NCBI GenBank assembly: GCA_965237835.1
Contig: OZ250160.1
Location: forward strand, 2,530,146-2,594,145
Origin: Candidatus Poribacteria bacterium
GTDB taxonomy: Bacteria > Poribacteria > WGA-4E > WGA-3G
DNA: 64,000 nucleotides
Direction of reading: 5' to 3'
Shown here: positions 1 to 64,000 of the stretch, piece by piece
Layout: each line of letters begins with the position of its first letter
Numbering within the stretch: position 1 is the first letter of the stretch
Made by a program: the position numbers and the translations under genes
Notes under the pieces: generated by a model
The model's input: the letters and a program-made list of their open reading frames with translations, nothing else
What the model was told of the DNA's origin: nothing
The model's database searches: none

Positions 1-341
1 TCAAGAATGTCAGCGATGCGGGTGATGCCAGCATTGTTGATAAGGATATTCACTTTTCCGAATGCATCGTGGGCGGTTTCAAGCATCTTTTCGTGTGCGT
101 CTAAGTTACTGATGTCCGCTTGGATGATAACTGCTTTTCTACCAAGTGCTTCTACTTCACGCTGCACTGCTTCGGCGGCATCGCGATTCTGGTTGTAGTT
201 GATGAGGACATTGGCACCTTGACGTGCCAATTCAATAGCGATTGCCTGTCCAATACCTCGGCTGGACCCTGTTACAATTGCGGCACTATTTTCAAACGAA
301 ACCTCTGTTGCAAAGAAACCGGGGTCTGTGTGTGTTGACAT
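1..341 (-). CDS. Short-chain dehydrogenase/reductase (FabG-like), 3' end runs off the window
   Basis: Reverse-strand translation begins MSTHTDPGFFATEVSFENSAAIVTGSSRGIGQAIAIELARQGANV..., with the SDR TGxxxGIG cofactor motif. An AGGAG RBS sits upstream of the ATG at 339-341. Confidence 0.8.
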   Translation of the reverse strand, partial: MSTHTDPGFFATEVSFENSAAIVTGSSRGIGQAIAIELARQGANVLINYNQNRDAAEAVQREVEALGRKAVIIQADISNLDAHEKMLETAHDAFGKVNILINNAGITRIADIL

Positions 342-569
342 GTTGTTTTGCTCCTTTCAATAGGTAGCAATTTATACCCAATTAACCCGATTTGTAGCGC
401 GAGGTCCCCGACGAATACCGGACGCGTATTCGGCGTTGATTTGGTGTCTCGCAACGGTGTACTATATCAAAAGACTTCTAATCAAGTTGATTTGGTATTA
501 GGTTAAAGCAAATAACTATAGGCTTTTGGAAAGGATACCATTTTTCCACATATATCGCAACATTCCTCA

Positions 570-845
570 CTCTACATGCAGGGCTATTTAGTTCTCCGAA
601 TATTTAGATTTTCAATCTAAGACTTTCCGCTGTAGGAGCGATCTCCGAATCGCGACTTTTCGGATAAAATGGACAAAATGCCTAAAACTAAATAGCCCTG
701 CTCTACATGCAGGGCTATTTAGTTCTCCGAATATTTAGATTTTCAATCTAAGACTTTCCGCTGTAGGAGCGATCTCCGAATCGCGACTTTTCGGATAAAA
801 TGGACAAAATGCCTAAAACTAAATAGCCCTGACTCTACATGAAAC
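570..845. mobile_element. Two tandem copies of a ~122-bp MITE-like element (family 1), each flanked by the direct repeat CTCTACATG
   Basis: Unit cagggctatttagtt...aactaaatagccctg with 15-bp terminal inverted repeats, repeated twice. The same element recurs at 34589-34710 and 48234-48355. Confidence 0.7.
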
Positions 846-906
846 TAACAGAAATTGTCCAAACTTTAGTATAATTAAAACACTATATTCACATAAGGAG
901 AGACAC

Positions 907-1665
907 ATGTATAAACATAATACTGTTATTACGACTCTTTGCATGCTGTTGGTATTCGGCATGTTTGTAGGTTTTAGCGATGCTCAGATTGATCCTGAGA
1001 AGATCGTTGGCATCTGGTTACTTGACGAAAACAAAGGCGATGTTGCTGAAGATGCATCGGGAAACGGGTATGATGGGACAATTACCCAATCAGATTGGGT
1101 TGATGGGGAAGTTGATGGCGCGCTTGATATTAAGAAGGGCGGTACTGTTACGATTCCGTTCGGTAAAGGAGTCGTGACTGATAAAATGAGTTTCATTTTA
1201 TGGATTCAATTTACGGATATATCGGGACAGCAAAACTACTTCTCTATACATGATCAGAGCAGCAACCGCTATGTTCCATATAAAGAGGGACCAAATGTGC
1301 TACGTAGTTGGACAAATAATTGGAATGTTAGCAGTGGTGTCACCGTTAAGGCAGGGACTTGGTATCACGTAGCGAACACCTATGACGGTAACACTGCCAA
1401 GATTTATGTCAACGGCGAAGAAAAGGTTTCACAATCGGTGGCGAAGTTTCAACTCGTAGAAGAGGATCAAACAGCATGGCTTGCCACTGACAAAGGAGCC
1501 AGTTTTCAGTCTGCTTGTATCATGGACGATGTCGGTCTCTTCAACGATGCACTCACTAAAGAAGAGATTAATAACATCATGAATAACGGCATCTACCATA
1601 CTACTTTTGCAGTGGAACCTATAAGTAAACTGCCAATACTTTGGGGGAATCTGAAGAAGCCGTAA
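907..1665 (+). CDS. Secreted LamG/concanavalin-A-like lectin domain protein
   Basis: N-terminal signal peptide. GTWYHVANTYDGNTAKIYVNGEE is the hallmark of Laminin_G_3-type domains. Confidence 0.6.
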   Translation: MYKHNTVITTLCMLLVFGMFVGFSDAQIDPEKIVGIWLLDENKGDVAEDASGNGYDGTITQSDWVDGEVDGALDIKKGGTVTIPFGKGVVTDKMSFILWIQFTDISGQQNYFSIHDQSSNRYVPYKEGPNVLRSWTNNWNVSSGVTVKAGTWYHVANTYDGNTAKIYVNGEEKVSQSVAKFQLVEEDQTAWLATDKGASFQSACIMDDVGLFNDALTKEEINNIMNNGIYHTTFAVEPISKLPILWGNLKKP

Positions 1666-2050
1666 AAATATATTGCCTGTATAAGAAATCTCAATACTTC
1701 TACTCATGTATTGATTCATATCGCGAAAAACAGATTGACATTTGCCGAAAAATCTGTTAAAATTCACTACACAAAAACAGATGATACTAAATTAACTTGA
1801 TATTCTGCTATAGTGAGTATACCGAGGCACAGAGACCTCACAATACAAATCAGGTTAATATATAACAGTACCTATCCATTTCTTTTGATTTACTGAGTTT
1901 GTAGTCCTGCAGTTAATTGTGTAAAATTTATCTTACTACTGTAGAATATTGAAACCAACTATGTGTAAAAGTGTATAAATAAATAATTATTGATTTTGCC
2001 ATAGTTAAAAATAAATTTAACCTAATAAAAATAATTTAAAGGGTAATCTG

Positions 2051-3397
2051 ATGATTAAAAATAGAAATCTCTACGTTGTATTGCTCGTTTTCGTTGTCAT
2101 TCTTAGTTCGTGTGCGTCGTCAAAGAACCAACCGATCCAACCAAACCAACCAAGCGATTTTGAAATATTAAGTTCTTTTGAAAACGCAATTGCTAATATC
2201 GTGGATCAGAGTACGCCTGCTGTTGTCAGTCTTTCCGTTAGAAAAGAAGAGCAAAAGGGTGACAAAACTATTGATAAGTCAAGTGCTGGCTCCGGTTTTA
2301 TTATTCGGAAAGATGGCTACATCTTAACCAATGAACACGTCGTGGCTGGAGCAAAAAGCATTACGGTGAGGTTGTTTGATGGTAGCACGCATGATGCAAA
2401 AGTGGTCGGAGCTGATAAAAACACTGACATTGCGGTTATAAAAATTGAACGAAAGGAAGAATTTCCAGTTCTCACTATGGCAGATTCGGAGAAAATTCGA
2501 ATAGGACAATTTGCAATTGCTATCGGTGATCCGTTACGATTTAGGTATACTGTGACAGCAGGTATTGTCGGTGGTAAAGGACGTTGTTTTCACCCGGAAT
2601 CAGAACTCTTTCAATATCATAATAATTACATCCAAACGGATGCTTGGATTAACCCAGGCAGTAGTGGTGGTCCCTTGCTGAATATCCAAGGTGAGGTAAT
2701 TGGTATCAATTCCTTAAACCCGGGAGAAGGATCAACCTTAGCTATTAATTGCGGTCTGGCTAAAACAATTGGGGAACAACTGATTACGCATGGCAGAGTT
2801 ATTCGTGGCTACATTGATGCTGATATGCAAAGTATTTCACAAGGTATTAGAATTAGAAGAGTAAAACCAGATACGTTTGCATTCCAGTGCGGTTTAAAAC
2901 GCAATGACATCATCGTTGAATTTGATGGAGAAAAGGTGCCATCACTCACTGAATTCGAAATGAACATTATGGAATGCCAGATCGGTAAACAATATGGCGT
3001 TAAGGTACTACGGCAAGAACAGGAAATCGTACTCAATGTTACTATTGATGAGATGCCACTTAAATTGGTGGGACGTTCTGTCAAAACCGAGTCTATTTCT
3101 TGGAAAACGCTTGGGTTAGCCGTACGAAAGTTGGAAGATGGCAATTATCAAAGATATGCCTACCTCACTAGTGAAGATAGCGGCATTATCGTTGAAAAGG
3201 TTAAAAAAGGTTCGCCTGGGTTCAACGCAAAAATTCCGCGTGGCGCGCTCATCGTTGGAATCAATGGTCAAGAAATCACCGACGTTAAAAATCTTGAAAC
3301 ATTTCTTCAGTCTGAACAAGATGGATCAGAAATGATTCTTGATATTAAAAGTATCAATGGCATAGAAAAAGTAACGGTCAAGTTAAAAAGCAGCTAA
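2051..3397 (+). CDS. HtrA/DegP-family serine protease with PDZ domain(s), lipoprotein-type signal
   Basis: Catalytic triad contexts ILTNEHVV (His), DIAVIKI (Asp), GSSGGPLL (Ser). Signal ends LSSCASS. C-terminal PDZ-like region. Confidence 0.85.
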   Translation: MIKNRNLYVVLLVFVVILSSCASSKNQPIQPNQPSDFEILSSFENAIANIVDQSTPAVVSLSVRKEEQKGDKTIDKSSAGSGFIIRKDGYILTNEHVVAGAKSITVRLFDGSTHDAKVVGADKNTDIAVIKIERKEEFPVLTMADSEKIRIGQFAIAIGDPLRFRYTVTAGIVGGKGRCFHPESELFQYHNNYIQTDAWINPGSSGGPLLNIQGEVIGINSLNPGEGSTLAINCGLAKTIGEQLITHGRVIRGYIDADMQSISQGIRIRRVKPDTFAFQCGLKRNDIIVEFDGEKVPSLTEFEMNIMECQIGKQYGVKVLRQEQEIVLNVTIDEMPLKLVGRSVKTESISWKTLGLAVRKLEDGNYQRYAYLTSEDSGIIVEKVKKGSPGFNAKIPRGALIVGINGQEITDVKNLETFLQSEQDGSEMILDIKSINGIEKVTVKLKSS

Positions 3398-3600
3398 CTG
3401 AAAATCAAATGTGGAGATATATTTCGCACACCTGACGTGAGTTTGAATTAGGATTCAATTGTAGGTTGGACCGCGCGGTAAAGACAACGCAACTACTGTG
3501 GATGTGATAAATTGTTGGTTTTCACTCCGTTCAACCTAACCTACAACTTTACGCAAACTTACCTTATTCTTAATGTAGGTTTTCTAAAAAGGATTATTAT

Positions 3601-4932
3601 ATGAAAAAAAAGTATAACTGTTACTGTGTTCTACTCCTTTTTGTTGTAATTTTCTCTTCGTGCGCCTTCCGAACCGAGCAACCGACTAATTTGGATATGT
3701 TAAGTGCTGTTGAAAACGCATTCGTTGATATAGCAACCAATAGTAAGCCTGCAATAGTCGGTGTTTTGGCATTAAATTCAGATAGAGGACAAAGTCGGTG
3801 GGGGTCTGGGTTCTTTTTTAAAGAAGATGGCTACATTTTAACAAATGACCATATCGTCCACGGGGGTGAACGTTTCAGGGTCAGGTTGTTAGATGGGAGC
3901 GAACTTGAGGCTAAATTGGTTGGAACGGATATTGTCACAGATGTTGGTGTTCTAAAGGTTGAGAGTGAGCAGAAGTTTCCATTTCTCCCGTTAGCCGATT
4001 CTGAGAAGGTGCGGGTAGGGCAGTTTGCTATTGCCATCGGTAATCCTTTTCGACTTGAATATACTGTAACTACTGGGGTTGTGAGCGGTACAGGACGTTC
4101 TGTTCTTGGTGGATTGCGCTTTATTCGGTACCAAAACTTCATTCAGACAGATGCGTGGATAAATACCGGTAGCAGCGGGGGGCCTCTGCTAAATATATAT
4201 GGAGAAGTGATCGGTATCAACGCCTTAATTCGGAAGATTGAAGATACACCTGATCCAGTGAAGGCGGGGGCTGGATTTGCGATCCCCAGCAACCTTGTTG
4301 ATAATATTGGTAGTCAACTGATTGCAAACGGCAAAGTTATCCGTGGTTATCTTGGTATTAGGATGGAGGAGGTAGCAAACGGCATACGCATCGAAAGAGT
4401 GGGAATAGACACACCTGCGGACCATGCAGGTTTAGAGAGGCGTGACGTTATCATTGAATACAATGGGAAGAAGGTACAAAAATCACTTGAATTCCAGATG
4501 CTCATTGCGGAATCACAGGTTGGTAAAGAATCTGTCATCAAGGTATTGCGGCATGGGCAAGAAAGAACTTTCAGTGTGACAATTGTTGAGATGCCATCGG
4601 AATTGGTAGGGATACCAATTGAAGATGAATCTGTTTCATGGAAAACACTTGGATTAGCAGTACGTAAGTTAGAAAGGTATGATTTTCAAAGATATCATTA
4701 CCTAACAGATGAAGATCGTGGTGTTATCGTTGAAAGGGTTAAGGATAACGCGCCAGGATTCAAGGCGAAAATTCCCCAAGGCGCGCTTATCGTTGCTATT
4801 AATGGGAAAGAAATCTCTGATGTTCAAACCTTTGAGGCACTGCTTCAGGCTGAACGAGATGCAGTGGAACTTATGGTCGAGATTAAGAGTAGTCACGGCA
4901 CAGAAACATTGAAAGTGCTTTTAGAGAAATAA
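3601..4932 (+). CDS. Second HtrA/DegP-family serine protease paralog (lipoprotein-type signal)
   Basis: ILTNDHIV, DVGVLKV, GSSGGPLL. Signal FSSCAF. PDZ-like C-terminus. Confidence 0.85.
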   Translation: MKKKYNCYCVLLLFVVIFSSCAFRTEQPTNLDMLSAVENAFVDIATNSKPAIVGVLALNSDRGQSRWGSGFFFKEDGYILTNDHIVHGGERFRVRLLDGSELEAKLVGTDIVTDVGVLKVESEQKFPFLPLADSEKVRVGQFAIAIGNPFRLEYTVTTGVVSGTGRSVLGGLRFIRYQNFIQTDAWINTGSSGGPLLNIYGEVIGINALIRKIEDTPDPVKAGAGFAIPSNLVDNIGSQLIANGKVIRGYLGIRMEEVANGIRIERVGIDTPADHAGLERRDVIIEYNGKKVQKSLEFQMLIAESQVGKESVIKVLRHGQERTFSVTIVEMPSELVGIPIEDESVSWKTLGLAVRKLERYDFQRYHYLTDEDRGVIVERVKDNAPGFKAKIPQGALIVAINGKEISDVQTFEALLQAERDAVELMVEIKSSHGTETLKVLLEK

Positions 4933-4997
4933 TGGCTGTATAAGTGAGTTTTCTACATAGATTATCCTCTTTTAATTGAAAGTGGATACTGACAACG

Positions 4998-6995
4998 ATG
5001 GAATCGAAACACATGACACAAACACCAAAAACTCTGACCCTTAAAGATATTTTTTGTCCGGGGGGTATCATCTCGGAACATCTTTCGGGTTATGAATATC
5101 GTGAAGAACAACTTCAGATGGCGAACGCGGTTGCTCGTGCATTCGCTGCATCTGAACATCTGATTGTTGAAGCAGGAACAGGGGTTGGCAAAAGTTTCGC
5201 ATATCTTATTCCGGCGATTTCATTTGCGATAAAGTCAGGTCAGACAGTCGTAGTCTCAACGAATACTATCAGTTTGCAGGAACAACTCGTTACCAAAGAT
5301 ATTCCATTTCTGCAACGCGTCCTCCCGCGTGATTTCAAGGCAGTTCTTGGGAAAGGGAGACGTAACTATCTCTCACGGCGACGATTGGAGAGTTTGTTAA
5401 CTTATGAACGTGGGTTATTTGACACGATGGAAGAGGTTGATCAGGTCAAAACGATTGTTGAGTGGGTGGAGATGACAGAGGATGGGAGCCGTGCGGATTT
5501 ACCGATTCAACCGAAGTCTCATATTTGGGATAAAGTGGTATCCGACCGCGATAATTGCCTTGGGCGCAAATGTCCCACCTATGATGCCTGTTTTTACTTC
5601 AGGGCGCGGCACGAGATGCACGAAGCGAACCTACTTATTGTTAACCATCACCTCCTTTTTAGTGACTTGGCGATTCGGCAGATAGACCCATCGGTAGGGA
5701 TTCTCCCTGACTACGACTACTTAGTTATTGATGAGGCACATCATCTGGAAGCCACTGCAACACATCATACCAGCCTTGAAATCAGCAACACCCGAGTCAA
5801 ATGGTTCTTAGATTCACTTCACAACGAGAGAAACGAAAGTGGGGCTGCCGCACGATTCAACTCAACAGATCTTATTGATGAAGTTGATAAAGCACGTGAA
5901 CAAGCAAACCTGTTTTTCAAGACTGTTGGAGATCATTTGGCAAACGCAGATGGATATACCACGACAGAACGAATTGATGAAAATAATATAGCCAAGGTTT
6001 TTGAGGATGGAAATATGTTGGAGACTCCTTTGTCACATATTGAAAAGACTCTTAAGGGACTACGCGAGAATGCCGAAACCGATGACGATGAGCAGGAATT
6101 GACTTCATACTACAACCAGTGCAGGCGGTTGAGAGATGAATTGGACTTAATGGTTCGGCAACCCGATCCGGATTATATCTATTGGGTAGAAACGTCCGCG
6201 TGGGGTCGAACGCCTCGCATCCTTCTAAATGCTACACCTGTAAATGTTAGTCAGATGTTACAAGAAAATCTATTTGATGCGAAAGAAAGTGTTGTGATGA
6301 CAAGTGCAACACTTTCTACGAACCATAGTTTCGAGTACTTTAAAAAACGGATTGGTATTAATGAGTGCCGGGAACTACTTGTGAACTCGCCATTTAACTT
6401 TAAAGAGCAGGTAAAAATACATATTCCGCCTTCTATGCCGGATCCAAATAGTATTGAGTTTGTCCCCGCTGCCATTCGCGAAATCAAACATTATCTCAAA
6501 ATGACACACGGTAAAGCTTTTGTCCTATTTACCAGTTACAAGATGATGGATGAGGTATATGAGGAAGTTGCCCCTTACCTCGCTGAAATAGGCATTGATG
6601 CGTTCAAACAAGGTGGCGAACTTTCACGGACAGATATGCTGCAGGCGTTTCGGGAGGATACAAATTCAGTACTGTTTGGCACTTCCAGTTTCTGGGAAGG
6701 TGTTGATGTACGCGGTGAAGCACTGAGTAATGTGGTTATTACAAAACTTCCGTTCGAAGTGCCGACACATCCAGTCATAGCGGCACGTGTCAAACAGATT
6801 AAAGATCAAGGGGGAAATGAGTTCTTGGAATTTAGTTTGCCTGAAGCCATACTACGTCTCAAACAAGGGTTCGGACGACTTATCCGCACGCAAAAAGATC
6901 AAGGTATTGTGGTAATTCTGGATTCACGTATTAGAACACGCAGTTATGGTAAACTATTTTTAAATTCTCTCCCACCTTGCGATATTGTTGCCTGA
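4998..6995 (+). CDS. dinG: ATP-dependent DNA helicase, DinG/XPD (Rad3-like) family
   Basis: Walker A EAGTGVGKS, DEAH box DEAHHLE, four-Cys FeS cluster segment NCLGRKCPTYDAC, C-terminal helicase domain. Confidence 0.75.
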   Translation: MESKHMTQTPKTLTLKDIFCPGGIISEHLSGYEYREEQLQMANAVARAFAASEHLIVEAGTGVGKSFAYLIPAISFAIKSGQTVVVSTNTISLQEQLVTKDIPFLQRVLPRDFKAVLGKGRRNYLSRRRLESLLTYERGLFDTMEEVDQVKTIVEWVEMTEDGSRADLPIQPKSHIWDKVVSDRDNCLGRKCPTYDACFYFRARHEMHEANLLIVNHHLLFSDLAIRQIDPSVGILPDYDYLVIDEAHHLEATATHHTSLEISNTRVKWFLDSLHNERNESGAAARFNSTDLIDEVDKAREQANLFFKTVGDHLANADGYTTTERIDENNIAKVFEDGNMLETPLSHIEKTLKGLRENAETDDDEQELTSYYNQCRRLRDELDLMVRQPDPDYIYWVETSAWGRTPRILLNATPVNVSQMLQENLFDAKESVVMTSATLSTNHSFEYFKKRIGINECRELLVNSPFNFKEQVKIHIPPSMPDPNSIEFVPAAIREIKHYLKMTHGKAFVLFTSYKMMDEVYEEVAPYLAEIGIDAFKQGGELSRTDMLQAFREDTNSVLFGTSSFWEGVDVRGEALSNVVITKLPFEVPTHPVIAARVKQIKDQGGNEFLEFSLPEAILRLKQGFGRLIRTQKDQGIVVILDSRIRTRSYGKLFLNSLPPCDIVA

Positions 6996-7037
6996 TTTCA
7001 GTATGCCAGTTTTGTAAATCAGTTCCATATTAAAAGA

Positions 7038-7080
7038 AAAGAGGTTCAATGTGATTATCCACACTGAACCTCTTTTCTTT
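7038..7080. terminator. Bidirectional rho-independent terminator between convergent dinG and the methyltransferase
   Basis: Hairpin aagaggttca...tgaacctctt flanked by T-runs and A-runs. Confidence 0.5.
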
Positions 7081-7339
7081 TATAGTAATACCCAATTAAC
7101 TTGATCCCACTCGGTAGGTGCGGTTTCCCAACCGTACCGGAACTTATCAAATAGACGTCCGGTAACCAGTCGCAAAAAAACACGGGGTGCTTTTCTAACC
7201 GCACCTACCGGACCTGGAGGATCCCTAAATTGACGCATAAGGTGCGGTTAGGAAACCGCACCTACCACAGTGTCCAAGTAATTAACACGCGAATTTGACG
7301 GACTCATGTTGACTCAAAGGGCGAAATGTTTATAGCCGC

Positions 7340-8290
7340 TTATAATGGCAAACGAAGTTGATCGGTATACTGTCTGATCCGTTCGTTTGCCAGTTCAATA
7401 TATTTCTCCTCAATATCATAACCAATATAGTGCCTACCAGATTTTACAGCACTCAAACAGGTCGTTCCACTCCCACAAAATGGATCCAAGACAACATCCC
7501 CTACGTAAGTATAGAGTTGAATTAAGCGATGCGGTAGCTCTTCAGGAAACGGAGCAGGATGCCCGATACGTTTCGCAGAAACAGAAGGAAATGTCCAGAC
7601 GCTTTTTGTCCACGCTAAGAAATCTTCTTTGCGAATAGAATTTTCCTTACCATTGCGTTTCCGAGAAAAGGAATCTTTAGAAAAAACGAGGATATATTCG
7701 TGAACATCTCTCAACACAGGGTTCGCCGCCGATAACCAACTTCCCCATGCCGTAGAACTCCCCGCACTTGCGGCTTTGTCCCAGATGATCTCACCACGCA
7801 TGTAGTAGCCTATATCTAACATATCTTCTATGATGTAACTATGCAACGGGATATACGGTTTTCGCCCTAAATTAGCGATATTAATACACGCCCTGCCACC
7901 AGTCACCAGTTTTTTATAGGTTTCAGCAAACACGGATCGGAGAAGTTCCCTATACCCATCCAGTGACAAATCATCGTCGTACTCCTTTTTCGCATTGTAA
8001 GGTGGTGAGGTAACCATCAGATGGATGCTTGCATCGGGGATAGTAGACATCTCCTCGCTGGAGACACAATAGAGTTGGTCAAGACTTTCAGGTGGAATAG
8101 CATTTTCTATCCAATTATCAGGTTCTGGTATCTCCTGCTCTGCGTAGAGTTTCCCTTTATAAAATTCACTGGAGTCATGGTTGATTCTTCCGGGTGTTCC
8201 GAACGCGCTTGTCTGGGTGCCCTGCTTTTGAGATTCCGAGTTTGATTTACCCATACTTTCTATGTGCCTCAATATCGATCCGGATACCAA
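7340..8290 (-). CDS. Beta-class DNA methyltransferase (N4-cytosine/N6-adenine; the SPPY motif suggests N4C)
   Basis: Motif IV VTSPPYN precedes motif I DPFCGSGTT (circularly permuted beta-class order, PF01555-like). Confidence 0.8.
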   Translation of the reverse strand: MVSGSILRHIESMGKSNSESQKQGTQTSAFGTPGRINHDSSEFYKGKLYAEQEIPEPDNWIENAIPPESLDQLYCVSSEEMSTIPDASIHLMVTSPPYNAKKEYDDDLSLDGYRELLRSVFAETYKKLVTGGRACINIANLGRKPYIPLHSYIIEDMLDIGYYMRGEIIWDKAASAGSSTAWGSWLSAANPVLRDVHEYILVFSKDSFSRKRNGKENSIRKEDFLAWTKSVWTFPSVSAKRIGHPAPFPEELPHRLIQLYTYVGDVVLDPFCGSGTTCLSAVKSGRHYIGYDIEEKYIELANERIRQYTDQLRLPL

Positions 8291-9480
8291 AAAATTACAT
8301 CACGTTTCGGAAACAACGCCCCTAAAAATGCCGAAACCTCCGCAGAAACCGAAGCATCCGAATTGACCTGATTCCACCCTATTGCCCCGAACAGCAGTTG
8401 CCAAAAATCCTCTTCGCTTATATCCAAGCTAACCGCATCCGATGCGTCATCCACGATTTGGATCGTGTCATTACCATTGTAACGCAACACTGCCTGTTGG
8501 TTGTTGACAATCGGAAATTTTACTGCGATTTGCGGGAACGATTCATCGGAAGCAGCAATTTGCGATTCCCACCCTACCACGAGACGACGCAAAAGCACAG
8601 ATAGACGGATGGCATAGAGCATCATTGCTGTATCTGTTATGAAACTAATCTCACTGTTGGACGTTGCTATGAGCCGTTGGACAAACGGATGTTGGGGTGA
8701 GAACATCCCATTGATCTCTTCAACTTGTGCTGCTTCACACCCCTGCAAAAGGTGGTAGACAAGCGCGTCCAAAACATCTAGATTATCGGATAGATGACCT
8801 ACTTCACGCACATCCGCACACTTTCCATCTATCTGATAGTTCAGATAGCCACTAATGTTCCGATCTTGATGTCCGATAACAGTTGGAAGAATGCCACGGA
8901 TGCGCGAGGGTTCCATATCCCAATAAGCACGGGTGCGAGAAACGGTTCCACTTTGTTGTCTGTTAGCAATGTCGTGTATTGATGCCACAGCATCTAAATC
9001 CGTTTCTGAGTTGAAATCTCTAATCTGCCAGTCTGACGGTTTTTCAACTGTCATAACCGAGTTAAACTTTGCTGTGAAGCCGTGTAGCGGAAATGCTGTC
9101 CACCCGAATTTGTGGTAAAATTCCTCCGGAATGATGGTAAACAACACACCGAGGTCACATCCTGTTGTTTTTAGATACCCGATTGCCTGTTGCATGAGTG
9201 CAGATGCATAACCCACCCCACGATATTTGGAATGTGTGCAGACACCACCGATACCACCCATCGTTACGAGGGACGCACCAATCCTTATCCTGCGTTCCCA
9301 CACACGTAACGTCGAAACAACCCGATCATTCACAACAACCACACGGGTTTGTGAGAGTCTGTAACTACTATCACCTCGGACATATTGCCAATAGCGTTCA
9401 TGTTGGTTCGGATTGAACGCCATGCAGTTGAGTTCAACAACTTGTTCTAATTCTGATTCCTGAGCTGCTCTAATTTCCAT
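8269..9480 (-). CDS. GNAT family N-acetyltransferase, Eis-like (GNAT plus C-terminal SCP2-like region)
   Basis: GNAT acetyl-CoA site RGVGYASALMQQAI. About 400 aa, the usual length of Eis-type proteins. Confidence 0.55.
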   Translation of the reverse strand: MEIRAAQESELEQVVELNCMAFNPNQHERYWQYVRGDSSYRLSQTRVVVVNDRVVSTLRVWERRIRIGASLVTMGGIGGVCTHSKYRGVGYASALMQQAIGYLKTTGCDLGVLFTIIPEEFYHKFGWTAFPLHGFTAKFNSVMTVEKPSDWQIRDFNSETDLDAVASIHDIANRQQSGTVSRTRAYWDMEPSRIRGILPTVIGHQDRNISGYLNYQIDGKCADVREVGHLSDNLDVLDALVYHLLQGCEAAQVEEINGMFSPQHPFVQRLIATSNSEISFITDTAMMLYAIRLSVLLRRLVVGWESQIAASDESFPQIAVKFPIVNNQQAVLRYNGNDTIQIVDDASDAVSLDISEEDFWQLLFGAIGWNQVNSDASVSAEVSAFLGALFPKRDVIFWYPDRY

Positions 9481-9499
9481 TTATGTGTCCTAACAAAAG

Positions 9500-10636
9500 T
9501 TACTGCATAGTGAAGATAACGCCTAAAGCTTCATTTGGAGTTTGAATTAATTTTTCGCATGCGTCTGCGGCTTGATCAATTGGCACAATATCTGTAATCA
9601 ACGGCTGCACCTTAATCTTACCGTCCGATATCAATCGTAACGCCAGTTCTAAGTTGCGTTGTGTTGGCCACGGCACAAACACCGGCGGATAATCTGCTCC
9701 GTGTTCATAATCCTCATCGTGGTATCCCGGTCCGGTTCTCGCCGCGCTGATAACATCCACATTCCCAAGTCCCGCCGCAAAACCGTGCGTAATACTTGCC
9801 CCGCCAACAATAACAATCCGTCCCATTTTGTGCGTGTCCGGTGCTGTTTTCAACATTGCGCAGATCTGTTGAAAAGCACTCGTAGCATCCCCACCAAAGG
9901 CGATAATCCCGCAATCCATCCCATATCCTCTGGTGAATTCCTTCGCAATCGGAATCGGGTCTGTTTCAGAGACGTTTATTGCCAAATCAATGCCCGCGTT
10001 TTCAGCAATTCCTATCCGCAAAGGCAGCTGATCTAAACCGATCACATACGCACCAGCAGTTTTGGCAACTTGACTCGCAAATTGTCCGAGGACACCTAAT
10101 CCTGCAATGACAACATTTTCGCCGATACGGATACGTCCGCGTTGCACAGCGTGCAATGCTGTCGCCGCAAGGTGAATGCATGCCGCTTCTTCAGCCTTGA
10201 CATTATCAGGAATCTTAGCGCATAAGTTATGCGGCACACAAGCATACGTAGCGTGCAGAGCATAACCACCGCCCATACCTGCAACCCTATCGCCAATCTC
10301 AAACTCGTCGCAATCTCCTTCTTTACCGATGACAACGCCGGCATTAGTATATCCGAACGAATGCTTCTGTGTTTCGGAACCTGGATTTTCGCGTCTTCGC
10401 TTTATACCACCAAGTTCTGTGCCGGGACTAACCATTGAAGCGTGAACTTCAATCAGTAACTGTCCGTGTTTCGGTGCAGGTGTTTCCTGCTCCTCTGTCA
10501 AGATGCGACCCGCATCATTTCTCATCACAACTTTTCTTGTTTTACTCATAAATGCTTCCTCAGATTCGTCATACAAACTCAATTTTCCTTTTATATTAGG
10601 ATTTACGCAATATCCATTTTTAGAGACGAGACTCAA
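9500..10636 (-). CDS. Zinc-type alcohol dehydrogenase-like / MDR superfamily oxidoreductase
   Basis: GroES-like N-domain followed by a Rossmann motif AGLGVLGQFASQVAKTAGAYVIG. Confidence 0.7.
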   Translation of the reverse strand: MSLVSKNGYCVNPNIKGKLSLYDESEEAFMSKTRKVVMRNDAGRILTEEQETPAPKHGQLLIEVHASMVSPGTELGGIKRRRENPGSETQKHSFGYTNAGVVIGKEGDCDEFEIGDRVAGMGGGYALHATYACVPHNLCAKIPDNVKAEEAACIHLAATALHAVQRGRIRIGENVVIAGLGVLGQFASQVAKTAGAYVIGLDQLPLRIGIAENAGIDLAINVSETDPIPIAKEFTRGYGMDCGIIAFGGDATSAFQQICAMLKTAPDTHKMGRIVIVGGASITHGFAAGLGNVDVISAARTGPGYHDEDYEHGADYPPVFVPWPTQRNLELALRLISDGKIKVQPLITDIVPIDQAADACEKLIQTPNEALGVIFTMQ

Positions 10637-10910
10637 TATTTTTCATACTATGCACCCTTTCCGACCTAATACTGTGTCTCTATATTGTGAAAGGTGCCAT
10701 ATACCACTGTTTGGTCAATTCATGTCGGACTTTTGCGTAAATCCTATTATATAAGGAGTTTCAACTCTGGCTGTATTTTATTCTATTTTCCATTTGTTGT
10801 CAAATCTACTATGGATATTCAGTATCGTTAGGGATATGTGTATTGGTTAAATTATCCATGTATATCGCCGTATAAATCAATATTATCAAAAAAATATACG
10901 ATTACATGTC

Positions 10911-10929
10911 GGAATTGTCCCCAAATCTA
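10911..10929 (+). promoter_or_regulatory. Conserved upstream motif cGGAATTGTCCC-N-AAATCTA (candidate ECF-type promoter or operator)
   Basis: The same motif occurs at 14799-14819, 19611-19629 and 24121-24140, each directly upstream of a cassette gene (sigma or TPR-X). Confidence 0.35.
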
Positions 10930-10940
10930 CGTCATTATCA

Positions 10941-11712
10941 ATGAAGACAGTTAAAAATTTTTCTTGGAAGAGGGAAATCGAGGATGGTGCGCTGCATCGT
11001 CGGTTTTTGGAAACAGGCAGCGAAGCAGCACTGCGTTTGCTTATGCAGAAGTACTATAAGCCAATTTGTAGTCACGTTTTCGCGATCTTGAAAGATCATC
11101 AAGATGCAGATGAAATCACAAATGAAACCTTCCTCAAAGCCTTCAATAAGAGGGAAACGATCAAGTATCCTGATAAACTCGTGAGTTGGTTATATAAGAC
11201 CGCGAAAAATGCGGCGATTGAGCGATTAAGAGCCAGACAACGAGATGTTCACCAGATGCTCGATTTAGTCTCTCTTGATAATTTGGATGCTGAAAGAGAA
11301 GCTGCAGCCGCATCAATATTTGCGGCACAGCAGATTGAGACTGATCAATACTTGTTGACAAGTCTGCTGCGACTTCATAACGGAAAAGGATCGTGAGGTT
11401 GTAGAATACTTATTAGATGACCTAAAGCCGAAGCAGATTGCTGAAGTGATAGACTCCACACCGGAAGCAGTTCAGAAAAGATGGGAACGGATACTCAAGT
11501 GGTTAAGCCCGATTGCTCACCGATTAGACGAACTGCTTAATAACCTTCCGCCTCAAGAACGGAAAATAATGGAACGGTATTTAGATAATCAACCTCTTGA
11601 AGAGATTAGTGAAAAATTAGGTATCTCCCCGACTAATGTTAAAGCATGCGTGAAACGTGTGATGAAGCAGTGGAAGAAAACCACAAGGCAAACGCCACGA
11701 AACGGAGGATAA
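10941..11712 (+). pseudogene. ECF (sigma-70 family) sigma factor, split by an apparent +1 frameshift near 11375-11380
   Basis: Region 2 (ETFLKAF, KLVSWLYKTAKNAAIERLRARQR) lies in frame 0 and ends at 11396. A region-4 HTH (EISEKLGISPTNVKACVKRV) continues in another frame to 11712. Deleting one A in the A-run restores LRLHNGKDREVVEYLLDDL. Confidence 0.6.
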
Positions 11713-11713
11713 T

Positions 11714-12472
11714 ATGCTTCGCGACATCTGGACAAATAAATGGTTTATCGGTGGCTTTGGTTTTCTGATTGTTTTCGCGGTGCTGTGTTACTTCTGGTAC
11801 CAACACGATATTGCGTCATTCCAACAACAGTTATCGGCTACCGGTGATATTGTCTTTCAAGGGGATCTATCTCAAAAGGCACAAAAAACCGTTCAAACAG
11901 ACGTGCCGCTGATAGAATCTCTTGAATCTGTAGAAAATAGGTCTGAATCTGTTAGGGATACGTCGGTTCCCACAGAGAAGACAACAGAAAAAACCGACAC
12001 GTTTGAGATAAACACAAATTTAACTGCGGATGCTCCTATCTCTCCCTTTGGATTTGGTGCGTATCCTGAAGTTCCCGCTGATTATCCGTTTCAGGAACAA
12101 CTTTGGGATAATGCCACGCCAGAGCATGAGTTGTTAGTCCGAGTCGAAGTTAAGTTATGGAAACAAGGCACACAAACTAAAGGCTCTATGTTTGATCCTA
12201 ATAATGGTCTCATTTATCCATCTATTCCTGGTGTCCTTTACGTGCAATGGCGTTACATTGAAGAAGGAGACCCAGATTTAGTAGGGCAACGGTATGCCGG
12301 TAGAGTAAGCGGTGACGGAGATACTGCTAAAAAGTGGCAATCCTTATACCTTACTGACCGTATGTTTGAACGCACAGACGTAACGCATGACACTGAGGCA
12401 TCAGGTATAAAGATTTATGAGTACCCAGACGGGGGTATAGACCCCTACAAATTCCTCGATTTAACGAGGTAA
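11714..12472 (+). CDS. Cassette protein X1: N-terminal signal-anchor TM helix plus a conserved ~150-aa C-terminal domain of unknown function
   Basis: TM segment WFIGGFGFLIVFAVLCYFWY. The C-domain SPFGFGAYPEVPADYPFQE...YEYPDGGIDPYKFLDL is shared with 15254-16051, 19810-20568 and 24258-25397. Confidence 0.7.
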   Translation: MLRDIWTNKWFIGGFGFLIVFAVLCYFWYQHDIASFQQQLSATGDIVFQGDLSQKAQKTVQTDVPLIESLESVENRSESVRDTSVPTEKTTEKTDTFEINTNLTADAPISPFGFGAYPEVPADYPFQEQLWDNATPEHELLVRVEVKLWKQGTQTKGSMFDPNNGLIYPSIPGVLYVQWRYIEEGDPDLVGQRYAGRVSGDGDTAKKWQSLYLTDRMFERTDVTHDTEASGIKIYEYPDGGIDPYKFLDLTR

Positions 12473-12482
12473 GGAAAATAAA

Positions 12483-13256
12483 ATGAAATTGTATCGTGTT
12501 CTTTTACTAATTTTCTGTTCAGGCATCCTCTTCGTTGGTGTCGTTAGTGATATTTCAGCAGCAGGTTTTGATCGTGACGGTCCCTATGAAGCTTCTGTAG
12601 ATGCCCGTCGCTTTGGCGGAAATGAAAACAGATTACATGTCAATTTGTATGCAAGGGCTTCTAGTACTGACCGAGCGAGAAATGGTTACTTGAATATATT
12701 TCTTAAGATAACTAACGGATGGTCAGTAGATCCGGCTGTTACCCCTGTTGATAGTCACGTCTGGCTTTGGGATCACCGTGATTTTCAGTTTGAAGAAAAC
12801 GGAGGCTATGTTTATGCATATGCTTCTGGACAAGACACAGGGAGAGCCTGGTATACCGCCTACACTGACGACACTGCGGAGCCGATGCCTCCTCCTGATC
12901 CTCCACCCGCCACCAACCCCACCAACCCCACCAACCCCGAACCACAATTGGGCATATCCCCCGTAGATCCAGATGACACTCCTTATCCCGGCGAAGCACA
13001 TGAGTACAGACTTGTCACAGATGCACCTTATTACTATGTGTATTGGTATGTGAAGGCACCTTGGGAGACAAGTGAACGCGGATCATATATAGGGAGTGAC
13101 TCAGGTGACGGCACGACAACTGAAGCAACATTCAGTTACACGTTCCCGAGCGGTGCAATGCATACTGGAGATTTTCTGATAACAGCGGTCATTTACCGGT
13201 GGTCAGATATGTCTGAGTATGAGGAGACCTATACTGCGACTGTGTTGTTAGATTAA
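12483..13256 (+). CDS. Cassette protein Y1: secreted protein with a variable N-domain, a Pro-rich linker and a conserved C-terminal domain
   Basis: Signal peptide. Linker PMPPPDPPPATNPTNPTNPEPQLGISPVDPDD. The C-domain (...YYYVYWYVKAPWETSERG...YEETYTATVLLD) is shared with 16066-16836 and 20579-21358. RBS-coupled 10 bp after X1. Confidence 0.7.
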   Translation: MKLYRVLLLIFCSGILFVGVVSDISAAGFDRDGPYEASVDARRFGGNENRLHVNLYARASSTDRARNGYLNIFLKITNGWSVDPAVTPVDSHVWLWDHRDFQFEENGGYVYAYASGQDTGRAWYTAYTDDTAEPMPPPDPPPATNPTNPTNPEPQLGISPVDPDDTPYPGEAHEYRLVTDAPYYYVYWYVKAPWETSERGSYIGSDSGDGTTTEATFSYTFPSGAMHTGDFLITAVIYRWSDMSEYEETYTATVLLD

Positions 13257-13292
13257 AAATTATGTCACATTTATCAGTATGAATAACAATAG

Positions 13293-13330
13293 ACAGGTAA
13301 CTTTGCGGTTACCTGTCTTCTCTTTTTATC
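13293..13330 (+). terminator. Rho-independent terminator after Y1 (copies follow Y2 and Y3)
   Basis: acaggtaac-tttgc-ggttacctgt followed by cttctctttttat. Confidence 0.6.
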
Positions 13331-13338
13331 AGAAAAAG

Positions 13339-13367
13339 TTGACATGTAACATGTATACGCGTATATT
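13339..13367 (+). promoter_or_regulatory. Near-consensus sigma-70 promoter upstream of the WD40 gene
   Basis: TTGACA, 17-nt spacer, TATATT. Identical in the duplicated intergenic segments at 16919 and about 21437. Confidence 0.5.
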
Positions 13368-13544
13368 ATCTGAACCAGGATTTTCAGGATTATCAGATTT
13401 TCAGGATTATAGATACTTCCTCAAATGAACAAGGACTTTGTTGAGAAATATAGATTTGAAGATAATACTAGCAGAAGATAGCCATCCATCTAAAAGCATA
13501 CTAATCCTGATAATCCCATAATCCTGTCCATCCTGGTTCAGACA
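13368..13544. repeat. ~177-bp element bounded by ~40-bp imperfect inverted repeats (tctgaaccaggatt...aatcctggttcaga), MITE-like family 2, forming the 5' leader of the WD40 gene
   Basis: Left arm tctgaaccaggattttcaggattatcag, right arm ctaatcctgataatcccataatcctgtccatcctggttcaga. A complete copy lies at 34728-34852 and partial copies near 31716, 52640 and 55385. Confidence 0.5.
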
Positions 13545-13643
13545 ATCCGAGATTTAGACAGAACCTTTGACATTTAATCCAACACATAGTAGAATAAACA
13601 CAACGTTAATTGGTATTAGAACAGCACATAGGAGAACACACCC

Positions 13644-14753
13644 ATGAGAAACAGATTGTTTTCAATTTTTACAGCACTGTTTGTAGCACTCCCATTTATG
13701 ACCTGCAGTCTCCCATCAGGTTCATTGGAGGATCCGCTGCATGATCCACAGCAAGCCCCGCAGCAAGAGCATTTACCCGAAGGCGCGAAAGGGCGCATCA
13801 AGAAAGACAGGATCAATGATATAGCGTATTCACCAGACGGCACAAAGCTCGCTGTAGCAGGTGGTAGCGGTATTTGGCTCTACGATGCACAGACAGGTCA
13901 TGAACTTGTCCAATTCGCAGGACATACCGGTAAAGTCCACAACGTGGCATTTAGTCCGGATGGAAAGACTATCGTAAGTGCCGGTACCAGTTACGATCGG
14001 ACCATTCGTATATGGGATGTGAACACGGGAAGAAACCTACGAACATTCAAATATCAGGTCTTTGACGTTGCGTTTAGTCCGGATGGAAAGACGATCATAA
14101 GTGGCAGTCATGACAAAAACCTCTACTTATTGGATGCGGACACAGGTAAACTCCTACGCACCCTCTCTGGGCATACGGATTTTGTCTGGTACGTGGCGTT
14201 TAGTCCGGACGGAAAAACTATTGCAAGTCGCAGTCAAGACCAGACCATTTGTCTGTGGGATGCGGACATAGGTAAACTCCTACAAACAATCACATGGCAT
14301 TCGCATCTGCCCAAGCATCCTCTCAAGCATCCTCTCAATACCGTAATTTTTAGTCCTGATGGAAAGATGATCGCAAGTGTTGGTGATGACCAGACTATTT
14401 GGCTGTGGGATGTGAACACGGGAAAACAACTACGAACAATCGCAAGAAACACGTCTCCTCATCGTAAGAACTTGGCATTTAGTCCGGATGGAAGCATGAT
14501 TGCATGTAACAATTGGAAGGATATTGATCTGTGGGATGTGAACACGGGAAAACTCCTACGAACACTCACAGGGTATCGGGAGAATAACCCACCGCGTCGG
14601 GACCGGTTCAGCGGACATATTTTAGGATCCCCCTGGGTCTTTATGGTGGTGTTCAGTCCGGATGGAAAGACTATCGCAGGTGCCAGTGGGCATGGCGTCC
14701 ATCTGTGGGATGTGAACACGGGATACCTCCAAAAACTCATCAGTGGTTTTTGA
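13644..14753 (+). CDS. WD40 repeat beta-propeller protein with N-terminal secretion/lipoprotein-like signal (WD40-1)
   Basis: Repeated [21 protein letters not shown] WD40 units. Signal [17 protein letters not shown]. Confidence 0.85.
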   Translation: MRNRLFSIFTALFVALPFMTCSLPSGSLEDPLHDPQQAPQQEHLPEGAKGRIKKDRINDIAYSPDGTKLAVAGGSGIWLYDAQTGHELVQFAGHTGKVHNVAFSPDGKTIVSAGTSYDRTIRIWDVNTGRNLRTFKYQVFDVAFSPDGKTIISGSHDKNLYLLDADTGKLLRTLSGHTDFVWYVAFSPDGKTIASRSQDQTICLWDADIGKLLQTITWHSHLPKHPLKHPLNTVIFSPDGKMIASVGDDQTIWLWDVNTGKQLRTIARNTSPHRKNLAFSPDGSMIACNNWKDIDLWDVNTGKLLRTLTGYRENNPPRRDRFSGHILGSPWVFMVVFSPDGKTIAGASGHGVHLWDVNTGYLQKLISGF

Positions 14754-14935
14754 TACGACCGCGCTGCGGTCTGTTGTAAAATGCCAATTTTCTGTTAGCG
14801 GAATTGTCCCTTAAATCTATCTATAAGAGAAAACTCTCATAGAATAATAGCATCTGTTTGCAAGCATTCCTATCTGGTTTTGTGAATTAAATTCTAAACG
14901 TCCCTGTTAATTTCTACTTGGTAAGGAGAAAAATC

Positions 14936-16051
14936 ATGAAATTTGTCAACTTCTGTCTGTTTACTACTTTTGTTCTTACAACAGTAATGCAAATCGGATG
15001 TTTGTCCGGTGGTGCGATGGGTACTGCGGAAAAATTAAGTGAGACGAAAGACTATCGCGGTGCATTAGAAGTCTATCAAAATGTTGTAGATACCAAACCC
15101 GGTACTGCTGACGCGCGCGCAGCACAACTCGCAATAGGTGAACTCTACATTGAGCATATACATTAACCCGAACAAGGGATTGAAACTTATGAAGCGGTCA
15201 TTGCTGAAGCACCCACAAGCGATGAAGCTGCAGAGGCACACTATCGTCTCGGGATGCACGCCTATCGCCAAAAAGACTATGACGCAGCGCAAACCCAATT
15301 TGGTACTATTGTTAACCATTTTTCGCATCTGGAATTGAGTCACAACGCACAACTGATGTCGGCAAAAAGTTATGAGGATGGGCAAAAATTTGAACAAGCT
15401 GTAGAAGTTTATGATAATTTTGCGAACCGCAACCCACAGAGTAAACGCGCTGCACAAGCCCTCGCCAATAAAGCACGAATACAACGCAAATTCCTTAAAG
15501 ATGATGATGAAGCGATACGTACCCTGCAATTATTAGTCATAAAATACGGCAAAATTAAGAGCGCAGAATCATACGTTAAAGAAGCTAAAAAAGTATTAAT
15601 TGAATTCAATGTCTCTCCTTTTGGATTTGGTGCATATCCTGAAGTTCCCGCCGATTATCCATTTCAGGAGCGACTTTGGGATAATGCCACGCCAGAGAAT
15701 GAGTTGTTAATCCGAGTTCAGATTAAGTTATGGAATCAAGGAACACGAACTAAAGGTGCAGCGTTTAGTAGTAATGGTCTCGTTTATCCCACAATTTCTG
15801 GTGTCCTTTACGTAGAATGGCGTTACATTGAAGAAGGTGACCCAGATTTAGTAGGGCGACGGTATGCCGGTACAGTAAGCGGTGACGGAGAGACTGCTAA
15901 AAAGTGGCGATCTTTATACCTTACTGACCGTATGTTTGAGCGCACAGACGTAACGCATGACACTAAGGTATCAGGTATAAAGATTTATGAGTATCCAGAT
16001 GGAGGAATAGACCCCTACAAATTCCTCGATTTACCGAGGCAAGGAGAATAA
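14936..16051 (+). pseudogene. Cassette protein X2: TPR lipoprotein carrying the conserved X C-domain, interrupted by an in-frame TAA at 15164-15166
   Basis: The intact paralog at 24258-25397 reads CAA (Q) where this copy reads TAA. Lipobox MQIGC. TPR-like helices. The downstream ORF 15254-16051 carries the X C-domain. Confidence 0.6.
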
Positions 16052-16065
16052 AATGAAACTGTCCA

Positions 16066-16836
16066 GTGTTTTTTTACTTTTCATGCGTTGTCCTCTTCGT
16101 TGTTGCAGTTGGTGATATTTCAGCAGCTGTTGGACAGGACGGTCCCTATACTGCTGAAGCATACGGCTATCGCGTGGGCGGAATTAATAATGACAGATTA
16201 AATGTCAGTTTGTCTGGTAGGGCTAGTAGTACTGTGTTTGGAAGTGACGGTTATTATAAAATAGAGTTATTTAAAGAACTACCCAGCGGATGGAGTATAA
16301 TTGCTGAACAGGACGAGGTTGATACACATGGTGGTCAAATTGATGGCCACTTCTATGTAAACCTAGACTTAGATCTTCCTAGGGAAGAATACGCATGCTT
16401 TATTGACGTTGATGTTAGTGGTAGAGCGACAAATGGAAGGTACTGTTTTGCGGATGCTGATGAATATGTGGGACCGATGCCTCCACCTCCCCCTAATCCT
16501 CAACTCATCATCGACCCCGAACCACAAGTGGGCATATCCTCCGTAGATCCAGATGACACTCCTTATCCGGGGAACACATACGAGTTCAGACTTATCACAG
16601 ATGTCCATTATTATTGGGTGGACTGGTATGTGAAAGCACCCTGGGAGACAAGTGAAAGGGGAACACATATAGAAGGTCAATTAGGAGATGGCGAGACAAC
16701 TGAATCTACATTCAGTTACACGTTCCCGAGCGGTGCAATGCATACTGGAGATTTTCTGATAACAGCGGTCATTTACCGGTGGTCAGATATGTCTGAGTAT
16801 GAGGAGACCTATACTGCGACTGTGTTGTTAGATTAA
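16066..16836 (+). CDS. Cassette protein Y2 (secreted; variable N-domain, conserved C-domain); the native ATG at 16053 is out of frame through a T7 homopolymer, so the ORF opens at a GTG
   Basis: The ATG at 16053 reads into a TGA. A T7 run at 16068-16074 sits in the signal-peptide codons. The C-terminal 100 aa are almost identical to Y1 and Y3. Confidence 0.55.
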   Translation: MFFYFSCVVLFVVAVGDISAAVGQDGPYTAEAYGYRVGGINNDRLNVSLSGRASSTVFGSDGYYKIELFKELPSGWSIIAEQDEVDTHGGQIDGHFYVNLDLDLPREEYACFIDVDVSGRATNGRYCFADADEYVGPMPPPPPNPQLIIDPEPQVGISSVDPDDTPYPGNTYEFRLITDVHYYWVDWYVKAPWETSERGTHIEGQLGDGETTESTFSYTFPSGAMHTGDFLITAVIYRWSDMSEYEETYTATVLLD

Positions 16837-17223
16837 AAATTATGTCACATTTATCAGTATGAATAACAATAGACAGGTAACTTTGCGGTTACCTGTCTTC
16901 TCTTTTTATCAGAAAAAGTTGACATGTAACATGTATACGCGTATATTATCTGAACCAGGATTTTCAGGATTATCAGATTTTCAGGATTATAGATACTTCC
17001 TCAAATGAACAAGGACTTTGTTGAGAAATATAGATTTGAAGATAATACTAGCAGAAGATAGCCATCCATCTAAAAGCATACTAATCCTGATAATCCCATA
17101 ATCCTGTCCATCCTGGTTCAGACAATCCGAGATTTAGACAGAACCTTTGACATTTAATCCAACACATAGTAGAATAAACACAACGTTAATTGGTATTAGA
17201 ACAGCACATAGGAGAACACACCC

Positions 17224-18333
17224 ATGAGAAACAGATTGTTTTCAATTTTTACAGCACTGTTTGTAGCACTCCCATTTATGACCTGCAGTCTCCCATCAGG
17301 TTCATTGGAGGATCCGCTGCATGATCCACAGCAAGCCCCGCAGCAAGAGCATTTACCCGAAGGCGCGAAAGGGCGCATCAAGAAAGACAGGATCAATGAT
17401 ATAGCGTATTCACCAGACGGCACGAAGCTCGCGGTGGCAGGTGGTAGCGGTATTTGGCTCTATGATGCACAGACAGGTCATGAACTTGTCCAATTCGCAG
17501 GACATACCGGTAAAGTCCACAACGTGGCATTTAGTCCGGATGGAAAGACTATCGTAAGTGCCGGTACCAGTTACGATCGGACCATTCGTATATGGGATGT
17601 GAACACGGGAAGAAACCTACGAACATTCAAGTATCAGGTCTTTGACGTTGCGTTTAGTCCGGATGGAAAGACGATCATAAGTGGCAGTCATGACAAAAAC
17701 CTCTACTTATTGGATGCGGACACAGGTAAACTCCTACGCACCCTCTCTGGGCATACGGATTTTGTCTGGTACGTGGCGTTTAGTCCGGACGGAAAAACTA
17801 TCGCAAGTCGCAGTCAGGACAAGACCATTTGTCTGTGGGATGCGGACATAGGTAAACTCCTACAAACAATCACATGGCATTCGCATCTGCCCAAGCATCC
17901 TCACAAGCATCCTCTCAATACCGTAATTTTTAGTCCTGATGGAAAGATGATCGCAAGTGTTGGTGATGACCAGACTATTTGGCTGTGGGATGTGAACACG
18001 GGAAAACAACTACGAACAATCGCAAGAAACACGTCTCCTTATCGTAAGAACTTGGCATTTAGTCCGGATGGAAGCATGATTGCATGTAACAATTGGAAGG
18101 ATATTGATCTGTGGGATGTGAACACGGGAAAACAACTACGAACACTCACAGGGTATCGGGAGAATAACCCATCGCATCGGGACCGGTTCAGCGGACATAT
18201 TTTAGGAAACCCCAGCATCTTTACGGTGGTGTTTAGTCCGGATGGAAAGACTATCGCAGGTGCCAATAGGCGTGGCGTCCATCTGTGGGATGTGAACACG
18301 GGGTACCTCCGAAAACTCATCAGTGGTTTTTGA
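17224..18333 (+). CDS. WD40 repeat lipoprotein-like protein (WD40-2), near-identical to WD40-1
   Basis: 369 aa with only a few substitutions relative to 13644-14753. The upstream 387 bp is identical to 13257-13643. Confidence 0.85.
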
Positions 18334-18351
18334 TACGACCGCGCTGCGGTA

Positions 18352-18579
18352 TTAGGTATTTAGAACAGCACAAAAGGAGAACACACCCATGAAAAATAGC
18401 ACGAAACCAACTTTGTTGACATTTCCAACGCAAACCCTCCTCTTTGAGCCATTCCCAGATCGTTGAATCAGAAGATGAATACCCGTTTTCTCTGTAAACG
18501 CAGTTTGCAATCGTCCCAGTGTCCATACCTCAAATGGATAACCGAGACTACGCGGTTTTTGCAACGCTAAATCTATCAT
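18352..18579 (-). pseudogene. Remnant of an IS630-family transposase N-terminal HTH region
   Basis: [24 protein letters not shown]...RSGNGSKRR resembles the winged-HTH region of IS630/Tc1 transposases. Only ~75 aa remain. Confidence 0.35.
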
Positions 18580-19640
18580 ACCATATTAACTTGATTAGAA
18601 GTCTTTTGATATAGCACACGGTTGCGAGGCACGGGGACCTCGCGCTACAGATCGGGTTAATTTGGTATCAGTTGACCGCGCACCTCCGTTGAATGAATAC
18701 GCGGTTTACCGCTTTTCGGTTTATCAGCAGGTTTTCCTTTGATACCTTTTTCGTTCACGCAGCAGATATACTTGATTTGAAACCCGCTTGTTTTGCTGCT
18801 TGGGCAGCTGTCAGGGTGTTGTCATCAATCATGCTGACAATCAACCTGGCTCTCTGCACAGTCCGATAACATCTCCTCTATTTATAGCCCTCCGATCACT
18901 GTGTATTTATACCATTCTAAGTGATTATGTTGTGTTAGTTCGTAGGTTCGGTAGAGCGGTAACGAAACCATAAGTGTCAATTTAGTAGTCTTCCAACCCC
19001 GGTAGGTGCGGTTTCCTAACCGCACTATAACCGTCACCAAGTCTAACCGTAGATAAAGGGATACCACTCTCCATTGATAGAATACGAGGCTTCACTAGGT
19101 ATCTCATCACCATTAGCGAGTCCGGAAATGGGTTGGGTTAGTAAACAGACAGCTGCTAGTGCAAAAAGTATGTAGGTGCAAAAGGGGGCATGATATGAAA
19201 AAAGTTGGAAATGTTGAATGTCCACGGTTGAACGTAGGTGTGTAATTATCGGATATTTGCTATCTGGAATACGCAGGGCTGCATTTTTTGACACTGGGAA
19301 GTAATATGGGGGGGCTGGTTGTTTTGAAAAAGTCGTTGCGAGGCGTTTTTGACAGGAATTCGTTATATCGTAATGTTGGTCTGTTCAGATGTGCGATACG
19401 CGCATATGTGCAGCAGTCGCACACGTGCGCAGCACTCGGTGTTCATCTTGCCATATTATTAAAAGGTGTCAGGGATATCGTGCCCTAATATTTTATCCAT
19501 CTTTCAACGAACATTCTAACAGTATCGTTAGGGATATGTGTATTGGTTAAATTATCCATGTATATCGCCGTATAAATCAATATTATCAAAAAAATATACG
19601 ATTACATGTCGGAATTGTCCCCAAATCTACGTCATTATCA

Positions 19641-19808
19641 ATGAAGACAGTTAAAAATTTTTATAGGGAACGGTATTTAGACAATCAACCTCTCAAAGAG
19701 ATTAGTGAAAAATTGGGTATTTCTCTGACTAATGTTGAAGTATGCGTGAAACGTGTGATAAAGCAGTGGAAGAAATCCACAAGGCAAACGCCACGAAACG
19801 GAGGATAA
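19641..19808 (+). pseudogene. In-frame internal-deletion remnant of the ECF sigma gene (55-aa ORF retaining only the region-4 HTH)
   Basis: The first 7 codons (MKTVKNF) are fused to YRERYLDNQPLKEISEKLGISLTNVEVCVKRV. The upstream 140 bp is identical to 10800-10940. Confidence 0.5.
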
Positions 19809-19809
19809 T

Positions 19810-20568
19810 ATGCTTCGCGACATTTGGACAAATAAATGGTTTATCGGTGGCTTCGGTTTTCTGATTGTTTTCTCGGTGCTGTGTTACTTCTGGTACCAAC
19901 ACGATATAGCGTCATTCCAACAACAGTTATCGGCTACCGGTGATATTGTCTTTCAAGGGGATCTATCTCAAAAGGCACAAAAAACCGTTCAAACAGACGT
20001 GCCGCTGATAGAATCTCTTGAATCTGTAGAAAATAGGTCTGAATCTGTTAGGGATACGTCGGTTCCCACAGAGAAGACAACAGAAAAAACCGACACGTTT
20101 GAGATAAACACAAAATTAACTGCGGATGCTCCTACTTCTCCCTTTGGATTTGGTGCATATCCTGAAGTTCCCGCTGATTATCCGTTTCAGGAACGACTTT
20201 GGGATAACGCCACGCCAGAGCATGAGTTGTTAGTCCGAGTCGAAGTTAAGTTATGGAAACAAGGCACACAAACTAAAGGCTCTATGTTTGATACTAATAA
20301 TGGTCTCATTTATCCGACTATTCCTGGTGTCCTTTACGTGAAATGGCGTTACATTGAAGAAGGAGACCCAGATTTAGTAGGGCGAAGGTATGCCGGTAGA
20401 GTAAGCGGTGACGGAGATACTGCTAAAAAGTGGCAATCCTTATACCTTACTGACCGTATGTTTGAACGCACAGACGTAACGCATGACACTGAGGCATCAG
20501 GTATAAAGATTTATGAGTACCCAGACGGGGGTATAGACCCCTACAAATTCCTCGATTTAACGAGGTAA
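19810..20568 (+). CDS. Cassette protein X3 (TM anchor plus conserved X C-domain), near-identical to X1
   Basis: 252 aa with a handful of substitutions relative to 11714-12472. Confidence 0.7.
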   Translation: MLRDIWTNKWFIGGFGFLIVFSVLCYFWYQHDIASFQQQLSATGDIVFQGDLSQKAQKTVQTDVPLIESLESVENRSESVRDTSVPTEKTTEKTDTFEINTKLTADAPTSPFGFGAYPEVPADYPFQERLWDNATPEHELLVRVEVKLWKQGTQTKGSMFDTNNGLIYPTIPGVLYVKWRYIEEGDPDLVGRRYAGRVSGDGDTAKKWQSLYLTDRMFERTDVTHDTEASGIKIYEYPDGGIDPYKFLDLTR

Positions 20569-20578
20569 GGAAAATAAA

Positions 20579-21358
20579 ATGAAATTGTATCGTGTTCTTT
20601 TACTTTTTTTCTTTTCATGCGCTATCCTCTTCGTTGGTGCAGTTAGTGATATTTCAGCAGATGCTCAAGTTAACGGTCCCTATACTGCTGAAGCATACGT
20701 TTATCGTGTTAACACAGCTAATGTCATATTGACCGCTAAAGCTAGTAGTACGCCGCGGGCAAAAAACGGTAAGTATAAATTAGTTGCAAATAAAGATTCA
20801 GATTTAAACAGACAGGTCGAAACTTGGGATCCACTTGAAGAACAAACCCACCTGGATACACATGGTGCTCCAATTGATGGTGAATTCTCCGAAGAGCTAA
20901 AAAGAAATTATCCTTCGACAGAATACGGATACCAGGCTAAATCACTTGTTGATGGACAATTGACAGATGGAGCTTTTCGTGCTGCTTTTGCTGAAGATAA
21001 AGTGGGCGAGATACCTATTCTTGAACCCACCCCCGTCCCTCAACCACAATTGGGCATATCCCCCGTAGATCCAGATGACACTCCTTATCCCGGCGAAGCA
21101 CATGAGTACAGACTTGTCACAGAGGCACCTTATTACTATGTGAATTGGTATGTGAAGGCACCTTGGGAGACAAGTGAACGCGGATCATATATAGGGAGTG
21201 ACTCAGGTGACGGCACGACAACTGAATCTACATTCAGTTACACGTTCCCGAGCGGTGCAATGCATACTGGAGATTTTCTGATAACAGCGGTCATTTACCG
21301 GTGGTCAGATATGTCTGAGTATGAGGAGACTTATACTGCGACTGTGTCATTAGATTAA
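20579..21358 (+). CDS. Cassette protein Y3 (secreted; divergent N-domain, conserved C-domain)
   Basis: Signal peptide. N-domain only distantly similar to Y1 and Y2 (DGPYTAEAY.YRV...ASST). C-terminal ~105 aa conserved. Confidence 0.7.
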   Translation: MKLYRVLLLFFFSCAILFVGAVSDISADAQVNGPYTAEAYVYRVNTANVILTAKASSTPRAKNGKYKLVANKDSDLNRQVETWDPLEEQTHLDTHGAPIDGEFSEELKRNYPSTEYGYQAKSLVDGQLTDGAFRAAFAEDKVGEIPILEPTPVPQPQLGISPVDPDDTPYPGEAHEYRLVTEAPYYYVNWYVKAPWETSERGSYIGSDSGDGTTTESTFSYTFPSGAMHTGDFLITAVIYRWSDMSEYEETYTATVSLD

Positions 21359-21768
21359 AATTACGTCGCATTTATCATTGTGAATAACAACAGACAGGTA
21401 TCCTTGAGGTTACCTGTCTTCTCTTTTTATCAGAAAAAGTTGACATGTAACATGTATACGCGTATATTATCTGAACCAGGATTCTCAAGATTACCAGATT
21501 TTCAGGATTATAGATACTTCCTCAAATGAACAAGGACTTTGTCGAGAAATATAGATTTGAAGATAATACTAACTAGCAGAAGATAGCCATCCATCTAAAA
21601 GCATACTAATCCTGTCCATCCTGGTTCAGACAATCCGAGATTCAGACAGAACCTTTGACATTTAATCCAACATATAGTAGAATAAACGCAACATTAAAAT
21701 GATTTATATTTAGCCCGCGTCTTTCTATCCAGATAGGTATTTAGCACAGCACACAGGAGAACACACCC

Positions 21769-22917
21769 ATGAGAAACAAATTGTTTTCAATTTTGACAGC
21801 ACTGTTTGTAGCACTCCCATTTATGACCTGCAGTCTTCCGCCAGGTTCACTGGAGGAACCGCTACATGATCCACAGCAGGAACCGCAGCAGAAACCGCAG
21901 CAAGAGCATTTACCCAATGGCGTGAAAGTGCCCCCCGGGAGAGTATGGGTTATGGATGTAAAATTTTCACCCGATGGCACATGTCTCGCGGTGGCGGGTG
22001 GCATCGGCATTTTGCTTTACGATACACAGACTTATGACAAACCGGACCTACTTAAAGGGCATACGGGTTATATATGGTGCATAGCGTTTCGTCCGGATGG
22101 AAAGGTGCTCGCAAGTGCAGGTCAGGACCGGACTGTCCGTTTGTGGGATGTGAACACGAGACAACAAATCAGAACATTTGGAATAAACTTGTATCCTACG
22201 TCAAACATAACATTTAGTCCGGATGGCAAGACACTCGCAAGCGCAACTGGAGGTAATAATACGAAGGATGTTATGAACGTCTATCTATGGGATGCAGACA
22301 CAGGTAAACGCCTACGCACACTCTCTGGGCATACGAATATAGTCAACGATGTGTCGTTTCGTCCGGATGGAAATATGCTCGCAAGTGCGTGTGACGACCA
22401 AACCGTCCGTCTGTGGGATGTGGAGACGGGACAACATATCAGAACACTATCTGGGCATACGAAGATGGTCGAGAGCGTTGCATTTAGTCCGGATGGAAAT
22501 ATGCTCGTAAGTGGAGGTGGGTATCATAATGCTGTCGCTCTGTGGAATGCGAACACGGGACAACAAATCAGAGCACTCACTATCAATGCACACTTGGAAC
22601 AACAAATCAATGTCCACATGGAAAAATATAGCAGACACATAGGCGCAAAAGGGGGGAGCAAGATTAGTGGAGAAGATGTGGCGTTCAGTCCGGATGGAAA
22701 CACTATCGCAAGTACCGGTCCTTCTTCCATCCATCTGTGGGATATGGGCTCGGGACAACACCACAGAATACTCCACAACGGAAAGTATCCTGATATAGCA
22801 ACAGATGTAGCGTTCAGTCCGGATGGAAACACTATCGCGTGTGTAGGTTGGTATGAAGCACATGTGTGGGATGTGGAGACGGGAAAACTCATCCGAATAC
22901 TCATGGGCAAACATTGA
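21769..22917 (+). CDS. WD40 repeat lipoprotein-like protein (WD40-3, divergent paralog)
   Basis: Same signal and leader as the other WD40 genes. WD40 units FSPDG....LWDV. Confidence 0.85.
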   Translation: MRNKLFSILTALFVALPFMTCSLPPGSLEEPLHDPQQEPQQKPQQEHLPNGVKVPPGRVWVMDVKFSPDGTCLAVAGGIGILLYDTQTYDKPDLLKGHTGYIWCIAFRPDGKVLASAGQDRTVRLWDVNTRQQIRTFGINLYPTSNITFSPDGKTLASATGGNNTKDVMNVYLWDADTGKRLRTLSGHTNIVNDVSFRPDGNMLASACDDQTVRLWDVETGQHIRTLSGHTKMVESVAFSPDGNMLVSGGGYHNAVALWNANTGQQIRALTINAHLEQQINVHMEKYSRHIGAKGGSKISGEDVAFSPDGNTIASTGPSSIHLWDMGSGQHHRILHNGKYPDIATDVAFSPDGNTIACVGWYEAHVWDVETGKLIRILMGKH

Positions 22918-22971
22918 TACTACCGTTCTGTGGTATTAGGTATTTAGAACAGCACACAGGAGAACACACCC

Positions 22972-24075
22972 ATGAGAAACAGATTGTTTTCAATTTTCAC
23001 AGCACTGTTTATAAAACTAACATTTCTGAGCTGCAGTCTCCCACCCGGTTCATTGGAGGATCCGCTGCATGATCCACAGCAAGCCCCGCAGCAAGAGCAT
23101 TTACCCGAAGGCGCGAAAGGGCGCATCAAGAAAGACAGGATCCATGATATAGCGTATTCACCAGATGGCACGAAGCTAGCGGTGGCAGGTGGTAGCGGTA
23201 TTTGGCTCTACGATGCACAGACAGGTCATGAACTTGTCCAATTCGCAGGACATACCTATACAGTCCACAACGTGGCATTTCGTCCAGACGGAAAGACTAT
23301 CGTAAGTGCCGCTATCGGTTACGATCAGACCATTCGTATATGGGATGTGAACACGGGAAGAAACCTACGAACATTCAGGTATGTGGCCTTTGACGTCGCG
23401 TTTAGCCCGGATGGAAAGATGATCGTAAGTGGCGGTCATGACAAAAACCTCTATTTACTGGATGCGGACACAGGTAAACTCGTACGCACCCTCTCTGGGC
23501 ATACGGATTTTGTCTGGAGCGTGGCGTTTAGTCCGGATGGAAAAACTATCGCAAGTCGCAGTCAGGACAAGACCATTCGTCTGTGGGATGCGAACACAGG
23601 AAAACTCCTGCGAACACTCACAATGGATACGCATCTGCCCAAGTATTTTCTCAATATCGTAATTTTTAGTCCTGATGGAAAAGTGATCGCAAGTGTTGGT
23701 AATGACCGGACCATTTGTCTGTGGGATGCTAACACGGGAAAACGCCTACGAACAATCGCAAGAAATACGACTCCTTTTCATAAAAACTTGGCATTTAGTC
23801 CGGATGGAAGCATGATCGCATGCAACAATTGGCTCGATATTGACCTATGGGATGTGAACAACGGAAAACTCCTACGAACACTCACAGGGTATAGGGAGAA
23901 TAACCCATCGCGTCGGGAGTGGAGGAGAGGACATATTGGACTTATAGGACCCCCCGGAATCTTTACGGTGGTGTTCAGTCCGGATGGAAAGACTATCGCA
24001 GGTGCCAGTGTGCATGGCGTCCATCTGTGGGATGTGAACACGGGGTACCTCCGAAAACTCATCAGTGGTTTTTGA
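22972..24075 (+). CDS. WD40 repeat lipoprotein-like protein (WD40-4)
   Basis: Closest to WD40-1 and WD40-2. The downstream 165 bp is identical to 14754-14917. Confidence 0.85.
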   Translation: MRNRLFSIFTALFIKLTFLSCSLPPGSLEDPLHDPQQAPQQEHLPEGAKGRIKKDRIHDIAYSPDGTKLAVAGGSGIWLYDAQTGHELVQFAGHTYTVHNVAFRPDGKTIVSAAIGYDQTIRIWDVNTGRNLRTFRYVAFDVAFSPDGKMIVSGGHDKNLYLLDADTGKLVRTLSGHTDFVWSVAFSPDGKTIASRSQDKTIRLWDANTGKLLRTLTMDTHLPKYFLNIVIFSPDGKVIASVGNDRTICLWDANTGKRLRTIARNTTPFHKNLAFSPDGSMIACNNWLDIDLWDVNNGKLLRTLTGYRENNPSRREWRRGHIGLIGPPGIFTVVFSPDGKTIAGASVHGVHLWDVNTGYLRKLISGF

Positions 24076-24257
24076 TACGACCGCGCTGCGGTCTGTTGTA
24101 AAATGCCAATTTTCTGTTAGCGGAATTGTCCCTTAAATCTATCTATAAGAGAAAACTCTCATAGAATAATAGCATCTGTTTGCAAGCATTCCTATCTGGT
24201 TTTGTGAATTAAATTCTAAACGTCCCTGTTAATTTCTACTTGGTAAGGAGAAAAATC

Positions 24258-25397
24258 ATGAAATTTGTCAACTTCTGTCTGTTTACTACTTTTGTTCTTA
24301 TAACAGTAATGCAAATCGGATGTTTGTCCGGTGGTGCGATGGGTACTGCGGAAAAATTAAGTGAGACGAAAGACTATCGCGGTGCATTAGAAGTCTATCA
24401 AAATGTTGTAGATACCAAACCCGGTACTGCTGACGCGCGCGCAGCACAACTCGCAATAGGTGAACTCTACATTGAGCATATACATCAACCCGAACAAGGG
24501 ATTGAAACTTATGAAGCGGTCATTGCTGAAGCACCCACAAGCGATGAAGCTGCAGAGGCACACTATCGTCTCGGGATGCACGCCTATCGCCAAAAAGACT
24601 ATGACGCAGCGCAAACCCAATTTGGTACTATTGTTAACCAATTTTCGCATCTGGAATTGAGTCACAACGCACAACTGATGTCGGCAAAAAGTTATGAGGA
24701 CGGGCAAAAATTTGAACAAGCTGTAGAAGTTTATGATAATTTTGCGAACCGCAACCCACAGAGTAAACGCGCTGCACAAGCCCTCGCCAATAAAGCGCGA
24801 ATACAACGCAAATTCCTTAAAGATGATGATGAAGCGATACGTACCCTGCAATCATTAGTCATAAAATACGGCAAAATTAAGAGCGCAGAATCATACGTTA
24901 AAGAAGCTAAAAAAGTATTAATTGAATTCAATGTCTCTCCTTTTGGATTTGGTGCATATCCTGAAGTTCCCGCCGATTATCCATTTCAGGAGCGACTTTG
25001 GGATAATGCCACGCCAGAGCATGAGTTGTTAGTCCGAGTCGAAGTTAAGTTATGGAATCAAGGAACACGAACTAAAGGTGCAGCGTTTAGTAGTAATGGT
25101 CTCGTTTATCCCACAATTTCTGGTGTCCTTTACGTAGAATGGCGTTACATTGAAGAAGGTGACCCAGATTTAGTAGGGCAACGGTATGCGGGACGTGTAA
25201 TGGGTGACGGAGATACTGCTAAAAAGTGGCGATCTTTATACCTTACTGACCGTATGTTTGAGCGCACAGACGTAACGCATGACACTGAGGTATCAGGTAT
25301 AAAGATTTATGAGTATCCAGATGGAGGAATAGACCCCTACAAATTCCTCGATTTACCGAGGTTTGATGTTGAATTGAGAGAAGGAGGCAAAAACTAA
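24258..25397 (+). CDS. Cassette protein X4: intact TPR lipoprotein fused to the conserved X C-domain
   Basis: RBS AAGGAG 7 nt upstream of the ATG at 24258. Lipobox IGC. TPR-like repeats. C-domain SPFGFGAYPEVPADYPFQER... Confidence 0.75.
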   Translation: MKFVNFCLFTTFVLITVMQIGCLSGGAMGTAEKLSETKDYRGALEVYQNVVDTKPGTADARAAQLAIGELYIEHIHQPEQGIETYEAVIAEAPTSDEAAEAHYRLGMHAYRQKDYDAAQTQFGTIVNQFSHLELSHNAQLMSAKSYEDGQKFEQAVEVYDNFANRNPQSKRAAQALANKARIQRKFLKDDDEAIRTLQSLVIKYGKIKSAESYVKEAKKVLIEFNVSPFGFGAYPEVPADYPFQERLWDNATPEHELLVRVEVKLWNQGTRTKGAAFSSNGLVYPTISGVLYVEWRYIEEGDPDLVGQRYAGRVMGDGDTAKKWRSLYLTDRMFERTDVTHDTEVSGIKIYEYPDGGIDPYKFLDLPRFDVELREGGKN

Positions 25398-25414
25398 ACG
25401 TCTCTGAAATTACA

Positions 25415-27943
25415 CTAAATTCCATCAGGGATAACGGTATACCTAAACCAACACCGCGTCCCATCTGTTTTTAACGTGATAGCACCCAGTTGATCTGTTC
25501 GTAGTTGAACACAATTACGTTCCCGATACCGTTCTATGACATCCGCATGCGGAAATTGATACCGATTCCCTAAGCCGAGTGAAAAGATAGCATAACGCGG
25601 TTGAACAGCATCTAAAAACTGTGCACTGCTTGAGGTTCGGCTGCCATGATGCGGCACCTTCAGAATCTCTGCCCTTAAATCTTGCTGAGATGCAATTAAC
25701 CGAGTCTCACCCTTGAACTCAATATCACCAGTAAACAGAATATCCACCTCGCCATAACTAACCTTCATGACAAGCGAATCATTGTTCTTATCATCGTCTA
25801 TAAGATTAGTGGACGCAGCATCAATCGGATGTAGCAGGTTAAGCGTTGCAGTTGGCGTCAATTCAATTTTTCCTGCATAAGGAAAAGCATAAGGGATGTC
25901 TCGCGCTTCGGCAATACTACGTAATTGCTGATGGGTTTGGGAATCAAGTTTCATGTCAGGTATGCCGAGAATTCGCTTCACTCTAAAGTTTCGCAGGATG
26001 TACGCAAGTCCACCCCCGTGGTCAATGTCCGGATGTGTGAGCACCACTAAATCAAGTTCCCGAATGCTGTTCGCATCAAGATAAGGTTCAATAACCCGTT
26101 CACCTACGTCAAATTCTACCTCTTTCCGCCGCTTTTCATCGTAATATGAACGTTGGATACCGCCGTCAATTAACATTGTCCGTCTATCGGGAAATCTGAT
26201 GATAGCCGCATCCCCTTGACCAACATCAAGCGTAATCACTTCAAGCAGGCGACCCTCTTCATGAAACGCACTGTCCCACACCCAGACCGCCATCACAGAT
26301 AGTCCGATGAGACTTGCCATTTTCCACTGCTTATATACGTATCGCCAATGTGTGATGCCTAAGCAGATAGCTATGTAAATAATGATGAGACCAAACGTTG
26401 GCGGTGCTACTTTCATTATACCCCATTTCTGTCCAAATATTCCGATGAGTTCCAAAAAGATGAAGATAATCGCGTGGTTAACCATCGCAAGGAGTTTCGC
26501 GAGCGGCAGCCAGATAAACCCTACACAGACCGATGCCATGCCCACACCAACGATTAACGAAACAAGTCCAACTGCAAATGGACCGACTATTAGTCCGAGC
26601 GGATATGCCCTATAAAAATGAAAAGCGATGAGAAGTCCGGTGCCGAGCTGCGCAGCAAATGTCACGAGATAGGATAGCACCAACCATTTTAGTGCGGTAT
26701 TCTTGAGTTTGACCAATCTACTTATGTCATCAGATTCACCGGTATCCCACAGTCTCCGCAAAGGTTTCTCCATTTTTGGAACAAAATAGACAATGGAGAC
26801 AACAGCAACAAATGAGAGTTGAAAACCGGCATCCCATAGCTGCATCGGGTTAAAAATGAGTAATGCTAAAGCAGCAACAGCGAGCAAGTTGAAGATGTCT
26901 GCATCGCGATCAATGATAGTTGCAAACAGAAATAGGGTTGCCATGAGCGAAGCACGGAAGACAGAGGGGCGGAAACCGACCAAACACGCATAAATTAGAA
27001 CTGCCCCGATTGTTAGCAGACAAACCACCTTCTTGGGCATGCGAAATATTGACAAACCAAGATAACAGAACATCGCAATGAGTCCGACATGAAGACCCGA
27101 CACCGCTAGCACATGGAAAGTGCCACTGTTACGAAAGATGTCCAAAGTCTCTGATGGCACATCTCCCCGTTTCCCGAGCAGAATCCCTTTTAGCAATTGC
27201 GCATGTAACGAGTTTTCTCTTGTAGGCGGAGTTTGTAACCCCGATGTGTCTTCTGTAGGCGGGGTTTCCAATCCCGATGTGTCTTCTGTAGGCGGGGTTT
27301 GTAACCCTGAATATGCACCATCAATAATCCGTTCAGTCCGAAGGCGAAGTGCTTCTATCCACCGCAGCGGTGGAAATCCTGATTGCTTACCTAAGCGAAG
27401 CAGCCCTTGGTGATAGATTATCCCTGATACATTTTGCCGTGCAAGATAGGATCGATAGTCAAAACCGCCAGGATTTCTTTGTGCTTGAGGCTGACGCAGC
27501 ACACCCATCAGTGTTAGGTGTTTACCGTAACGTAGCGGCATCAATTCCTGGAACCTCACCAAGAACTTTGCTGACACTGTTTGCGCTGGATCAGACAGAA
27601 GCTGAATCTGCCCTACGGCATAGCATGCTTCCCACGCCTCCCCGCGTTCTGGTTGATACACGGTGTCGCCTATAAAACTAACGGGTTGGTCATAAAAATG
27701 GTGTGGAATTGTCGGGACGGTAGCGATTTCCAATCTCAGCATTCCACTCGCAAAGATGGCAATATGTAGCAACACATAACACAGATATTTTGCCCGACCC
27801 CTCGCCAAAGTGCTACCGATAAAGCATATCAACACGGACAACCATAGCCACAAGGGTGGAATTGAGGTATATCCACCCGTTAAGATGCCGAGTAGGAAAG
27901 GAATGAGGAAGTAGAACGCAGGACGCGGTTTGAGTTTTATCAT
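25415..27943 (-). CDS. comEC: DNA internalization competence protein ComEC/Rec2 (polytopic membrane domain plus C-terminal metallo-beta-lactamase domain)
   Basis: Multiple TM helices. MBL motif LTHPDIDHGGG. An internal 3x tandem peptide repeat (TPPTEDTSGL). Confidence 0.85.
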   Translation of the reverse strand: MIKLKPRPAFYFLIPFLLGILTGGYTSIPPLWLWLSVLICFIGSTLARGRAKYLCYVLLHIAIFASGMLRLEIATVPTIPHHFYDQPVSFIGDTVYQPERGEAWEACYAVGQIQLLSDPAQTVSAKFLVRFQELMPLRYGKHLTLMGVLRQPQAQRNPGGFDYRSYLARQNVSGIIYHQGLLRLGKQSGFPPLRWIEALRLRTERIIDGAYSGLQTPPTEDTSGLETPPTEDTSGLQTPPTRENSLHAQLLKGILLGKRGDVPSETLDIFRNSGTFHVLAVSGLHVGLIAMFCYLGLSIFRMPKKVVCLLTIGAVLIYACLVGFRPSVFRASLMATLFLFATIIDRDADIFNLLAVAALALLIFNPMQLWDAGFQLSFVAVVSIVYFVPKMEKPLRRLWDTGESDDISRLVKLKNTALKWLVLSYLVTFAAQLGTGLLIAFHFYRAYPLGLIVGPFAVGLVSLIVGVGMASVCVGFIWLPLAKLLAMVNHAIIFIFLELIGIFGQKWGIMKVAPPTFGLIIIYIAICLGITHWRYVYKQWKMASLIGLSVMAVWVWDSAFHEEGRLLEVITLDVGQGDAAIIRFPDRRTMLIDGGIQRSYYDEKRRKEVEFDVGERVIEPYLDANSIRELDLVVLTHPDIDHGGGLAYILRNFRVKRILGIPDMKLDSQTHQQLRSIAEARDIPYAFPYAGKIELTPTATLNLLHPIDAASTNLIDDDKNNDSLVMKVSYGEVDILFTGDIEFKGETRLIASQQDLRAEILKVPHHGSRTSSSAQFLDAVQPRYAIFSLGLGNRYQFPHADVIERYRERNCVQLRTDQLGAITLKTDGTRCWFRYTVIPDGI

Positions 27944-27944
27944 G

Positions 27945-28925
27945 CTATGTGAATTGGATAACTTTACCGGTTTCGGAGGACTGGTATGCTGCGGCGATGA
28001 TTTCGTTTGCCCTTAAGCCGTCGTTGCCGCTTGCAAGCGGTGCAATACCTGTCGTTACGCATTCTGCGAAATGCTCAAATTGATTTTGATAAAGGTCTTC
28101 AAATTGAGATGTGATGACCTGTTTTTCACCATCAAAGTATGTATGGATTTTCCATCCATCGTCGTTCAAAACGGATACGGAGCCTTCTGTGCCGTAAAGT
28201 TCAAGTACAATGTCGCACTGCGCAACGGAGAAACTAAGGTCTGTGAACCCTTGTGCGCCACTCTCAAACCGCATCAGAATACCGCTGGTCTCCTCAACTT
28301 CGTAGTTGTAGATTGGGCTATCACAAAATCCTACGACTTCCGTGACCTCGCCGATGAGGTAGCGCAGCATATCAATACTATGCGGTCCCAAGTCCATCAG
28401 ACACCCACCTCCGCTTATCTCAGGTTGTGCGCGCCATTCGTCGGCTTTTAAAAGGTATTTCTTCAAGAAAGGCATCCTGCCGTGAACAATCTGTCCAAGA
28501 CGATTTTCGCTAACCCATGTTTTGATCTGTTGAAAGCAGGAGTGGAATCGGAAAAGGAAGCATACCTGTAGATGCACGTCGTTTGCATCGCATGCAGTGA
28601 TCATCCGTTCACATTCCTGTGGCGTGAGTGCCATCGGTTTGTCACAGAGGACGTGTAATCCACGTTCTGCGGCGGCGATGACTTGTTCGCAGTGGAGATT
28701 GACAGGTGTTGCGACATAGATTGCGTCAAGTTCAGAATCGTTGAGCAGGTCATCAACACTGCTATATCCTACTGTAACGTTATGTTCTGTTGCGAGATTT
28801 TTGGCGCGTTCGGCATCACGTGAGAAAAGGGCATGCAGTTCTGCACCTGTTGCTTTCTGGATGGCGGGCATTGCTCGGCGTTGCGCGACGCTTCCTGCAC
28901 CGAGGACGCCCCATTTTAATGTCAT
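27945..28925 (-). CDS. Gfo/Idh/MocA family NAD(P)-dependent oxidoreductase
   Basis: N-terminal Rossmann segment WGVLGAGSVAQRRAMPAI. The stop lies 2 bp from the comEC start (operon). Confidence 0.8.
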   Translation of the reverse strand: MTLKWGVLGAGSVAQRRAMPAIQKATGAELHALFSRDAERAKNLATEHNVTVGYSSVDDLLNDSELDAIYVATPVNLHCEQVIAAAERGLHVLCDKPMALTPQECERMITACDANDVHLQVCFLFRFHSCFQQIKTWVSENRLGQIVHGRMPFLKKYLLKADEWRAQPEISGGGCLMDLGPHSIDMLRYLIGEVTEVVGFCDSPIYNYEVEETSGILMRFESGAQGFTDLSFSVAQCDIVLELYGTEGSVSVLNDDGWKIHTYFDGEKQVITSQFEDLYQNQFEHFAECVTTGIAPLASGNDGLRANEIIAAAYQSSETGKVIQFT

Positions 28926-29025
28926 TTATTTGTTCTCCGTGGTTGTTTTATTATCGGGTTACAAAAGGAATGTCCGAGGCGTAATGAATTGCGCGACTAC
29001 GAACAATCCTGTCCTACAAGATATG

Positions 29026-29808
29026 TCAACTGAACAATAATAGATGTATACCGGTTGCGAATAGGACGATTAGGACGATTCTGGAAAAGTTTCGTTCTGA
29101 GAAGTGATCGTTCAAATATACGCCGACCTGCACGCCGAGTCCGACAAATGGGAGGAGGACTAAAGCCTCAACAATAAGTTCAACCGAAAACATACCAAGT
29201 TGGAAATACGCTGGAATCTTAACCAGATTGATAAAAAAGTAAAGTAATGTCGTTGTCGCAACGAATGTGCGATTGCCTAATCTTTGCGGTAGAAGAAACA
29301 TGACGATGACCGGTCCTGCCATGTGTGCAAGCGTTGAAAATATACCTGCAAGCGTGCCTAACAGCACGCCATGCCACGTTTTGAAATGGACAACCGATTC
29401 TTCATCCGTATCATCCGGATTTAGTGCCTGTTTGAGTTTGGAACGTAAAAATTCTAATACGGCAAATAGGCAGGCGATTCCTCCGATTACCTTCTTTAGA
29501 TGAATATCTGATATGTCTTTTAAGATGAAACTTGCAAGTGCGATACCAACGATGGCACCGGGAATCAGCTGCCAGATGCTTTTGCGATGCCACTGTTTCC
29601 AATAATGCCCCAGTGAGATAACATCTGTTGAGAAGAGTAAAGGGAGCATGAGCGCGACAACGTTTCGGACAGGACGAAACTGGGCAAATAGCGGGATGAC
29701 TATCATACCGATGCCTCCGCCGAAACCGGCTTTGCTTACACCTGTGAGCCATGTCCCAAAACATAAGATCAGTATTTCGTAGATAAGGTTTCTCCTGTCA
29801 GGGGTCAA
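29026..29808 (-). CDS. TauE/SafE (DUF81) family membrane transporter
   Basis: ~8 TM helices with duplicated glycine-rich motifs (AGFGGGIG, AGIFSTLAHMAGPV). Confidence 0.7.
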   Translation of the reverse strand: MTPDRRNLIYEILILCFGTWLTGVSKAGFGGGIGMIVIPLFAQFRPVRNVVALMLPLLFSTDVISLGHYWKQWHRKSIWQLIPGAIVGIALASFILKDISDIHLKKVIGGIACLFAVLEFLRSKLKQALNPDDTDEESVVHFKTWHGVLLGTLAGIFSTLAHMAGPVIVMFLLPQRLGNRTFVATTTLLYFFINLVKIPAYFQLGMFSVELIVEALVLLPFVGLGVQVGVYLNDHFSERNFSRIVLIVLFATGIHLLLFS

Positions 29809-30039
29809 TGGTTATTTTATGATAGCGGATTTTTCCAGTTTTGTCAAGATGGAATTGATTGCAGAGTGTGTAAAGTTTTTGTCACAGATGTTCAATGGAC
29901 CAAGAAAACTTCACTTTTTCTATTGTAGAGCGGAATCAACGCAACGTGCGCGTTTAGCACGCTGCGCGGTCTCTGTGTCCCGACAGGCTTCTTGTCTGAA
30001 CTAGTGCTTTGTCCACCTAATTTTTGTGGTCTGTAGTCT

Positions 30040-30850
30040 GTAGGTCGGGTAGAGCGTCCGCGAAACCCATAAGCGTCAATTTAAGAAAAGTCTGCGTTTT
30101 TATAAACACCTCTCAATAAGCATGAGGACTGAGATTGTCTTATATTTAGTCCCGTAGGGACGAAATGTTTATAGTACCTCGTCCTGCAAACCCATCTCTT
30201 CAGCTCCGTAGGAGCGAAATGTGTATAACGTCTTATTATAAACATATTGCCCCGCTGGGGAAATCAAAGAGCATTTTTCATATTTGAAATATCACTAAAT
30301 TGACGCCTATGGGTAGAGCGTCCGCGAAACCCGACAAGATTATTGTATCAGCACATGCCGGGTTTCGCTCTGCTCTACCCATAGGCGTCAATTTAAGAAA
30401 AGTCTGCGTTTTTATAAACACCTCTCAATAAGCATGAGGACTGAGATTGTCTTATATTTAGTCCCGTAGGGACGAAATGTTTATAGTACCTCGTCCTGCA
30501 AACCCATCTCTTCAGCTCCGTAGGAGCGATATGTGTATAACGTCTTATATAAACATATCGCCCCGTTGGGGAAATCAAAGAGCATTTTTCATATTTGAAA
30601 TATCACTAAATTGACACCTATGGGTTTCGCTCTGCTCTACCCATTAACGTCAATTTAGGCGTTTTTTGAGAATGAGACATGCTCTTTAATCCCGTAGGGA
30701 CGCAATGTTTATAGCAACGGAGGCACCCCCCCAATTCTTTAGCCCCGACGAATGCCATACGCGCATTCGGCGTTGATTTGGTAAGGGCGGAATGTTTATA
30801 ACGTGTTATTTCACATCTCACAATTAAAAAGTTGACATCTGCCCTTAGAT
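30040..30850. repeat. Mosaic REP/BIME-like repeat cluster: two ~300-bp units of hairpin modules delimited by taaattgacgcctatg...palindrome REPs
   Basis: The unit aagaaaagtctgcg...cccgtagggacgaaatgtttatag...ccgtaggagcgaaatgtgtataac...ccccgctgggg occurs twice. Related clusters lie at 36895-37510 and 49400-50120. Confidence 0.6.
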
Positions 30851-30860
30851 GTGATATACT
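30826..30860 (+). promoter_or_regulatory. Sigma-70-type promoter upstream of rpsU
   Basis: TTGACA, 17 nt, TATACT. Confidence 0.5.
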
Positions 30861-30896
30861 AACATTGTTATTTTTACCTATAGGAGGTTTGTAGAT

Positions 30897-31121
30897 ATGG
30901 TTCAAGTTGAAGTCACAGTCGATTCAGGTGAAACATTTGATAGGGCACTCGCTCGCTTCAAAAAGATGTGTGGTAAGGCGGGTGTTGTCACTGAAATTAA
31001 AAAACGGAGTTTCTACGAAAAGCCGAGCGAAAAACGGCGCCGAATCGAACTGAAACGTCAGCGGAAAGTAAAACCGCGGACGACAGAGTATCGCCCACGC
31101 TACGATAACAGTAGTAGATAG
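30897..31121 (+). CDS. rpsU: 30S ribosomal protein S21
   Basis: 74 aa, highly basic, with the S21 signature ALARFKKMCGKAGV...KRSFYEKPSEKRRR. Confidence 0.9.
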   Translation: MVQVEVTVDSGETFDRALARFKKMCGKAGVVTEIKKRSFYEKPSEKRRRIELKRQRKVKPRTTEYRPRYDNSSR

Positions 31122-31142
31122 GCGGTTCAGGAGGTAGTGTGT

Positions 31143-31670
31143 ATGTCCGTTCGGGATGTTGAGATGACTAATGGGAATTATAAAGGACTTTTAATTCAAT
31201 ATTGCCAAGAACGCGGATTGAGTCAGCCACTATTCACGGAAACACAACACGGCAGACCGGACTCACCCGCTTGGAAGGTTACAGTACATTATGGAGACAG
31301 GGTCCACGAGATGACAGAACCGATACCGGGTGCGAAAAAAGATGCTCACCAATTCGCCGCAAAACAGGTACTTGATTCAATTGGCGATAATCGTGAACGT
31401 TTGTTAGCAGGCGAGGACAATGCAACAGACGCTATTATAACCGAACCTATTGAGACAGCGGAACTTAATGAACCTCTTGAGGTGGCGTTACCGCTTGTTA
31501 CAAGTGCATTGGCAATTGCAAATGAACGACTCGGAACATCGCAGCCATCGCGTTATCGAGGTATTTCTGATGCCGAATTCTCTCGAAAGTTATCGCAGTT
31601 GACGATGCGGATTGTCAGAGATTTGGCGAAGGCAGCGGATGAAGCGAATATAAAGTTTCCGCAGACATAA
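31143..31670 (+). CDS. Hypothetical protein with N-terminal dsRNA-binding-domain-like fold
   Basis: The pattern NYKGLLIQYCQERGLSQPLF...AWKVTVHYGD...GAKKDAHQFAAKQVL matches the dsRBD alpha-beta-beta-beta-alpha consensus. GGAGG RBS 9 nt upstream. Confidence 0.45.
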   Translation: MSVRDVEMTNGNYKGLLIQYCQERGLSQPLFTETQHGRPDSPAWKVTVHYGDRVHEMTEPIPGAKKDAHQFAAKQVLDSIGDNRERLLAGEDNATDAIITEPIETAELNEPLEVALPLVTSALAIANERLGTSQPSRYRGISDAEFSRKLSQLTMRIVRDLAKAADEANIKFPQT

Positions 31671-31683
31671 GCAAGATGATGGC

Positions 31684-31712
31684 GGGGTCAGGATTCTGAC
31701 CCCGTTTTTTTA
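31684..31712 (+). terminator. Rho-independent terminator of the rpsU operon
   Basis: ggggtcagg-attc-tgaccccg followed by ttttttt. Confidence 0.65.
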
Positions 31713-31811
31713 TTGCAGTCAAGGATCTGAACCAGGATTATTTCCATCTATTGTCCTTGAATGTCCGAGGCGCAATAAATTGCGCGACTACAAACGAAGA
31801 TTTAAAATTAT

Positions 31812-32495
31812 ATGGTTGAACGGATTAAACATCGACTACGGCAAAACCGATTTTTGGCACCATTGATGGGGTGTCCTTATCCCGCACCGCGCTGGAATCG
31901 AGCTGTTAAACGTGTGATCCGAGAACTGGGACCTGACGCGCAGATTTTGGACCTGGGATCTGGAACGCATCGCCGTGCACCGAATGTGATTAATCTTGAG
32001 ATTGAAGCGACTCCGATGGTGGATGTTGTGGCGGATGGGCATTGTCTGCCGTTTGCGGATAACGTGTTTGATGCGGTTATCTCTGAGGCGGTGCTGGAGC
32101 ATGTCCGAGAACCACAGCATATTGTAGCGGAGATGTTTCGTGTGCTAAAGCCGGGTGGATATGTGTGCGCAGCGGTGCCGTTCTTGCAGGGGTATCATGC
32201 ATCTCCTCACGATTATCAAAGATGGACAGCGACAGGGTTCGTGACGTTGTTTTCTCAGTTTCGTGAGATTGAAAGCGGTGCATGTGCGGGTCCGACTGCG
32301 GCATTGCATTGGATTTTTCGGGAGTATGTCGGGCTTATATGTTCTTTTGGGAGTTTGTTGGTTGCGAAGGCTGTATCGCTTCTTGTTGGCTGGTTGACAT
32401 TTCCGTTAGTGTTGTTGGATATGTTGTTGATGTTGCATCCGCATTCGCATATTTTAGCGTCTGCGGTGTATTTCGTTGGTCAGAAAGAGACGTAA
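31812..32495 (+). CDS. Class I SAM-dependent methyltransferase (Methyltransf_11-like)
   Basis: Motif I ILDLGSGTH, motif II/III region DNVFDAVISEAVLEH...VLKPGG. Confidence 0.75.
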   Translation: MVERIKHRLRQNRFLAPLMGCPYPAPRWNRAVKRVIRELGPDAQILDLGSGTHRRAPNVINLEIEATPMVDVVADGHCLPFADNVFDAVISEAVLEHVREPQHIVAEMFRVLKPGGYVCAAVPFLQGYHASPHDYQRWTATGFVTLFSQFREIESGACAGPTAALHWIFREYVGLICSFGSLLVAKAVSLLVGWLTFPLVLLDMLLMLHPHSHILASAVYFVGQKET

Positions 32496-32499
32496 TATC

Positions 32500-32630
32500 C
32501 TTTTATTGTAGGGGTGGGCCCCGTGCCCGCCCGTCTCCCGAAATCTGTAGGGGCGGGACCGCGTGCCCGCCCATCTCCCGAAATCTGTAGGGGCGGGACC
32601 CCGTGCCCGCCCGTTTTTGTATAATTCACA
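32500..32630. repeat. Array of three ~40-bp REP elements (GTAG plus the palindrome gggcggg...cccgccc) flanking the RAYT gene
   Basis: The unit tctGTAGgggcgggaccccgtgcccgcccgtctcccgaaa is repeated three times. Confidence 0.7.
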
Positions 32631-32634
32631 ACGT

Positions 32635-33201
32635 TTATTCTGAATGTTCCAGTTCCCATTTGCGAACATTGTTGTAGATATACTCCCGCACAGATCGCAA
32701 AGCACCATCATTTCGGATAACATGGTCATGAAACGAAATTTCCCACAATTTCTTGCTAAACCGTTGCCAACCATTTTGCTTAACACCTTGGATGTATTGG
32801 TTTGTTGTTAAGGATTTGAACCGTTCCATTAGTGTGATTAAAGAAATTGATTCTTTTGAATCTGAAGGTTGCTTTGAAGTAGACAAATCTCCTCTTTCTA
32901 TCCTATTGTATTTTGGTTTGATGATAAGAATGCCATGGAAGTGGTCGGGCATGACTTGGAAAATATCTAATTCAATCTGCGGTGAATATAGCGGCAATTC
33001 TTGCCAAGTTGTTTTTACCATGTGACCGGCATCCGTTAATACAATTTTGCCGTTTTGCAGGTGTGCAAATAGACAAAAGCGGTTCTTTGTTGTGAGTGTT
33101 ACGAAATACCATCCGGGTTGGGAATAGTCATATCCAGGGAGGCGAAGGCTTTCGGATTTGGGGTAATACATCTTTTCTTTATTTCGGATGTAGCGGGGCA
33201 C
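32635..33201 (-). CDS. REP-associated tyrosine transposase (RAYT; IS200/IS605-like Y1 HUH enzyme)
   Basis: HUH motif PDHFHGIL. C-terminal Tyr motif REYIYNN. 188 aa. GTAG-palindrome REPs on both sides. Confidence 0.7.
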   Translation of the reverse strand: MPRYIRNKEKMYYPKSESLRLPGYDYSQPGWYFVTLTTKNRFCLFAHLQNGKIVLTDAGHMVKTTWQELPLYSPQIELDIFQVMPDHFHGILIIKPKYNRIERGDLSTSKQPSDSKESISLITLMERFKSLTTNQYIQGVKQNGWQRFSKKLWEISFHDHVIRNDGALRSVREYIYNNVRKWELEHSE

Positions 33202-33258
33202 GGGGTCCCCGCGCTACGTTTCTGCGGGGCACGGGGTCCCCGCGCTACAGTTATTCCA
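33190..33258. repeat. Two REP copies (reverse orientation) on the other flank of the RAYT gene
   Basis: gcggggcacggggtccccgcgctac twice. The reverse complement is GTAGcgcggggaccccgtgccccgc. Confidence 0.65.
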
Positions 33259-33259
33259 A

Positions 33260-34504
33260 TTATTCCACCGGTTGATATTTAGCTGCATCCACAAAATAGA
33301 GGAAGCCAATGCACATTTCATCTGTGGTTTTGTCTCCCCAACCGACGGGGACAGGTGGGTCGTGCGGGTTGGCTGGGTTCTTGACAGAATTGTCAAAGTG
33401 CGCAACAAGTGAAATACGCGTGCCAGCAGGAAGGAAGATCGGTTTACGATAATGATAGATGTCTTGCCAGTTGAAATCCCAATCCTGTATCCAGATAATA
33501 TCAATCGGATCGCCTGTCGGCGGTTTCGCAATGATCCGCATATCGCGTCCGAGCAGATGCATGTGTGGCATCGTGGCTAACAGATAACTATCCTTTTTGA
33601 CTTGACGCGATGCTTTCACAGGATACTTCGCCTCTCCGGCGGGGATTACGAATTTGTCGTTGATCGCCATACCGATCTCTAAAGGCGTTGTCTCCGGCGT
33701 TTTGGAGAAGTAAAGCCCAACTCGTGATTGGTCGCGTTCCGTGTGCCCAGTGCGGTAGTAATGCACCTGTAGCACGATGTCAGCACCTTTCGGTAACAGA
33801 TACCCGACACCTTTCGGTAGAACGGAAGGTCTGAGACCGGGTGCCCATCCGCCAAGTGTTCCCGCTGAATCAATGCCTGGACCGGTACCTTGTGTGACAT
33901 ACCCGGGTTTCGGGTCTTTCGCAGCAAGTTTACGGGCTTCTTCCTTCGTATCTAAATAGACAATGACGTGATGCACTGTCCTGCGGTTGCCCGGTTGAAC
34001 ATCAACGGCTTGGACATATATGTCTGTGTCAAAGTTGGTGGGAATGATAAAGTGCCGATATTCGTCTTCACCTTCCGGTTCAATTTCGTATTCCACTGGC
34101 ATTTCAAAGATATGATCAGGTTCACCGAGTGCCCACCCATCGTGGAATTTGGGGTTCGGTGGTGTTTTTGAGAGATCGCCTGCTGGTTTCCCTGCTTCTG
34201 CCCATTTGGTGATCATCTCAATCTCTTTGTCGGTGAGTCTACGTTCGTTTTTGAATTCACCATGTCCGACTGTTGGTTTCCAAGGCGGCATCAGGCGCGC
34301 TTTGGTGTATTCAGCAATTTCGGTCGCCCATGCTTTGGCGTCTCTATAGTCAGTGAGTGCAAAGGGTGCGACTTCACCTTGACGATGGCAGGATTGACAC
34401 TGTTTCTGTAGAATCGGTGCGATGTGTTCGCTGTAGGTGACTTCTGCCCGTAGGCAGGGTGCAAGTAGTGTAAACGTGATAAGTATGATTAAGAACTTTC
34501 TCAT
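33260..34504 (-). CDS. Secreted PSCyt1 (planctomycete-type cytochrome c) domain protein fused to a DBH/PHM-like copper monooxygenase-like domain
   Basis: Signal peptide. Haem motif CQSCH within HIAPILQKQCQSCHRQGEVAPFALTDY. Candidate Cu ligands HHVIVY, H~65 aa later, HMH and a downstream Met, spaced as in copper type II monooxygenases. Confidence 0.55.
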   Translation of the reverse strand: MRKFLIILITFTLLAPCLRAEVTYSEHIAPILQKQCQSCHRQGEVAPFALTDYRDAKAWATEIAEYTKARLMPPWKPTVGHGEFKNERRLTDKEIEMITKWAEAGKPAGDLSKTPPNPKFHDGWALGEPDHIFEMPVEYEIEPEGEDEYRHFIIPTNFDTDIYVQAVDVQPGNRRTVHHVIVYLDTKEEARKLAAKDPKPGYVTQGTGPGIDSAGTLGGWAPGLRPSVLPKGVGYLLPKGADIVLQVHYYRTGHTERDQSRVGLYFSKTPETTPLEIGMAINDKFVIPAGEAKYPVKASRQVKKDSYLLATMPHMHLLGRDMRIIAKPPTGDPIDIIWIQDWDFNWQDIYHYRKPIFLPAGTRISLVAHFDNSVKNPANPHDPPVPVGWGDKTTDEMCIGFLYFVDAAKYQPVE

Positions 34505-34588
34505 CGGTTCTGGATTGTCCTCCGGTTTTGTAGTTTGTTTATATTATAGTTTATTTGGTGGTGGATGTCAATCAAATTGACTATCTGT

Positions 34589-34710
34589 CAGGGTTATTTA
34601 GTTTTAGGCTTTTTGTCCATTTTATCCGAAAAGTCGCGATTCGGAGATCGCTCGGACAGCGGAAAGTCTTAAATTGAAAACCTAAATATTCGGAGAACTA
34701 AATAGCCCTG
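34589..34710. mobile_element. MITE-like element family 1 (single copy) with 8-bp target-site duplication CTATCTGT
   Basis: TIRs cagggttatttagtt / aactaaatagccctg. Flanking direct repeat ctatctgt. Confidence 0.65.
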
Positions 34711-34727
34711 ACTATCTGTAGCTTGCT

Positions 34728-34852
34728 CCGGTAATTTGTCTGAACCAGGATTCACAGGATTTTCGGATTTTCAAGGTTAGGAGTTGCGGATACAACCTAC
34801 GATGAGACGATGGGCGCGGCGTTCCTTAATCCTGAAAATCCTGGTTCAGACA
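34728..34852. repeat. MITE-like element family 2 (complete copy; IRs tctgaaccaggatt / aatcctggttcaga)
   Basis: Inverted repeats at both ends. Same family as the WD40 leader element. Confidence 0.5.
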
Positions 34853-34854
34853 AA

Positions 34855-35130
34855 AAAGCGGTGCGGTTAGGAAACCGCACCTTATGCGTCAATTTAGTGA
34901 TTTTTCGAATATAAAAAAGGCTCTTCAGTCCCGTAGGGACGATATGTTTATAGTACACCGTATAGACACGTCTCTTTAGCTCCGTAGGAGCGACATATCC
35001 CGATTCCTAATCCGATGCTAAAACATACCACCCTTACGGGCCTCAAGAGATTGACCGCCTCGTTTTCTATAAACATTGCGTCCCTACTCTCATACACGGA
35101 AAACCACTAAATTGACGCCTATGGGATCCG
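34855..35130. repeat. REP / hairpin-module cluster
   Basis: gcggttaggaaaccgcaccttatgcgtcaattta followed by several ccgtagggacgatatgtttatag-type modules. Confidence 0.5.
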
Positions 35131-35217
35131 AGTGAGGTAACCCGCCCCGCTTTAGACTTCGGCAGTCGGCTTGATGAATACCCCAAACTCGGCACCGACG
35201 GTGCCAGCACGTGGGAT

Positions 35218-35493
35218 ATGACGCGCAGAGATTTTTTAGCCGAAGCAGAAAAATACGAGGCGATCCTCACATCGCAACGGGAGGCAGGTATAGATAGAAG
35301 CCCCGATGATGTTTTCGGTAACAAATACCGAACCTTTGAATCTATACCTGATTTTATTATTTACGCTGCGTGGGAAAGTATTACAAACAATTACGACGCC
35401 CCCGCGCCCTCGCGATCCCGTATGCTGAAAGATATAGAAAAAGAAACCGACGAATCGGGGTGTTTACTTGATGACCCTGATACCTATTGGTGA
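35218..35493 (+). CDS. Hypothetical protein (may extend upstream)
   Basis: ORF only, with no recognisable domain. Confidence 0.3.
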   Translation: MTRRDFLAEAEKYEAILTSQREAGIDRSPDDVFGNKYRTFESIPDFIIYAAWESITNNYDAPAPSRSRMLKDIEKETDESGCLLDDPDTYW

Positions 35494-35523
35494 GAGACAG
35501 CAGGTACGACATTTGAAGAACAA

Positions 35524-35793
35524 GTGGAACGCGCGCAAAAAACTTTGAGTGAAAACTGGGGGAGTTTATCGCACAAGGATAAGGCAGGGACACAGGATTT
35601 TTTGCATCATTTTCAGGACAATCCGCGCGCGCTCAATCATATTGCTCAGCTCGCGGAACAGCATAAAATTGACTCCGCGCACGCGCTCAAAACGCTCTAC
35701 GAACTGAATAAAGATGCCTATACCGCACTGCAGAAAGTTGAACAGCAGGAAGACCAACCTATAGAACAAAAAGAAGATGATAAAGCGGATTGA
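35524..35793 (+). CDS. Hypothetical protein (acidic C-terminus)
   Basis: ORF only. Confidence 0.3.
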   Translation: MERAQKTLSENWGSLSHKDKAGTQDFLHHFQDNPRALNHIAQLAEQHKIDSAHALKTLYELNKDAYTALQKVEQQEDQPIEQKEDDKAD

Positions 35794-35816
35794 GAGCTGC
35801 GCGGCAGGTGCGGAAA

Positions 35817-36893
35817 TTAAGGTGTTTTAAGTTTTCCCCAGGTTACTGTCTGTTTACTTACGCCTGGGGAAACTGAGAAAAAATTTTCTGATGTCCAGAC
35901 TGGCACATGATCGCTTGAAAGACCTTCTGTCTCTTTGAGAGGTTTTCCAACACCACCTTTGGCGTCTACGAGATAAATGGTACTGTCACTAAAAATGAGT
36001 CTGAATCCATTAGCGGGGTTTGGCCACGCATCAACCTCCACAACTGAATAGGCAATCCAGTTCCCATCAGGAGACCATGCAGGATTACCAGCTCGAAATC
36101 CATTGTCCATGTCAGTTAATTTGTGGAGATTTTTTCCATCAACATCAACTGTAAAAATGTTCACACCTTCTACGCCAAAATTTCCAGCAGCAAAGGCGAT
36201 CTGCTTTCCATCTGGCGACCACGCACAACCACCCCACAGCGGTAGATCTTCTGTCACCTGTCTCAACTCCCCACCCACAGCGTTCATGACATAGATAGAA
36301 TGATTTTCTTCTCGATCGGAATCAAAAGCGATCAGCTGACTATCTGGGGACCAGGCAGGGCTCACACTGTGTCCTTGGTCAGTCAATCTTATTAAGTTGG
36401 AACCGTCCGCATCCATTCTGTAAATATCTTGGGTTCCTTCCCGATCAGAGACAAAGACAATCCATTTTCCATCGGGTGACCAAGCTGGCCATAAATCTCT
36501 CTCGGGGTGCTGTGTCAACCGGATAGACTTTTTGTTTCTAATATCCATTTTAAAAATGTCAAGATTTGCGTTTTCGTTAGATGTATAAGCAAAAAGATAA
36601 CCGTTCGGGGAACATGTGAGCGCACTTTTTCTCATTGCATCCGTTGCAAGACGTTGGAGAACTGTCCCTCTCGTATCTATAAGAAAAATGTCATAATGCC
36701 CATCCTCATTAGAAAGAAAAGAGATAACAGATTTTTCAGCCGCGTGTCCGTCCTTAACCAATTGATTGCTACCGATGAATAACACAGTTCCTAACAACAG
36801 AAGATAAACTAATATTTGTTTCATATAGACAGGTTCTCCTAATTTGAATGCACGTCTCCATAGTATACCACAACAGAAAGTTGAAATATACAA
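35817..36893 (-). CDS. TolB-like periplasmic beta-propeller protein (PD40 repeats) with N-terminal signal/TM
   Basis: Repeated AWSPDGKWIVFVSDREG..DIYRMD PD40-type blades. Confidence 0.75.
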   Translation of the reverse strand: MYISTFCCGILWRRAFKLGEPVYMKQILVYLLLLGTVLFIGSNQLVKDGHAAEKSVISFLSNEDGHYDIFLIDTRGTVLQRLATDAMRKSALTCSPNGYLFAYTSNENANLDIFKMDIRNKKSIRLTQHPERDLWPAWSPDGKWIVFVSDREGTQDIYRMDADGSNLIRLTDQGHSVSPAWSPDSQLIAFDSDREENHSIYVMNAVGGELRQVTEDLPLWGGCAWSPDGKQIAFAAGNFGVEGVNIFTVDVDGKNLHKLTDMDNGFRAGNPAWSPDGNWIAYSVVEVDAWPNPANGFRLIFSDSTIYLVDAKGGVGKPLKETEGLSSDHVPVWTSENFFSVSPGVSKQTVTWGKLKTP

Positions 36894-36894
36894 A

Positions 36895-37510
36895 TATGAA
36901 AAATGCTCTTTGATTTCCCCAGCGGGGCGATATGTTTATAGAAAAAGTGCTACCCCTAACTCTTTGGTTTCCCCAGCGGGGCAATATGTTTATAATAAGA
37001 CGTTATATACATTTCGCGGAGCTGAAGAGATGGGTTTGCAGGACAAGGTACTATAAACATATCGTCCCTACGGGACTAAATATAAGACAATCTCAGTCCT
37101 CATGCTTATTGAGAGGTGTTTATAAAAACGCATATTTTTCTTAAATTGACGCCTATGGTGCGGTTAGGAAACCGCACCATAGGCGTCAATTTAAGGAAAC
37201 GTCTATGTTTTTATGAACCCTTATCAATAGGCATGGTTATTGATATTGTCGGACATTTAGTCCCGTAGGGACGATATGTTTATAGTACACCGTCCAGACA
37301 CGTCTCTTTAGCTCCGTCCGAGCGACATATCCCGATTGGTAACCCATTGCTATAAACATTCCGCCCCTACGGGGCTGAAGAGATTGGGGTTACCACGTTT
37401 TCTATAAACATATCGTCCCTACGGGACTGAAGAGCATTTCTCATATTTGAAAAACTACTAAATTGACGCCTATGGTGCGGTTAGGAAACCGCACCTACCG
37501 GACCTGGGGA
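36895..37510. repeat. Mosaic REP/BIME-like cluster (reverse-orientation copy of the 30.0-30.8 kb unit plus extra modules)
   Basis: The perfect palindrome taaattgacgcctatggtgcggttaggaaaccgcaccataggcgtcaattta lies near 37141. Multiple hairpin+ATGTTTATA modules. Confidence 0.6.
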
Positions 37511-37561
37511 AAATCGGCTTTACCGAATTAAATACTTAAACTCATCAGCGCGGTGCGTATG

Positions 37562-38392
37562 TCAATCGAACAGATACTCAAGAAGTTGTTCACCCTCTCG
37601 GAAATCAGGAATGATAATGTCTGCCCCAACGCGAACGAGTCGCTCCCGTTTATCTGCGTTCATATTATAGATATTGTCTTCAACAGAGGCAACACCCACC
37701 GCAATCGCACCCACCGCTTTAGCATTTTCAATTTCCACATATCCATCACCAATAATAAGAAGCTCGCTGCCGCTCAATTTGAAATCAGTAAGGATCTTCT
37801 GGATCACCATCGCTTTGGAAAACTTCTTATATTCTCGTAATGCGCCCAAAATACCACCGTTAAAATATGCTGCAACGCCGAGAAGTTCCGCTTCATTCTT
37901 GACAAATTCAACGTCTGTCCCACTTGCAAGATAACATTTCATACCTGCTTTGTGTAGACTTTGTAAAAATTCAAGTGCCATCGGAACACGCAACGATTCT
38001 GCAGATAACTCCCCTGACGCAAGGTCTGCAATTCGTTGTTCAACAATTGGGAGTAACCTCTGATTGTATGCATCCTTGTATGCAAGCGGCTCCTTTGGTT
38101 TCCCGCCTCGCTTTTCGATCTCTTCACTTAGTTGAATCATCTGATAGATCGTTTGTTTACCTGTTAATCTATCCACAAATTCAACGACGATCGATTCCAA
38201 TTCCTCGCGTGTTTCTGTGGTATCGGTTTCGGTCTGGAGGAATTCAACCATCATCGGGACCATCACATTTTGCCATCCGTTTCGAATCAGGGATATAGTC
38301 CCATCAAAATCGAAAACAACATGGCGAATGTTACCTGTTTGTCCTTTGCGGTGAATTTCAATTGAGGTTCCGTCTAAAAAATCAAACTGCAT
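37562..38392 (-). CDS. HAD superfamily hydrolase
   Basis: Motif I VVFDFDGTIS; motif III/IV IIGDGYVEIENA. Confidence 0.75.
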   Translation of the reverse strand: MQFDFLDGTSIEIHRKGQTGNIRHVVFDFDGTISLIRNGWQNVMVPMMVEFLQTETDTTETREELESIVVEFVDRLTGKQTIYQMIQLSEEIEKRGGKPKEPLAYKDAYNQRLLPIVEQRIADLASGELSAESLRVPMALEFLQSLHKAGMKCYLASGTDVEFVKNEAELLGVAAYFNGGILGALREYKKFSKAMVIQKILTDFKLSGSELLIIGDGYVEIENAKAVGAIAVGVASVEDNIYNMNADKRERLVRVGADIIIPDFREGEQLLEYLFD

Positions 38393-38513
38393 AGGTTTCC
38401 TTATTTTTATTAAGATGTTGATTTCTCGCTGCTTTTCTGATAATATACTTTTCTGATAATATAAAGGGATGTAGATAATTAAGCAACGAAAAAGTTACCT
38501 CACTGGAAATAGT

Positions 38514-39389
38514 ATGGATGAAAAAGAGATTCTAAAAAAGATTCGACGTATTGAGATATTTTCTAATCGGTTGGTAAATACTATTTTTGCTGGTGAATAT
38601 GAAAGTGTTTTCAAAGGACAAGGCATTACCTTTGATGAGGTGCGAGAATATCAACCTGGTGATGAGATTCGGACGATTGATTGGAATGTCACAGCACGCA
38701 TGGGACACGCTTATGTCAAGAAGTATGTTGAGGAACGCGAGTTGGTGATGATGTTGATTGTGGACATGAGTGCCTCAACAACCTTTGGTAGCATTGCCGA
38801 AACAAAAGCAGATGTAGCTGCTGAAATTGCTGCACTGCTTGCTTTTTCCGCCATCAAAAACAATGACAAAGTAGGACTCATTTGCTTTACTGATTCAGTT
38901 GAACACTATGTAGCACCTGGCAAAGGAAAAAGGCATGTCCTACGAGTAGTTCGCGATATTCTACGTTTTAAACCAAAGAGGTTAGGAACTAATATTGCCG
39001 ATGCTCTAACATTTGCAGATCGGGTTCTCAAACCACATAGCGTTGTGTTCCTAATTTCGGATTTTATGGGAACGGATTATCAAAAGCAGCTACGCGTTAC
39101 GAGTAAGCGACATTCGCTAATTGCTATCACACTGCAAGATCGTAGGGAAGTGGAAATGCCAAACGTGGGGTTTATAGCATTACAGGATTCTGAGACCGAG
39201 GAACAATTCGTATTTGATACGCGGTCTGCACAAGCACGGGAATTATATGCAGAAATCAATAGAAATAATGCTGCGGAACGTCAGCAGACACTTAGAGCAA
39301 ATCAGGTCGATTTTATTGATATTCAAACAGATAAGTCTTATGTCATACCACTCGTCCGTTTTTTTCGCCAACGTGCTGCGCGTGGATAA
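38514..39389 (+). CDS. DUF58 domain protein (vWA-like)
   Basis: Characteristic DUF58 block EYQPGDEIRTIDWNVTARMGHAYVKKYVEERE...LIVDMSASTTFGS. Confidence 0.75.
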   Translation: MDEKEILKKIRRIEIFSNRLVNTIFAGEYESVFKGQGITFDEVREYQPGDEIRTIDWNVTARMGHAYVKKYVEERELVMMLIVDMSASTTFGSIAETKADVAAEIAALLAFSAIKNNDKVGLICFTDSVEHYVAPGKGKRHVLRVVRDILRFKPKRLGTNIADALTFADRVLKPHSVVFLISDFMGTDYQKQLRVTSKRHSLIAITLQDRREVEMPNVGFIALQDSETEEQFVFDTRSAQARELYAEINRNNAAERQQTLRANQVDFIDIQTDKSYVIPLVRFFRQRAARG

Positions 39390-40181
39390 GTGCAATCATA
39401 CCAAAGAATTATGACCAAACTTGAAGTATTGAATTTATCTCATACATTCGTCCAAAATAACGTACGTCTGCCAGTGTTAAACAATTTACACTTTTCAGTT
39501 GGTACAGGGCAGTTTATTGCCTTGCTTGGTCCCTCCGGCTGTGGCAAAAGCACGTTGTTCAATATCATCTCTGGGCTGCTGAGACTACAAGACGGGGCAA
39601 TTTATTTGAATGGGAACCCTATTCTGGGTCGTACAGGTGTGTTCGGATATATGCAACAAAAAGATCTTCTTTTACAGTGGCGAACAGTATTAAATAACGT
39701 TCTCATCGGACCAGAAATTCAGAAAGAACCCCTTGAGCCCGCCAGGAAGGAAGCACTAAAATTATTAACCCAGCTTGGATTGCAAGGGTTTGCCAATAGT
39801 TATCCGATGCAACTTTCAGGAGGTATGCGTCAACGTGTTGCATTGGTCCGGACACTCCTTTTCCGAAAAGATATTCTGCTTTTAGATGAACCGTTTGGCG
39901 CACTGGATGCAATGACCCGTAGTGTGATGCAATCCATTTTTTTAGATATTTGGAATAAAGGTGGTCAAACTATCCTATTGATAACCCACGATATAGAAGA
40001 AGCACTCCTGCTCGCGGATAAGATATATGTTTTAACTTCAAGACCCGCATCTATAAAAGCAGAGATTGATGTCTCATTGCCGCGTCCCCGATGCATAACT
40101 GATACGGAGTTAATCAGTTTGAAAAGCGATTTGTTTGAGACGTTAATGGTAGAAATGCAACAAGTATTTCATCCCGATTAA
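39390..40181 (+). CDS. ABC transporter ATP-binding protein (NitT/TauT-like)
   Basis: Walker A GPSGCGKST, signature LSGGMRQRVAL, Walker B LLLDEPFGALD. Confidence 0.85.
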   Translation: MQSYQRIMTKLEVLNLSHTFVQNNVRLPVLNNLHFSVGTGQFIALLGPSGCGKSTLFNIISGLLRLQDGAIYLNGNPILGRTGVFGYMQQKDLLLQWRTVLNNVLIGPEIQKEPLEPARKEALKLLTQLGLQGFANSYPMQLSGGMRQRVALVRTLLFRKDILLLDEPFGALDAMTRSVMQSIFLDIWNKGGQTILLITHDIEEALLLADKIYVLTSRPASIKAEIDVSLPRPRCITDTELISLKSDLFETLMVEMQQVFHPD

Positions 40182-40256
40182 GGCAGGATATATTATTGGT
40201 TGCTTATGCAGTAACATATTAATCCTATGATTTTCTGTTTTGAAGGAGATATTTTT

Positions 40257-41354
40257 TTGAAAAAGAAGTTTAATTTCTTAGCAATTATTCTAATATTTTT
40301 ATTTACAATCTCTATGATAGGGTGTGGAGAAGGTAACACGGTTGAAATTGAATCTGTGGATCCACCTGATGGCAGTACTATACCTACTGAGGCAACGATT
40401 ACGATTAGTTTTAGTAAAATTCCACAGAGCCTTACGGTTTCGGAAGGAAAAGCAACTACATCTGATAGGATTGTAACTATAGTCGGACCTTTCACATTAG
40501 GGAAACTTGAAATAGAAGTTACTTGGGAAGATGGAAATCACACACTTACTTTCACCGTAGAAAACCGAGTAGCGGAATCTACTGTCCTCGCAGATATGGC
40601 ACTAATTCCTCAAGGAGAATTTCAGTTAGGCAGCATCAGCGGAGAAGCAGGGACTGTTGAACAACCTGGACATACGGTATTCCTTGATGCATTCTATATT
40701 GACAAATATGAAGTGACGAATATAGAATATAAAAAATTCGTTGATGCTAACCCAAATTGGCAAAAAGATAATATTGACAGCAAATTTCATGATGGCAATT
40801 ACCTTGTGAATTGGTCTGAAAATACCTATCCAAGTGAAAAAGCAGACCACCCTGTTATTTATGTGAGTTGGTATGCTGCATCGGCGTATGCTACTTGGGT
40901 AGGGAAACGTCTACCGACTGAGGCAGAATGGGAAAAAGCGGCCCGTGGCGGTGTTGAAGGGCAAAAGTATCCATGGGGAAATGCTATAGATAATAGCAAT
41001 GCAAACTACAGTCTCAATATTGGACTTGGTGGAAATACAACTCCAGTAGGTGATTATCCTGCTAACGGGTATGAATTATATGATATAGTTGGGAATGTTT
41101 TGGAATGGTGTCTTGATAAATATGACAAAGATTATTATACTGATCCTCCCCAAAGCAATCCGATTGTGGGTGCCGATAGTGTTAGTGAAATTGCAGATAG
41201 TTTTATGGATATTACAGATTCACGCGCAATACGGGGTGGTTCCTGGGGTGAAAGTGGTCAACCACGCGTGTGGATTACTTACCGCCGCGGGAACGAACCT
41301 GCACGTACAAGTCGTCTTATAGGATTTCGTTGTGCGAAATCAGTAACACCTTAA
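40257..41354 (+). CDS. Formylglycine-generating enzyme (FGE/SUMF1) family lipoprotein with N-terminal Ig-like region
   Basis: FGE-sulfatase blocks VTNIEYKKFVDANP, VSWYAASAYATWVGKRLPTEAEWEKAARGG, RGGSW. Likely TTG start at 40257 after AAGGAG. Lipobox MIGC. Confidence 0.8.
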   Translation: MKKKFNFLAIILIFLFTISMIGCGEGNTVEIESVDPPDGSTIPTEATITISFSKIPQSLTVSEGKATTSDRIVTIVGPFTLGKLEIEVTWEDGNHTLTFTVENRVAESTVLADMALIPQGEFQLGSISGEAGTVEQPGHTVFLDAFYIDKYEVTNIEYKKFVDANPNWQKDNIDSKFHDGNYLVNWSENTYPSEKADHPVIYVSWYAASAYATWVGKRLPTEAEWEKAARGGVEGQKYPWGNAIDNSNANYSLNIGLGGNTTPVGDYPANGYELYDIVGNVLEWCLDKYDKDYYTDPPQSNPIVGADSVSEIADSFMDITDSRAIRGGSWGESGQPRVWITYRRGNEPARTSRLIGFRCAKSVTP

Positions 41355-41576
41355 ACCTTTGCATAAGTATTCCTAATTTCCTTGAGATTGATAGTAGAAT
41401 CTGAAAATATACGGATGTCTATATGTGGGATCACAAAGGACGCAATTAGTGATGTCTCAATAATTATAAATAGTTTGGGAAATATTGCTGGATAGGTTTC
41501 AAAACGACTAAGTTAGATTAATTTGCTAATGCTCAAAATGAATCTGAATAAATTTCTAATCAGAAAGGATTAAGTT

Positions 41577-42557
41577 ATGACAAAATGTGCACTTATCAGT
41601 GGTAGAGGAATGGGTATGATGCATGGTGGTAACTTCCACAATCATCCGGATGCGGAGGTTGTTGCTGTTTGTGAAATGGATCCCAGTGTCCTTGAGAAAG
41701 CCAAGGAACACTTTGGTGTTCCAGGATATTTATCTATTGAAGAGTTGTTAGCCAACTGTGATGCTGAACTCGTTCTCCTGATTGTCAACGAAACACGCCG
41801 TATCCCACCGTTACGTGAGTTAATTGAAGGCAGTCGTAATGTATTTACAGAAAAACCGCTTTGCGGGTTAGAAGGACAAGCTCGCGTTCGAGAAGAGGAT
41901 CTCAAGATTGCTGCACCTGCGATTGCAGAGTGGCGAGACTCTGATCTAAAATTCGGCATTGACTTCAATTATCGGTTTATGCACCATTTCAAAAAACTCC
42001 ATGACGATGTGGCAGAAGGTGGGTTAGGCGAGATCCGCATGGTTCATGCCCGCGCGCACTTCAACTGCTGGTCGCATATCATTGACTTGATTCTTTGGAC
42101 GGTGGGAAGACCAGAGTGGGTGAGTGTTGTTGGCGATCCGAATGCGTCTGGCGGTTGGGCACGCTTAATCCATATTGGTTGGGAAAACGGAGTAATCGGT
42201 ACACTGAGCGGAACAAATCTGTGGGGTTATGACGACCATCCGCTCCGAATCAAGGTTCTTGGTGACAAGTCCTATGCTGAAGCACGGGGTTTAGACGGTC
42301 ATTACTTGCGTCGTAAGGCGAATAACTCTGAAGTTGAAGAACGTTGGGAAAACGAACAAGGTAATCCTGAGATGCCGCAATCTTTCAAAAGAATGGCTGA
42401 TGGTGTGATTAAAGCGATGCAGGCGAATCAACCATTTCCTGCAGATGGAAATGCTGCATGGAATGAACTTCTGTTTGAAGCTGCAGTTCACCGATCTGCA
42501 TTGCAGGATAATGCGCGTGTTTTTCTGGCAGATGTTGAAGCAGACGCATTTGCTTAA
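41577..42557 (+). CDS. Gfo/Idh/MocA-like oxidoreductase
   Basis: N-terminal Rossmann fold ALISGRGMGMMHGGNF...AEVVAVCE, about 330 aa. Confidence 0.65.
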   Translation: MTKCALISGRGMGMMHGGNFHNHPDAEVVAVCEMDPSVLEKAKEHFGVPGYLSIEELLANCDAELVLLIVNETRRIPPLRELIEGSRNVFTEKPLCGLEGQARVREEDLKIAAPAIAEWRDSDLKFGIDFNYRFMHHFKKLHDDVAEGGLGEIRMVHARAHFNCWSHIIDLILWTVGRPEWVSVVGDPNASGGWARLIHIGWENGVIGTLSGTNLWGYDDHPLRIKVLGDKSYAEARGLDGHYLRRKANNSEVEERWENEQGNPEMPQSFKRMADGVIKAMQANQPFPADGNAAWNELLFEAAVHRSALQDNARVFLADVEADAFA

Positions 42558-43168
42558 ACAGATTATTGGTACGTCAAATCACACGCTAAACGCTATAATT
42601 GCATTTGGCGTGTGATTTGACGGCTTGAAACCACTCTTACCCACCCTAAAATCACTCTAAGTTCTCACCTCTAAAGGAGCGACCTCCCAGTCGCTACTTT
42701 CTCATTAAAATTCTAAAAATTGCAACTATGGTCCGTATAAAAATAAGTAGAAACTTATTTACTTGACCTGTACGCGCGCAGATTCACAGTGCATCGTTCA
42801 TTGCAAAGTCTGTAATAGATTCTGCAAATTTACTTGTGTGATGAAGAGGCATTAAGTGTGTCACTGCTTGTGGTTCTAAACCAAACTTTATTGAAAAATT
42901 ATATTTTCATGTGTTGCTAAAGTAAACCCTTTTAATATTGTTATCGTTTCCTAGTCCAGAATCATGATTCTTTCGAGTTATTGCTTTCTGCAGAAAAGCA
43001 ATACGAGTTGTGGCAAGTTAGCAAAATAATTTTCAAATAGTCTGTAGACAGGTTCTGAAGTTCGTCTATTCACACATTAGATAAGAAAGAACATAGAACC
43101 TCCTTAAATAAACACAAAAGTCAACAGGCTGATAACTACTAAATATACACAACCTAAGGGAGTTTATC

Positions 43169-45256
43169 ATGGAAAAGCAAATTTTGAACCAAAAAATCGA
43201 CATGTTCATTTTCTGGATAGTATTACTCATAATTGGTATACAAAATATAGGTTATGCGGAACTGGAGTTCACAGAAGGTGATACAACCACTCGCGAAATA
43301 GAAGAAAATACGCCTGCCAGCACAAACATTGGAGCATCATTGAGATATACTGCAGAGGGAGTCAATAGCTGCTCCCGTGTGATACTTCGTGGTCCGGATG
43401 CAAGGGCATTCGACGTTGACCGTGTCTTTCGCGGCATACAGTTGAAAACCAAATCCGCATTGGACTATGAGACCAAGGACTCCTATGAAGTGAAGGTCAT
43501 CATCTCAGCTTCAGTTGGAGGCAGCAGGGACGCAATCACCGTGACTATTACGGTGACGGATGTCAACGAAGCACCGATGTTTGCTGAGGCGAGTGATGGC
43601 GGGAACCGTATTTACCGCTCAATCCCAGAAAATACAGCGGTAGGCACAAACATCGGAGATCCAGTGTCGGCGATCGATCCTGATGGCTCCGAAGTCGCCT
43701 TGACATACAGCCTGAGTGGCATGAACGCGGATATGTTTGGGATTGACAGTACTACGGGACAGTTGAAAACCTCCGCCCCACTCAACTATGAGGCTTTCGC
43801 CAACGAGCCGCGTGCCTATCTCGTAAGTGTCCGTGTCTTTGATGGTACGATGGATGCTGAAATGGAGGTCAGCATTGCTGTTGAACCTGTAAACGAATTC
43901 GCACCCATGTTTATAGAAGGAGACGCGGCGACCCGCGAGATACACGAAAAAGAAGAGGGAGGCGCGAATATTGGGGTGCCTGTCTCAGCGACAGATATGG
44001 ACATCGGTGAGACTTTAGAATACAGCCTCACCGATGCCGATCTGGATGTATTTGAGATTGATAGTGGTACGGGTCAGTTGAGAACTAAGGCTGCACTGGA
44101 TTATCAAACCAAGCCAGTCCATACGGTGAAAGTAGTGGTCTCGGATGGTACTCGGATCGACAGCATTTTGGTTACTATTAATGTTTTGACTGATGTTGTG
44201 GAAGTGCCAGATCCAGTCTTGGCGAGGATGATTCGTAGAAAACTCGGCTTGCGGGCAGGTGCCGATATCACAAAGAAGGCGATGTTAGAATTAACGACAC
44301 TGAATGCCAACAGAGGCAGGCCAGAGATAAATATTATCACTGGATTGGAACACGCGACGAACCTGACGACGTTACTTCTCGATTACAATAGCATCAACGA
44401 CCTCACGCCACTTACCGGTCTGACGAACCTGATAACGCTACGTATTGATGGTAATCGTGTCGATAGAATTATGCCGCTTGCGGGTTTGACGAATCTGACG
44501 ACGCTACATCTCGCGGACAATCGGATAGGTTATCTTGAACCGCTTGTGGGTCTGACGAATCTCACAGATTTACGCCTCGAATTCAATCGAATAGACGATA
44601 TCACATCACTTGATGGTTTAACCAACCTAAAGACGTTACATCTGGCGCAGAATACCCGACTTACGGATGTCAGTCCCCTCGCAGGGTTAGTTAGTCTTGA
44701 AACTTTAACACTCGCAGGATGTCCGATTGAGGATTTTACGCCGCTTGCTGATCTCACGGCAGATATTGATGTTCTAGGAGGATCTGCTCCGGCGGCGAAC
44801 CGAAACGGAATCAATGTTCTTCTGGATCCGGTAGTGCTTAAGAAATTAGATAGAAAAGCACTTCAGGGACTGCTGCAAAGGTTGCATACTGTAAGCAACG
44901 GGTCTCTGAAGTACCGTGAAATGATTGCTTTGATTGGAAAAATTTTGAAATCAAAACGTCCAAACAAAACAACGCTGCTTGCTAACTATCCGAACCCGTT
45001 CAACCCGGAGACGTGGATACCGTATCATCTCGCACACGGCAGTGATGTGCGGATCGATATTTTTGATACGCACGGCACCGTCATCCGGCATTTAGAGTTG
45101 GGACATCAATCGGCAGGCTATTATACCAATAGGAACGATGCAGCATACTGGGATGGTCTCAATGATTCCGGTGAACATGTTACGACTGGGATATATTTCT
45201 ATCAGCTGCAAGCAGACAATGTGTCCCCAATGCGCAAAATGGTTATCCTCAAATAG
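43169..45256 (+). CDS. Secreted cadherin-repeat and leucine-rich-repeat protein with a T9SS-type (Por) C-terminal sorting domain
   Basis: Cadherin motifs VTDVNEAPMF and VEPVNEFAPMF. LRR run LTNLTTLHLADNRIGYLEPLVGLTNLTDLRLEFNRI. C-terminus NYPNPFNPETWIPYHL...IDIFDTHG...WDGLNDSGEHVTTGIYFYQL matches the TIGR04183-like consensus. Confidence 0.75.
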   Translation: MEKQILNQKIDMFIFWIVLLIIGIQNIGYAELEFTEGDTTTREIEENTPASTNIGASLRYTAEGVNSCSRVILRGPDARAFDVDRVFRGIQLKTKSALDYETKDSYEVKVIISASVGGSRDAITVTITVTDVNEAPMFAEASDGGNRIYRSIPENTAVGTNIGDPVSAIDPDGSEVALTYSLSGMNADMFGIDSTTGQLKTSAPLNYEAFANEPRAYLVSVRVFDGTMDAEMEVSIAVEPVNEFAPMFIEGDAATREIHEKEEGGANIGVPVSATDMDIGETLEYSLTDADLDVFEIDSGTGQLRTKAALDYQTKPVHTVKVVVSDGTRIDSILVTINVLTDVVEVPDPVLARMIRRKLGLRAGADITKKAMLELTTLNANRGRPEINIITGLEHATNLTTLLLDYNSINDLTPLTGLTNLITLRIDGNRVDRIMPLAGLTNLTTLHLADNRIGYLEPLVGLTNLTDLRLEFNRIDDITSLDGLTNLKTLHLAQNTRLTDVSPLAGLVSLETLTLAGCPIEDFTPLADLTADIDVLGGSAPAANRNGINVLLDPVVLKKLDRKALQGLLQRLHTVSNGSLKYREMIALIGKILKSKRPNKTTLLANYPNPFNPETWIPYHLAHGSDVRIDIFDTHGTVIRHLELGHQSAGYYTNRNDAAYWDGLNDSGEHVTTGIYFYQLQADNVSPMRKMVILK

Positions 45257-45459
45257 TATCAAATGACCATTTTCCTATGGGCGCGGTTTCATGAAGATTA
45301 AGAATTTAAGTTGGGTTCAAGCTCGAATTACCTAATTTATTTTTTAATCTTCATCCAACCGTGCCCATTTTTCTAAGTAAACTTTCCATTTTTTCTTCAT
45401 AATTGAATACTTTAGAAGTTGACACGGTATTATACCAAATTAACGGGATTTGTCCTATT

Positions 45460-45760
45460 TTCCGGATGGTAAGTGCGGTTTCCGAACCGCACCTTATGCG
45501 TCAATTTAGTGGTCCCCAACCCGGCAGGAGCGGTTTCTAACCGAACCTTTTTGTATCAACATCTCAAATAACGCAAAGGACGAGAATATCAGTGTTCGTA
45601 GTCGCGCAATTCACGCGCCTCTTTTCTTTGAATGTAAGAGGCGCGTGAATTGCGCGACTACAAACGAGTTCTTTCCTTAAATTGACGCTTATGGTGCGGT
45701 TTCCTAGCCGCACTGATAGATTGGAATCAAGTTAATTTGGTATTAGTTTCCCTTTAGTTT
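45460..45760. repeat. Cluster of three REP families (A: GTAG-gtgcggtt..aaccgcac; C: GTAG-tcgcgcaattc..attgcgc; E-type tail)
   Basis: ggtaagtgcggtttccgaaccgcacc, cgtagtcgcgcaattcacgcgcc...ggcgcgtgaattgcgcgactac, ggtgcggtttcctagccgcac. Confidence 0.55.
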
Positions 45761-46216
45761 CTATTTCTGTTCAATGGTTCTCTCTTGTAAGGACGACTTC
45801 CTAAATAAAATGCGCGAAATCTTAAACAAAATTACCCCGTGAAGTTGGTAAAATTCTTTTACATTTCCTGCAAATGGTAGTAAAATAGGGTGAATTTATA
45901 CGCTACAAGGATCTCCAGGAATCTAACTATGGATGTTGAACTACCGAAAGAGAAATATGATCAATTAATCAATGACGGTTACTGTGTCGTTGAACATGTC
46001 TTAAAGGAAGCTATGCTCTCACAACTTAGATCAGTAACCGACGAATTGCTTGACGCACAGACAGATGATGAACGCGATGCACACCGTTCGTCTGGTAGCA
46101 TGATTAGTGTGTATAAACATTCTTTTTTTGCTGAACTGGTAGTTTATCCTGAAGCATTACGGACCCTTGATGCTTTGGGATTTTTGAGACCAAAATGGTC
46201 GTCAGGATATGTCATC

Positions 46217-47669
46217 GGGTGTGTAAAGTTTTTGGCATGAACATCACGCAGCTTTTGTATTTGGATACCAATATCTGTCCCAGGCATCATTCTTCAACAA
46301 ACACCGCCAAGAAAGCACAGCATTGATCCCCGGTTTCTCCCATCTCATAGAAGCTTGTTTGCATCTTTGTCCGACAACATGTTTACATGCACTCTCAATC
46401 ACACCACTTCCAATCTGATACCCCTTTTCCCGAAACTTTTTATACCGCATACGATCAGAATGTTTTTCAAAATACTTCGCTTCTCTTTCTAAGGTTTCAC
46501 ATACTTCCAGGTTTTGAGCAGCTAAGTTTCGGATGCGTGCGACTACTTCTGTGATGTTGCCAGCGTCCAGCAGGGGTTCCACCTCTTTTATCCATTTTCC
46601 GGTAGTTTCTGTTTCAGTCTCTCCGAAGGCGTGTTTGGCAACATTGAACAGATGAGATTTGGCGTGCATATAATCCACAATCTCAACAGCGTTTGGGAAG
46701 TATTTATCAGCTAAGTTCCAAATCCACGCCGCACCATCTCCGATAAAGACAATCTCCTGGTTTGTTATAGTTTCTTTATAGATACCAATGTTCGTTGCTA
46801 ACGCAAACAACTCCTTACCAAAGTGTTCCGCATCAGAACGACTGGCAATATACCGGATGCTTGATGTTCTGGCACTCGGTGTCGCATCAGAACCGTGTTG
46901 TGGATAGTCTTTGTAAATACAGCCAACTTTCACCTCATGCCACCCATCAGGTGAGTTCGTGTGGCACCCATCACAACTCACATACCACCGCTGATTGTCT
47001 TCAAGCGTTTGTGTTTCCACCTGTTCTGGCACACACAACGCTTCTGACCATTCACCCACTTTTTGATGCAGTGTCGTGTGGCTGACTTCTATCCCCTGAC
47101 GCGACAACTCCTCAGAGGCTTCTCTAAAGTCAAGACGCGCGGCCAAGCGACACATCGCTTCTGCCACACGACGCGTGTATTGTCCACGCAACTTTTGCTT
47201 AGCATCCCACGGCACATAGGTATGTCCAAGAGCACAACGATACACCCAACGCTCAACACTAATAACGCCACAAAGCGTCGTGAAATGTCGCTCTCTCAGA
47301 CGCAACGGACGACATGCTCGGCGACACTCAGGACATTCAATAGGTTCACGGACTTTCTCACCAGCCTCTTTAGAGATGCACATCTCTAAAAGCCTTTGTT
47401 CCCACGAACGAACCGCTTCAGATACAAGAACCTCCGCATCTTCTAACGATACACACCCCTCTGAGGTGATGTCTCTCACAAGATCGTTCACTTCTTCTAC
47501 AAACTTGTTCGCTTCTTCTCTAAACTCATTGATTTCACAACTTTTTAATGATATACTAAACATTGGTATCCTCCTTGATAAATGGAAGTTTTAGGAAGGA
47601 TACCATTTTTATGAATATATCGCAAGTTCTCCACTCAAATCACATTCATGCCAAAAACTTTACACACCC
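46217..47669 (-). mobile_element. Intact IS element (ISKra4-like) with 25-bp perfect terminal inverted repeats and a 9-bp target-site duplication TATGTCATC
   Basis: The left end gggtgtgtaaagtttttggcatgaa equals the reverse complement of the right end ttcatgccaaaaactttacacaccc. tatgtcatc is duplicated at both junctions. Confidence 0.75.
46244..47563 (-). CDS. Transposase (ISKra4-like family, DDE type)
   Basis: 439-aa ORF filling the IS, with N-terminal Zn-finger-like CPECRRAC...C..C and a DDE-like core (IVFIGDGAAWIWN...DYMHAKSHL). Confidence 0.6.
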   Translation of the reverse strand: MFSISLKSCEINEFREEANKFVEEVNDLVRDITSEGCVSLEDAEVLVSEAVRSWEQRLLEMCISKEAGEKVREPIECPECRRACRPLRLRERHFTTLCGVISVERWVYRCALGHTYVPWDAKQKLRGQYTRRVAEAMCRLAARLDFREASEELSRQGIEVSHTTLHQKVGEWSEALCVPEQVETQTLEDNQRWYVSCDGCHTNSPDGWHEVKVGCIYKDYPQHGSDATPSARTSSIRYIASRSDAEHFGKELFALATNIGIYKETITNQEIVFIGDGAAWIWNLADKYFPNAVEIVDYMHAKSHLFNVAKHAFGETETETTGKWIKEVEPLLDAGNITEVVARIRNLAAQNLEVCETLEREAKYFEKHSDRMRYKKFREKGYQIGSGVIESACKHVVGQRCKQASMRWEKPGINAVLSWRCLLKNDAWDRYWYPNTKAA

Positions 47670-48233
47670 TATGTCATCAGCAAACCCGCTCAGAGTCCAC
47701 CCCTCTTTTGGCATCAGGATTGGTGGGGTTGGAACGACCCGTGCAGCTACACAGCATTACCCCAGCAGCTATTTTTGATGTATTATCTGGTTGACACAAC
47801 ACCATATAACGGATGCCTTCGCGTAATAAAAGGTTCGCACCTTAAGCGGCATCCACTCCATGATATATTGCCAAACGCACATGGTGCGGAACTGCAGCGT
47901 GTGGAAAATCCGAACCATCCCGTATTTCAGCATTTCCCTGATGAGGTAGACATAATCGTAAATGCTGGTGACCTCGTTATCGGTGATTCTCGCCTGTTGC
48001 ATGCCTCACACGGCAATCAATCTGATGAACACCGCACAGTCATAACGCTTTGGTATCACCCGTTTTTCGCGCTATTACCGGCAGGGATGCAAGCACATAT
48101 AGGTAGGCTTAGACAGAGTCTCGCTTGGACAGATGCAGATTGGGAACGGATTGCTGAACTTGTCCCAGTTTTTGAAGGAGATGCTGAACCTATGAAATGG
48201 AATCGAGCACCTGGACCTGAACTGACATAACAA

Positions 48234-48355
48234 CAGGGCTATTTAGTTCTCCGAATATTTAGATTTTCAATCTAAGACTTTCCGCTGTAGGAGCGATCTC
48301 CGAATCGCGACTTTTCGTCTAAAATGGACAAAAAGTCTAAAACTAAATAACCCTG
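48234..48355. mobile_element. MITE-like element family 1 (single copy) with 8-bp TSD CATAACAA
   Basis: TIRs cagggctatttagtt / aactaaataaccctg, flanked by cataacaa on both sides. Confidence 0.65.
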
Positions 48356-48457
48356 CATAACAAGATTTAATTTGAAAGAGATTATATCTCATGATATACT
48401 CTACAGCAAAAAAGTTTTCGGTTTATAGTCGTGACGCCTAAAGAATAGGAGTTTGCC

Positions 48458-49216
48458 ATGCCACAGCCCCCGATTTTTCATACTTATACTTTCGGTGATC
48501 AAGAACGCGAAGAATTAGATCGTGATGGTCATTATGCCCTCCCAGGACTATTGACAGATGATGCTCAGGAACGATTGACAGAATCGTTGGCTCGGATTGA
48601 ATCACTTATACCTGGTTGTAAACAAGGATATGAACCGAACCGATTTTCTGCTGAGTATGATAGTTATCTTGAAAGTCTTATCCCTCATCCCCAAATGCTT
48701 AAACTCGCGCGTGAAGTACTCGGTGAAGATATTCGATACGACCACTGCGTTAGCCTCAATCGCCGGGGTGGCAATGGTGGCATCGGATGGCACAGCCACG
48801 GATACTCAGAAGATGATCCGCGCTACGGTTTTGTCCGCATCTTCTTCTATGTCAACGGATTTGAGGCAAATGATGGTGGTTTGAAGGCAGTCCCTGGAAG
48901 CCATCTGTACCGAGATCCAAAAATTCATGGTGCGACTGATGAGTTGTTGCAAAAAGGATGGTTAGCAGGAAAAACCCATCATGACACGGGTGAACCGTTG
49001 GAAATTGAGGCTTTATCGGTACCACCAGGAACGGTCGTATTGATGTGGACGCATGCGGCACATGCAGTAACACCAAGAAAACAGGATAGCGATACCAGAT
49101 GGACAGTCGTATACGCCTATCGTAAACCCGGTAAAGATGCTGGTGCGCGGTGGATCACTCCAGAATTTGAACGCAAACCTATCCCCGGTGCAGAAGGACT
49201 TATGTCTCTATATTAA
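48458..49216 (+). CDS. Second PhyH-family Fe(II)/2OG dioxygenase (intact)
   Basis: GWHSHGYSEDD, LKAVPGSHL, HAAHAVTPRKQDSDTRWTVVYAY. Confidence 0.7.
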   Translation: MPQPPIFHTYTFGDQEREELDRDGHYALPGLLTDDAQERLTESLARIESLIPGCKQGYEPNRFSAEYDSYLESLIPHPQMLKLAREVLGEDIRYDHCVSLNRRGGNGGIGWHSHGYSEDDPRYGFVRIFFYVNGFEANDGGLKAVPGSHLYRDPKIHGATDELLQKGWLAGKTHHDTGEPLEIEALSVPPGTVVLMWTHAAHAVTPRKQDSDTRWTVVYAYRKPGKDAGARWITPEFERKPIPGAEGLMSLY

Positions 49217-49399
49217 CGTGAGTTCGGTGTCCGAAATAACGTGAGTTTTGGTATAGATCAATACCTTCGCCGCCGACGCCGGACGCGGACGACCCCGCAT
49301 CTATGGTGATCGTTTCAACCCACGACAGATTGACGCAAAATACTGTGTTTCTACCGACATGATCGGGAATCTGAAAACCGAAGTATATCAAATGAAACT

Positions 49400-50120
49400 A
49401 CGTCACAAAGCGGTAGGTGCGGTTTCCTACACCGCACCTTATGCGTCAATTTAAGAAAAAGTCTGCGTTTGGACAAACACCTCTCAATAAGCATGAGGAC
49501 TGAGACTGTCTTATATTTAGTCCCGTAGGGACGATATGTTTATAGTACCTCGTCCCGCAAACCCATCTCTTCAGTTCCATCCGAGCGAAATGTGTATAAT
49601 GTCTTATATATAAACATTCCGCCCCTACGGGGAAACCAAAGAATTGGGGGTGCTTCCGTTGCTATAAACATTGCGTCCCTACGGGACTAAAGAGGGTTTC
49701 TCGGACACGGAAAATCACTAAATTGACGCTAATGGTGTGGTTTCCTAACCGCACCATTAGCGTCAATTTAAGGAAATAAACCTATATTTTGGATATCTTA
49801 GCCCCAGCGGGGCGGAATGTGTATAGACCACGATCCATACCAAACTCAAGCCCCAGCAGGGCGAAAGGTGTATATGGGCACATGTTGTCAGACATCTGTC
49901 ACCCCGAATCAACGCCAAATGCGCGTATGGCATTTGTCGGGGTTCAAGAGACTGTTGGACACCGTTTTCTATATACCTGTCGCACCGCTGGTGCTAAGAT
50001 GTGATTTACCAAAGCCTCGGGGGAGGCGAAAGATGTATCAGACGCACTAAATTGACGCCCATGGTGCGGTTTCCTAACCGCACCGATAGATTGGAATCCC
50101 GTTAATTTAGTATTAAACCT
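49400..50120. repeat. Mosaic REP/BIME-like cluster with hairpin+GAA(A/T)NNTGTNTA modules
   Basis: A copy of the 300-bp unit (49440-49700), followed by ccccagcggggcggaatgtgtataga, ccccagcagggcgaaaggtgtatatg, caccgctggtgctaagatgtgattta and cctcgggggaggcgaaagatgtatcag. Confidence 0.6.
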
Positions 50121-50346
50121 TAAAGCACGCTACCAGGGGGCGAAGTATTTACACGAAACATTAAAAATACTTCCGCAAAAACCTGATCCTATTGTTATTG
50201 AACAAATCGCTCAACATCTGGGGTCAATCGGTGCTATTCATCAAACGCAACCTGAACTAAACCCCAGATAATTGGCGAAGGTATTGATACTAATGTTGTT
50301 TCATTTAATGCAGTTTTGATTGGAAAAATGGACATTTAGTCCACTA

Positions 50347-51450
50347 TCAATTGTCTGCATCATTCCATTGCGCATGTCGCTGTAGTGTTCGGATATCAAT
50401 CTCTAACGAATCTGCTGCCTTACGGAGCGATGTATATCTTTGGATACGCATCTGCGCAACTTCTCGTAGAATTTGATTTTGGTTCATGTTATTTATATTG
50501 ATAGGTTCTGCTTCGACTTCAGTTCCATTACCATGCGAATTTCTTATGCTATACCACGGCTGGGAAACCTCAGTGGAGAATTCATGCATTATTATATGTT
50601 GCGTCTCCGGATGGAGTGCCTCCCAAATCGCATGTTGAGTCTGCGGTGGGAGTGTTTTCCATGTTGTGATTAGCGTTTGTAAATACTCAGGATAAATATT
50701 TGGGAAATCTTTCGGTTCAAGCCGGTTGCTTGTGGAAAGAGCGATAGCAGTTTGAATAGTACTTCTAAGCTGCCGTATATTACCGGGCCACGCCGCTTGT
50801 TCAAGCCGAGTGAGTGCCTCAGCACTAATCCCTTTAACCTCTTTACCATGATTGAGACTGAATTCACGAATAAAAGAATCTACCAAAGGTGGAATATCCT
50901 CTGTCCTTTGCCTTAGTGGTGGAAGGTGGAGTGTCATGCCTTTAAGACGATAGTAAAGGTCTTCTCTAAATTTGTTTTTTGCAACGACCTTTTCTATATT
51001 TCTGTTTGTTGCAGTGAGAATATGCATATCTACTGTCAAAACCTGATTTCCACCAAGTCTCGTGAATGTAGTTGTATCCAAGACACGGAGAAGCATCTTC
51101 TGTGCGTCAAAAGACATTTCAGGTACCTCATCTAAAAAGAGGATTCCACCGTTTGCCTGTTCAAATGCACCTTGCCGCTGGCGTATTGCGCTGGTAAACG
51201 CCCCTGCTTCATGACCAAAGAGTTCACTTTGCAAAAGTTCAGCGGAAAATCTGCCACAGTTGATGGCTACAAAAGGTTGATCCCGACGCGGACCATTTTC
51301 ATGGATATATCTTGCAATTCCTTCCTTACCAACTCCTGTTTCACCAGTAATTAAAAACGGAATATTAGATTTTACAACCTGTTTTATTGTTTTGTAAATG
51401 ACCTGCATTTGCCCTGATGGCAATTCGATGAATGCTGGTTGTATGTTCAT
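50347..51450 (-). CDS. Sigma-54-dependent transcriptional activator (AAA+ EBP core plus C-terminal Fis-type HTH; no N-terminal sensor/receiver domain)
   Basis: Walker A GETGVGKE, GAFTSA (GAFTGA variant), ESELFGHE; HTH near LRKAADSLEIDIRTLQRH. Confidence 0.8.
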   Translation of the reverse strand: MNIQPAFIELPSGQMQVIYKTIKQVVKSNIPFLITGETGVGKEGIARYIHENGPRRDQPFVAINCGRFSAELLQSELFGHEAGAFTSAIRQRQGAFEQANGGILFLDEVPEMSFDAQKMLLRVLDTTTFTRLGGNQVLTVDMHILTATNRNIEKVVAKNKFREDLYYRLKGMTLHLPPLRQRTEDIPPLVDSFIREFSLNHGKEVKGISAEALTRLEQAAWPGNIRQLRSTIQTAIALSTSNRLEPKDFPNIYPEYLQTLITTWKTLPPQTQHAIWEALHPETQHIIMHEFSTEVSQPWYSIRNSHGNGTEVEAEPININNMNQNQILREVAQMRIQRYTSLRKAADSLEIDIRTLQRHAQWNDADN

Positions 51451-52269
51451 AATGTGCTCCTTAAGTATATTGTTAGTCTGGACGGAGTATATTAAGTTTG
51501 AGCAATTATATACCTAAAAGCAGATAGCGGTGTGGTGCGTCATTACCACGCGCAAATCATTCTTTGCCTTGTAGGAAATATAATACAGCACATTGTTTTT
51601 TTACATAAACGTTTGATTCGGAATTTTGGTTGACTTTAAAATTTAATTCCTTACGACACACATGTTTTCTATTTCAAATCACAAATGTAGAGGTTGAGAA
51701 TTCAACACGCAAAAATTGCATGTAACATACTATTTTTGCGTCATAATCTATAATTTTCGCGGTTCATCATACAACTTTTGCGTACCGGCAATGAGATGGA
51801 ACATTAAAGAACTTACACTTTTTAATGAAAATAATTTAATTTTAAAATATTATAGCGGTAATTTTCGATTTGATGAATCCAATGTTTACCTATGTTTAAG
51901 ACGTATAGAAGTTAGAAAACATAATTTCAACCCAATGGTTCTGACACAAAAAATGGTTCATAATAAAGTAATGGCACGAAACTTGCTTTATTATTTAGGT
52001 TTTATACCAAATTAACGCAATTTGTAGCGCGAGGTCCCCGTGCCTCGCAATGCTAACCGCTATTAGAAAACTTCTAATCAAGTTAATTTGGTATTAGTAA
52101 GTATTGTAGTCTATGTGACATTCAAAATGAACTTATTATATTAAATTTTACATAAGATATTAGGCATACACCGTGTGCCTTAACGGTGTAAGTACGCCTG
52201 TCCCTCTCCCCTTTGGGCGTGCTTACAAAAATCGCGATTTGGATAGGCGCGCTAACCAAATCGCGATTT

Positions 52270-52312
52270 ATGGAGGTAGCGATCTTCGGGTCGCTACCTT
52301 CTTTTTTGTATT
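52270..52312 (+). terminator. Rho-independent terminator-like hairpin
   Basis: ggtagcgatc-ttcg-ggtcgctacc followed by ttcttttttgta. Confidence 0.45.
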
Positions 52313-52329
52313 TTTTATACGTTCAATCT

Positions 52330-52620
52330 TGAAGGTATGAAACACCTGTGGTGCGATTAGAAACCACACCATTAGCGTCAATTTAGCGGTCCTCCAGGGC
52401 CGGTAGGTGCGGTTTCCTAACTGCTCCTTTTGTATCAACATCTCAAATAACGCAAAGGACGAGAATATCAGCGTTCGTAGTCGCGCAATTCATTGCGCCT
52501 CTTTTCTTTAAACGAGTTCTTTCCTTAAATTGACGCCTGTGGTGCGATTAGAAACCACACCTACCGGTCCTGGAGGATCAGTGATAAATTGATACCTATG
52601 CGTCAATCAGAAAAGATACC
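52330..52620. repeat. REP cluster (families A and C) in the long intergenic region
   Basis: ggtgcgattagaaaccacaccattagcgtcaattta, ggtaggtgcggtttcctaactgc, cgtagtcgcgcaattcattgcgcc, ggtgcgattagaaaccacacctacc. Confidence 0.5.
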
Positions 52621-52766
52621 CAACACTACAAAAAAATATTAGATGAGAACAACTCTGAAAATCCTATAATCCTGTGAATCCTGGTTCAGAAAAGATGAAT
52701 TTATTGAGAAATATGCCTCTTTAATGATATAATCTATGTTGCTACCATTACAATGGAGGGTATACA

Positions 52767-55196
52767 ATGTTATTTCAGAAACAGAGAATGATAGGGATGT
52801 GTCTGGCACTGCTGATGTTAGTCGCCCTTAGTGTAAACATAACCGATGCACAGCAGTCGGGTGCCAATGTAAATCTTAGGAAATCTGAGTTAAGTGATGC
52901 GGTCAGGGCATATAACGAACTTTCGGCTGCAGCAGCGCGTGCTTTTATGATACACCTCACCGACCCAACCAATACCGAAGCGTTAGAGAAATCGGTTACG
53001 TTGTCAAACAACTTTATCGCTGAATATCCGACATTAGACCGCGTGCATGCTGTCAACTACTACCTCGGCAGAGCATTGGTGCAATTAGGGGATGTTGAAA
53101 CGGGCATCGCTACCCTCGAAAAACTGATAGAGGATACCCAGTCTGATCGTCCCGCTACGACGCGGTATGTAGATGAAATCGGGGATAGGTTTATATGGAA
53201 TCCCTTTGAACATGGTTTGCTGGAGTTAGGATTGGCTTATGATAAGAACAAACAGCACGATAAGGCAGATGCCGTCTATAATAGGCTGATAACACACCCA
53301 AAGTTTGGAGGCTGGCATCAGGCACGGATTGCAAGGCAAATACTTATAACGGATACTGCTTCGCGAACAGGTCAAACCCCCATGACTCACAATGCGTGGA
53401 TATATAAACCAGCACTCAATTTTCGGATGCAATATGGGGAAAATAGACGGCAAGTACGCACATTGAAGGAATACGAGGGACAGGTCGTGTTGCTCTATTA
53501 TGGCGCACCCGACACACCAATTCTCAAACAAGTTCACGATAAATATAAAGACCAAAAGTTTCAGATTATTTCCGTGAACGCAGACGTATCCGAACTGCCT
53601 ATTGCTAAACCTATAGTGGAAAAAGGTGACGCATGGATTCACTATCACGACACACACGGCAAAGTCGCCAATATGTATGAGATACGCGCCCTTCCCGCTG
53701 TCTTTCTGTTGGATAGCGAAGGTTCTATCCGAAAGACGCACCTTGACGCGGCATCTCTTGAAAATGCAGTTGATGAACTGGTGAAGGAAAACCTTGCTAA
53801 ATACGCTGATCCGAGAACGCAAGCGGTTATCGCAAAGGCGGTTGAGGCACACGGCGGACTTGAGAAACTAAAGGCTGTGGAAAATATGGTAATGGATGCA
53901 AGCATTTTTGAACACCATCCGGATGGTTCTGTAGACGAAGAAGCACGCGGAAAAGTCTACCTTTACCGTGATAAATTCTATATGGAATTCATTGCTGATA
54001 AGGGTGAACGGCTCATCAGTATCTTTGATGGTACTACAATTTACAGGAAAAAACCAGATGGAACTTATGAACGTATGCCTGATGAGGTTGCCAAATCTCT
54101 AACTGCTTTCCATAACGATTGGCTTTTCAGTATGCCGATTTGGCTCTTGCCAGTCCTCGCTGAAAACGAGATCCCTATTCAGTATGTCGCGACAGGGCAT
54201 GCGAAAGGTGCGCCTGCTGTTGTGCTAAGTGTTCAGCAACCTTCTGGGAGACCGCTCAAAATCTACATCAGTTCTGAAACACACTATATTGTGCAGCTTG
54301 CGTTTCATGATGGACGCGTAAACAGAGTTACGTCTTTCGAGCAGTATAAGGATGTAGATGGCATCAAAATGTCGCATTCTTGGACTGAGAAACACCAGTC
54401 GCATACTGAAACATTTCTCAGCAATGTCATCATCAACGCAGATATTGACCCGAAACTTTTTGATCCGAATTCTGGCGAAAAGAATTGGGCGAATGTACCC
54501 AAAGTGAACCCCGACAACCTTGCAGAAAACGCTGAGCCAAAAGCCGATGATATTATCGCAGCGATGGTCGCGGCGCACGGTGGGATTAGGAAATTACGTG
54601 CGGTTGAAAACATGGTGCAAGATTATACCCTCTTTGTGGCGCGTCCTGATGGCATTTTGGAAAATTATGGCGGCGGGAAAGCATATCTTTATCCCAAAAA
54701 ATATCGCTCAGATTTCTTTACTGTCAACGGTGAAAAGTCTTCGATGTTTACGGATGGCAAAACGATATACTACAAGGAAGGCGACATATTTGCAAAATTG
54801 CCTGAAGATCAAGTTAAAGCGCAGATGAAGAGCGATAAAGATATGGCGTTCCGTGAACCGATTTGGTTGTTGAAAATGCTGGCTGAATACAATTTATCTA
54901 CGGAATATGTGGGTGTTGAGGATGTGGATGGTGGCACTGCTTCAGTGATGCGTCTTGCACAACCTTCTGAGATACCTATCAAACTCTATATCAGCGATAA
55001 AACGCACTATCTCGTGAAGATTGTGGTTGAAGAGGAAGAGCAGACGGTGAAACTTTATAGGCAGTTCAAGGATGTTGATGGTATCATGCTTCCGCATCAA
55101 TCTATTACAAGAAGGGCAGGTTTGCATCATGAAACGCATTTCAGTAACGTCATCCTCAACGCAGAAATTGACCCTGCCCTCTTTGAACCGAAATAG
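52767..55196 (+). CDS. Secreted multidomain protein: TPR-like N-region, redox-inactive thioredoxin-like (TlpA-like) domain, and two tandem LolA/RseB-like (outer-membrane lipoprotein-sorting-like) domains
   Basis: Signal peptide. The thioredoxin-like block VVLLYYGAPDTPILKQ...VFLLDSEGSI lacks CxxC. Two ~200-aa repeats begin AVENMV.D...PDG. Confidence 0.5.
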   Translation: MLFQKQRMIGMCLALLMLVALSVNITDAQQSGANVNLRKSELSDAVRAYNELSAAAARAFMIHLTDPTNTEALEKSVTLSNNFIAEYPTLDRVHAVNYYLGRALVQLGDVETGIATLEKLIEDTQSDRPATTRYVDEIGDRFIWNPFEHGLLELGLAYDKNKQHDKADAVYNRLITHPKFGGWHQARIARQILITDTASRTGQTPMTHNAWIYKPALNFRMQYGENRRQVRTLKEYEGQVVLLYYGAPDTPILKQVHDKYKDQKFQIISVNADVSELPIAKPIVEKGDAWIHYHDTHGKVANMYEIRALPAVFLLDSEGSIRKTHLDAASLENAVDELVKENLAKYADPRTQAVIAKAVEAHGGLEKLKAVENMVMDASIFEHHPDGSVDEEARGKVYLYRDKFYMEFIADKGERLISIFDGTTIYRKKPDGTYERMPDEVAKSLTAFHNDWLFSMPIWLLPVLAENEIPIQYVATGHAKGAPAVVLSVQQPSGRPLKIYISSETHYIVQLAFHDGRVNRVTSFEQYKDVDGIKMSHSWTEKHQSHTETFLSNVIINADIDPKLFDPNSGEKNWANVPKVNPDNLAENAEPKADDIIAAMVAAHGGIRKLRAVENMVQDYTLFVARPDGILENYGGGKAYLYPKKYRSDFFTVNGEKSSMFTDGKTIYYKEGDIFAKLPEDQVKAQMKSDKDMAFREPIWLLKMLAEYNLSTEYVGVEDVDGGTASVMRLAQPSEIPIKLYISDKTHYLVKIVVEEEEQTVKLYRQFKDVDGIMLPHQSITRRAGLHHETHFSNVILNAEIDPALFEPK

Positions 55197-55199
55197 AAT

Positions 55200-55320
55200 T
55201 TGTTCTCTGTCGCGCGAGGTCCCCGTGCCTCGATCTTTGTCTGAAACGCCACACCAACCATGTCGGGGCACGGGGTCCCCGACCTACAATAAAAACAATG
55301 GTAGGTGCTGGTCCCCGTGA
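55200..55320. repeat. REP elements (RAYT-type GTAG plus GC palindromes)
   Basis: gtcgcgcgaggtccccgtgcctcga, gtcggggcacggggtccccgacctac, gtaggtgctggtccccgtga. Confidence 0.5.
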
Positions 55321-55424
55321 TTGTCTTTAGCACCAGCAGTGCGAAAGGTATATAGAATTTGAGAAAACCCTTGATATAACAGTTCCTAATCCTGAAAATC
55401 CTTGTTCAGACAAACCCGAATTTT

Positions 55425-55455
55425 CCCCTTGCAATCACACCCCGATTCGCATATA
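55425..55455 (+). promoter_or_regulatory. Sigma-70-type promoter for the Type IIG gene
   Basis: TTGCAA, 17 nt, TATAAT. Preceded by the family-2 element tail cctaatcctgaaaatccttgttcagacaaa. Confidence 0.45.
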
Positions 55456-55456
55456 A

Positions 55457-58400
55457 TTGCCGTTGCATCAATATCAACAGTCACAAGGGGACACCATGCC
55501 ATCTCTCAACATCAAACCCACACACAAACCGATCAAGACATACTACATGGAACTGGAAAAATATGAACAACTCGGCGCAGAAAACGAGGGCAGCGTCAGA
55601 GCAGCATTCCAAAACCTACTACAGCACTACTGCGGACAATCCAACCTCACGCTCCTTTGCGAAAAAACGATCCACACCACAGATAACAGGCGGATAATCC
55701 CTGATGGCGAAATCGTTGACGTATACAAATTACCGCACGGCTATTGGGAAGCAAAAGATACACAGGACGACCTACATAGCGAAGCAGACAAGAAGTTCAC
55801 CGTAGGCTACCCCTCCAAAAACATCGTGTTTCAATCACCGACACACGCGCTCCTCTATCAGAACGGGCAGCTACGACTTGACACAGACATCACCGACCCG
55901 AAAAACCTTGTCCAAGTGCTGCAAACCTTCTTAGCATATCAAGAGGAGAACATCACAGCGTGGCATCAGGCTGTCGCAGAATTCAGAGAGATTGTCCCAC
56001 AACTCGGTGAAAAACTGGCGACGTTGATCCAAACCGAACGTCAGAACAATCCACATTTTCAGGAGGCGTTCTCCAATTTCCATCAGCAGTGCCAAACCTC
56101 TATTAACCCGAATCTATCTATCGCTGCAGTTGAGGAGATGCTCATCCAGCACCTGCTAACCGAACGGATATTCGCTACCATTTTTGATAACCGCGACTTC
56201 ACCCGCAGAAATATCATCGCACGCGAGATTGAAAATGTTATTGATGTGCTTACTGAACGCACCCTGAACCGATCCGAATTTCTCCGTCACTTGAACCCGT
56301 TTTACGTAGCAATAGAGAAAACTGCCCGCACGATTACCGATTTCTCACAGAAACAGGGATTTCTGAATGCGGTTTATGAGCAGTTTTTTCAAGGCTTCTC
56401 TGTCAAGGTCGCAGATACGCACGGTATCGTCTACACACCGCAACCGATTGTGGATTTCATGGTGAAAAGCGTTGAACACATTGGACAGACAATGTTCGGT
56501 CGTTCCCTGTCCGATAGCGGTGTGCATATCATTGACCCATTTGTCGGCACTGGCAACTTCATTGTCCGCATCATGCAGGAACTTGACCCGATCGCACTGG
56601 AACGGAAATACACCGCCGACCCGCCAGAACTGCAGTGCAATGAGGTGATGCTCCTACCATACTACATCGCCAGTCTGAACATAGAACATCAGTTTTTCAC
56701 GGCGACGAACCGGTACGCCGCATTTGAAGGTATCTGCCTTGTGGATACTTTTGAAATGGCAGAGGATCGGCAGATGTCGCTATTTGTGCCTGCAAACACG
56801 GCACGCGTTGAGAAACAGAAGCAGACACCGATGTTTGTGGTTATCGGCAATCCGCCCTACAATATGGGACAGGTGAATGAGAACGACAACAACAAAAATC
56901 GCAAATATGAGACGATGGACAAGCGGATTGCGGATACTTATGTGAAAGATTCTAAAGCGACGCTCAGAAATAAACTCTACGATCCTTATGTCAAGGCGAT
57001 TCGGTGGGGCTTGGACAGGATTGGTGAGGAAGGGGTTGTCGCCTTTGTTACGAACAATAGTTTTCTTGATGGCATTGCGTTTGATGGCATGCGGAAACAC
57101 CTTGCAGAGGATTGCGATGCTATCTACATTCTGGATTTAGGCGGAAATGCGCGGAAGGGATTGAAGGTCTCCGATGCCAATGTATTCGGTATTCGGGTTG
57201 GGGTGAGCATCAATCTATTTGTCAAGAAAAAGGATGATTCATCTGAGACACCGCACCTCTTTTACTATCGCACCGATGACTTGTGGAACAAAAAACAGAA
57301 GTTTGATTTTCTCAATGAACGTCAACACATAGGCGGTATTGAATGGCGACCTATTCTACCGGATGCACGGCAAACATGGCTCACCGAAGGTCTGCACGCC
57401 GAGTTTGACACTTTTATTTCAATGGGAGACAAGGAAACGAAAAGATCTACAAGTGAGGTCGATTCAATTTTTCGTCTTTACTCTTTGGGAGTTGCTACAA
57501 ACAGAGATGTTTTGGTTTATTCTTTTGATCTTGGCTTGTTACAAGAACGCGTTGACACATTTATTGAAATATACAATACAACCGCTGATAGGAAGAGGAG
57601 GCACAGTCCGAAGGATCCCGTTGAAAGTTTCATTGATACGAATGATCCTTGCATCAAATGGACTCGTCAAGTTAAAGCATCGCTGAAAAGACTTGAGCCA
57701 AGCAGCTACGAAGAGACACACTTTCGTTCTGCTTTGTATCGTCCGTTCTGTCAGAAACATCTCTACTTTGATAATTTTTGGAATGAGGAACGTTATCAAC
57801 AACATCGAATTTTTCCTACATCAGAGGTAGAAATTGAAAATCAGGTAATTTGTGTTGGAGGGTACGGTAGAAAAGAATTTGCTGTTTTGATGAGCAATTC
57901 TATTCCTGACTTGAATCTATATTCTGATCCGCACCAATGCTTCCCGTTCTACACCTACGACGAAGATGGCACAAATCGCCGCGAAAACATCACCGATTGG
58001 GCATTGGCGCAGTTCCGCATGCACTACAAAGACGACTCCATCAGCAAGTGGGACATCTTCCACTATAACTACGGCATCCTGCATCATCCGGACTATCGCA
58101 ATAAGTATCAGGCGAACCTCAAGCGCGACCTGCCGCATATCCCGTTTGCCCAAGATTTTTGGGGATTTGCCAACGCTGGCGCGCGCTTAGCAGACATACA
58201 CGTCAACTACGAATCCCAACCCGAATATGACAAACTCAAGTTCGTGCAGAACCCAAACGTCCCGCTCAATTGGCGCGTTGAGAAGATGAAACTTGCCAAA
58301 GATAAAACCTCGCTTGTCTACAATGATTTTTTGACGCTTGATGGTATTCCAGCAAAGACGTTTGACTATCGGCTTGGCACCCGTTCTGCGTTGGAATGGA

Positions 58401-58561
58401 TTATCAATCAGTATTGTGTCAAAACGGACAAGCGGAGTGGCATCGTCAACGACCCGAATCGTGCCGATGATCCGCAATATATTGTGCGGTTGATTGGGCA
58501 GGTGATTTCGGTGAGCTTGGAGACGGTGGATATTGTTGAGAATTTGCCTGCGTTACAGTAG
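55457..58561 (+). CDS. Type IIG/IIL restriction-modification enzyme (MmeI-like: N-terminal PD-(D/E)xK nuclease fused to gamma-class N6-adenine methyltransferase and a TRD)
   Basis: N-terminal IPDGEIVD...WEAKD (the D...ExK of the MmeI family). MTase motif I DPFVGTGNF, motif IV VIGNPPYN. 1034 aa. Confidence 0.7.
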   Translation: MPLHQYQQSQGDTMPSLNIKPTHKPIKTYYMELEKYEQLGAENEGSVRAAFQNLLQHYCGQSNLTLLCEKTIHTTDNRRIIPDGEIVDVYKLPHGYWEAKDTQDDLHSEADKKFTVGYPSKNIVFQSPTHALLYQNGQLRLDTDITDPKNLVQVLQTFLAYQEENITAWHQAVAEFREIVPQLGEKLATLIQTERQNNPHFQEAFSNFHQQCQTSINPNLSIAAVEEMLIQHLLTERIFATIFDNRDFTRRNIIAREIENVIDVLTERTLNRSEFLRHLNPFYVAIEKTARTITDFSQKQGFLNAVYEQFFQGFSVKVADTHGIVYTPQPIVDFMVKSVEHIGQTMFGRSLSDSGVHIIDPFVGTGNFIVRIMQELDPIALERKYTADPPELQCNEVMLLPYYIASLNIEHQFFTATNRYAAFEGICLVDTFEMAEDRQMSLFVPANTARVEKQKQTPMFVVIGNPPYNMGQVNENDNNKNRKYETMDKRIADTYVKDSKATLRNKLYDPYVKAIRWGLDRIGEEGVVAFVTNNSFLDGIAFDGMRKHLAEDCDAIYILDLGGNARKGLKVSDANVFGIRVGVSINLFVKKKDDSSETPHLFYYRTDDLWNKKQKFDFLNERQHIGGIEWRPILPDARQTWLTEGLHAEFDTFISMGDKETKRSTSEVDSIFRLYSLGVATNRDVLVYSFDLGLLQERVDTFIEIYNTTADRKRRHSPKDPVESFIDTNDPCIKWTRQVKASLKRLEPSSYEETHFRSALYRPFCQKHLYFDNFWNEERYQQHRIFPTSEVEIENQVICVGGYGRKEFAVLMSNSIPDLNLYSDPHQCFPFYTYDEDGTNRRENITDWALAQFRMHYKDDSISKWDIFHYNYGILHHPDYRNKYQANLKRDLPHIPFAQDFWGFANAGARLADIHVNYESQPEYDKLKFVQNPNVPLNWRVEKMKLAKDKTSLVYNDFLTLDGIPAKTFDYRLGTRSALEWIINQYCVKTDKRSGIVNDPNRADDPQYIVRLIGQVISVSLETVDIVENLPALQ

Positions 58562-58594
58562 TAGGCACACTCCGTGTGCCATAAACCATATTCC

Positions 58595-58623
58595 TTGATA
58601 TTTTCTTCGGAATGTGCTATTAT
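58595..58623 (+). promoter_or_regulatory. Sigma-70-type promoter for the SIR2-NTPase operon
   Basis: TTGATA, 17 nt, TATTAT. Confidence 0.45.
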
Positions 58624-58694
58624 TTAAACAATCAATTGCCACGAATCTCCAGAGGATTTTCGCTGAGGACTTTTGTCATCATATCACTTTATAA

Positions 58695-59750
58695 ATGAAT
58701 AATCAAAAAATAATTTTACCCGAAGTTTTTACACCACAAGAACGAAACGAAAACACTGAGCGAAAGCGTGAATTGGTTGAGTTTGTTGCTTCTGGAGAAG
58801 CCGTACTTATAGTTGGCGCAGGAAGTAGTGTGCGTGTCTGCTACGTGACTTGGGATGGTCTTATGGTGAATTTGGAGAATTTAGCCAATGAATGTGGTGA
58901 AGGTCTTACTCAAAGATTTAAGAATGACCCATTAGCATACGCAGAAGACATCAAATTGCACATTAAAAATGAAACAAGCAATCTAAACAGATATCACGCT
59001 TTGCTTCAGAACCTATTTTGTCCAAAAGATCCACCGTGTAATGATTTTCATAAAAAACTTGTTGCACTACCCTTTAGAGGAATCTTGACAACCAATTACG
59101 ATACTGTGCTTGAAGCAGCATTAGGTGAGATAGAACCGAGATTTGCCTATGATAACTCATTCATCATTAACGAAAATTCCGCTGGACGAGTTCATGAATT
59201 TTTGATGGCAATGAATAATGATAAAAGAATGACTCGGCGTATTGCACACTTGCACGGAAAATTTGATCCAGTGGATAGTATAATTTTGAGTATTGAAGAC
59301 TACAAAAATGCTTATGGTTTGAATCTCACTGACAGAGACAATCGACAAGCAGATGAATCTAAACTTCGTTTCAGACTACTTTGGTCGGTTTTAGCAACCC
59401 GTAGGGTCGTATTTATCGGTTTCAGCATGAATGATCCCTATTTCAACAAGATGTTAGAAACTGTCAGTGCTGACTTGTGGAGATGGAATAAATCCATTCA
59501 CTTCGCAATTATGAGTATTGCCTCTGGTAGTGCCGAGAATTCAAAAGTTAAAGCTGAAACGCTTAAGAGTGAATATGGCGTTGGCACTGTGTTTTACGAA
59601 GATTCTGACGACACGCATCAAGGTTTGGATCGTATACTTGATGAAATTGATGAAGCGTGCAAAGTTAAGAATCAACCGACAACTGATGAAGTAGATTGGT
59701 CAGAACAAATAAATCGACGAATGGAAGGGGGAATCGGGGATGAAGATTAA
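58695..59750 (+). CDS. SIR2-like (SIR2_2/DSR/ThsA-type) domain protein, putative NAD+-depleting defense effector
   Basis: Defense-SIR2 motifs LIVGAGSS (GAGxS), TTNYD, HLHG, and a late VVFIGFSMNDPYF block. Confidence 0.7.
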   Translation: MNNQKIILPEVFTPQERNENTERKRELVEFVASGEAVLIVGAGSSVRVCYVTWDGLMVNLENLANECGEGLTQRFKNDPLAYAEDIKLHIKNETSNLNRYHALLQNLFCPKDPPCNDFHKKLVALPFRGILTTNYDTVLEAALGEIEPRFAYDNSFIINENSAGRVHEFLMAMNNDKRMTRRIAHLHGKFDPVDSIILSIEDYKNAYGLNLTDRDNRQADESKLRFRLLWSVLATRRVVFIGFSMNDPYFNKMLETVSADLWRWNKSIHFAIMSIASGSAENSKVKAETLKSEYGVGTVFYEDSDDTHQGLDRILDEIDEACKVKNQPTTDEVDWSEQINRRMEGGIGDED

Positions 59751-62700
59751 TCGCAAGAAACTGTTGAACGACTTGCAGGACTTTGCATCACGAGGGGATG
59801 GAGTCATTATCGGTAGTCCGGGGATCGGAAAAACATACGTGCTGAAAGAACTTCGTCAAAGTCTAAAGTCTGCCGGAATACCACATCTCCTTTTACGGAT
59901 CGACCAACTTGGAGATGGCACGGACAAAACTTTACGAGAAGAGTTATCTTACAAAGGCGATCTAATTGAAAAATTGAAATCTATACCTGTTTCAGGCAAG
60001 AACGCAATTTTACTGTTTGATGCCTTTGATGCTGCACGGGATGAACAAACACGCAAACGCTTTTTAATCCTGATTCGACGTACAATCCGAGAACTCGTGA
60101 AGTGGAACGTAGTCGTTACAGTGAGAACCTATGACGCAAAGAAATCACAAGAACTCTTAGACATGTTTGGTAGTCCTGATGAATCGGTCCCACTCAATTA
60201 CCAGACCAAAGAAACCTTATGTCGACATTTCATAATACCACCTCTTGTTGAAGACGAAATCTTACACGTATTGGATCAGATTGGGTGTCCAAAAGACGTC
60301 TACTATGGAGGTTCGCAAGAGTTTAAGCATATTTTATCAATACCGTTCAACCTTTTGCTATTAGAAAAGATTATTAAATACTCACCAAATGAAGATATTA
60401 AATCCATTAGTCAAATTCGTTCAGAAGTTCAGTTGTTTGATCGGTTTTGGCAACAACGAGTTGATAATGAAACAAGTAAACGTGTTCTGCGAATAATCTC
60501 AAGTCAAATGGTTAAGGAACGTTCGTTGACCGTGAAAGTGGATGACATTCATGACGAAGTGGACCTTGACAACCCAGTGAGGAAATCCGCTTGGGATAAG
60601 CTCCAGAGTGATGAAATTTTGGCAATGGTTTCTTCAACAGGCCAAAGAATTGCATTCTCTCACAACATTCTCTTTGACTATGCAGTAAGCGTTTTACAGA
60701 TAGATGACAAACCACGACATTTTGAGAGATTTATTACCGAAGATCCCTCGCGCCCACTTTTTCTCAGACCAAGTCTTACCTATTTTTTTACACGCCTTTG
60801 GTATTATGAAGACTCAAAATATTTCTGGCGTGCATTCTGGCACATTTTATCAAGTAATCAATCTATCCATTTGCGTCTTGTCGCGCGCTTGATTCCGACA
60901 AGCGTTATTGCAAATGAAGCACGAAATATTGAACAACTGAATCAACTTATACAAAGACTTCAGAATAGTGAACCTTATGCAGACGAAGCAACAACAAGAC
61001 TTTTTCAGGCACTACAGTCCCTACAAATTAAACGAGAAAATCCCTGGATTGATTTCTGTGATCAAGCATCAGAATACTTGCACACCGACTTTGCTTGGGA
61101 TTTGGCAAACCTCACATCAGATATTCTTGAGGACACAAAAGATACAAATGTCGAAAATGCTTGTGGACGTGTAGGACGACGGTTACTTGAATGGGTTTGG
61201 CAAGAGAGAGAAACGAATGAAAGTGATTGGTATAACCGCTTTGGGGGACGTTGGGCAGTACCGCTTGTTGCAAAAACATATCATACAAATGTTGAAGAAT
61301 CTCGCGCACTTCTTGAAAAAGTTCTCCAATTAACACAAGAAGATAATTTCCCAATAGGATTTCTGACATGGTTGACTGACAATGTTGACAATATTTGTAT
61401 GCATGACCCAGAATTTGCAATCTTAATATATCGTACTGTTTTTTCACACCAATTTACCAGTGAAGGAGAGACACAACGCGGTACCCCTATTTTACCTATA
61501 ATTACCTATCGGAGCCAAGATTTTGGTATGTGTCAATATCGTCTGGTAAAGCATTTCCCTAAATTTCTACAAAAAAAACCTATATATGCAACACAAGCAG
61601 CAATCCAAAGTTTGAACTGTTTTATTGCTAAAGAACATGTTTTCCAGTTTTCCAGAAAAGATATGACAATTGATAAATTAATAGAACCGTTCGATTTTCA
61701 TGGGAAGACTGCATATTTTGTGAAAGACGATAGTTATATCTGGGATGCACAAATATCTTCTGATGAACCAATTGAAATGGCGAATACGCTGTTTGACTTT
61801 ATGACAAAATTGGCAAAGTCTGAAGAACAATATAACCTTCTCGATTCAATTCTTGATGTATTTGTAGATCAAGTGTATGTCGCATTTTTCTGGAAACGCC
61901 TATTGAAAATAGCGTCTCAGTTTCCAAAAGTTTTCGCACCGCGTTTGTTTGAGTTATGCATAGCAAAACCGATACTAATACATCTTGAAGTTTCTTATGA
62001 ACTCGGTCTATTTATAGAAAATGCTGCCTATGAATTTTCATCTGAACAACTACATCAGATTGAAGAAAGCATATTAGCACTCCCCAATGAATTGAAGAAC
62101 CAGGAAAATCACAACTATCTTAAAATGCATAGAGACAGTCTCCTTGCACAAATTCCTATGGAATTACTTTCTACAGATGAAGCTAAGTCAATAAGAGAAA
62201 AAATGGAACGTGAAAACAATGTTCCAGAAAATCGACCATTAGCGAGTTTTCATACTGGATGGGAATCTGTAACTGAAGAGAAACTGTTAAAAGAAAAAGG
62301 TATTGATCCTAATAAGCCTGAAAATCAAGTGTTACTTAGCTTATCCAAACCTCTTGTACAATTCAGTTCTGAATGGAGGAATAGTTCCCTGTCTAATGAA
62401 GCTGCAAAATTGGTTTTTCCTCAACTACAAGAAGCCTATGCAGCTAAAAGTAATACACAAGCGAAAAAAGAGGTAATAAACTCACTCTTCCATAAAATAG
62501 CTGAATGTGCGGCAATTCTTGGTAGAATCGCTGATAAGCTTGACAATGAAGCGTTTGTATTTTGCCGTAAAGTGCTACTTGAAGCTGCAAATCATGAAGA
62601 ACCAATACCAGATCCTGAAAACGATGAAAAATTCGATTTTCCAGGTTATTCATCACAACCACGACATTATGCTGCTGAAGGACTACTAAGAATAGTGTTC

Positions 62701-63801
62701 TATAAACCCGACTTGGAGATATTATCTGTAATTGAAAAGTTAGCTGATGATCCAGTTCCATCTGTTAGAATGTTGGTAGCTATGTATTTATCAAAAGTTC
62801 ATGTCAAAGAACCTGATAGATTCTGGCATATCATTAATAATAGAGCAGACCAGGAAGGAAATCTCATCGTTCAAGAATGTCTTTATTCAGCATTAAGGTA
62901 TGTAATAAGACCAACAAAAGAGAATGATGAAAAAACAGCAAGCGTTATGGCTAAAATTCTTGAGAAAACTCCTTTACCACAACAAAAAATGGGTACAATT
63001 GACCCGTTTAGTTTTCTTATAGTTGGCTTAGCAATAGTACGACAAAATCAATGGGCGTTAACCACAATTAATGAAGAATTCTTGAAAGATCCTATCAGAT
63101 TTGCCAATCTCCTCACCCGTTTTGTAACACAGGTTATAAAAGGCTATATAGATCCAAAACATACCCAAGAAAAAGATTTCGAAAGTAATTTAGTACGCGC
63201 AATTACCTTACTCAAAAGTATAGTCACTGTGACTATTTCTGCGATTAATGAATTAGGTTCTACTTTAAAGGAACAGAGAACAGAAAAAGTTGAGGAAAAA
63301 TTGCGAAACACTTACTCAGTCATTGACCAGATCATTACAAGTCTTTACTTTTCTTTTTCATATATAAAAAATAGTGATACCGAATCTACTGAAAAAAATG
63401 AAAATAATAATGCACTCTCTCTAATATTTAATGAAGTCTATCCATTAATGCAACAGATAGTAGATTTCGCACAAGATAAAGAAAACGGACTAATGTTTGC
63501 CCCGACAGCACATTATTTCATACAACTATTAACATGTTTTCTCAAATGTAATCCAAGAATAGTTATAAGTTTAGCCGAAGGTGTCGCGAGTTCAAGTGAA
63601 AGATTCGGTTATACGTTTGATTCAATTGCAGTTAAAGACATAGTTGATTTAGTCGAAATAGTCCTTGCAGACTATCGACATGTAGTGCGGGAAAACGAGG
63701 AAAGCTTGGAACATCTACTGAATTTATTAGATCTGTTCGCTAAAACAGGTCAGTCTGATGCACTTAATCTTGTTTGGAGACTTGATGAGGTATTTCGGTA
63801 G
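59740..63801 (+). CDS. Large (1353 aa) P-loop NTPase with extended alpha-helical C-terminal region (STAND-like candidate sensor), translationally coupled to the SIR2 gene
   Basis: Walker A GSPGIGKT at residues 26-33, Walker B-like AILLFDAFDAARD, then VVVTVRTYD. About 1150 aa of predicted helical repeats. The start overlaps the SIR2 stop by 11 nt. Confidence 0.6.
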   Translation: MKINRKKLLNDLQDFASRGDGVIIGSPGIGKTYVLKELRQSLKSAGIPHLLLRIDQLGDGTDKTLREELSYKGDLIEKLKSIPVSGKNAILLFDAFDAARDEQTRKRFLILIRRTIRELVKWNVVVTVRTYDAKKSQELLDMFGSPDESVPLNYQTKETLCRHFIIPPLVEDEILHVLDQIGCPKDVYYGGSQEFKHILSIPFNLLLLEKIIKYSPNEDIKSISQIRSEVQLFDRFWQQRVDNETSKRVLRIISSQMVKERSLTVKVDDIHDEVDLDNPVRKSAWDKLQSDEILAMVSSTGQRIAFSHNILFDYAVSVLQIDDKPRHFERFITEDPSRPLFLRPSLTYFFTRLWYYEDSKYFWRAFWHILSSNQSIHLRLVARLIPTSVIANEARNIEQLNQLIQRLQNSEPYADEATTRLFQALQSLQIKRENPWIDFCDQASEYLHTDFAWDLANLTSDILEDTKDTNVENACGRVGRRLLEWVWQERETNESDWYNRFGGRWAVPLVAKTYHTNVEESRALLEKVLQLTQEDNFPIGFLTWLTDNVDNICMHDPEFAILIYRTVFSHQFTSEGETQRGTPILPIITYRSQDFGMCQYRLVKHFPKFLQKKPIYATQAAIQSLNCFIAKEHVFQFSRKDMTIDKLIEPFDFHGKTAYFVKDDSYIWDAQISSDEPIEMANTLFDFMTKLAKSEEQYNLLDSILDVFVDQVYVAFFWKRLLKIASQFPKVFAPRLFELCIAKPILIHLEVSYELGLFIENAAYEFSSEQLHQIEESILALPNELKNQENHNYLKMHRDSLLAQIPMELLSTDEAKSIREKMERENNVPENRPLASFHTGWESVTEEKLLKEKGIDPNKPENQVLLSLSKPLVQFSSEWRNSSLSNEAAKLVFPQLQEAYAAKSNTQAKKEVINSLFHKIAECAAILGRIADKLDNEAFVFCRKVLLEAANHEEPIPDPENDEKFDFPGYSSQPRHYAAEGLLRIVFYKPDLEILSVIEKLADDPVPSVRMLVAMYLSKVHVKEPDRFWHIINNRADQEGNLIVQECLYSALRYVIRPTKENDEKTASVMAKILEKTPLPQQKMGTIDPFSFLIVGLAIVRQNQWALTTINEEFLKDPIRFANLLTRFVTQVIKGYIDPKHTQEKDFESNLVRAITLLKSIVTVTISAINELGSTLKEQRTEKVEEKLRNTYSVIDQIITSLYFSFSYIKNSDTESTEKNENNNALSLIFNEVYPLMQQIVDFAQDKENGLMFAPTAHYFIQLLTCFLKCNPRIVISLAEGVASSSERFGYTFDSIAVKDIVDLVEIVLADYRHVVRENEESLEHLLNLLDLFAKTGQSDALNLVWRLDEVFR

Positions 63802-63838
63802 ATTTCTCATAAATATCTGCATTCTGAGGATCAATCAA

Positions 63839-63973
63839 ATGACTGCAGCAGTTATCATCACAGGTTCAATTCTTGGTGTAATAGGCATCGGTTTTTCTAT
63901 TTGGTCCATAATAAACACCAGAAAACGGTATTATGAGGAATATATGAGGAGAAAACGCCGTGCAGACGATTAA
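63839..63973 (+). CDS. Small single-TM protein (possible third component of the SIR2-NTPase operon)
   Basis: MTAAVIITGSILGVIGIGFSIWSIINTRKRYYEEYMRRKRRADD: one hydrophobic helix plus a basic tail. Overlaps the end of the NTPase gene. Confidence 0.3.
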   Translation: MTAAVIITGSILGVIGIGFSIWSIINTRKRYYEEYMRRKRRADD

Positions 63974-64000
63974 AAGTGTTATCTTCTAGCAATCCTATAA

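What the first reader, a model, noticed from the sequence alone, without database searches (positions are those of the whole stretch)
55457..58561. MmeI-like Type IIG/IIL single-polypeptide restriction-modification enzyme
An N-terminal PD-(D/E)xK (PDGEIVD...WEAKD, spaced as D70/E80/K82 of MmeI) is fused to a gamma-class N6A MTase (DPFVGTGNF, NPPY) and a C-terminal TRD. MmeI-family enzymes cut about 20 nt from the site and modify one strand. Specificity is TRD-encoded and engineerable. Together with the SIR2 operon it defines a defense island.
Basis: partly seen in the sequence, partly recalled or inferred. Interest (0 to 1): 0.5.

Follow-up and report, generated by a model that had tools for sequence, protein, structure and literature searches.

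The report
DrdV-like single-chain restriction-modification enzyme
This gene encodes an ordinary but intact one-protein restriction-modification enzyme related to the characterised enzyme DrdV rather than to MmeI, and its DNA-reading segment has been swapped among otherwise near-identical copies in sponge-symbiont bacteria.

Summary
The ORF and all quoted motifs are real. The true start is most likely the ATG at 55496 (1021 aa), because the listed TTG at 55457 overlaps a promoter-like -10 box. The protein is a full-length homologue of DrdV (PDB 7LO5; E = 1.3e-193, about 40% identity): N-terminal PD-ExK nuclease, helical connector, gamma-class N6-adenine methyltransferase, then a Type-ISP-type target recognition domain (TRD). 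All five DrdV nuclease active-site residues and NPPY are conserved, and are invariant in 120 close homologues. No MmeI similarity appears even at E <= 10, no MmeI Pfam domain passes threshold, and the motif is D-x14-E-x-K, not D-x9-E-x-K. By homology the cut should be about 10/8 nt from the site, not about 20. No BREX genes or companion methylase are present. New here: relatives from Candidatus Poribacteria share a 79-97% identical body but only a 31-77% identical TRD core, and that core has anomalously low GC3, which points to exchange of the specificity segment. The adjacent SIR2-STAND operon is a separate, exchangeable cassette. Verdict: new member of a known kind, modest interest.

The parts
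55429..55457 (+). Promoter-like site for the RM gene: TTGCAA, 17-nt spacer, TATAAT
   Evidence: 10 of 12 consensus matches. A consensus match only. It overlaps the TTG start listed by the ORF finder.
55485..55490 (+). Shine-Dalgarno-like AAGGGG, 5 nt upstream of the ATG at 55496
   Evidence: Read directly from the sequence.
55496..58561 (+). DrdV-like Type IIL restriction-modification gene (1021 aa plus stop)
   Evidence: An identical 1021-aa protein, P0001, is in NCBI/ENA. It is a full-length homologue of DrdV 7LO5, E = 1.2e-193, query 16-1019 against chain 9-1026.
55496..56005 (+). N-terminal PD-ExK endonuclease domain (aa 1-170). Active-site equivalents: E31 (55586-55588), D70 (55703-55705), E85 (55748-55750), K87 (55754-55756), K100 (55793-55795)
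55994..56341 (+). Helical connector (Pfam ISP_coupler)
   Evidence: PF22240, E = 4.9e-18, aa 180-295 in 1034-aa numbering.
56351..57385 (+). Gamma-class N6-adenine methyltransferase domain. Motif I DPFVGTGNF at 56534-56560; motif IV NPPY at 56849-56860
   Evidence: Pfam N6_Mtase and Eco57I. Motif coordinates. 43.9% identity to the DrdV MTase domain.
57386..58558 (+). Target recognition domain (Pfam Type_ISP_C covers 57464-58489)
   Evidence: PF18135, E = 7.5e-95. Aligns to the TRDs of DrdV, LlaGI and LlaBIII.
57428..57925 (+). Hypervariable, low-GC3 TRD core (aa 645-810), the presumed specificity-determining segment
   Evidence: Column entropy is 1.43 bits over aa 631-810, against 0.44 (aa 1-630) and 0.51 (aa 811-1021) elsewhere. 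Identity to 119 homologues is 31-77% here while the body is 79-97%. The segment is unalignable by blastn against L003 although its flanks are 92-97% identical. GC3 is 0.32 against 0.53-0.64 in the rest of the gene. It contains four of the five positions equivalent to DrdV's TRD base-contact residues (N669, R724, Y767, N807); P812 lies just outside.
58564..58580 (+). Perfect 7-bp stem, 3-nt loop hairpin (GGCACAC-TCC-GTGTGCC) starting 3 nt after the stop codon, at the left boundary of the SIR2-STAND cassette
   Evidence: -11.4 kcal/mol. A similar sequence follows the RM gene in L004, which also carries a SIR2 cassette, but not in L002 or L003. There is no T-run, so the terminator scan did not call it.
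58695..63801 (+). Adjacent but separable SIR2 (58695-59750) plus STAND/NACHT NTPase (59740-63801) defence operon, with its own promoter-like site at 58595-58623
   Evidence: Pfam SIR2_2 and NACHT. PADLOC PDC-M54A, E = 4.2e-183. Promoter-like site. It is absent as a clean 5.5-kb indel from the closest relative's locus, L002.

Best explanation
[quoted passage not shown] The methyltransferase domain and TRD together clamp a short asymmetric DNA site. The target adenine is flipped into the NPPY pocket and methylated on N6, on one strand only, using S-adenosylmethionine. The N-terminal PD-ExK nuclease (D70, E85, K87, helped by E31 and K100) is tethered by a helical connector and cannot reach the DNA bound by its own chain. 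Cleavage occurs only when several site-bound molecules assemble in trans, so that nuclease domains from partner molecules pair on one duplex. The cut lies at a fixed short distance 3' of the site, about 10/8 nt by analogy with DrdV. Discrimination between self and foreign DNA is kinetic. Isolated unmethylated host sites are slowly methylated, whereas incoming DNA with several unmethylated sites is cut quickly.

Specificity lies mainly in the TRD core (aa 645-810) plus an MTase loop (aa 490-493). In this Poribacteria clade the core has been repeatedly replaced by recombination on a conserved scaffold. Because one module directs both methylation and cutting, each replacement changes both together.

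Shown here: domain homology, conservation of catalytic residues, the fold of the nuclease domain, the mosaic variation and the genomic context. Inferred from DrdV: one-strand methylation, the multi-site requirement, the cut distance and the kinetic model.
For: Homology to DrdV is full length: E = 1.3e-193, query 29-1032 against chain 9-1026, 39.6% identity overall with no large indels in the nuclease or connector.

DrdV active-site residues E25/D64/E79/K81/K94 correspond to E31/D70/E85/K87/K100 and are all conserved. They are among the few invariant or near-invariant columns in 25 diverse relatives and are invariant in 120 close homologues, as is NPPY.

Domain hits are Pfam ISP_coupler, N6_Mtase, Eco57I and Type_ISP_C. 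PADLOC gives a full-length match to REase_MTase_IIG PDLC03621.

The ORFs examined showed no ATPase/translocase adjacent to the gene, no companion methylase and no BREX gene. The only helicase-like ORF (DinG-like, 4998-6995) lies about 50 kb upstream.

The gene has its own promoter-like site and Shine-Dalgarno sequence.

The mechanism is taken from the DrdV cryo-EM and biochemistry paper (bioRxiv 10.1101/2021.01.06.425610).

For TRD-core exchange: variation; composition.
Against: Nothing here is biochemical. The recognition sequence, methylation and cleavage are all untested.

The charged residues that build DrdV's two oligomer interfaces are not conserved one for one. R12 becomes E, D15 becomes K, E41 becomes G, R46 becomes T, E230 and D231 become R and R, and K251 becomes N. 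The geometry or stoichiometry of the cleavage complex, and therefore the exact cut distance, could differ.

DrdV F304, which stacks on the flipped adenine, is Val here, although the adjacent Tyr is kept.

The full-length AlphaFold model was too poor to check the domain arrangement (pLDDT 42).

Only 3 of DrdV's 5 TRD base-contact residues are shared, so the site cannot be predicted.
Confidence: 0.85

Rival explanations
1. It is a member of the MmeI family proper: a Type IIL enzyme that cuts about 20/18 nt from its site using a D-x9-E-x-K nuclease.
Against: Morgan et al. 2009 (PMC2731913) require E < 1e-20 to MmeI, full-length similarity and aligned D70/E80/K82. No MmeI chain is retrieved from the PDB even at E <= 10, either with the whole protein or with a profile of the nuclease domain. 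The MmeI_Mtase score is below its gathering cut-off of 27, and no MmeI_N, hel, TRD or C domain hits. D75 is variable in the family, whereas D70 (x14 spacing) is invariant and equals DrdV's metal ligand D64. The homologue DrdV cuts at 10/8 nt.
Confidence: 0.04
2. It is a BREX PglX/BrxX-like or orphan methyltransferase with no working nuclease, so it modifies DNA or acts as a sensor but does not restrict.
For: Public annotations of homologues read only 'N-6 DNA methylase'. PglX-type proteins are also large gamma-class N6A methyltransferases.
Against: All five nuclease active-site residues are invariant across 120 homologues and conserved in diverse relatives, which indicates purifying selection on catalysis. 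PglZ, BrxC, BrxL and other BREX genes were not found among the large ORFs of the window or the locus flanks. PADLOC returned no BREX family for this protein or its two downstream neighbours, the only ORFs scanned. BrxX is not retrieved from the PDB at E <= 10.
Confidence: 0.05
3. It is a Type ISP enzyme like LlaGI/LlaBIII, or a remnant of one, that needs ATP-driven translocation and head-to-head sites.
For: The connector, methyltransferase and TRD are clearly of Type ISP lineage: LlaGI E = 3.4e-148 and LlaBIII E = 1e-147 from aa 202 onward, with Pfam ISP_coupler and Type_ISP_C. The best PADLOC hit, PDLC03597, is a 1646-position profile matched only over its C-terminal half.
Against: The Mrr-type nuclease and the SF2 ATPase, about 580-750 N-terminal residues in LlaGI/LlaBIII, are absent. 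They are replaced by a 170-aa DrdV-type nuclease. No helicase gene is adjacent. The 1021-aa architecture is the norm across the family, so this is not a truncation.
Confidence: 0.03
4. The RM gene and the SIR2-STAND operon form one obligate composite defence system.
For: They are immediately adjacent on the same strand, 133 nt apart. The same pairing occurs in L004.
Against: The closest relative (L002, 91% identity, same flanking genes) lacks the SIR2-STAND cassette as a clean 5.5-kb indel. L003 has a different cassette (SMEK_N-STAND) in the same slot. Each unit has its own promoter-like site. The cassette's GC3 (0.28-0.32) differs from that of the RM gene body (0.53-0.64).
Confidence: 0.05

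Closest known systems
DrdV (Type IIL RM enzyme of Deinococcus wulumuqiensis 479; PDB 7LO5/7LVV; bioRxiv 10.1101/2021.01.06.425610)
   Different: About 60% of residues differ. The oligomer-interface charge clusters are not conserved or have swapped charge. 2 of 5 TRD base contacts and most MTase-loop base contacts differ, so the site is probably not CATGNAC. The gene comes from a different phylum (Candidatus Poribacteria) and belongs to a clade with a mosaic, low-GC3 TRD core.
Type ISP enzymes LlaGI / LlaBIII (PDB 5FFJ, 4XQK)
   Same: The connector (coupler), methyltransferase and TRD are homologous (E about 1e-148 over aa 189-1019 in 1021-aa numbering). Pfam names these domains after Type ISP.
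   Different: This protein lacks the Mrr-family nuclease and the SF2 translocase ATPase. It has a different, DrdV-type N-terminal nuclease. It is expected to stay on its site and cut in trans at a fixed distance, rather than translocate and nick on collision.
MmeI family (Type IIL; PMC2731913, PMC4833311)
   Same: The functional class and domain order are the same: single chain, N-terminal PD-ExK nuclease, gamma-class N6A methyltransferase and C-terminal TRD, with one-strand methylation, a multi-site requirement and specificity that can be re-engineered through the TRD.
   Different: No detectable sequence similarity (absent at E <= 10). No MmeI Pfam domain passes threshold. The motif is D-x14-E-x-K rather than D-x9-E-x-K. 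The expected cut distance is about 10/8 rather than 20/18.
BpuSI (Type IIG; PDB 3S1S)
   Different: Only 12% identity in the aligned nuclease region. The Foldseek match is marginal (E = 7e-3, query-normalised TM 0.39). It is not retrieved by sequence or profile search.

Membership tests
DrdV-like Type IIL RM enzymes | Full-length homology to DrdV with the order nuclease, connector, gamma-class MTase, TRD in a single chain of about 1000 aa | tested here: met
   E about 1e-193, query 16-1019 against chain 9-1026; 39.6% identity; full-length match to PADLOC PDLC03621.
DrdV-like Type IIL RM enzymes | PD-ExK active site equivalent to DrdV D64/E79/K81 plus E25 and K94 | tested here: met
   maps them to D70/E85/K87 plus E31 and K100. 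Conserved. Fold confirmed.
DrdV-like Type IIL RM enzymes | Gamma-class N6-adenine MTase motifs: motif I (FxGxG-like) upstream of motif IV (NPPY) | tested here: met
   DPFVGTGNF and NPPY. Pfam N6_Mtase and Eco57I.
DrdV-like Type IIL RM enzymes | No ATPase/translocase domain and no separate methyltransferase or specificity subunit | tested here: met
   Domain scans. Neighbours within about 10 kb. Large window ORFs.
DrdV-like Type IIL RM enzymes | One-strand m6A modification, multi-site (in trans) activation, and cleavage at a fixed short distance (10/8) leaving a 2-nt 3' overhang | not testable with these tools
   Needs methylome data and biochemistry. Inferred from DrdV.
DrdV-like Type IIL RM enzymes | DrdV's oligomerisation interfaces (K8/R12/D15 with E41/R46; D224/E230/D231 with K251 and others) | tested here: inconclusive
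   the residues are not conserved and several are charge-swapped. This could reflect a co-evolved interface or a different assembly.
MmeI family (Morgan et al. 2009, PMC2731913) | Significant similarity (E < 1e-20) to MmeI along the whole length | tested here: not met
   at E <= 10 the PDB search returns only DrdV, LlaGI, LlaBIII and a weak HsdM hit. This assumes the copy holds the MmeI-DNA structure of PMC4833311; the nuclease profile finds only DrdV.
MmeI family (Morgan et al. 2009, PMC2731913) | PD-ExK residues aligned with MmeI D70/E80/K82 (D-x9-E-x-K) | tested here: not met
   The family-invariant triad is D-x14-E-x-K. The x9 Asp (D75) is variable.
MmeI family (Morgan et al. 2009, PMC2731913) | Pfam MmeI_N, MmeI_hel, MmeI_Mtase, MmeI_TRD and MmeI_C domains | tested here: not met
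   Only MmeI_Mtase appears, at 17.8 bits against a cut-off of 27. Nothing hits the N-terminal 180 aa or the TRD even at E <= 5.
Type ISP (LlaGI/LlaBIII) | Coupler, gamma-class MTase and Type_ISP_C TRD | tested here: met
Type ISP (LlaGI/LlaBIII) | N-terminal Mrr-like nuclease plus SF2 helicase-like ATPase motor | tested here: not met
   The LlaGI and LlaBIII alignments start at chain residues 582 and 746. No helicase or ATPase domain is found in the protein.
BREX PglX/BrxX | BREX gene neighbourhood (PglZ, BrxC, BrxL and others) and no nuclease domain | tested here: not met
   No BREX families. A conserved nuclease domain is present.
MADS (mad2) | A mad2-like protein inside a multi-gene mad1-8 locus | tested here: not met
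   PADLOC mad2 gives a partial hit only (E = 1.9e-19, aa 41-375). The neighbours are a TPR-thioredoxin protein, SIR2 and STAND, with no mad genes.

The most novel reading that the evidence does not exclude
The Poribacteria clade containing this gene may be a natural specificity library. It has dozens of distinct TRD cores: 53 clusters at 80% identity among 120 proteins, and 64 signatures at seven DrdV base-contact-equivalent positions. These cores are grafted by recombination onto a scaffold that is up to 97-100% identical, often with 3-4 paralogues per chromosome. The cores come from a compositionally distinct (low-GC3) pool that is shared across sponge-symbiont phyla. If each core type gives a different recognition site, pairing these sequences with long-read methylomes could yield a recognition code for DrdV/Type ISP-type TRDs. 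It could also show how a one-strand-modifying enzyme survives a change of specificity in vivo.
Probability: 0.4. Interest if true: 0.5.

Novelty: new member of a known kind. Interest (0 to 1): 0.3.

Why it matters
On its own this is one more putative Type IIL restriction-modification enzyme. Its family has a solved structure and a worked-out mechanism, so the main value is a corrected annotation: DrdV family, expected cut about 10/8 nt, start at 55496. Public records of close relatives call it only 'N-6 DNA methylase' or even 'DNA helicase'. There is some wider interest in the population picture. Near-identical scaffolds carry very different, compositionally foreign TRD cores. Sponge symbionts hold many paralogues per genome. 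The slot immediately 3' of the gene accepts different STAND-type defence cassettes. Together these make the clade a convenient natural system for studying how single-chain RM enzymes change specificity, and for mining new specificities for biotechnology.

Tried and rejected
1. Full-length AlphaFold2 model from 45 close homologues. Mean pLDDT was 42 and pTM 0.31, too poor for a fold search or for judging domain arrangement, so it was not used. The alignment was too shallow and its sequences too alike.

2. Pfam scan of the N-terminal 180 aa and of the TRD at E <= 5. There is no family for the nuclease domain, including MmeI_N. The CREPT, polymerase-finger and polyhedrin hits are noise.

3. NCBIfam. 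It gave only a far sub-threshold hit to the Alw26I-type methylase, which was uninformative.

4. Permissive PDB sequence search and a nuclease-domain profile search, both looking for MmeI, BpuSI or BrxX. None was found. The DsbA and YfnB hits at E of 0.1-0.3 were dismissed as chance.

5. Search for silent TRD cassettes or a shufflon in the window by tblastn. Nothing was found, so on-site phase-variable TRD shuffling is rejected. No recombinase is adjacent, and the longest homopolymer in the gene is A6, so slipped-strand phase variation is unlikely.

6. Predicting the recognition site from DrdV base contacts. Only partial identity was found, so no prediction is made.

7. MADS (mad2) membership, BREX membership and an obligate composite with SIR2-STAND were all considered and rejected on context.
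Full report
OBSERVATION. An uninterrupted ORF runs 55457..58561 on the + strand (1034 aa from a TTG). The listed TTG start is probably not the real one. A promoter-like site, TTGCAA-17 nt-TATAAT, occupies 55429..55457 (10 of 12 matches), so its -10 hexamer ends on the first base of that TTG. The ATG at 55496 is preceded by AAGGGG with 5-nt spacing, and an identical 1021-aa protein starting at that ATG is on record in NCBI/ENA (P0001).

WHAT IT IS. Pfam finds ISP_coupler (4.9e-18), N6_Mtase (4.4e-10), Eco57I (3.4e-08) and Type_ISP_C (7.5e-95). MmeI_Mtase scores only 17.8 bits against a gathering cut-off of 27, and no other MmeI domain hits. PADLOC gives a full-length match to a 1024-position 'REase_MTase_IIG' profile (PDLC03621, 2.7e-187) and C-terminal-half matches to longer profiles of about 1600 positions. 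Against the PDB, the best hit is DrdV (7LO5), aligned end to end: query 29-1032 against chain 9-1026, E = 1.3e-193. [quoted passage not shown] Identity to DrdV, computed from that alignment, is 34.8% in the nuclease, 29.0% in the connector, 43.9% in the methyltransferase, 42.4% in the TRD and 39.6% overall.

NOT THE MmeI FAMILY, NOT BREX, NOT TYPE ISP. Morgan et al. 2009 (PMC2731913) define MmeI homologues by E < 1e-20, full-length similarity and residues aligned with D70/E80/K82. At E <= 10, the PDB search returns only DrdV, LlaGI, LlaBIII and a weak HsdM hit. A profile of the nuclease domain finds only DrdV (2.6e-52), and Pfam finds nothing in the N-terminal 180 aa even at E <= 5. It is not met. 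The nuclease is conserved, and the large ORFs elsewhere in the window encode a DinG-like helicase, ComEC, two HtrA-like proteases, a cadherin/LRR protein, a sigma-54 activator and similar proteins, with no PglZ, BrxC or BrxL. Type ISP membership fails because the Mrr nuclease and the SF2 motor are absent.

MECHANISM (inferred from DrdV). DrdV recognises CATGNAC, methylates one adenine on one strand, and cuts 10 and 8 bp downstream, leaving a 2-nt 3' overhang. The nuclease domain of a bound monomer does not touch its own DNA. Two DNA-bound molecules form a domain-swapped dimer, and further DNA-bound molecules add through nuclease-nuclease contacts to pair two active sites on one duplex. Cleavage therefore needs several unmethylated sites and is fast, while methylation of a single site is slow. 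The nuclease and connector here align to DrdV without large indels. One caveat: DrdV's interface charge clusters are not conserved residue for residue, and several are charge-swapped, so the assembly details could differ.

SPECIFICITY AND VARIATION. The protein has more than 8,000 database relatives. The top 120 are 75-91% identical, match over essentially the whole query (99-100% coverage), and, where named, are all from Candidatus Poribacteria. Conservation along the protein is 0.75-0.96 except over aa 631-810, where it falls to 0.38-0.60. Column entropy is 0.44, 1.43 and 0.51 bits for aa 1-630, 631-810 and 811-1021. Identity of the body to this protein is 79-97%, while the TRD core (aa 645-810) is 31-77% identical, and the two are weakly anticorrelated (r = -0.24). 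Homologues with a 92%-identical body have 32%-identical cores. The 120 proteins fall into 53 core clusters at 80% identity, and this protein's core is unique among them, with a best match of 77%.

The closest relative, P0002, sits at the same locus. It is 98.8%, 100% and 97.4% identical in the nuclease, connector and methyltransferase, but 63.9% in the core. Nucleotide identity is 97-100% over the first 1,350 alignment columns, 88-95% over the next 600, 68-71% across columns 1951-2400, and 95-97% just beyond. Against L003 the core is unalignable by blastn although its flanks are 92-97% identical. DrdV's base-contacting residues map to positions that are polymorphic among these close homologues: 669 N/S/G/C, 724 R/S/H/E, 767 Y/S/L/H/A/G, 807 T/K/D/N/H, and the MTase loop at 490, 491 and 493. 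This protein shares 3 of DrdV's 5 TRD contacts, so its site is probably related to CATGNAC but not identical; I make no prediction.

The core is also compositionally distinct. Its GC3 is 0.32, against 0.53-0.64 in the rest of the gene, and the dip is seen in all four loci examined. All 120 homologues keep E31, D70, E85, K87, K100 and NPPY. There is no silent TRD copy in the window. The simplest reading is repeated recombinational replacement of the specificity segment on a conserved catalytic scaffold. That is consistent with what is known for enzymes in which one module directs both methylation and cleavage.

CONTEXT AND THE 'DEFENCE ISLAND'. Downstream lie a SIR2_2 protein (58695-59750) and a 1353-aa NACHT/STAND NTPase (59740-63801). 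The latter matches PADLOC PDC-M54A at 4.2e-183 over that profile's positions 302-1657, so the SIR2 part that is fused in the profile is a separate gene here. The operon has its own promoter-like site at 58595-58623.

The window derives from a 5.93-Mb contig. In the 91% relative (L002), the same upstream gene (a TPR-thioredoxin protein) and downstream genes (253/256-aa and 76-aa ORFs) flank the RM gene, but the SIR2-STAND cassette is missing as a clean 5.5-kb indel that begins at the last codons of the RM gene. L003 has a SMEK_N-STAND cassette in that slot, and L004 has SIR2+STAND. The RM gene and the SIR2-STAND operon are therefore neighbours at a variable defence slot, not one system. The cassette's GC3 (0.28-0.32) also differs from that of the RM gene body.

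DISTRIBUTION. Many Poribacteria chromosomes carry 3-4 paralogues, for example OY282383.1, OZ240244.1, OZ240248.1 and OZ241983.1. Copies at 60-65% identity occur in Caldilineaceae and Latescibacterota MAGs.

VERDICT. It is wrong as to family (DrdV/Type ISP lineage, not MmeI), motif spacing and expected cut distance. This is a new member of a known, structurally characterised kind. The mosaic, low-GC3 TRD core and the family's expansion in sponge symbionts add modest interest.

Noticed in passing
window 58695-63801 (L001 13200-18306): A SIR2_2 protein (351 aa) and a NACHT/STAND NTPase (1353 aa) overlap by 11 nt. The NTPase matches PADLOC PDC-M54A (4.2e-183) only over that profile's positions 302-1657, so the SIR2 part that is fused in the profile is a separate gene here. 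The cassette has low GC3 (0.28-0.32) and is a clean 5.5-kb indel relative to the sister locus L002.
   Followed up: partly
L003 11471-16152 compared with L001 14275-20575: In the same slot 3' of the RM gene, L003 carries a SMEK_N-STAND protein (1041 aa) plus 382-aa and 127-aa ORFs. Their DNA aligns at 79.5% to the STAND body of the window's cassette. This looks like an N-terminal effector swap (SIR2 for SMEK_N) on a shared STAND scaffold, possibly with the gene broken into pieces in L003.
   Followed up: no
window 58564-58580; L004 about 11075-11100; L001 18513-18537: A perfect 7-bp stem, 3-nt loop hairpin (-11.4 kcal/mol) lies 3 nt after the RM stop codon, at the left edge of the SIR2 cassette. 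A similar sequence occurs in L004 but not in L002 or L003. A second hairpin (GCCGAATG...CATTCGGC) lies at the right edge of the cassette in L001 and L003. They could be terminators or recombination boundaries.
   Followed up: partly
window 10820-25400: There are extensive segmental duplications, for example 11571-12561 with 19667-20660 (96%), 12900-14770 with 16480-18350 (96%), and 13612-16039 with 22939-25361 (94%). They give three tandem triads of ORFs (about 252, 257 and 369 aa), and the 369-aa genes carry internal repeats of about 125 nt. Their function was not examined.
   Followed up: no
window 579-831, 34589-34710, 48234-48356; 30065-30625, 36891-37495, 49416-49755; 45485-45632 and 52362-52512: Three families of dispersed 120-250-nt repeats (80-97% identity, both orientations, some tandem or palindromic) look like MITE- or REP-type elements. 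Copies of the third family lie near transposase genes in L002 and L003.
   Followed up: no
loci L005-L084: Several Poribacteria chromosomes carry 3-4 paralogues of this RM family (OY282383.1, OZ240244.1, OZ240248.1, OZ241983.1). Copies at 60-65% identity occur in Caldilineaceae and Latescibacterota MAGs, which suggests transfer between phyla.
   Followed up: partly
P0133, P0203, P0233; PADLOC mad2 hit: Some proteins of about 490 aa carry the same N-terminal nuclease domain, and the PADLOC mad2 profile (492 positions) matches aa 41-375 of this protein (1.9e-19). The DrdV-type nuclease plus connector module may also be used in MADS-like systems.
   Followed up: no
L002 5263-7691 compared with window 52767-55196: The upstream TPR-thioredoxin-LolA-like gene is a single 809-aa ORF in the window but is split into 579-aa and 230-aa ORFs in the sister genome. 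This could be a frameshift, a pseudogene or an assembly error there.
   Followed up: no
L001 18578-19882 (just beyond the window end); L002 11097-12554; L003 16391-17704: A conserved trio follows the variable slot: a 253/256-aa protein, a 76-aa protein, and a 99-aa or 147-aa protein (a weak PIN hit in L002). The last two resemble a toxin-antitoxin pair. The L001 copies had no Pfam hits.
   Followed up: partly
window 2051-3397 and 3601-4932: Two adjacent paralogous HtrA-like serine proteases (Trypsin_2 plus two PDZ domains) share about 66% nucleotide identity.
   Followed up: no

Follow-up and report, generated by a model that had tools for sequence, protein, structure and literature searches.

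STAND or NLR-like receptors with fused effectors (Avs1–21, bNACHT) have become a central theme in prokaryotic immunity. In the portal-sensing Avs4 an effector domain is fused at the N-terminus, and in Avs5 (AVAST type 5, e.g. EfAvs5) an N-terminal SIR2 domain shares one polypeptide with the NTPase and the sensor. In Thoeris, ThsA joins a SIR2 domain to a SLOG or Macro ligand-binding domain, and is partnered by the TIR protein ThsB. In DSR2, SIR2 is coupled to an alpha-solenoid that binds the phage tail tube protein (PMC11850899, PMC11263360), and SIR2-HerA (Nezha) is a two-gene system of SIR2 and an ATPase (PMC11472057). PADLOC also lists PDC-M54, itself a computational candidate only, in which an NTPase-solenoid protein (PDC-M54A, ~1660 aa) is followed by an overlapping gene for the ~500-aa PDC-M54B.

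The locus described here lies in a window of 64,000 nt from the genome of Candidatus Poribacteria bacterium, a sponge symbiont, where a SIR2 gene directly precedes the gene for a STAND-type NTPase (Table 1). Three ORFs in one orientation had been reported by a first-pass annotation, and their translations agree with the coordinates that it gave. With a probability of about 0.6, we predict that the SIR2 and NTPase genes form a two-gene, Avs5-like antiviral system of the abortive-infection type, whose NADase effector acts in trans. Related loci are numbered from L001 onward, and the distinct loci with the pair come to about 50 in all.

Table 1. Features of the locus and its upstream neighbour, in window coordinates.
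Feature	Coordinates	Strand	Remarks
Analysed locus (SIR2–NTPase pair and 44-aa peptide gene)	within 58562-63973	+	Candidatus Poribacteria bacterium, sponge symbiont
Predicted Type IIG restriction-modification enzyme (nuclease-methyltransferase-TRD)	55457..58561	+	lineage-specific companion of the pair
Spacer, Type IIG stop to SIR2 start	58562..58694	+	133 nt; hairpin GGCACACTCCGTGTGCC at 58564-58580; sigma-70-like site at 58595-58623
SIR2 effector gene (predicted), ThsA-like immune NADase type	58695..59750	+	351 aa; Pfam, PADLOC and PDB profile matches
Overlap, SIR2 stop and NTPase start	59740..59750	+	11 nt, different frames; GGAAGGGGG directly before the ATG
NACHT-like STAND NTPase with ~1000-aa alpha-solenoid	59740..63801	+	1353 aa; 'bare', no N-terminal effector domain
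NTPase module	residues ~1-320 of the NTPase		probable order: NBD, helical domain, winged helix
Small single-TM peptide gene	63839..63973	+	44 aa, basic C-terminal tail; RBS GAGGATCA upstream

The SIR2 translation contains the VGAGSS, TTNYD and HLHG motifs that had been noted as a defence-type set. It matches Pfam SIR2_2 (PF13289, E=1e-19) and PADLOC ThsA1 (E=4.5e-19), the latter over HMM positions 11-245 of 478, which is the SIR2 region only. ThsA was also the best PDB match to the SIR2 profile (5e-27), followed by KomC, DSR2 and FAM118B, and the nearest solved relatives (ThsA, KomC and DSR2) are immune NADases. The catalytic motifs are intact: among partner SIR2s of 29-74% identity, G41/G43/S45, T132-N134-Y135-D136 and H187-G188 are invariant or nearly so, and the catalytic N134, D136 and H187 are invariant across the partners compared. 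With this domain and the catalytic Asn and His, the protein can be assigned, from its sequence, to the immune SIR2_2 or 'SIRim' NADases. A C-terminal tail, residues ~330-351 in the window protein, is conserved in the SIR2s that accompany bare NTPases, and is absent from those at loci where the NTPase is fused to an SMEK_N nuclease, suggesting a different mode of coupling at the latter.

NACHT proteins are defined by a Walker A motif (GxxGxGK[ST]), a Walker B motif (hhhhDxxD), a sensor-1 Arg and a winged-helix His. The counterparts in the NTPase are GSPGIGKT (K31) and LLFDAFDA (D94, D97), the two Walker motifs annotated earlier and present in the translation, together with VTVR129 and FSH308NILFDYA; each is at least 90% conserved among 110 divergent representatives, which places the protein, on its motifs, in the STAND/NACHT-like class. 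The Pfam NACHT score is barely over threshold, and a profile search against the PDB returned generic P-loop matches only, such as ClpC (E about 0.01). The best structural matches of the NTPase module are NLRP3, ZAR1, EfAvs5 and Avs4. The alpha-solenoid is predicted at high confidence (pLDDT 90), and its best structural match is the sensor of Avs4, with a TM-score so low (0.36) that the likeness holds at the level of solenoid class and a target cannot be deduced from it. Among the 110 divergent representatives, the most variable stretch of the protein is residues ~1040-1240. At its C-terminus the protein has an LVWRLDEVFR motif.

As the first-pass annotation had held, none of Thoeris, DSR1/2, SIR2-HerA, SPARSA and Avs5 fits this pair. 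ThsA has the closest SIR2 domain in both PADLOC and the PDB, and the same catalytic N and H, but the SIR2 protein here has neither a SLOG nor a Macro domain, and its partner is a STAND NTPase; no ThsB/TIR gene is present in the operon, and among the related loci ThsB_TIR was seen in L005 only, at a distance of 2.5 kb and on the other strand. DSR2 and SIR2-HerA resemble the pair in that a SIR2 NADase is, or in our case would be, controlled by a large partner, whether a sensor or an ATPase. DSR2, however, has no NTPase; DSR1 and DSR2 are single proteins of ~1000-1200 aa, and the NCBIfam scores obtained here (30.5 bits for Dsr2 and 15.4 bits for Dsr1) compare with cut-offs of 1400. HerA is a RecA/FtsK-type hexameric ATPase, whereas the NTPase here appears STAND-like in fold and has no HerA match in PADLOC or Pfam. 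Avs5 differs in being one polypeptide rather than two; neither protein matched an Avs model in PADLOC at E<=0.1, and the Avs5 SIR2 was not recovered in the PDB by the SIR2 profile at E<=0.01. Erebus/Hypnos was also considered, but is Avs10 and unrelated.

The claim that the system is undescribed needs to be narrowed, as PADLOC already lists the NTPase family among its defence candidates, under PDC-M54A, although in an architecture (a fused A protein plus B) that differs from the one seen here. In PADLOC-DB v2 the NTPase matches the PDC-M54A models PDLC04700 (E=4.2e-183) and PDLC04702 (E=5e-164), over profile positions ~302-1657 only and with its residue 2 aligned to position 302, whereas the founder P0387 (1661 aa) covers positions 1-1657. 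In the founders, the N-terminal ~300 aa form a domain of unknown family, which the window NTPase, starting at the Walker A motif, does not have. The founders also have PDC-M54B beside them; here the partner, likewise in trans, is a SIR2 gene upstream. Downstream of the NTPase, neither the small peptide gene nor any of the three larger genes, whose sequences were taken from L001, has a match in PADLOC, and tblastn with two B proteins found nothing in 30 metagenome loci. The locus is therefore not a canonical PDC-M54, having neither the A-type N-domain nor the B gene, and what appears to be new is the SIR2-paired form of the family. Outside the 589 clades of a 2026 STAND census, no paper or NCBIfam model naming this form was found, and literature on PDC-M54, two-gene SIR2 and STAND systems, and Poribacteria defence yielded no description of the pair.

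Clustering at 50% identity divides the large NTPase family into 1,808 clusters. The family extends to the Archaea, and in its dominant form the effector is a separate protein. The bare form, without any other enzymatic domain, accounts for ~110 of the best 150 representatives; other members carry an N-terminal SMEK nuclease, PNP or trypsin-like protease module. The effectors exchanged within this one family are thus either encoded in trans (SIR2 or PDC-M54B) or fused (nuclease, protease or PNP). Since most members are SIR2-paired and have no B, the PADLOC rule for PDC-M54, which calls for A and B, probably misses most of them.

The pairing is strict and ancient. In ~50 independent loci the gene directly before the NTPase is SIR2, at NTPase identities down to 26%, from Poribacteria and Latescibacterota to diverse metagenomes and the archaeon Methanosarcina barkeri. 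By set, this order was found in 23 of 26 loci, in all four distant loci (28-42% identity, M. barkeri among them), and in 27 of 30 independent metagenome loci. Pairwise identities of the two partners are correlated (Spearman 0.82, a value reached in none of 2000 permutations), a co-divergence that is confounded by host phylogeny. The 11-nt overlap reported earlier can be read directly in the sequence, and in nearly all bare-form loci the two genes overlap or are separated by no more than 7 nt, making translational coupling likely. With such a two-ORF junction conserved across these loci, a split pseudogene of a fused SIR2-STAND protein, such as a frameshifted Avs5, can be rejected; no close fused homologue occurs among the best 150 representatives. 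The proposal of a SIR2 protein encoded apart from its NTPase is supported: SIR2 and the STAND-type NTPase are a genuine, conserved pair of probably coupled genes that bears the marks of a defence system.

The pair also bears signs of horizontal mobility and of being dispensable. At nearly every locus its AT content is above that of the flanks, relatives are borne on 13 plasmids, and copies in L007, L025 and L032 are broken by IS insertion or frameshift. The search for homologous pairs in other genomes, suggested in the first-pass annotation, returned bacterial and archaeal loci whose neighbours include defence-type genes: Type IIG restriction-modification, HmaA/DrmD-like helicase, ThsB_TIR, HEPN_Apea, PDC-S15, PIN, HipA and ABC-3C. 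For sponge symbionts, whose immune repertoire has been little studied, the pair would be a prominent further defence module, gained by horizontal transfer. A phage origin was rejected, as a relative was found on only one viral contig out of 2.9 million.

In the system that we predict, the C-terminal alpha-solenoid of the NTPase would bind a phage-derived protein, and this would free the NTPase from autoinhibition, allowing ATP binding and oligomerisation. SIR2, probably produced in a fixed ratio to the NTPase through translational coupling, may dock via its conserved C-terminal tail. The NTPase oligomer would then gather SIR2 protomers into an active assembly, and the ensuing hydrolysis of NAD+ would arrest the infected cell before phage release. 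If so, the pair would be a natural system in which to see how an NLR-like oligomer recruits and activates an effector in trans, comparable to eukaryotic NLRs with their caspases or helper proteins.

A challenge to an effector role for SIR2 comes from the SMEK_N-nuclease-fused NTPases in L005, L008, L009, L020 and L021, which retain a separate upstream SIR2, giving two 'effectors' per system; SIR2 may therefore not simply be 'the' effector. It could instead have a regulatory or signalling part, such as ADP-ribosylation of the NTPase or of some target, or production of an ADPR-derived signal. The output would then be left to the NTPase, or to the N-terminal module fused to it, and at bare-form loci it would be something other than NAD+ depletion. 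The missing tail of the SIR2s at these fused loci is in keeping with such a role. Against it, the SIR2 protein groups with the ThsA, DSR2 and KomC NADases and retains all catalytic residues, and most of the best representatives, being bare, offer no alternative enzymatic domain as effector. Dual effectors are, moreover, not unusual among defence systems. We consider a regulatory SIR2 unlikely.

A second question is whether the unit extends to the gene upstream. The Type IIG enzyme is full length and lies directly before SIR2, as annotated. It matches PADLOC REase_MTase_IIG (PDLC03621, E=2.7e-187) over residues 26-1032 of 1034, along with ISP_coupler, N6_Mtase, Eco57I and Type_ISP_C in Pfam, and its translation shows GNPPYN and PDG...EAK motifs; a single polypeptide thus carries the nuclease, the target-recognition domain and an N6A methyltransferase of the gamma class (NPPY). 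In Poribacteria and Latescibacterota the pair might guard or back up this enzyme as part of a three-gene unit, firing, for example, when a phage anti-restriction protein blocks the Type IIG, as PrrC does with EcoprrI. Within this clade the enzyme is more than a chance neighbour: homologues of 60-80% identity are the next gene upstream of SIR2 at 10 of the 24 genome loci, as well as at L040, in two phyla and at least four unrelated flank contexts. The gap is 8-21 nt in L024 and L027, and L028 is also tight if its SIR2 uses the longest-ORF start. In L027 all three genes far exceed their flanks in AT content, which implies that they moved together, and across 8 triads Type IIG and NTPase diverge in step (Spearman 0.83).

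The enzyme is nevertheless missing from about 14 of the 24 close loci and from every distant pair, so it is not core to the system. In the window it is parted from SIR2 by a spacer with a hairpin and possible promoter, in L015 and L019 an unrelated gene lies between the two, and its GC content (0.465) differs from that of the pair (0.37-0.39). Neighbouring defence genes, moreover, commonly co-transfer without functional coupling. A functional triad therefore seems improbable to us, more so than a regulatory SIR2, and the enzyme is best explained as a first-line defence that is often co-transferred with the pair. Least probable is the boldest form of the argument, in which the bare STAND and trans-acting SIR2 would be a distinct ancient antiviral system of Bacteria and Archaea, an NLR-like receptor activating a free NADase through the C-terminal docking tail, and would in sponge symbionts also be wired to the Type IIG as a guard or back-up that fires when restriction is inhibited.

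Equally improbable is a vertically inherited, more or less core, non-immune role in Poribacteria, such as NAD-linked stress or signalling control. It draws on the scarcity of relatives on viral contigs, on a mean NTPase column identity of 72% over all 1353 aa among Poribacteria, and on ~10 genomes that share a syntenic site beside an M24 peptidase cluster; such whole-length conservation and synteny exceed what is expected of a fast-evolving sensor, and count against a defence reading. Set against this are the patchy spread across phyla and into Archaea, the GC content below that of the flanks, the plasmid-borne relatives, the disrupted copies, the exchanged N-terminal modules, the defence-gene neighbours and the listing of the family in PADLOC. 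The first-pass annotation had held that a pair core and syntenic in all relatives would speak against defence; the syntenic site is shared by ~10 genomes, and in the window genome the pair sits elsewhere.

Other details of the locus fared less well. The small single-TM peptide gene is real, but encodes 44 aa, not 45-70. A conserved coding region and a conserved ribosome-binding site, GAGGAT[CT]A, place its start at ATG 63839, 37 nt past the NTPase stop, and the ~40-nt overlap claimed with the NTPase arises only from the longest-ORF start at 63758. The gene follows the NTPase in L001-L003, L010, L011, L016 and L039 only, among ~50 distinct loci, and homologues with the same ribosome-binding site are limited to L010, L011, L016, L039 and near-identical strains; searches of Pfam, PADLOC and NCBIfam returned no family match. 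With only ~5 loci having it, and its true start abolishing the overlap, it is rejected as a third component, and is best explained as an accessory, an occasional passenger.

The sigma-70-like promoter assigned to the operon does exist as TTGATA-17-TATTAT with an extended TG, and is plausible as a promoter; the 10 kb examined has 21 sites of this kind, no excess over the 22.8 expected from shuffled sequence, and the hexamers are conserved in one related locus only, L011. The 'REP/MITE debris' comes down to a handful of short hairpin repeats, located at 52.0-52.6 kb, 55.21 kb and 58.56 kb, and an Rfam scan of the window gave no match. Past the window end, genes of 253, 76 and 99 aa were rejected as components, being conserved in near-identical strains only and without a family match; the 76- and 99-aa genes look like a decayed VapBC-type toxin-antitoxin module.

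The strongest result of the analysis is the pairing of the SIR2 gene with the NTPase gene downstream. Homologous pairs in other genomes, an idea raised in the first-pass annotation, are indeed found: of the loci from reference genomes and their close relatives, 23 of 26 have SIR2 immediately 5' of the NTPase, as do all four distant loci examined (28–42% identity), which include Methanosarcina barkeri CM1 and a frameshifted copy (L032). Metagenome loci, independently retrieved, carry the pair in 27 of 30 cases (21 of 24 without duplicates), down to 26% identity. Junctions between the two genes are overlapping or only a few nucleotides long, and the pairwise identities of the partners correlate (Spearman 0.82 overall, 0.48 in the close set), neither value being reached in 2000 permutations, with host phylogeny contributing to the correlation. 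The host genome belongs to Candidatus Poribacteria, MAGs of Poribacteria supply nearly all of the related loci, and the window's own locus is also present on a 5.93-Mb metagenome-assembled contig (L001).

Two related loci, L012 and L017, have no SIR2 gene, and their NTPases are SMEK_N-fused (carrying an N-terminal SMEK domain); in another, L007, SIR2 is broken by an insertion. In all three, the opposite strand upstream of the NTPase carries a divergent gene for an SNF2 helicase of ~1140 aa that has a NOV_C domain. It is split in two ORFs in L017, and the L012 copy matches PADLOC HmaA (E=1e-189). This helicase could serve as an alternative partner, or it could be a separate system next to the NTPase.

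Coordinates of features in the window
Feature	Position (nt)	Strand	Remarks
Paralogous cassette array	11714-25397		three to four repeats
Cassette starts	11714/12483/13644; 15254/16066/17224; 19810/20579/21769+22972; 24240		
695-aa protein	43169-45256		
REP-like hairpin repeats	52023-52047, 55208-55232, 52163-52179, 58564-58580		
Type IIG R-M gene	55457-58561	+	1034 aa, upstream of SIR2
Sigma-70-like site	58595-58623		
SIR2 protein	58695-59750	+	351 aa, ORF listing
SIR2 C-terminal tail	59685-59750		residues ~331-351
NTPase	59740-63801	+	1353 aa, ORF listing
NTPase C-terminus	63590-63801		residues ~1285-1353
Gene 3	ends 63973	+	small ORF, ORF listing

The SIR2 protein contains a SIR2_2 domain (Pfam E=1e-19) and the motif set initially assigned to it (VGAGSS, TTNYD and HLHG). 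Its nearest relative is the SIR2 domain of ThsA (PADLOC E=4.5e-19; PDB profile E=5e-27), followed in the PDB profile search by KomC, DSR2 and human FAM118B, all immune NADases; the SIR2 of Avs5 was not retrieved by that search. SIR2 partners at 29–74% identity show no change at N134, D136, H187 and G188 and very little at G41, G43 and S45. A C-terminal tail (W-x4-N-x2-M-E...DE[ND]; alignment A2) is common to the SIR2s of ‘bare’ NTPases, which begin at Walker A, and is missing where the partner NTPase is SMEK_N-fused (L005, L009). The tail may serve in docking.

Translation of the NTPase bears out both a Walker A (GSPGIGKT) almost at its start and a Walker B (LLFDAFDA), with Pfam NACHT barely over threshold (27.4 vs 26.7 bits). 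The positions conserved in 110 divergent representatives are K31 of Walker A, D94/D97 of Walker B, R129 in VTVR, and F-S-H308-N-I-L-F-D-Y-A; in NACHT terms, D94/D97 correspond to the DxxD of Walker B, R129 to the sensor-1 Arg, and the stretch around H308 to FxHxxxQEF of the winged helix. Residues 1–560 give an AlphaFold model of moderate quality (pLDDT 70), with the order P-loop core, helical bundle, winged helix. The helical repeats proposed for the C-terminal part are recovered as a high-confidence alpha-solenoid (residues 521–1353; pLDDT 90, pTM 0.75), whose best solved match, ahead of SF3B1 and karyopherins, is the phage-portal-bound Avs4 sensor (E=4e-7, TM 0.36), the likeness being one of solenoid class only and no evidence for a common target. 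Judged by motifs and modelled fold, the NTPase appears NLR/Avs-like. Residues ~1040–1240 are the least conserved stretch, and the last ~70 (...GYxxDSxA...LVWRLDEVFR) are among the most conserved in the family, down to ~21% identity. Conservation of this degree would be surprising in an end that binds targets, and suggests a role in regulation or in binding a partner.

The NTPase has 1,808 relatives among 1.84 billion cluster representatives, searched exhaustively, 846 of them at E<=1e-30. The majority are, like the window NTPase, bare proteins of ~1,330 aa with Walker A at the start. A minority carry N-terminal extensions: SMEK, described as a nuclease domain of short-pAgo partners (PMC10810196); PNP_UDP_1, a ‘PN-superfamily effector’; a trypsin-like protease of the same kind as in Avs1b and LmuA; and two unassigned modules.

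The analysis shows the identities of the domains, the intactness of their motifs, the pairing of the genes and the modularity of the family. The model with the best support is that of an Avs5-like abortive-infection system whose effector is in trans. The solenoid would bind a phage protein, the NACHT-like module would bind ATP and oligomerise, and SIR2 protomers would thereby be put together as an active NADase, depleting NAD+. Activity, trigger and trans-activation of the pair we infer by analogy with Avs5 (PMC11897194), DSR2 (PMC11850899) and SIR2-HerA (PMC11472057). As SMEK_N-fused NTPases keep SIR2, its role may extend beyond that of a simple effector.

Several features bear on a defence character. 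Neighbours include Type IIG R-M, an HmaA/DrmD-like SNF2 helicase, ThsB_TIR, HEPN_Apea, PDC-S15 (FRG-TPR), PIN, HipA and ABC-3C systems. At almost all loci the GC content of the pair is below that of the flanks (0.370 for the NTPase and 0.386 for SIR2 here, against 0.434 for the window; in L027, 0.41–0.44 against flanks of 0.62), relatives occur on 13 plasmids, seven of them conjugative, and several copies are disrupted by insertions or frameshifts; among 2.9 million viral contigs, a single one encodes a relative. A shared chromosomal position holds in part: about ten Poribacteria genomes have the pair at the same spot beside an M24 peptidase cluster (L010, L011, L013–L016, L019, L022, L029), but the window genome carries it elsewhere. 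What surrounds the pair there differs between genomes (IIG is present in some and absent in others, and there are IS elements and an inserted gene with a dockerin domain), suggesting a lineage-specific defence hotspot.

The Type IIG neighbour proved to be genuine, with a full-length match to PADLOC REase_MTase_IIG (E=2.7e-187) and Pfam ISP_coupler, N6_Mtase and Type_ISP_C. That it forms a functional triad with SIR2 and the NTPase is improbable: it lies upstream of the pair in 10/24 genome loci and L040, in at least four flank contexts and two phyla, at 8–21 nt from SIR2 in L024 and L027 (and tightly in L028, if SIR2 uses the longest-ORF start), and co-diverges with the NTPase, but is absent from all distant pairs and most SMEK_N-form loci examined, and in the window differs from the pair in GC and is separated from SIR2 by a 133-nt spacer with a hairpin. 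We read the IIG as a co-transferred companion of the pair.

The description of the system as undescribed requires qualification. No paper or curated model naming a two-gene system of SIR2 and bare STAND was found in the literature, PADLOC or NCBIfam, but the NTPase family is already the PADLOC candidate PDC-M54A, which the window protein matches at E=4e-183 over profile positions 302–1657 only. The founder, P0387 (1661 aa; 1763 bits over profile 1–1657), has a ~300-aa N-domain without known family and an overlapping ~500-aa PDC-M54B gene next (E=4e-165), an order repeated on a Rhizobium plasmid. As both are missing from the window, PDC-M54 as defined is ruled out for this locus. PDC-M54B (L030 6785–8308; L036 8912–10357) matches no Pfam family; its D...E-x-K-like motif (LILEAKSW/LVVETKRP) and Cys-rich C-terminus make it a probable trans-encoded nuclease effector of the PD-(D/E)xK type. 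The NTPase is not covered by any NCBIfam model (June 2026), plasmid copies are labelled only ‘ATP-binding protein’, and the 589 clades of a 2026 STAND census (PMC13581612) may include the family. With the logic of SIR2-STAND systems known already and the NTPase family listed as a candidate, the pair is a variant, not a new category; its breadth, reach into Archaea, trans-effector architecture and candidate status make it a good experimental target.

The ORF listing and sequence agree with the first-pass annotation on three genes in one orientation and an 11-nt overlap of SIR2 stop and NTPase start, with GGAAGGGGG directly 5' of the NTPase ATG. The proposed sigma-70-like site exists, but the number of such sites around the operon does not exceed that in shuffled sequence (21 found, 22.8 expected), and its hexamers are kept in one related locus only (L011). 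A different conserved block lies 10–60 nt 5' of the SIR2 ATG in other loci, including one without IIG, and a separate promoter for the operon is plausible. Of the reported REP and MITE debris, a few short hairpin repeats stand (52.0–52.6 kb, 55.21 kb and 58.56 kb), and nothing more extensive. Two families of short REP-like intergenic hairpins were seen, TGT[AC]GCGCGAGGTCCCCGTGCCTCG and GGCA[CT]AC[TA]CCGTGTGCC, with copies on both sides of the Type IIG gene.

For gene 3 the most likely start is ATG 63839, with a product of 44 aa, as this start is the gene callers' choice, is preceded by a GAGGA ribosome-binding site, and matches homologues in L010, L011 and L016, which begin at the equivalent ATG and share the GAGGATTA motif; the ~40-nt overlap with the NTPase claimed earlier then disappears. 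The TM peptide recurs only in these loci, L039 and near-identical strains, and is an accessory part. Past the window end (L001 15379–16683) lie genes for a 253-aa TM protein without known family, for a product of 76 aa, and for a PIN-like protein truncated to 99 aa, which in the related strain L003 is intact (143 aa); the latter two genes look like a decaying VapBC-type toxin-antitoxin module.

Elsewhere in the window, the tandem cassettes each encode proteins of ~252–265 and ~257 aa, neither with a Pfam family, and a ~369–382-aa WD40 beta-propeller, the copies being 45–97% identical to each other. Cadherin and leucine-rich repeats occur together in the 695-aa protein, which also has a Por_Secre_tail domain for type IX secretion sorting; eukaryote-like surface proteins such as this one are typical of sponge symbionts.
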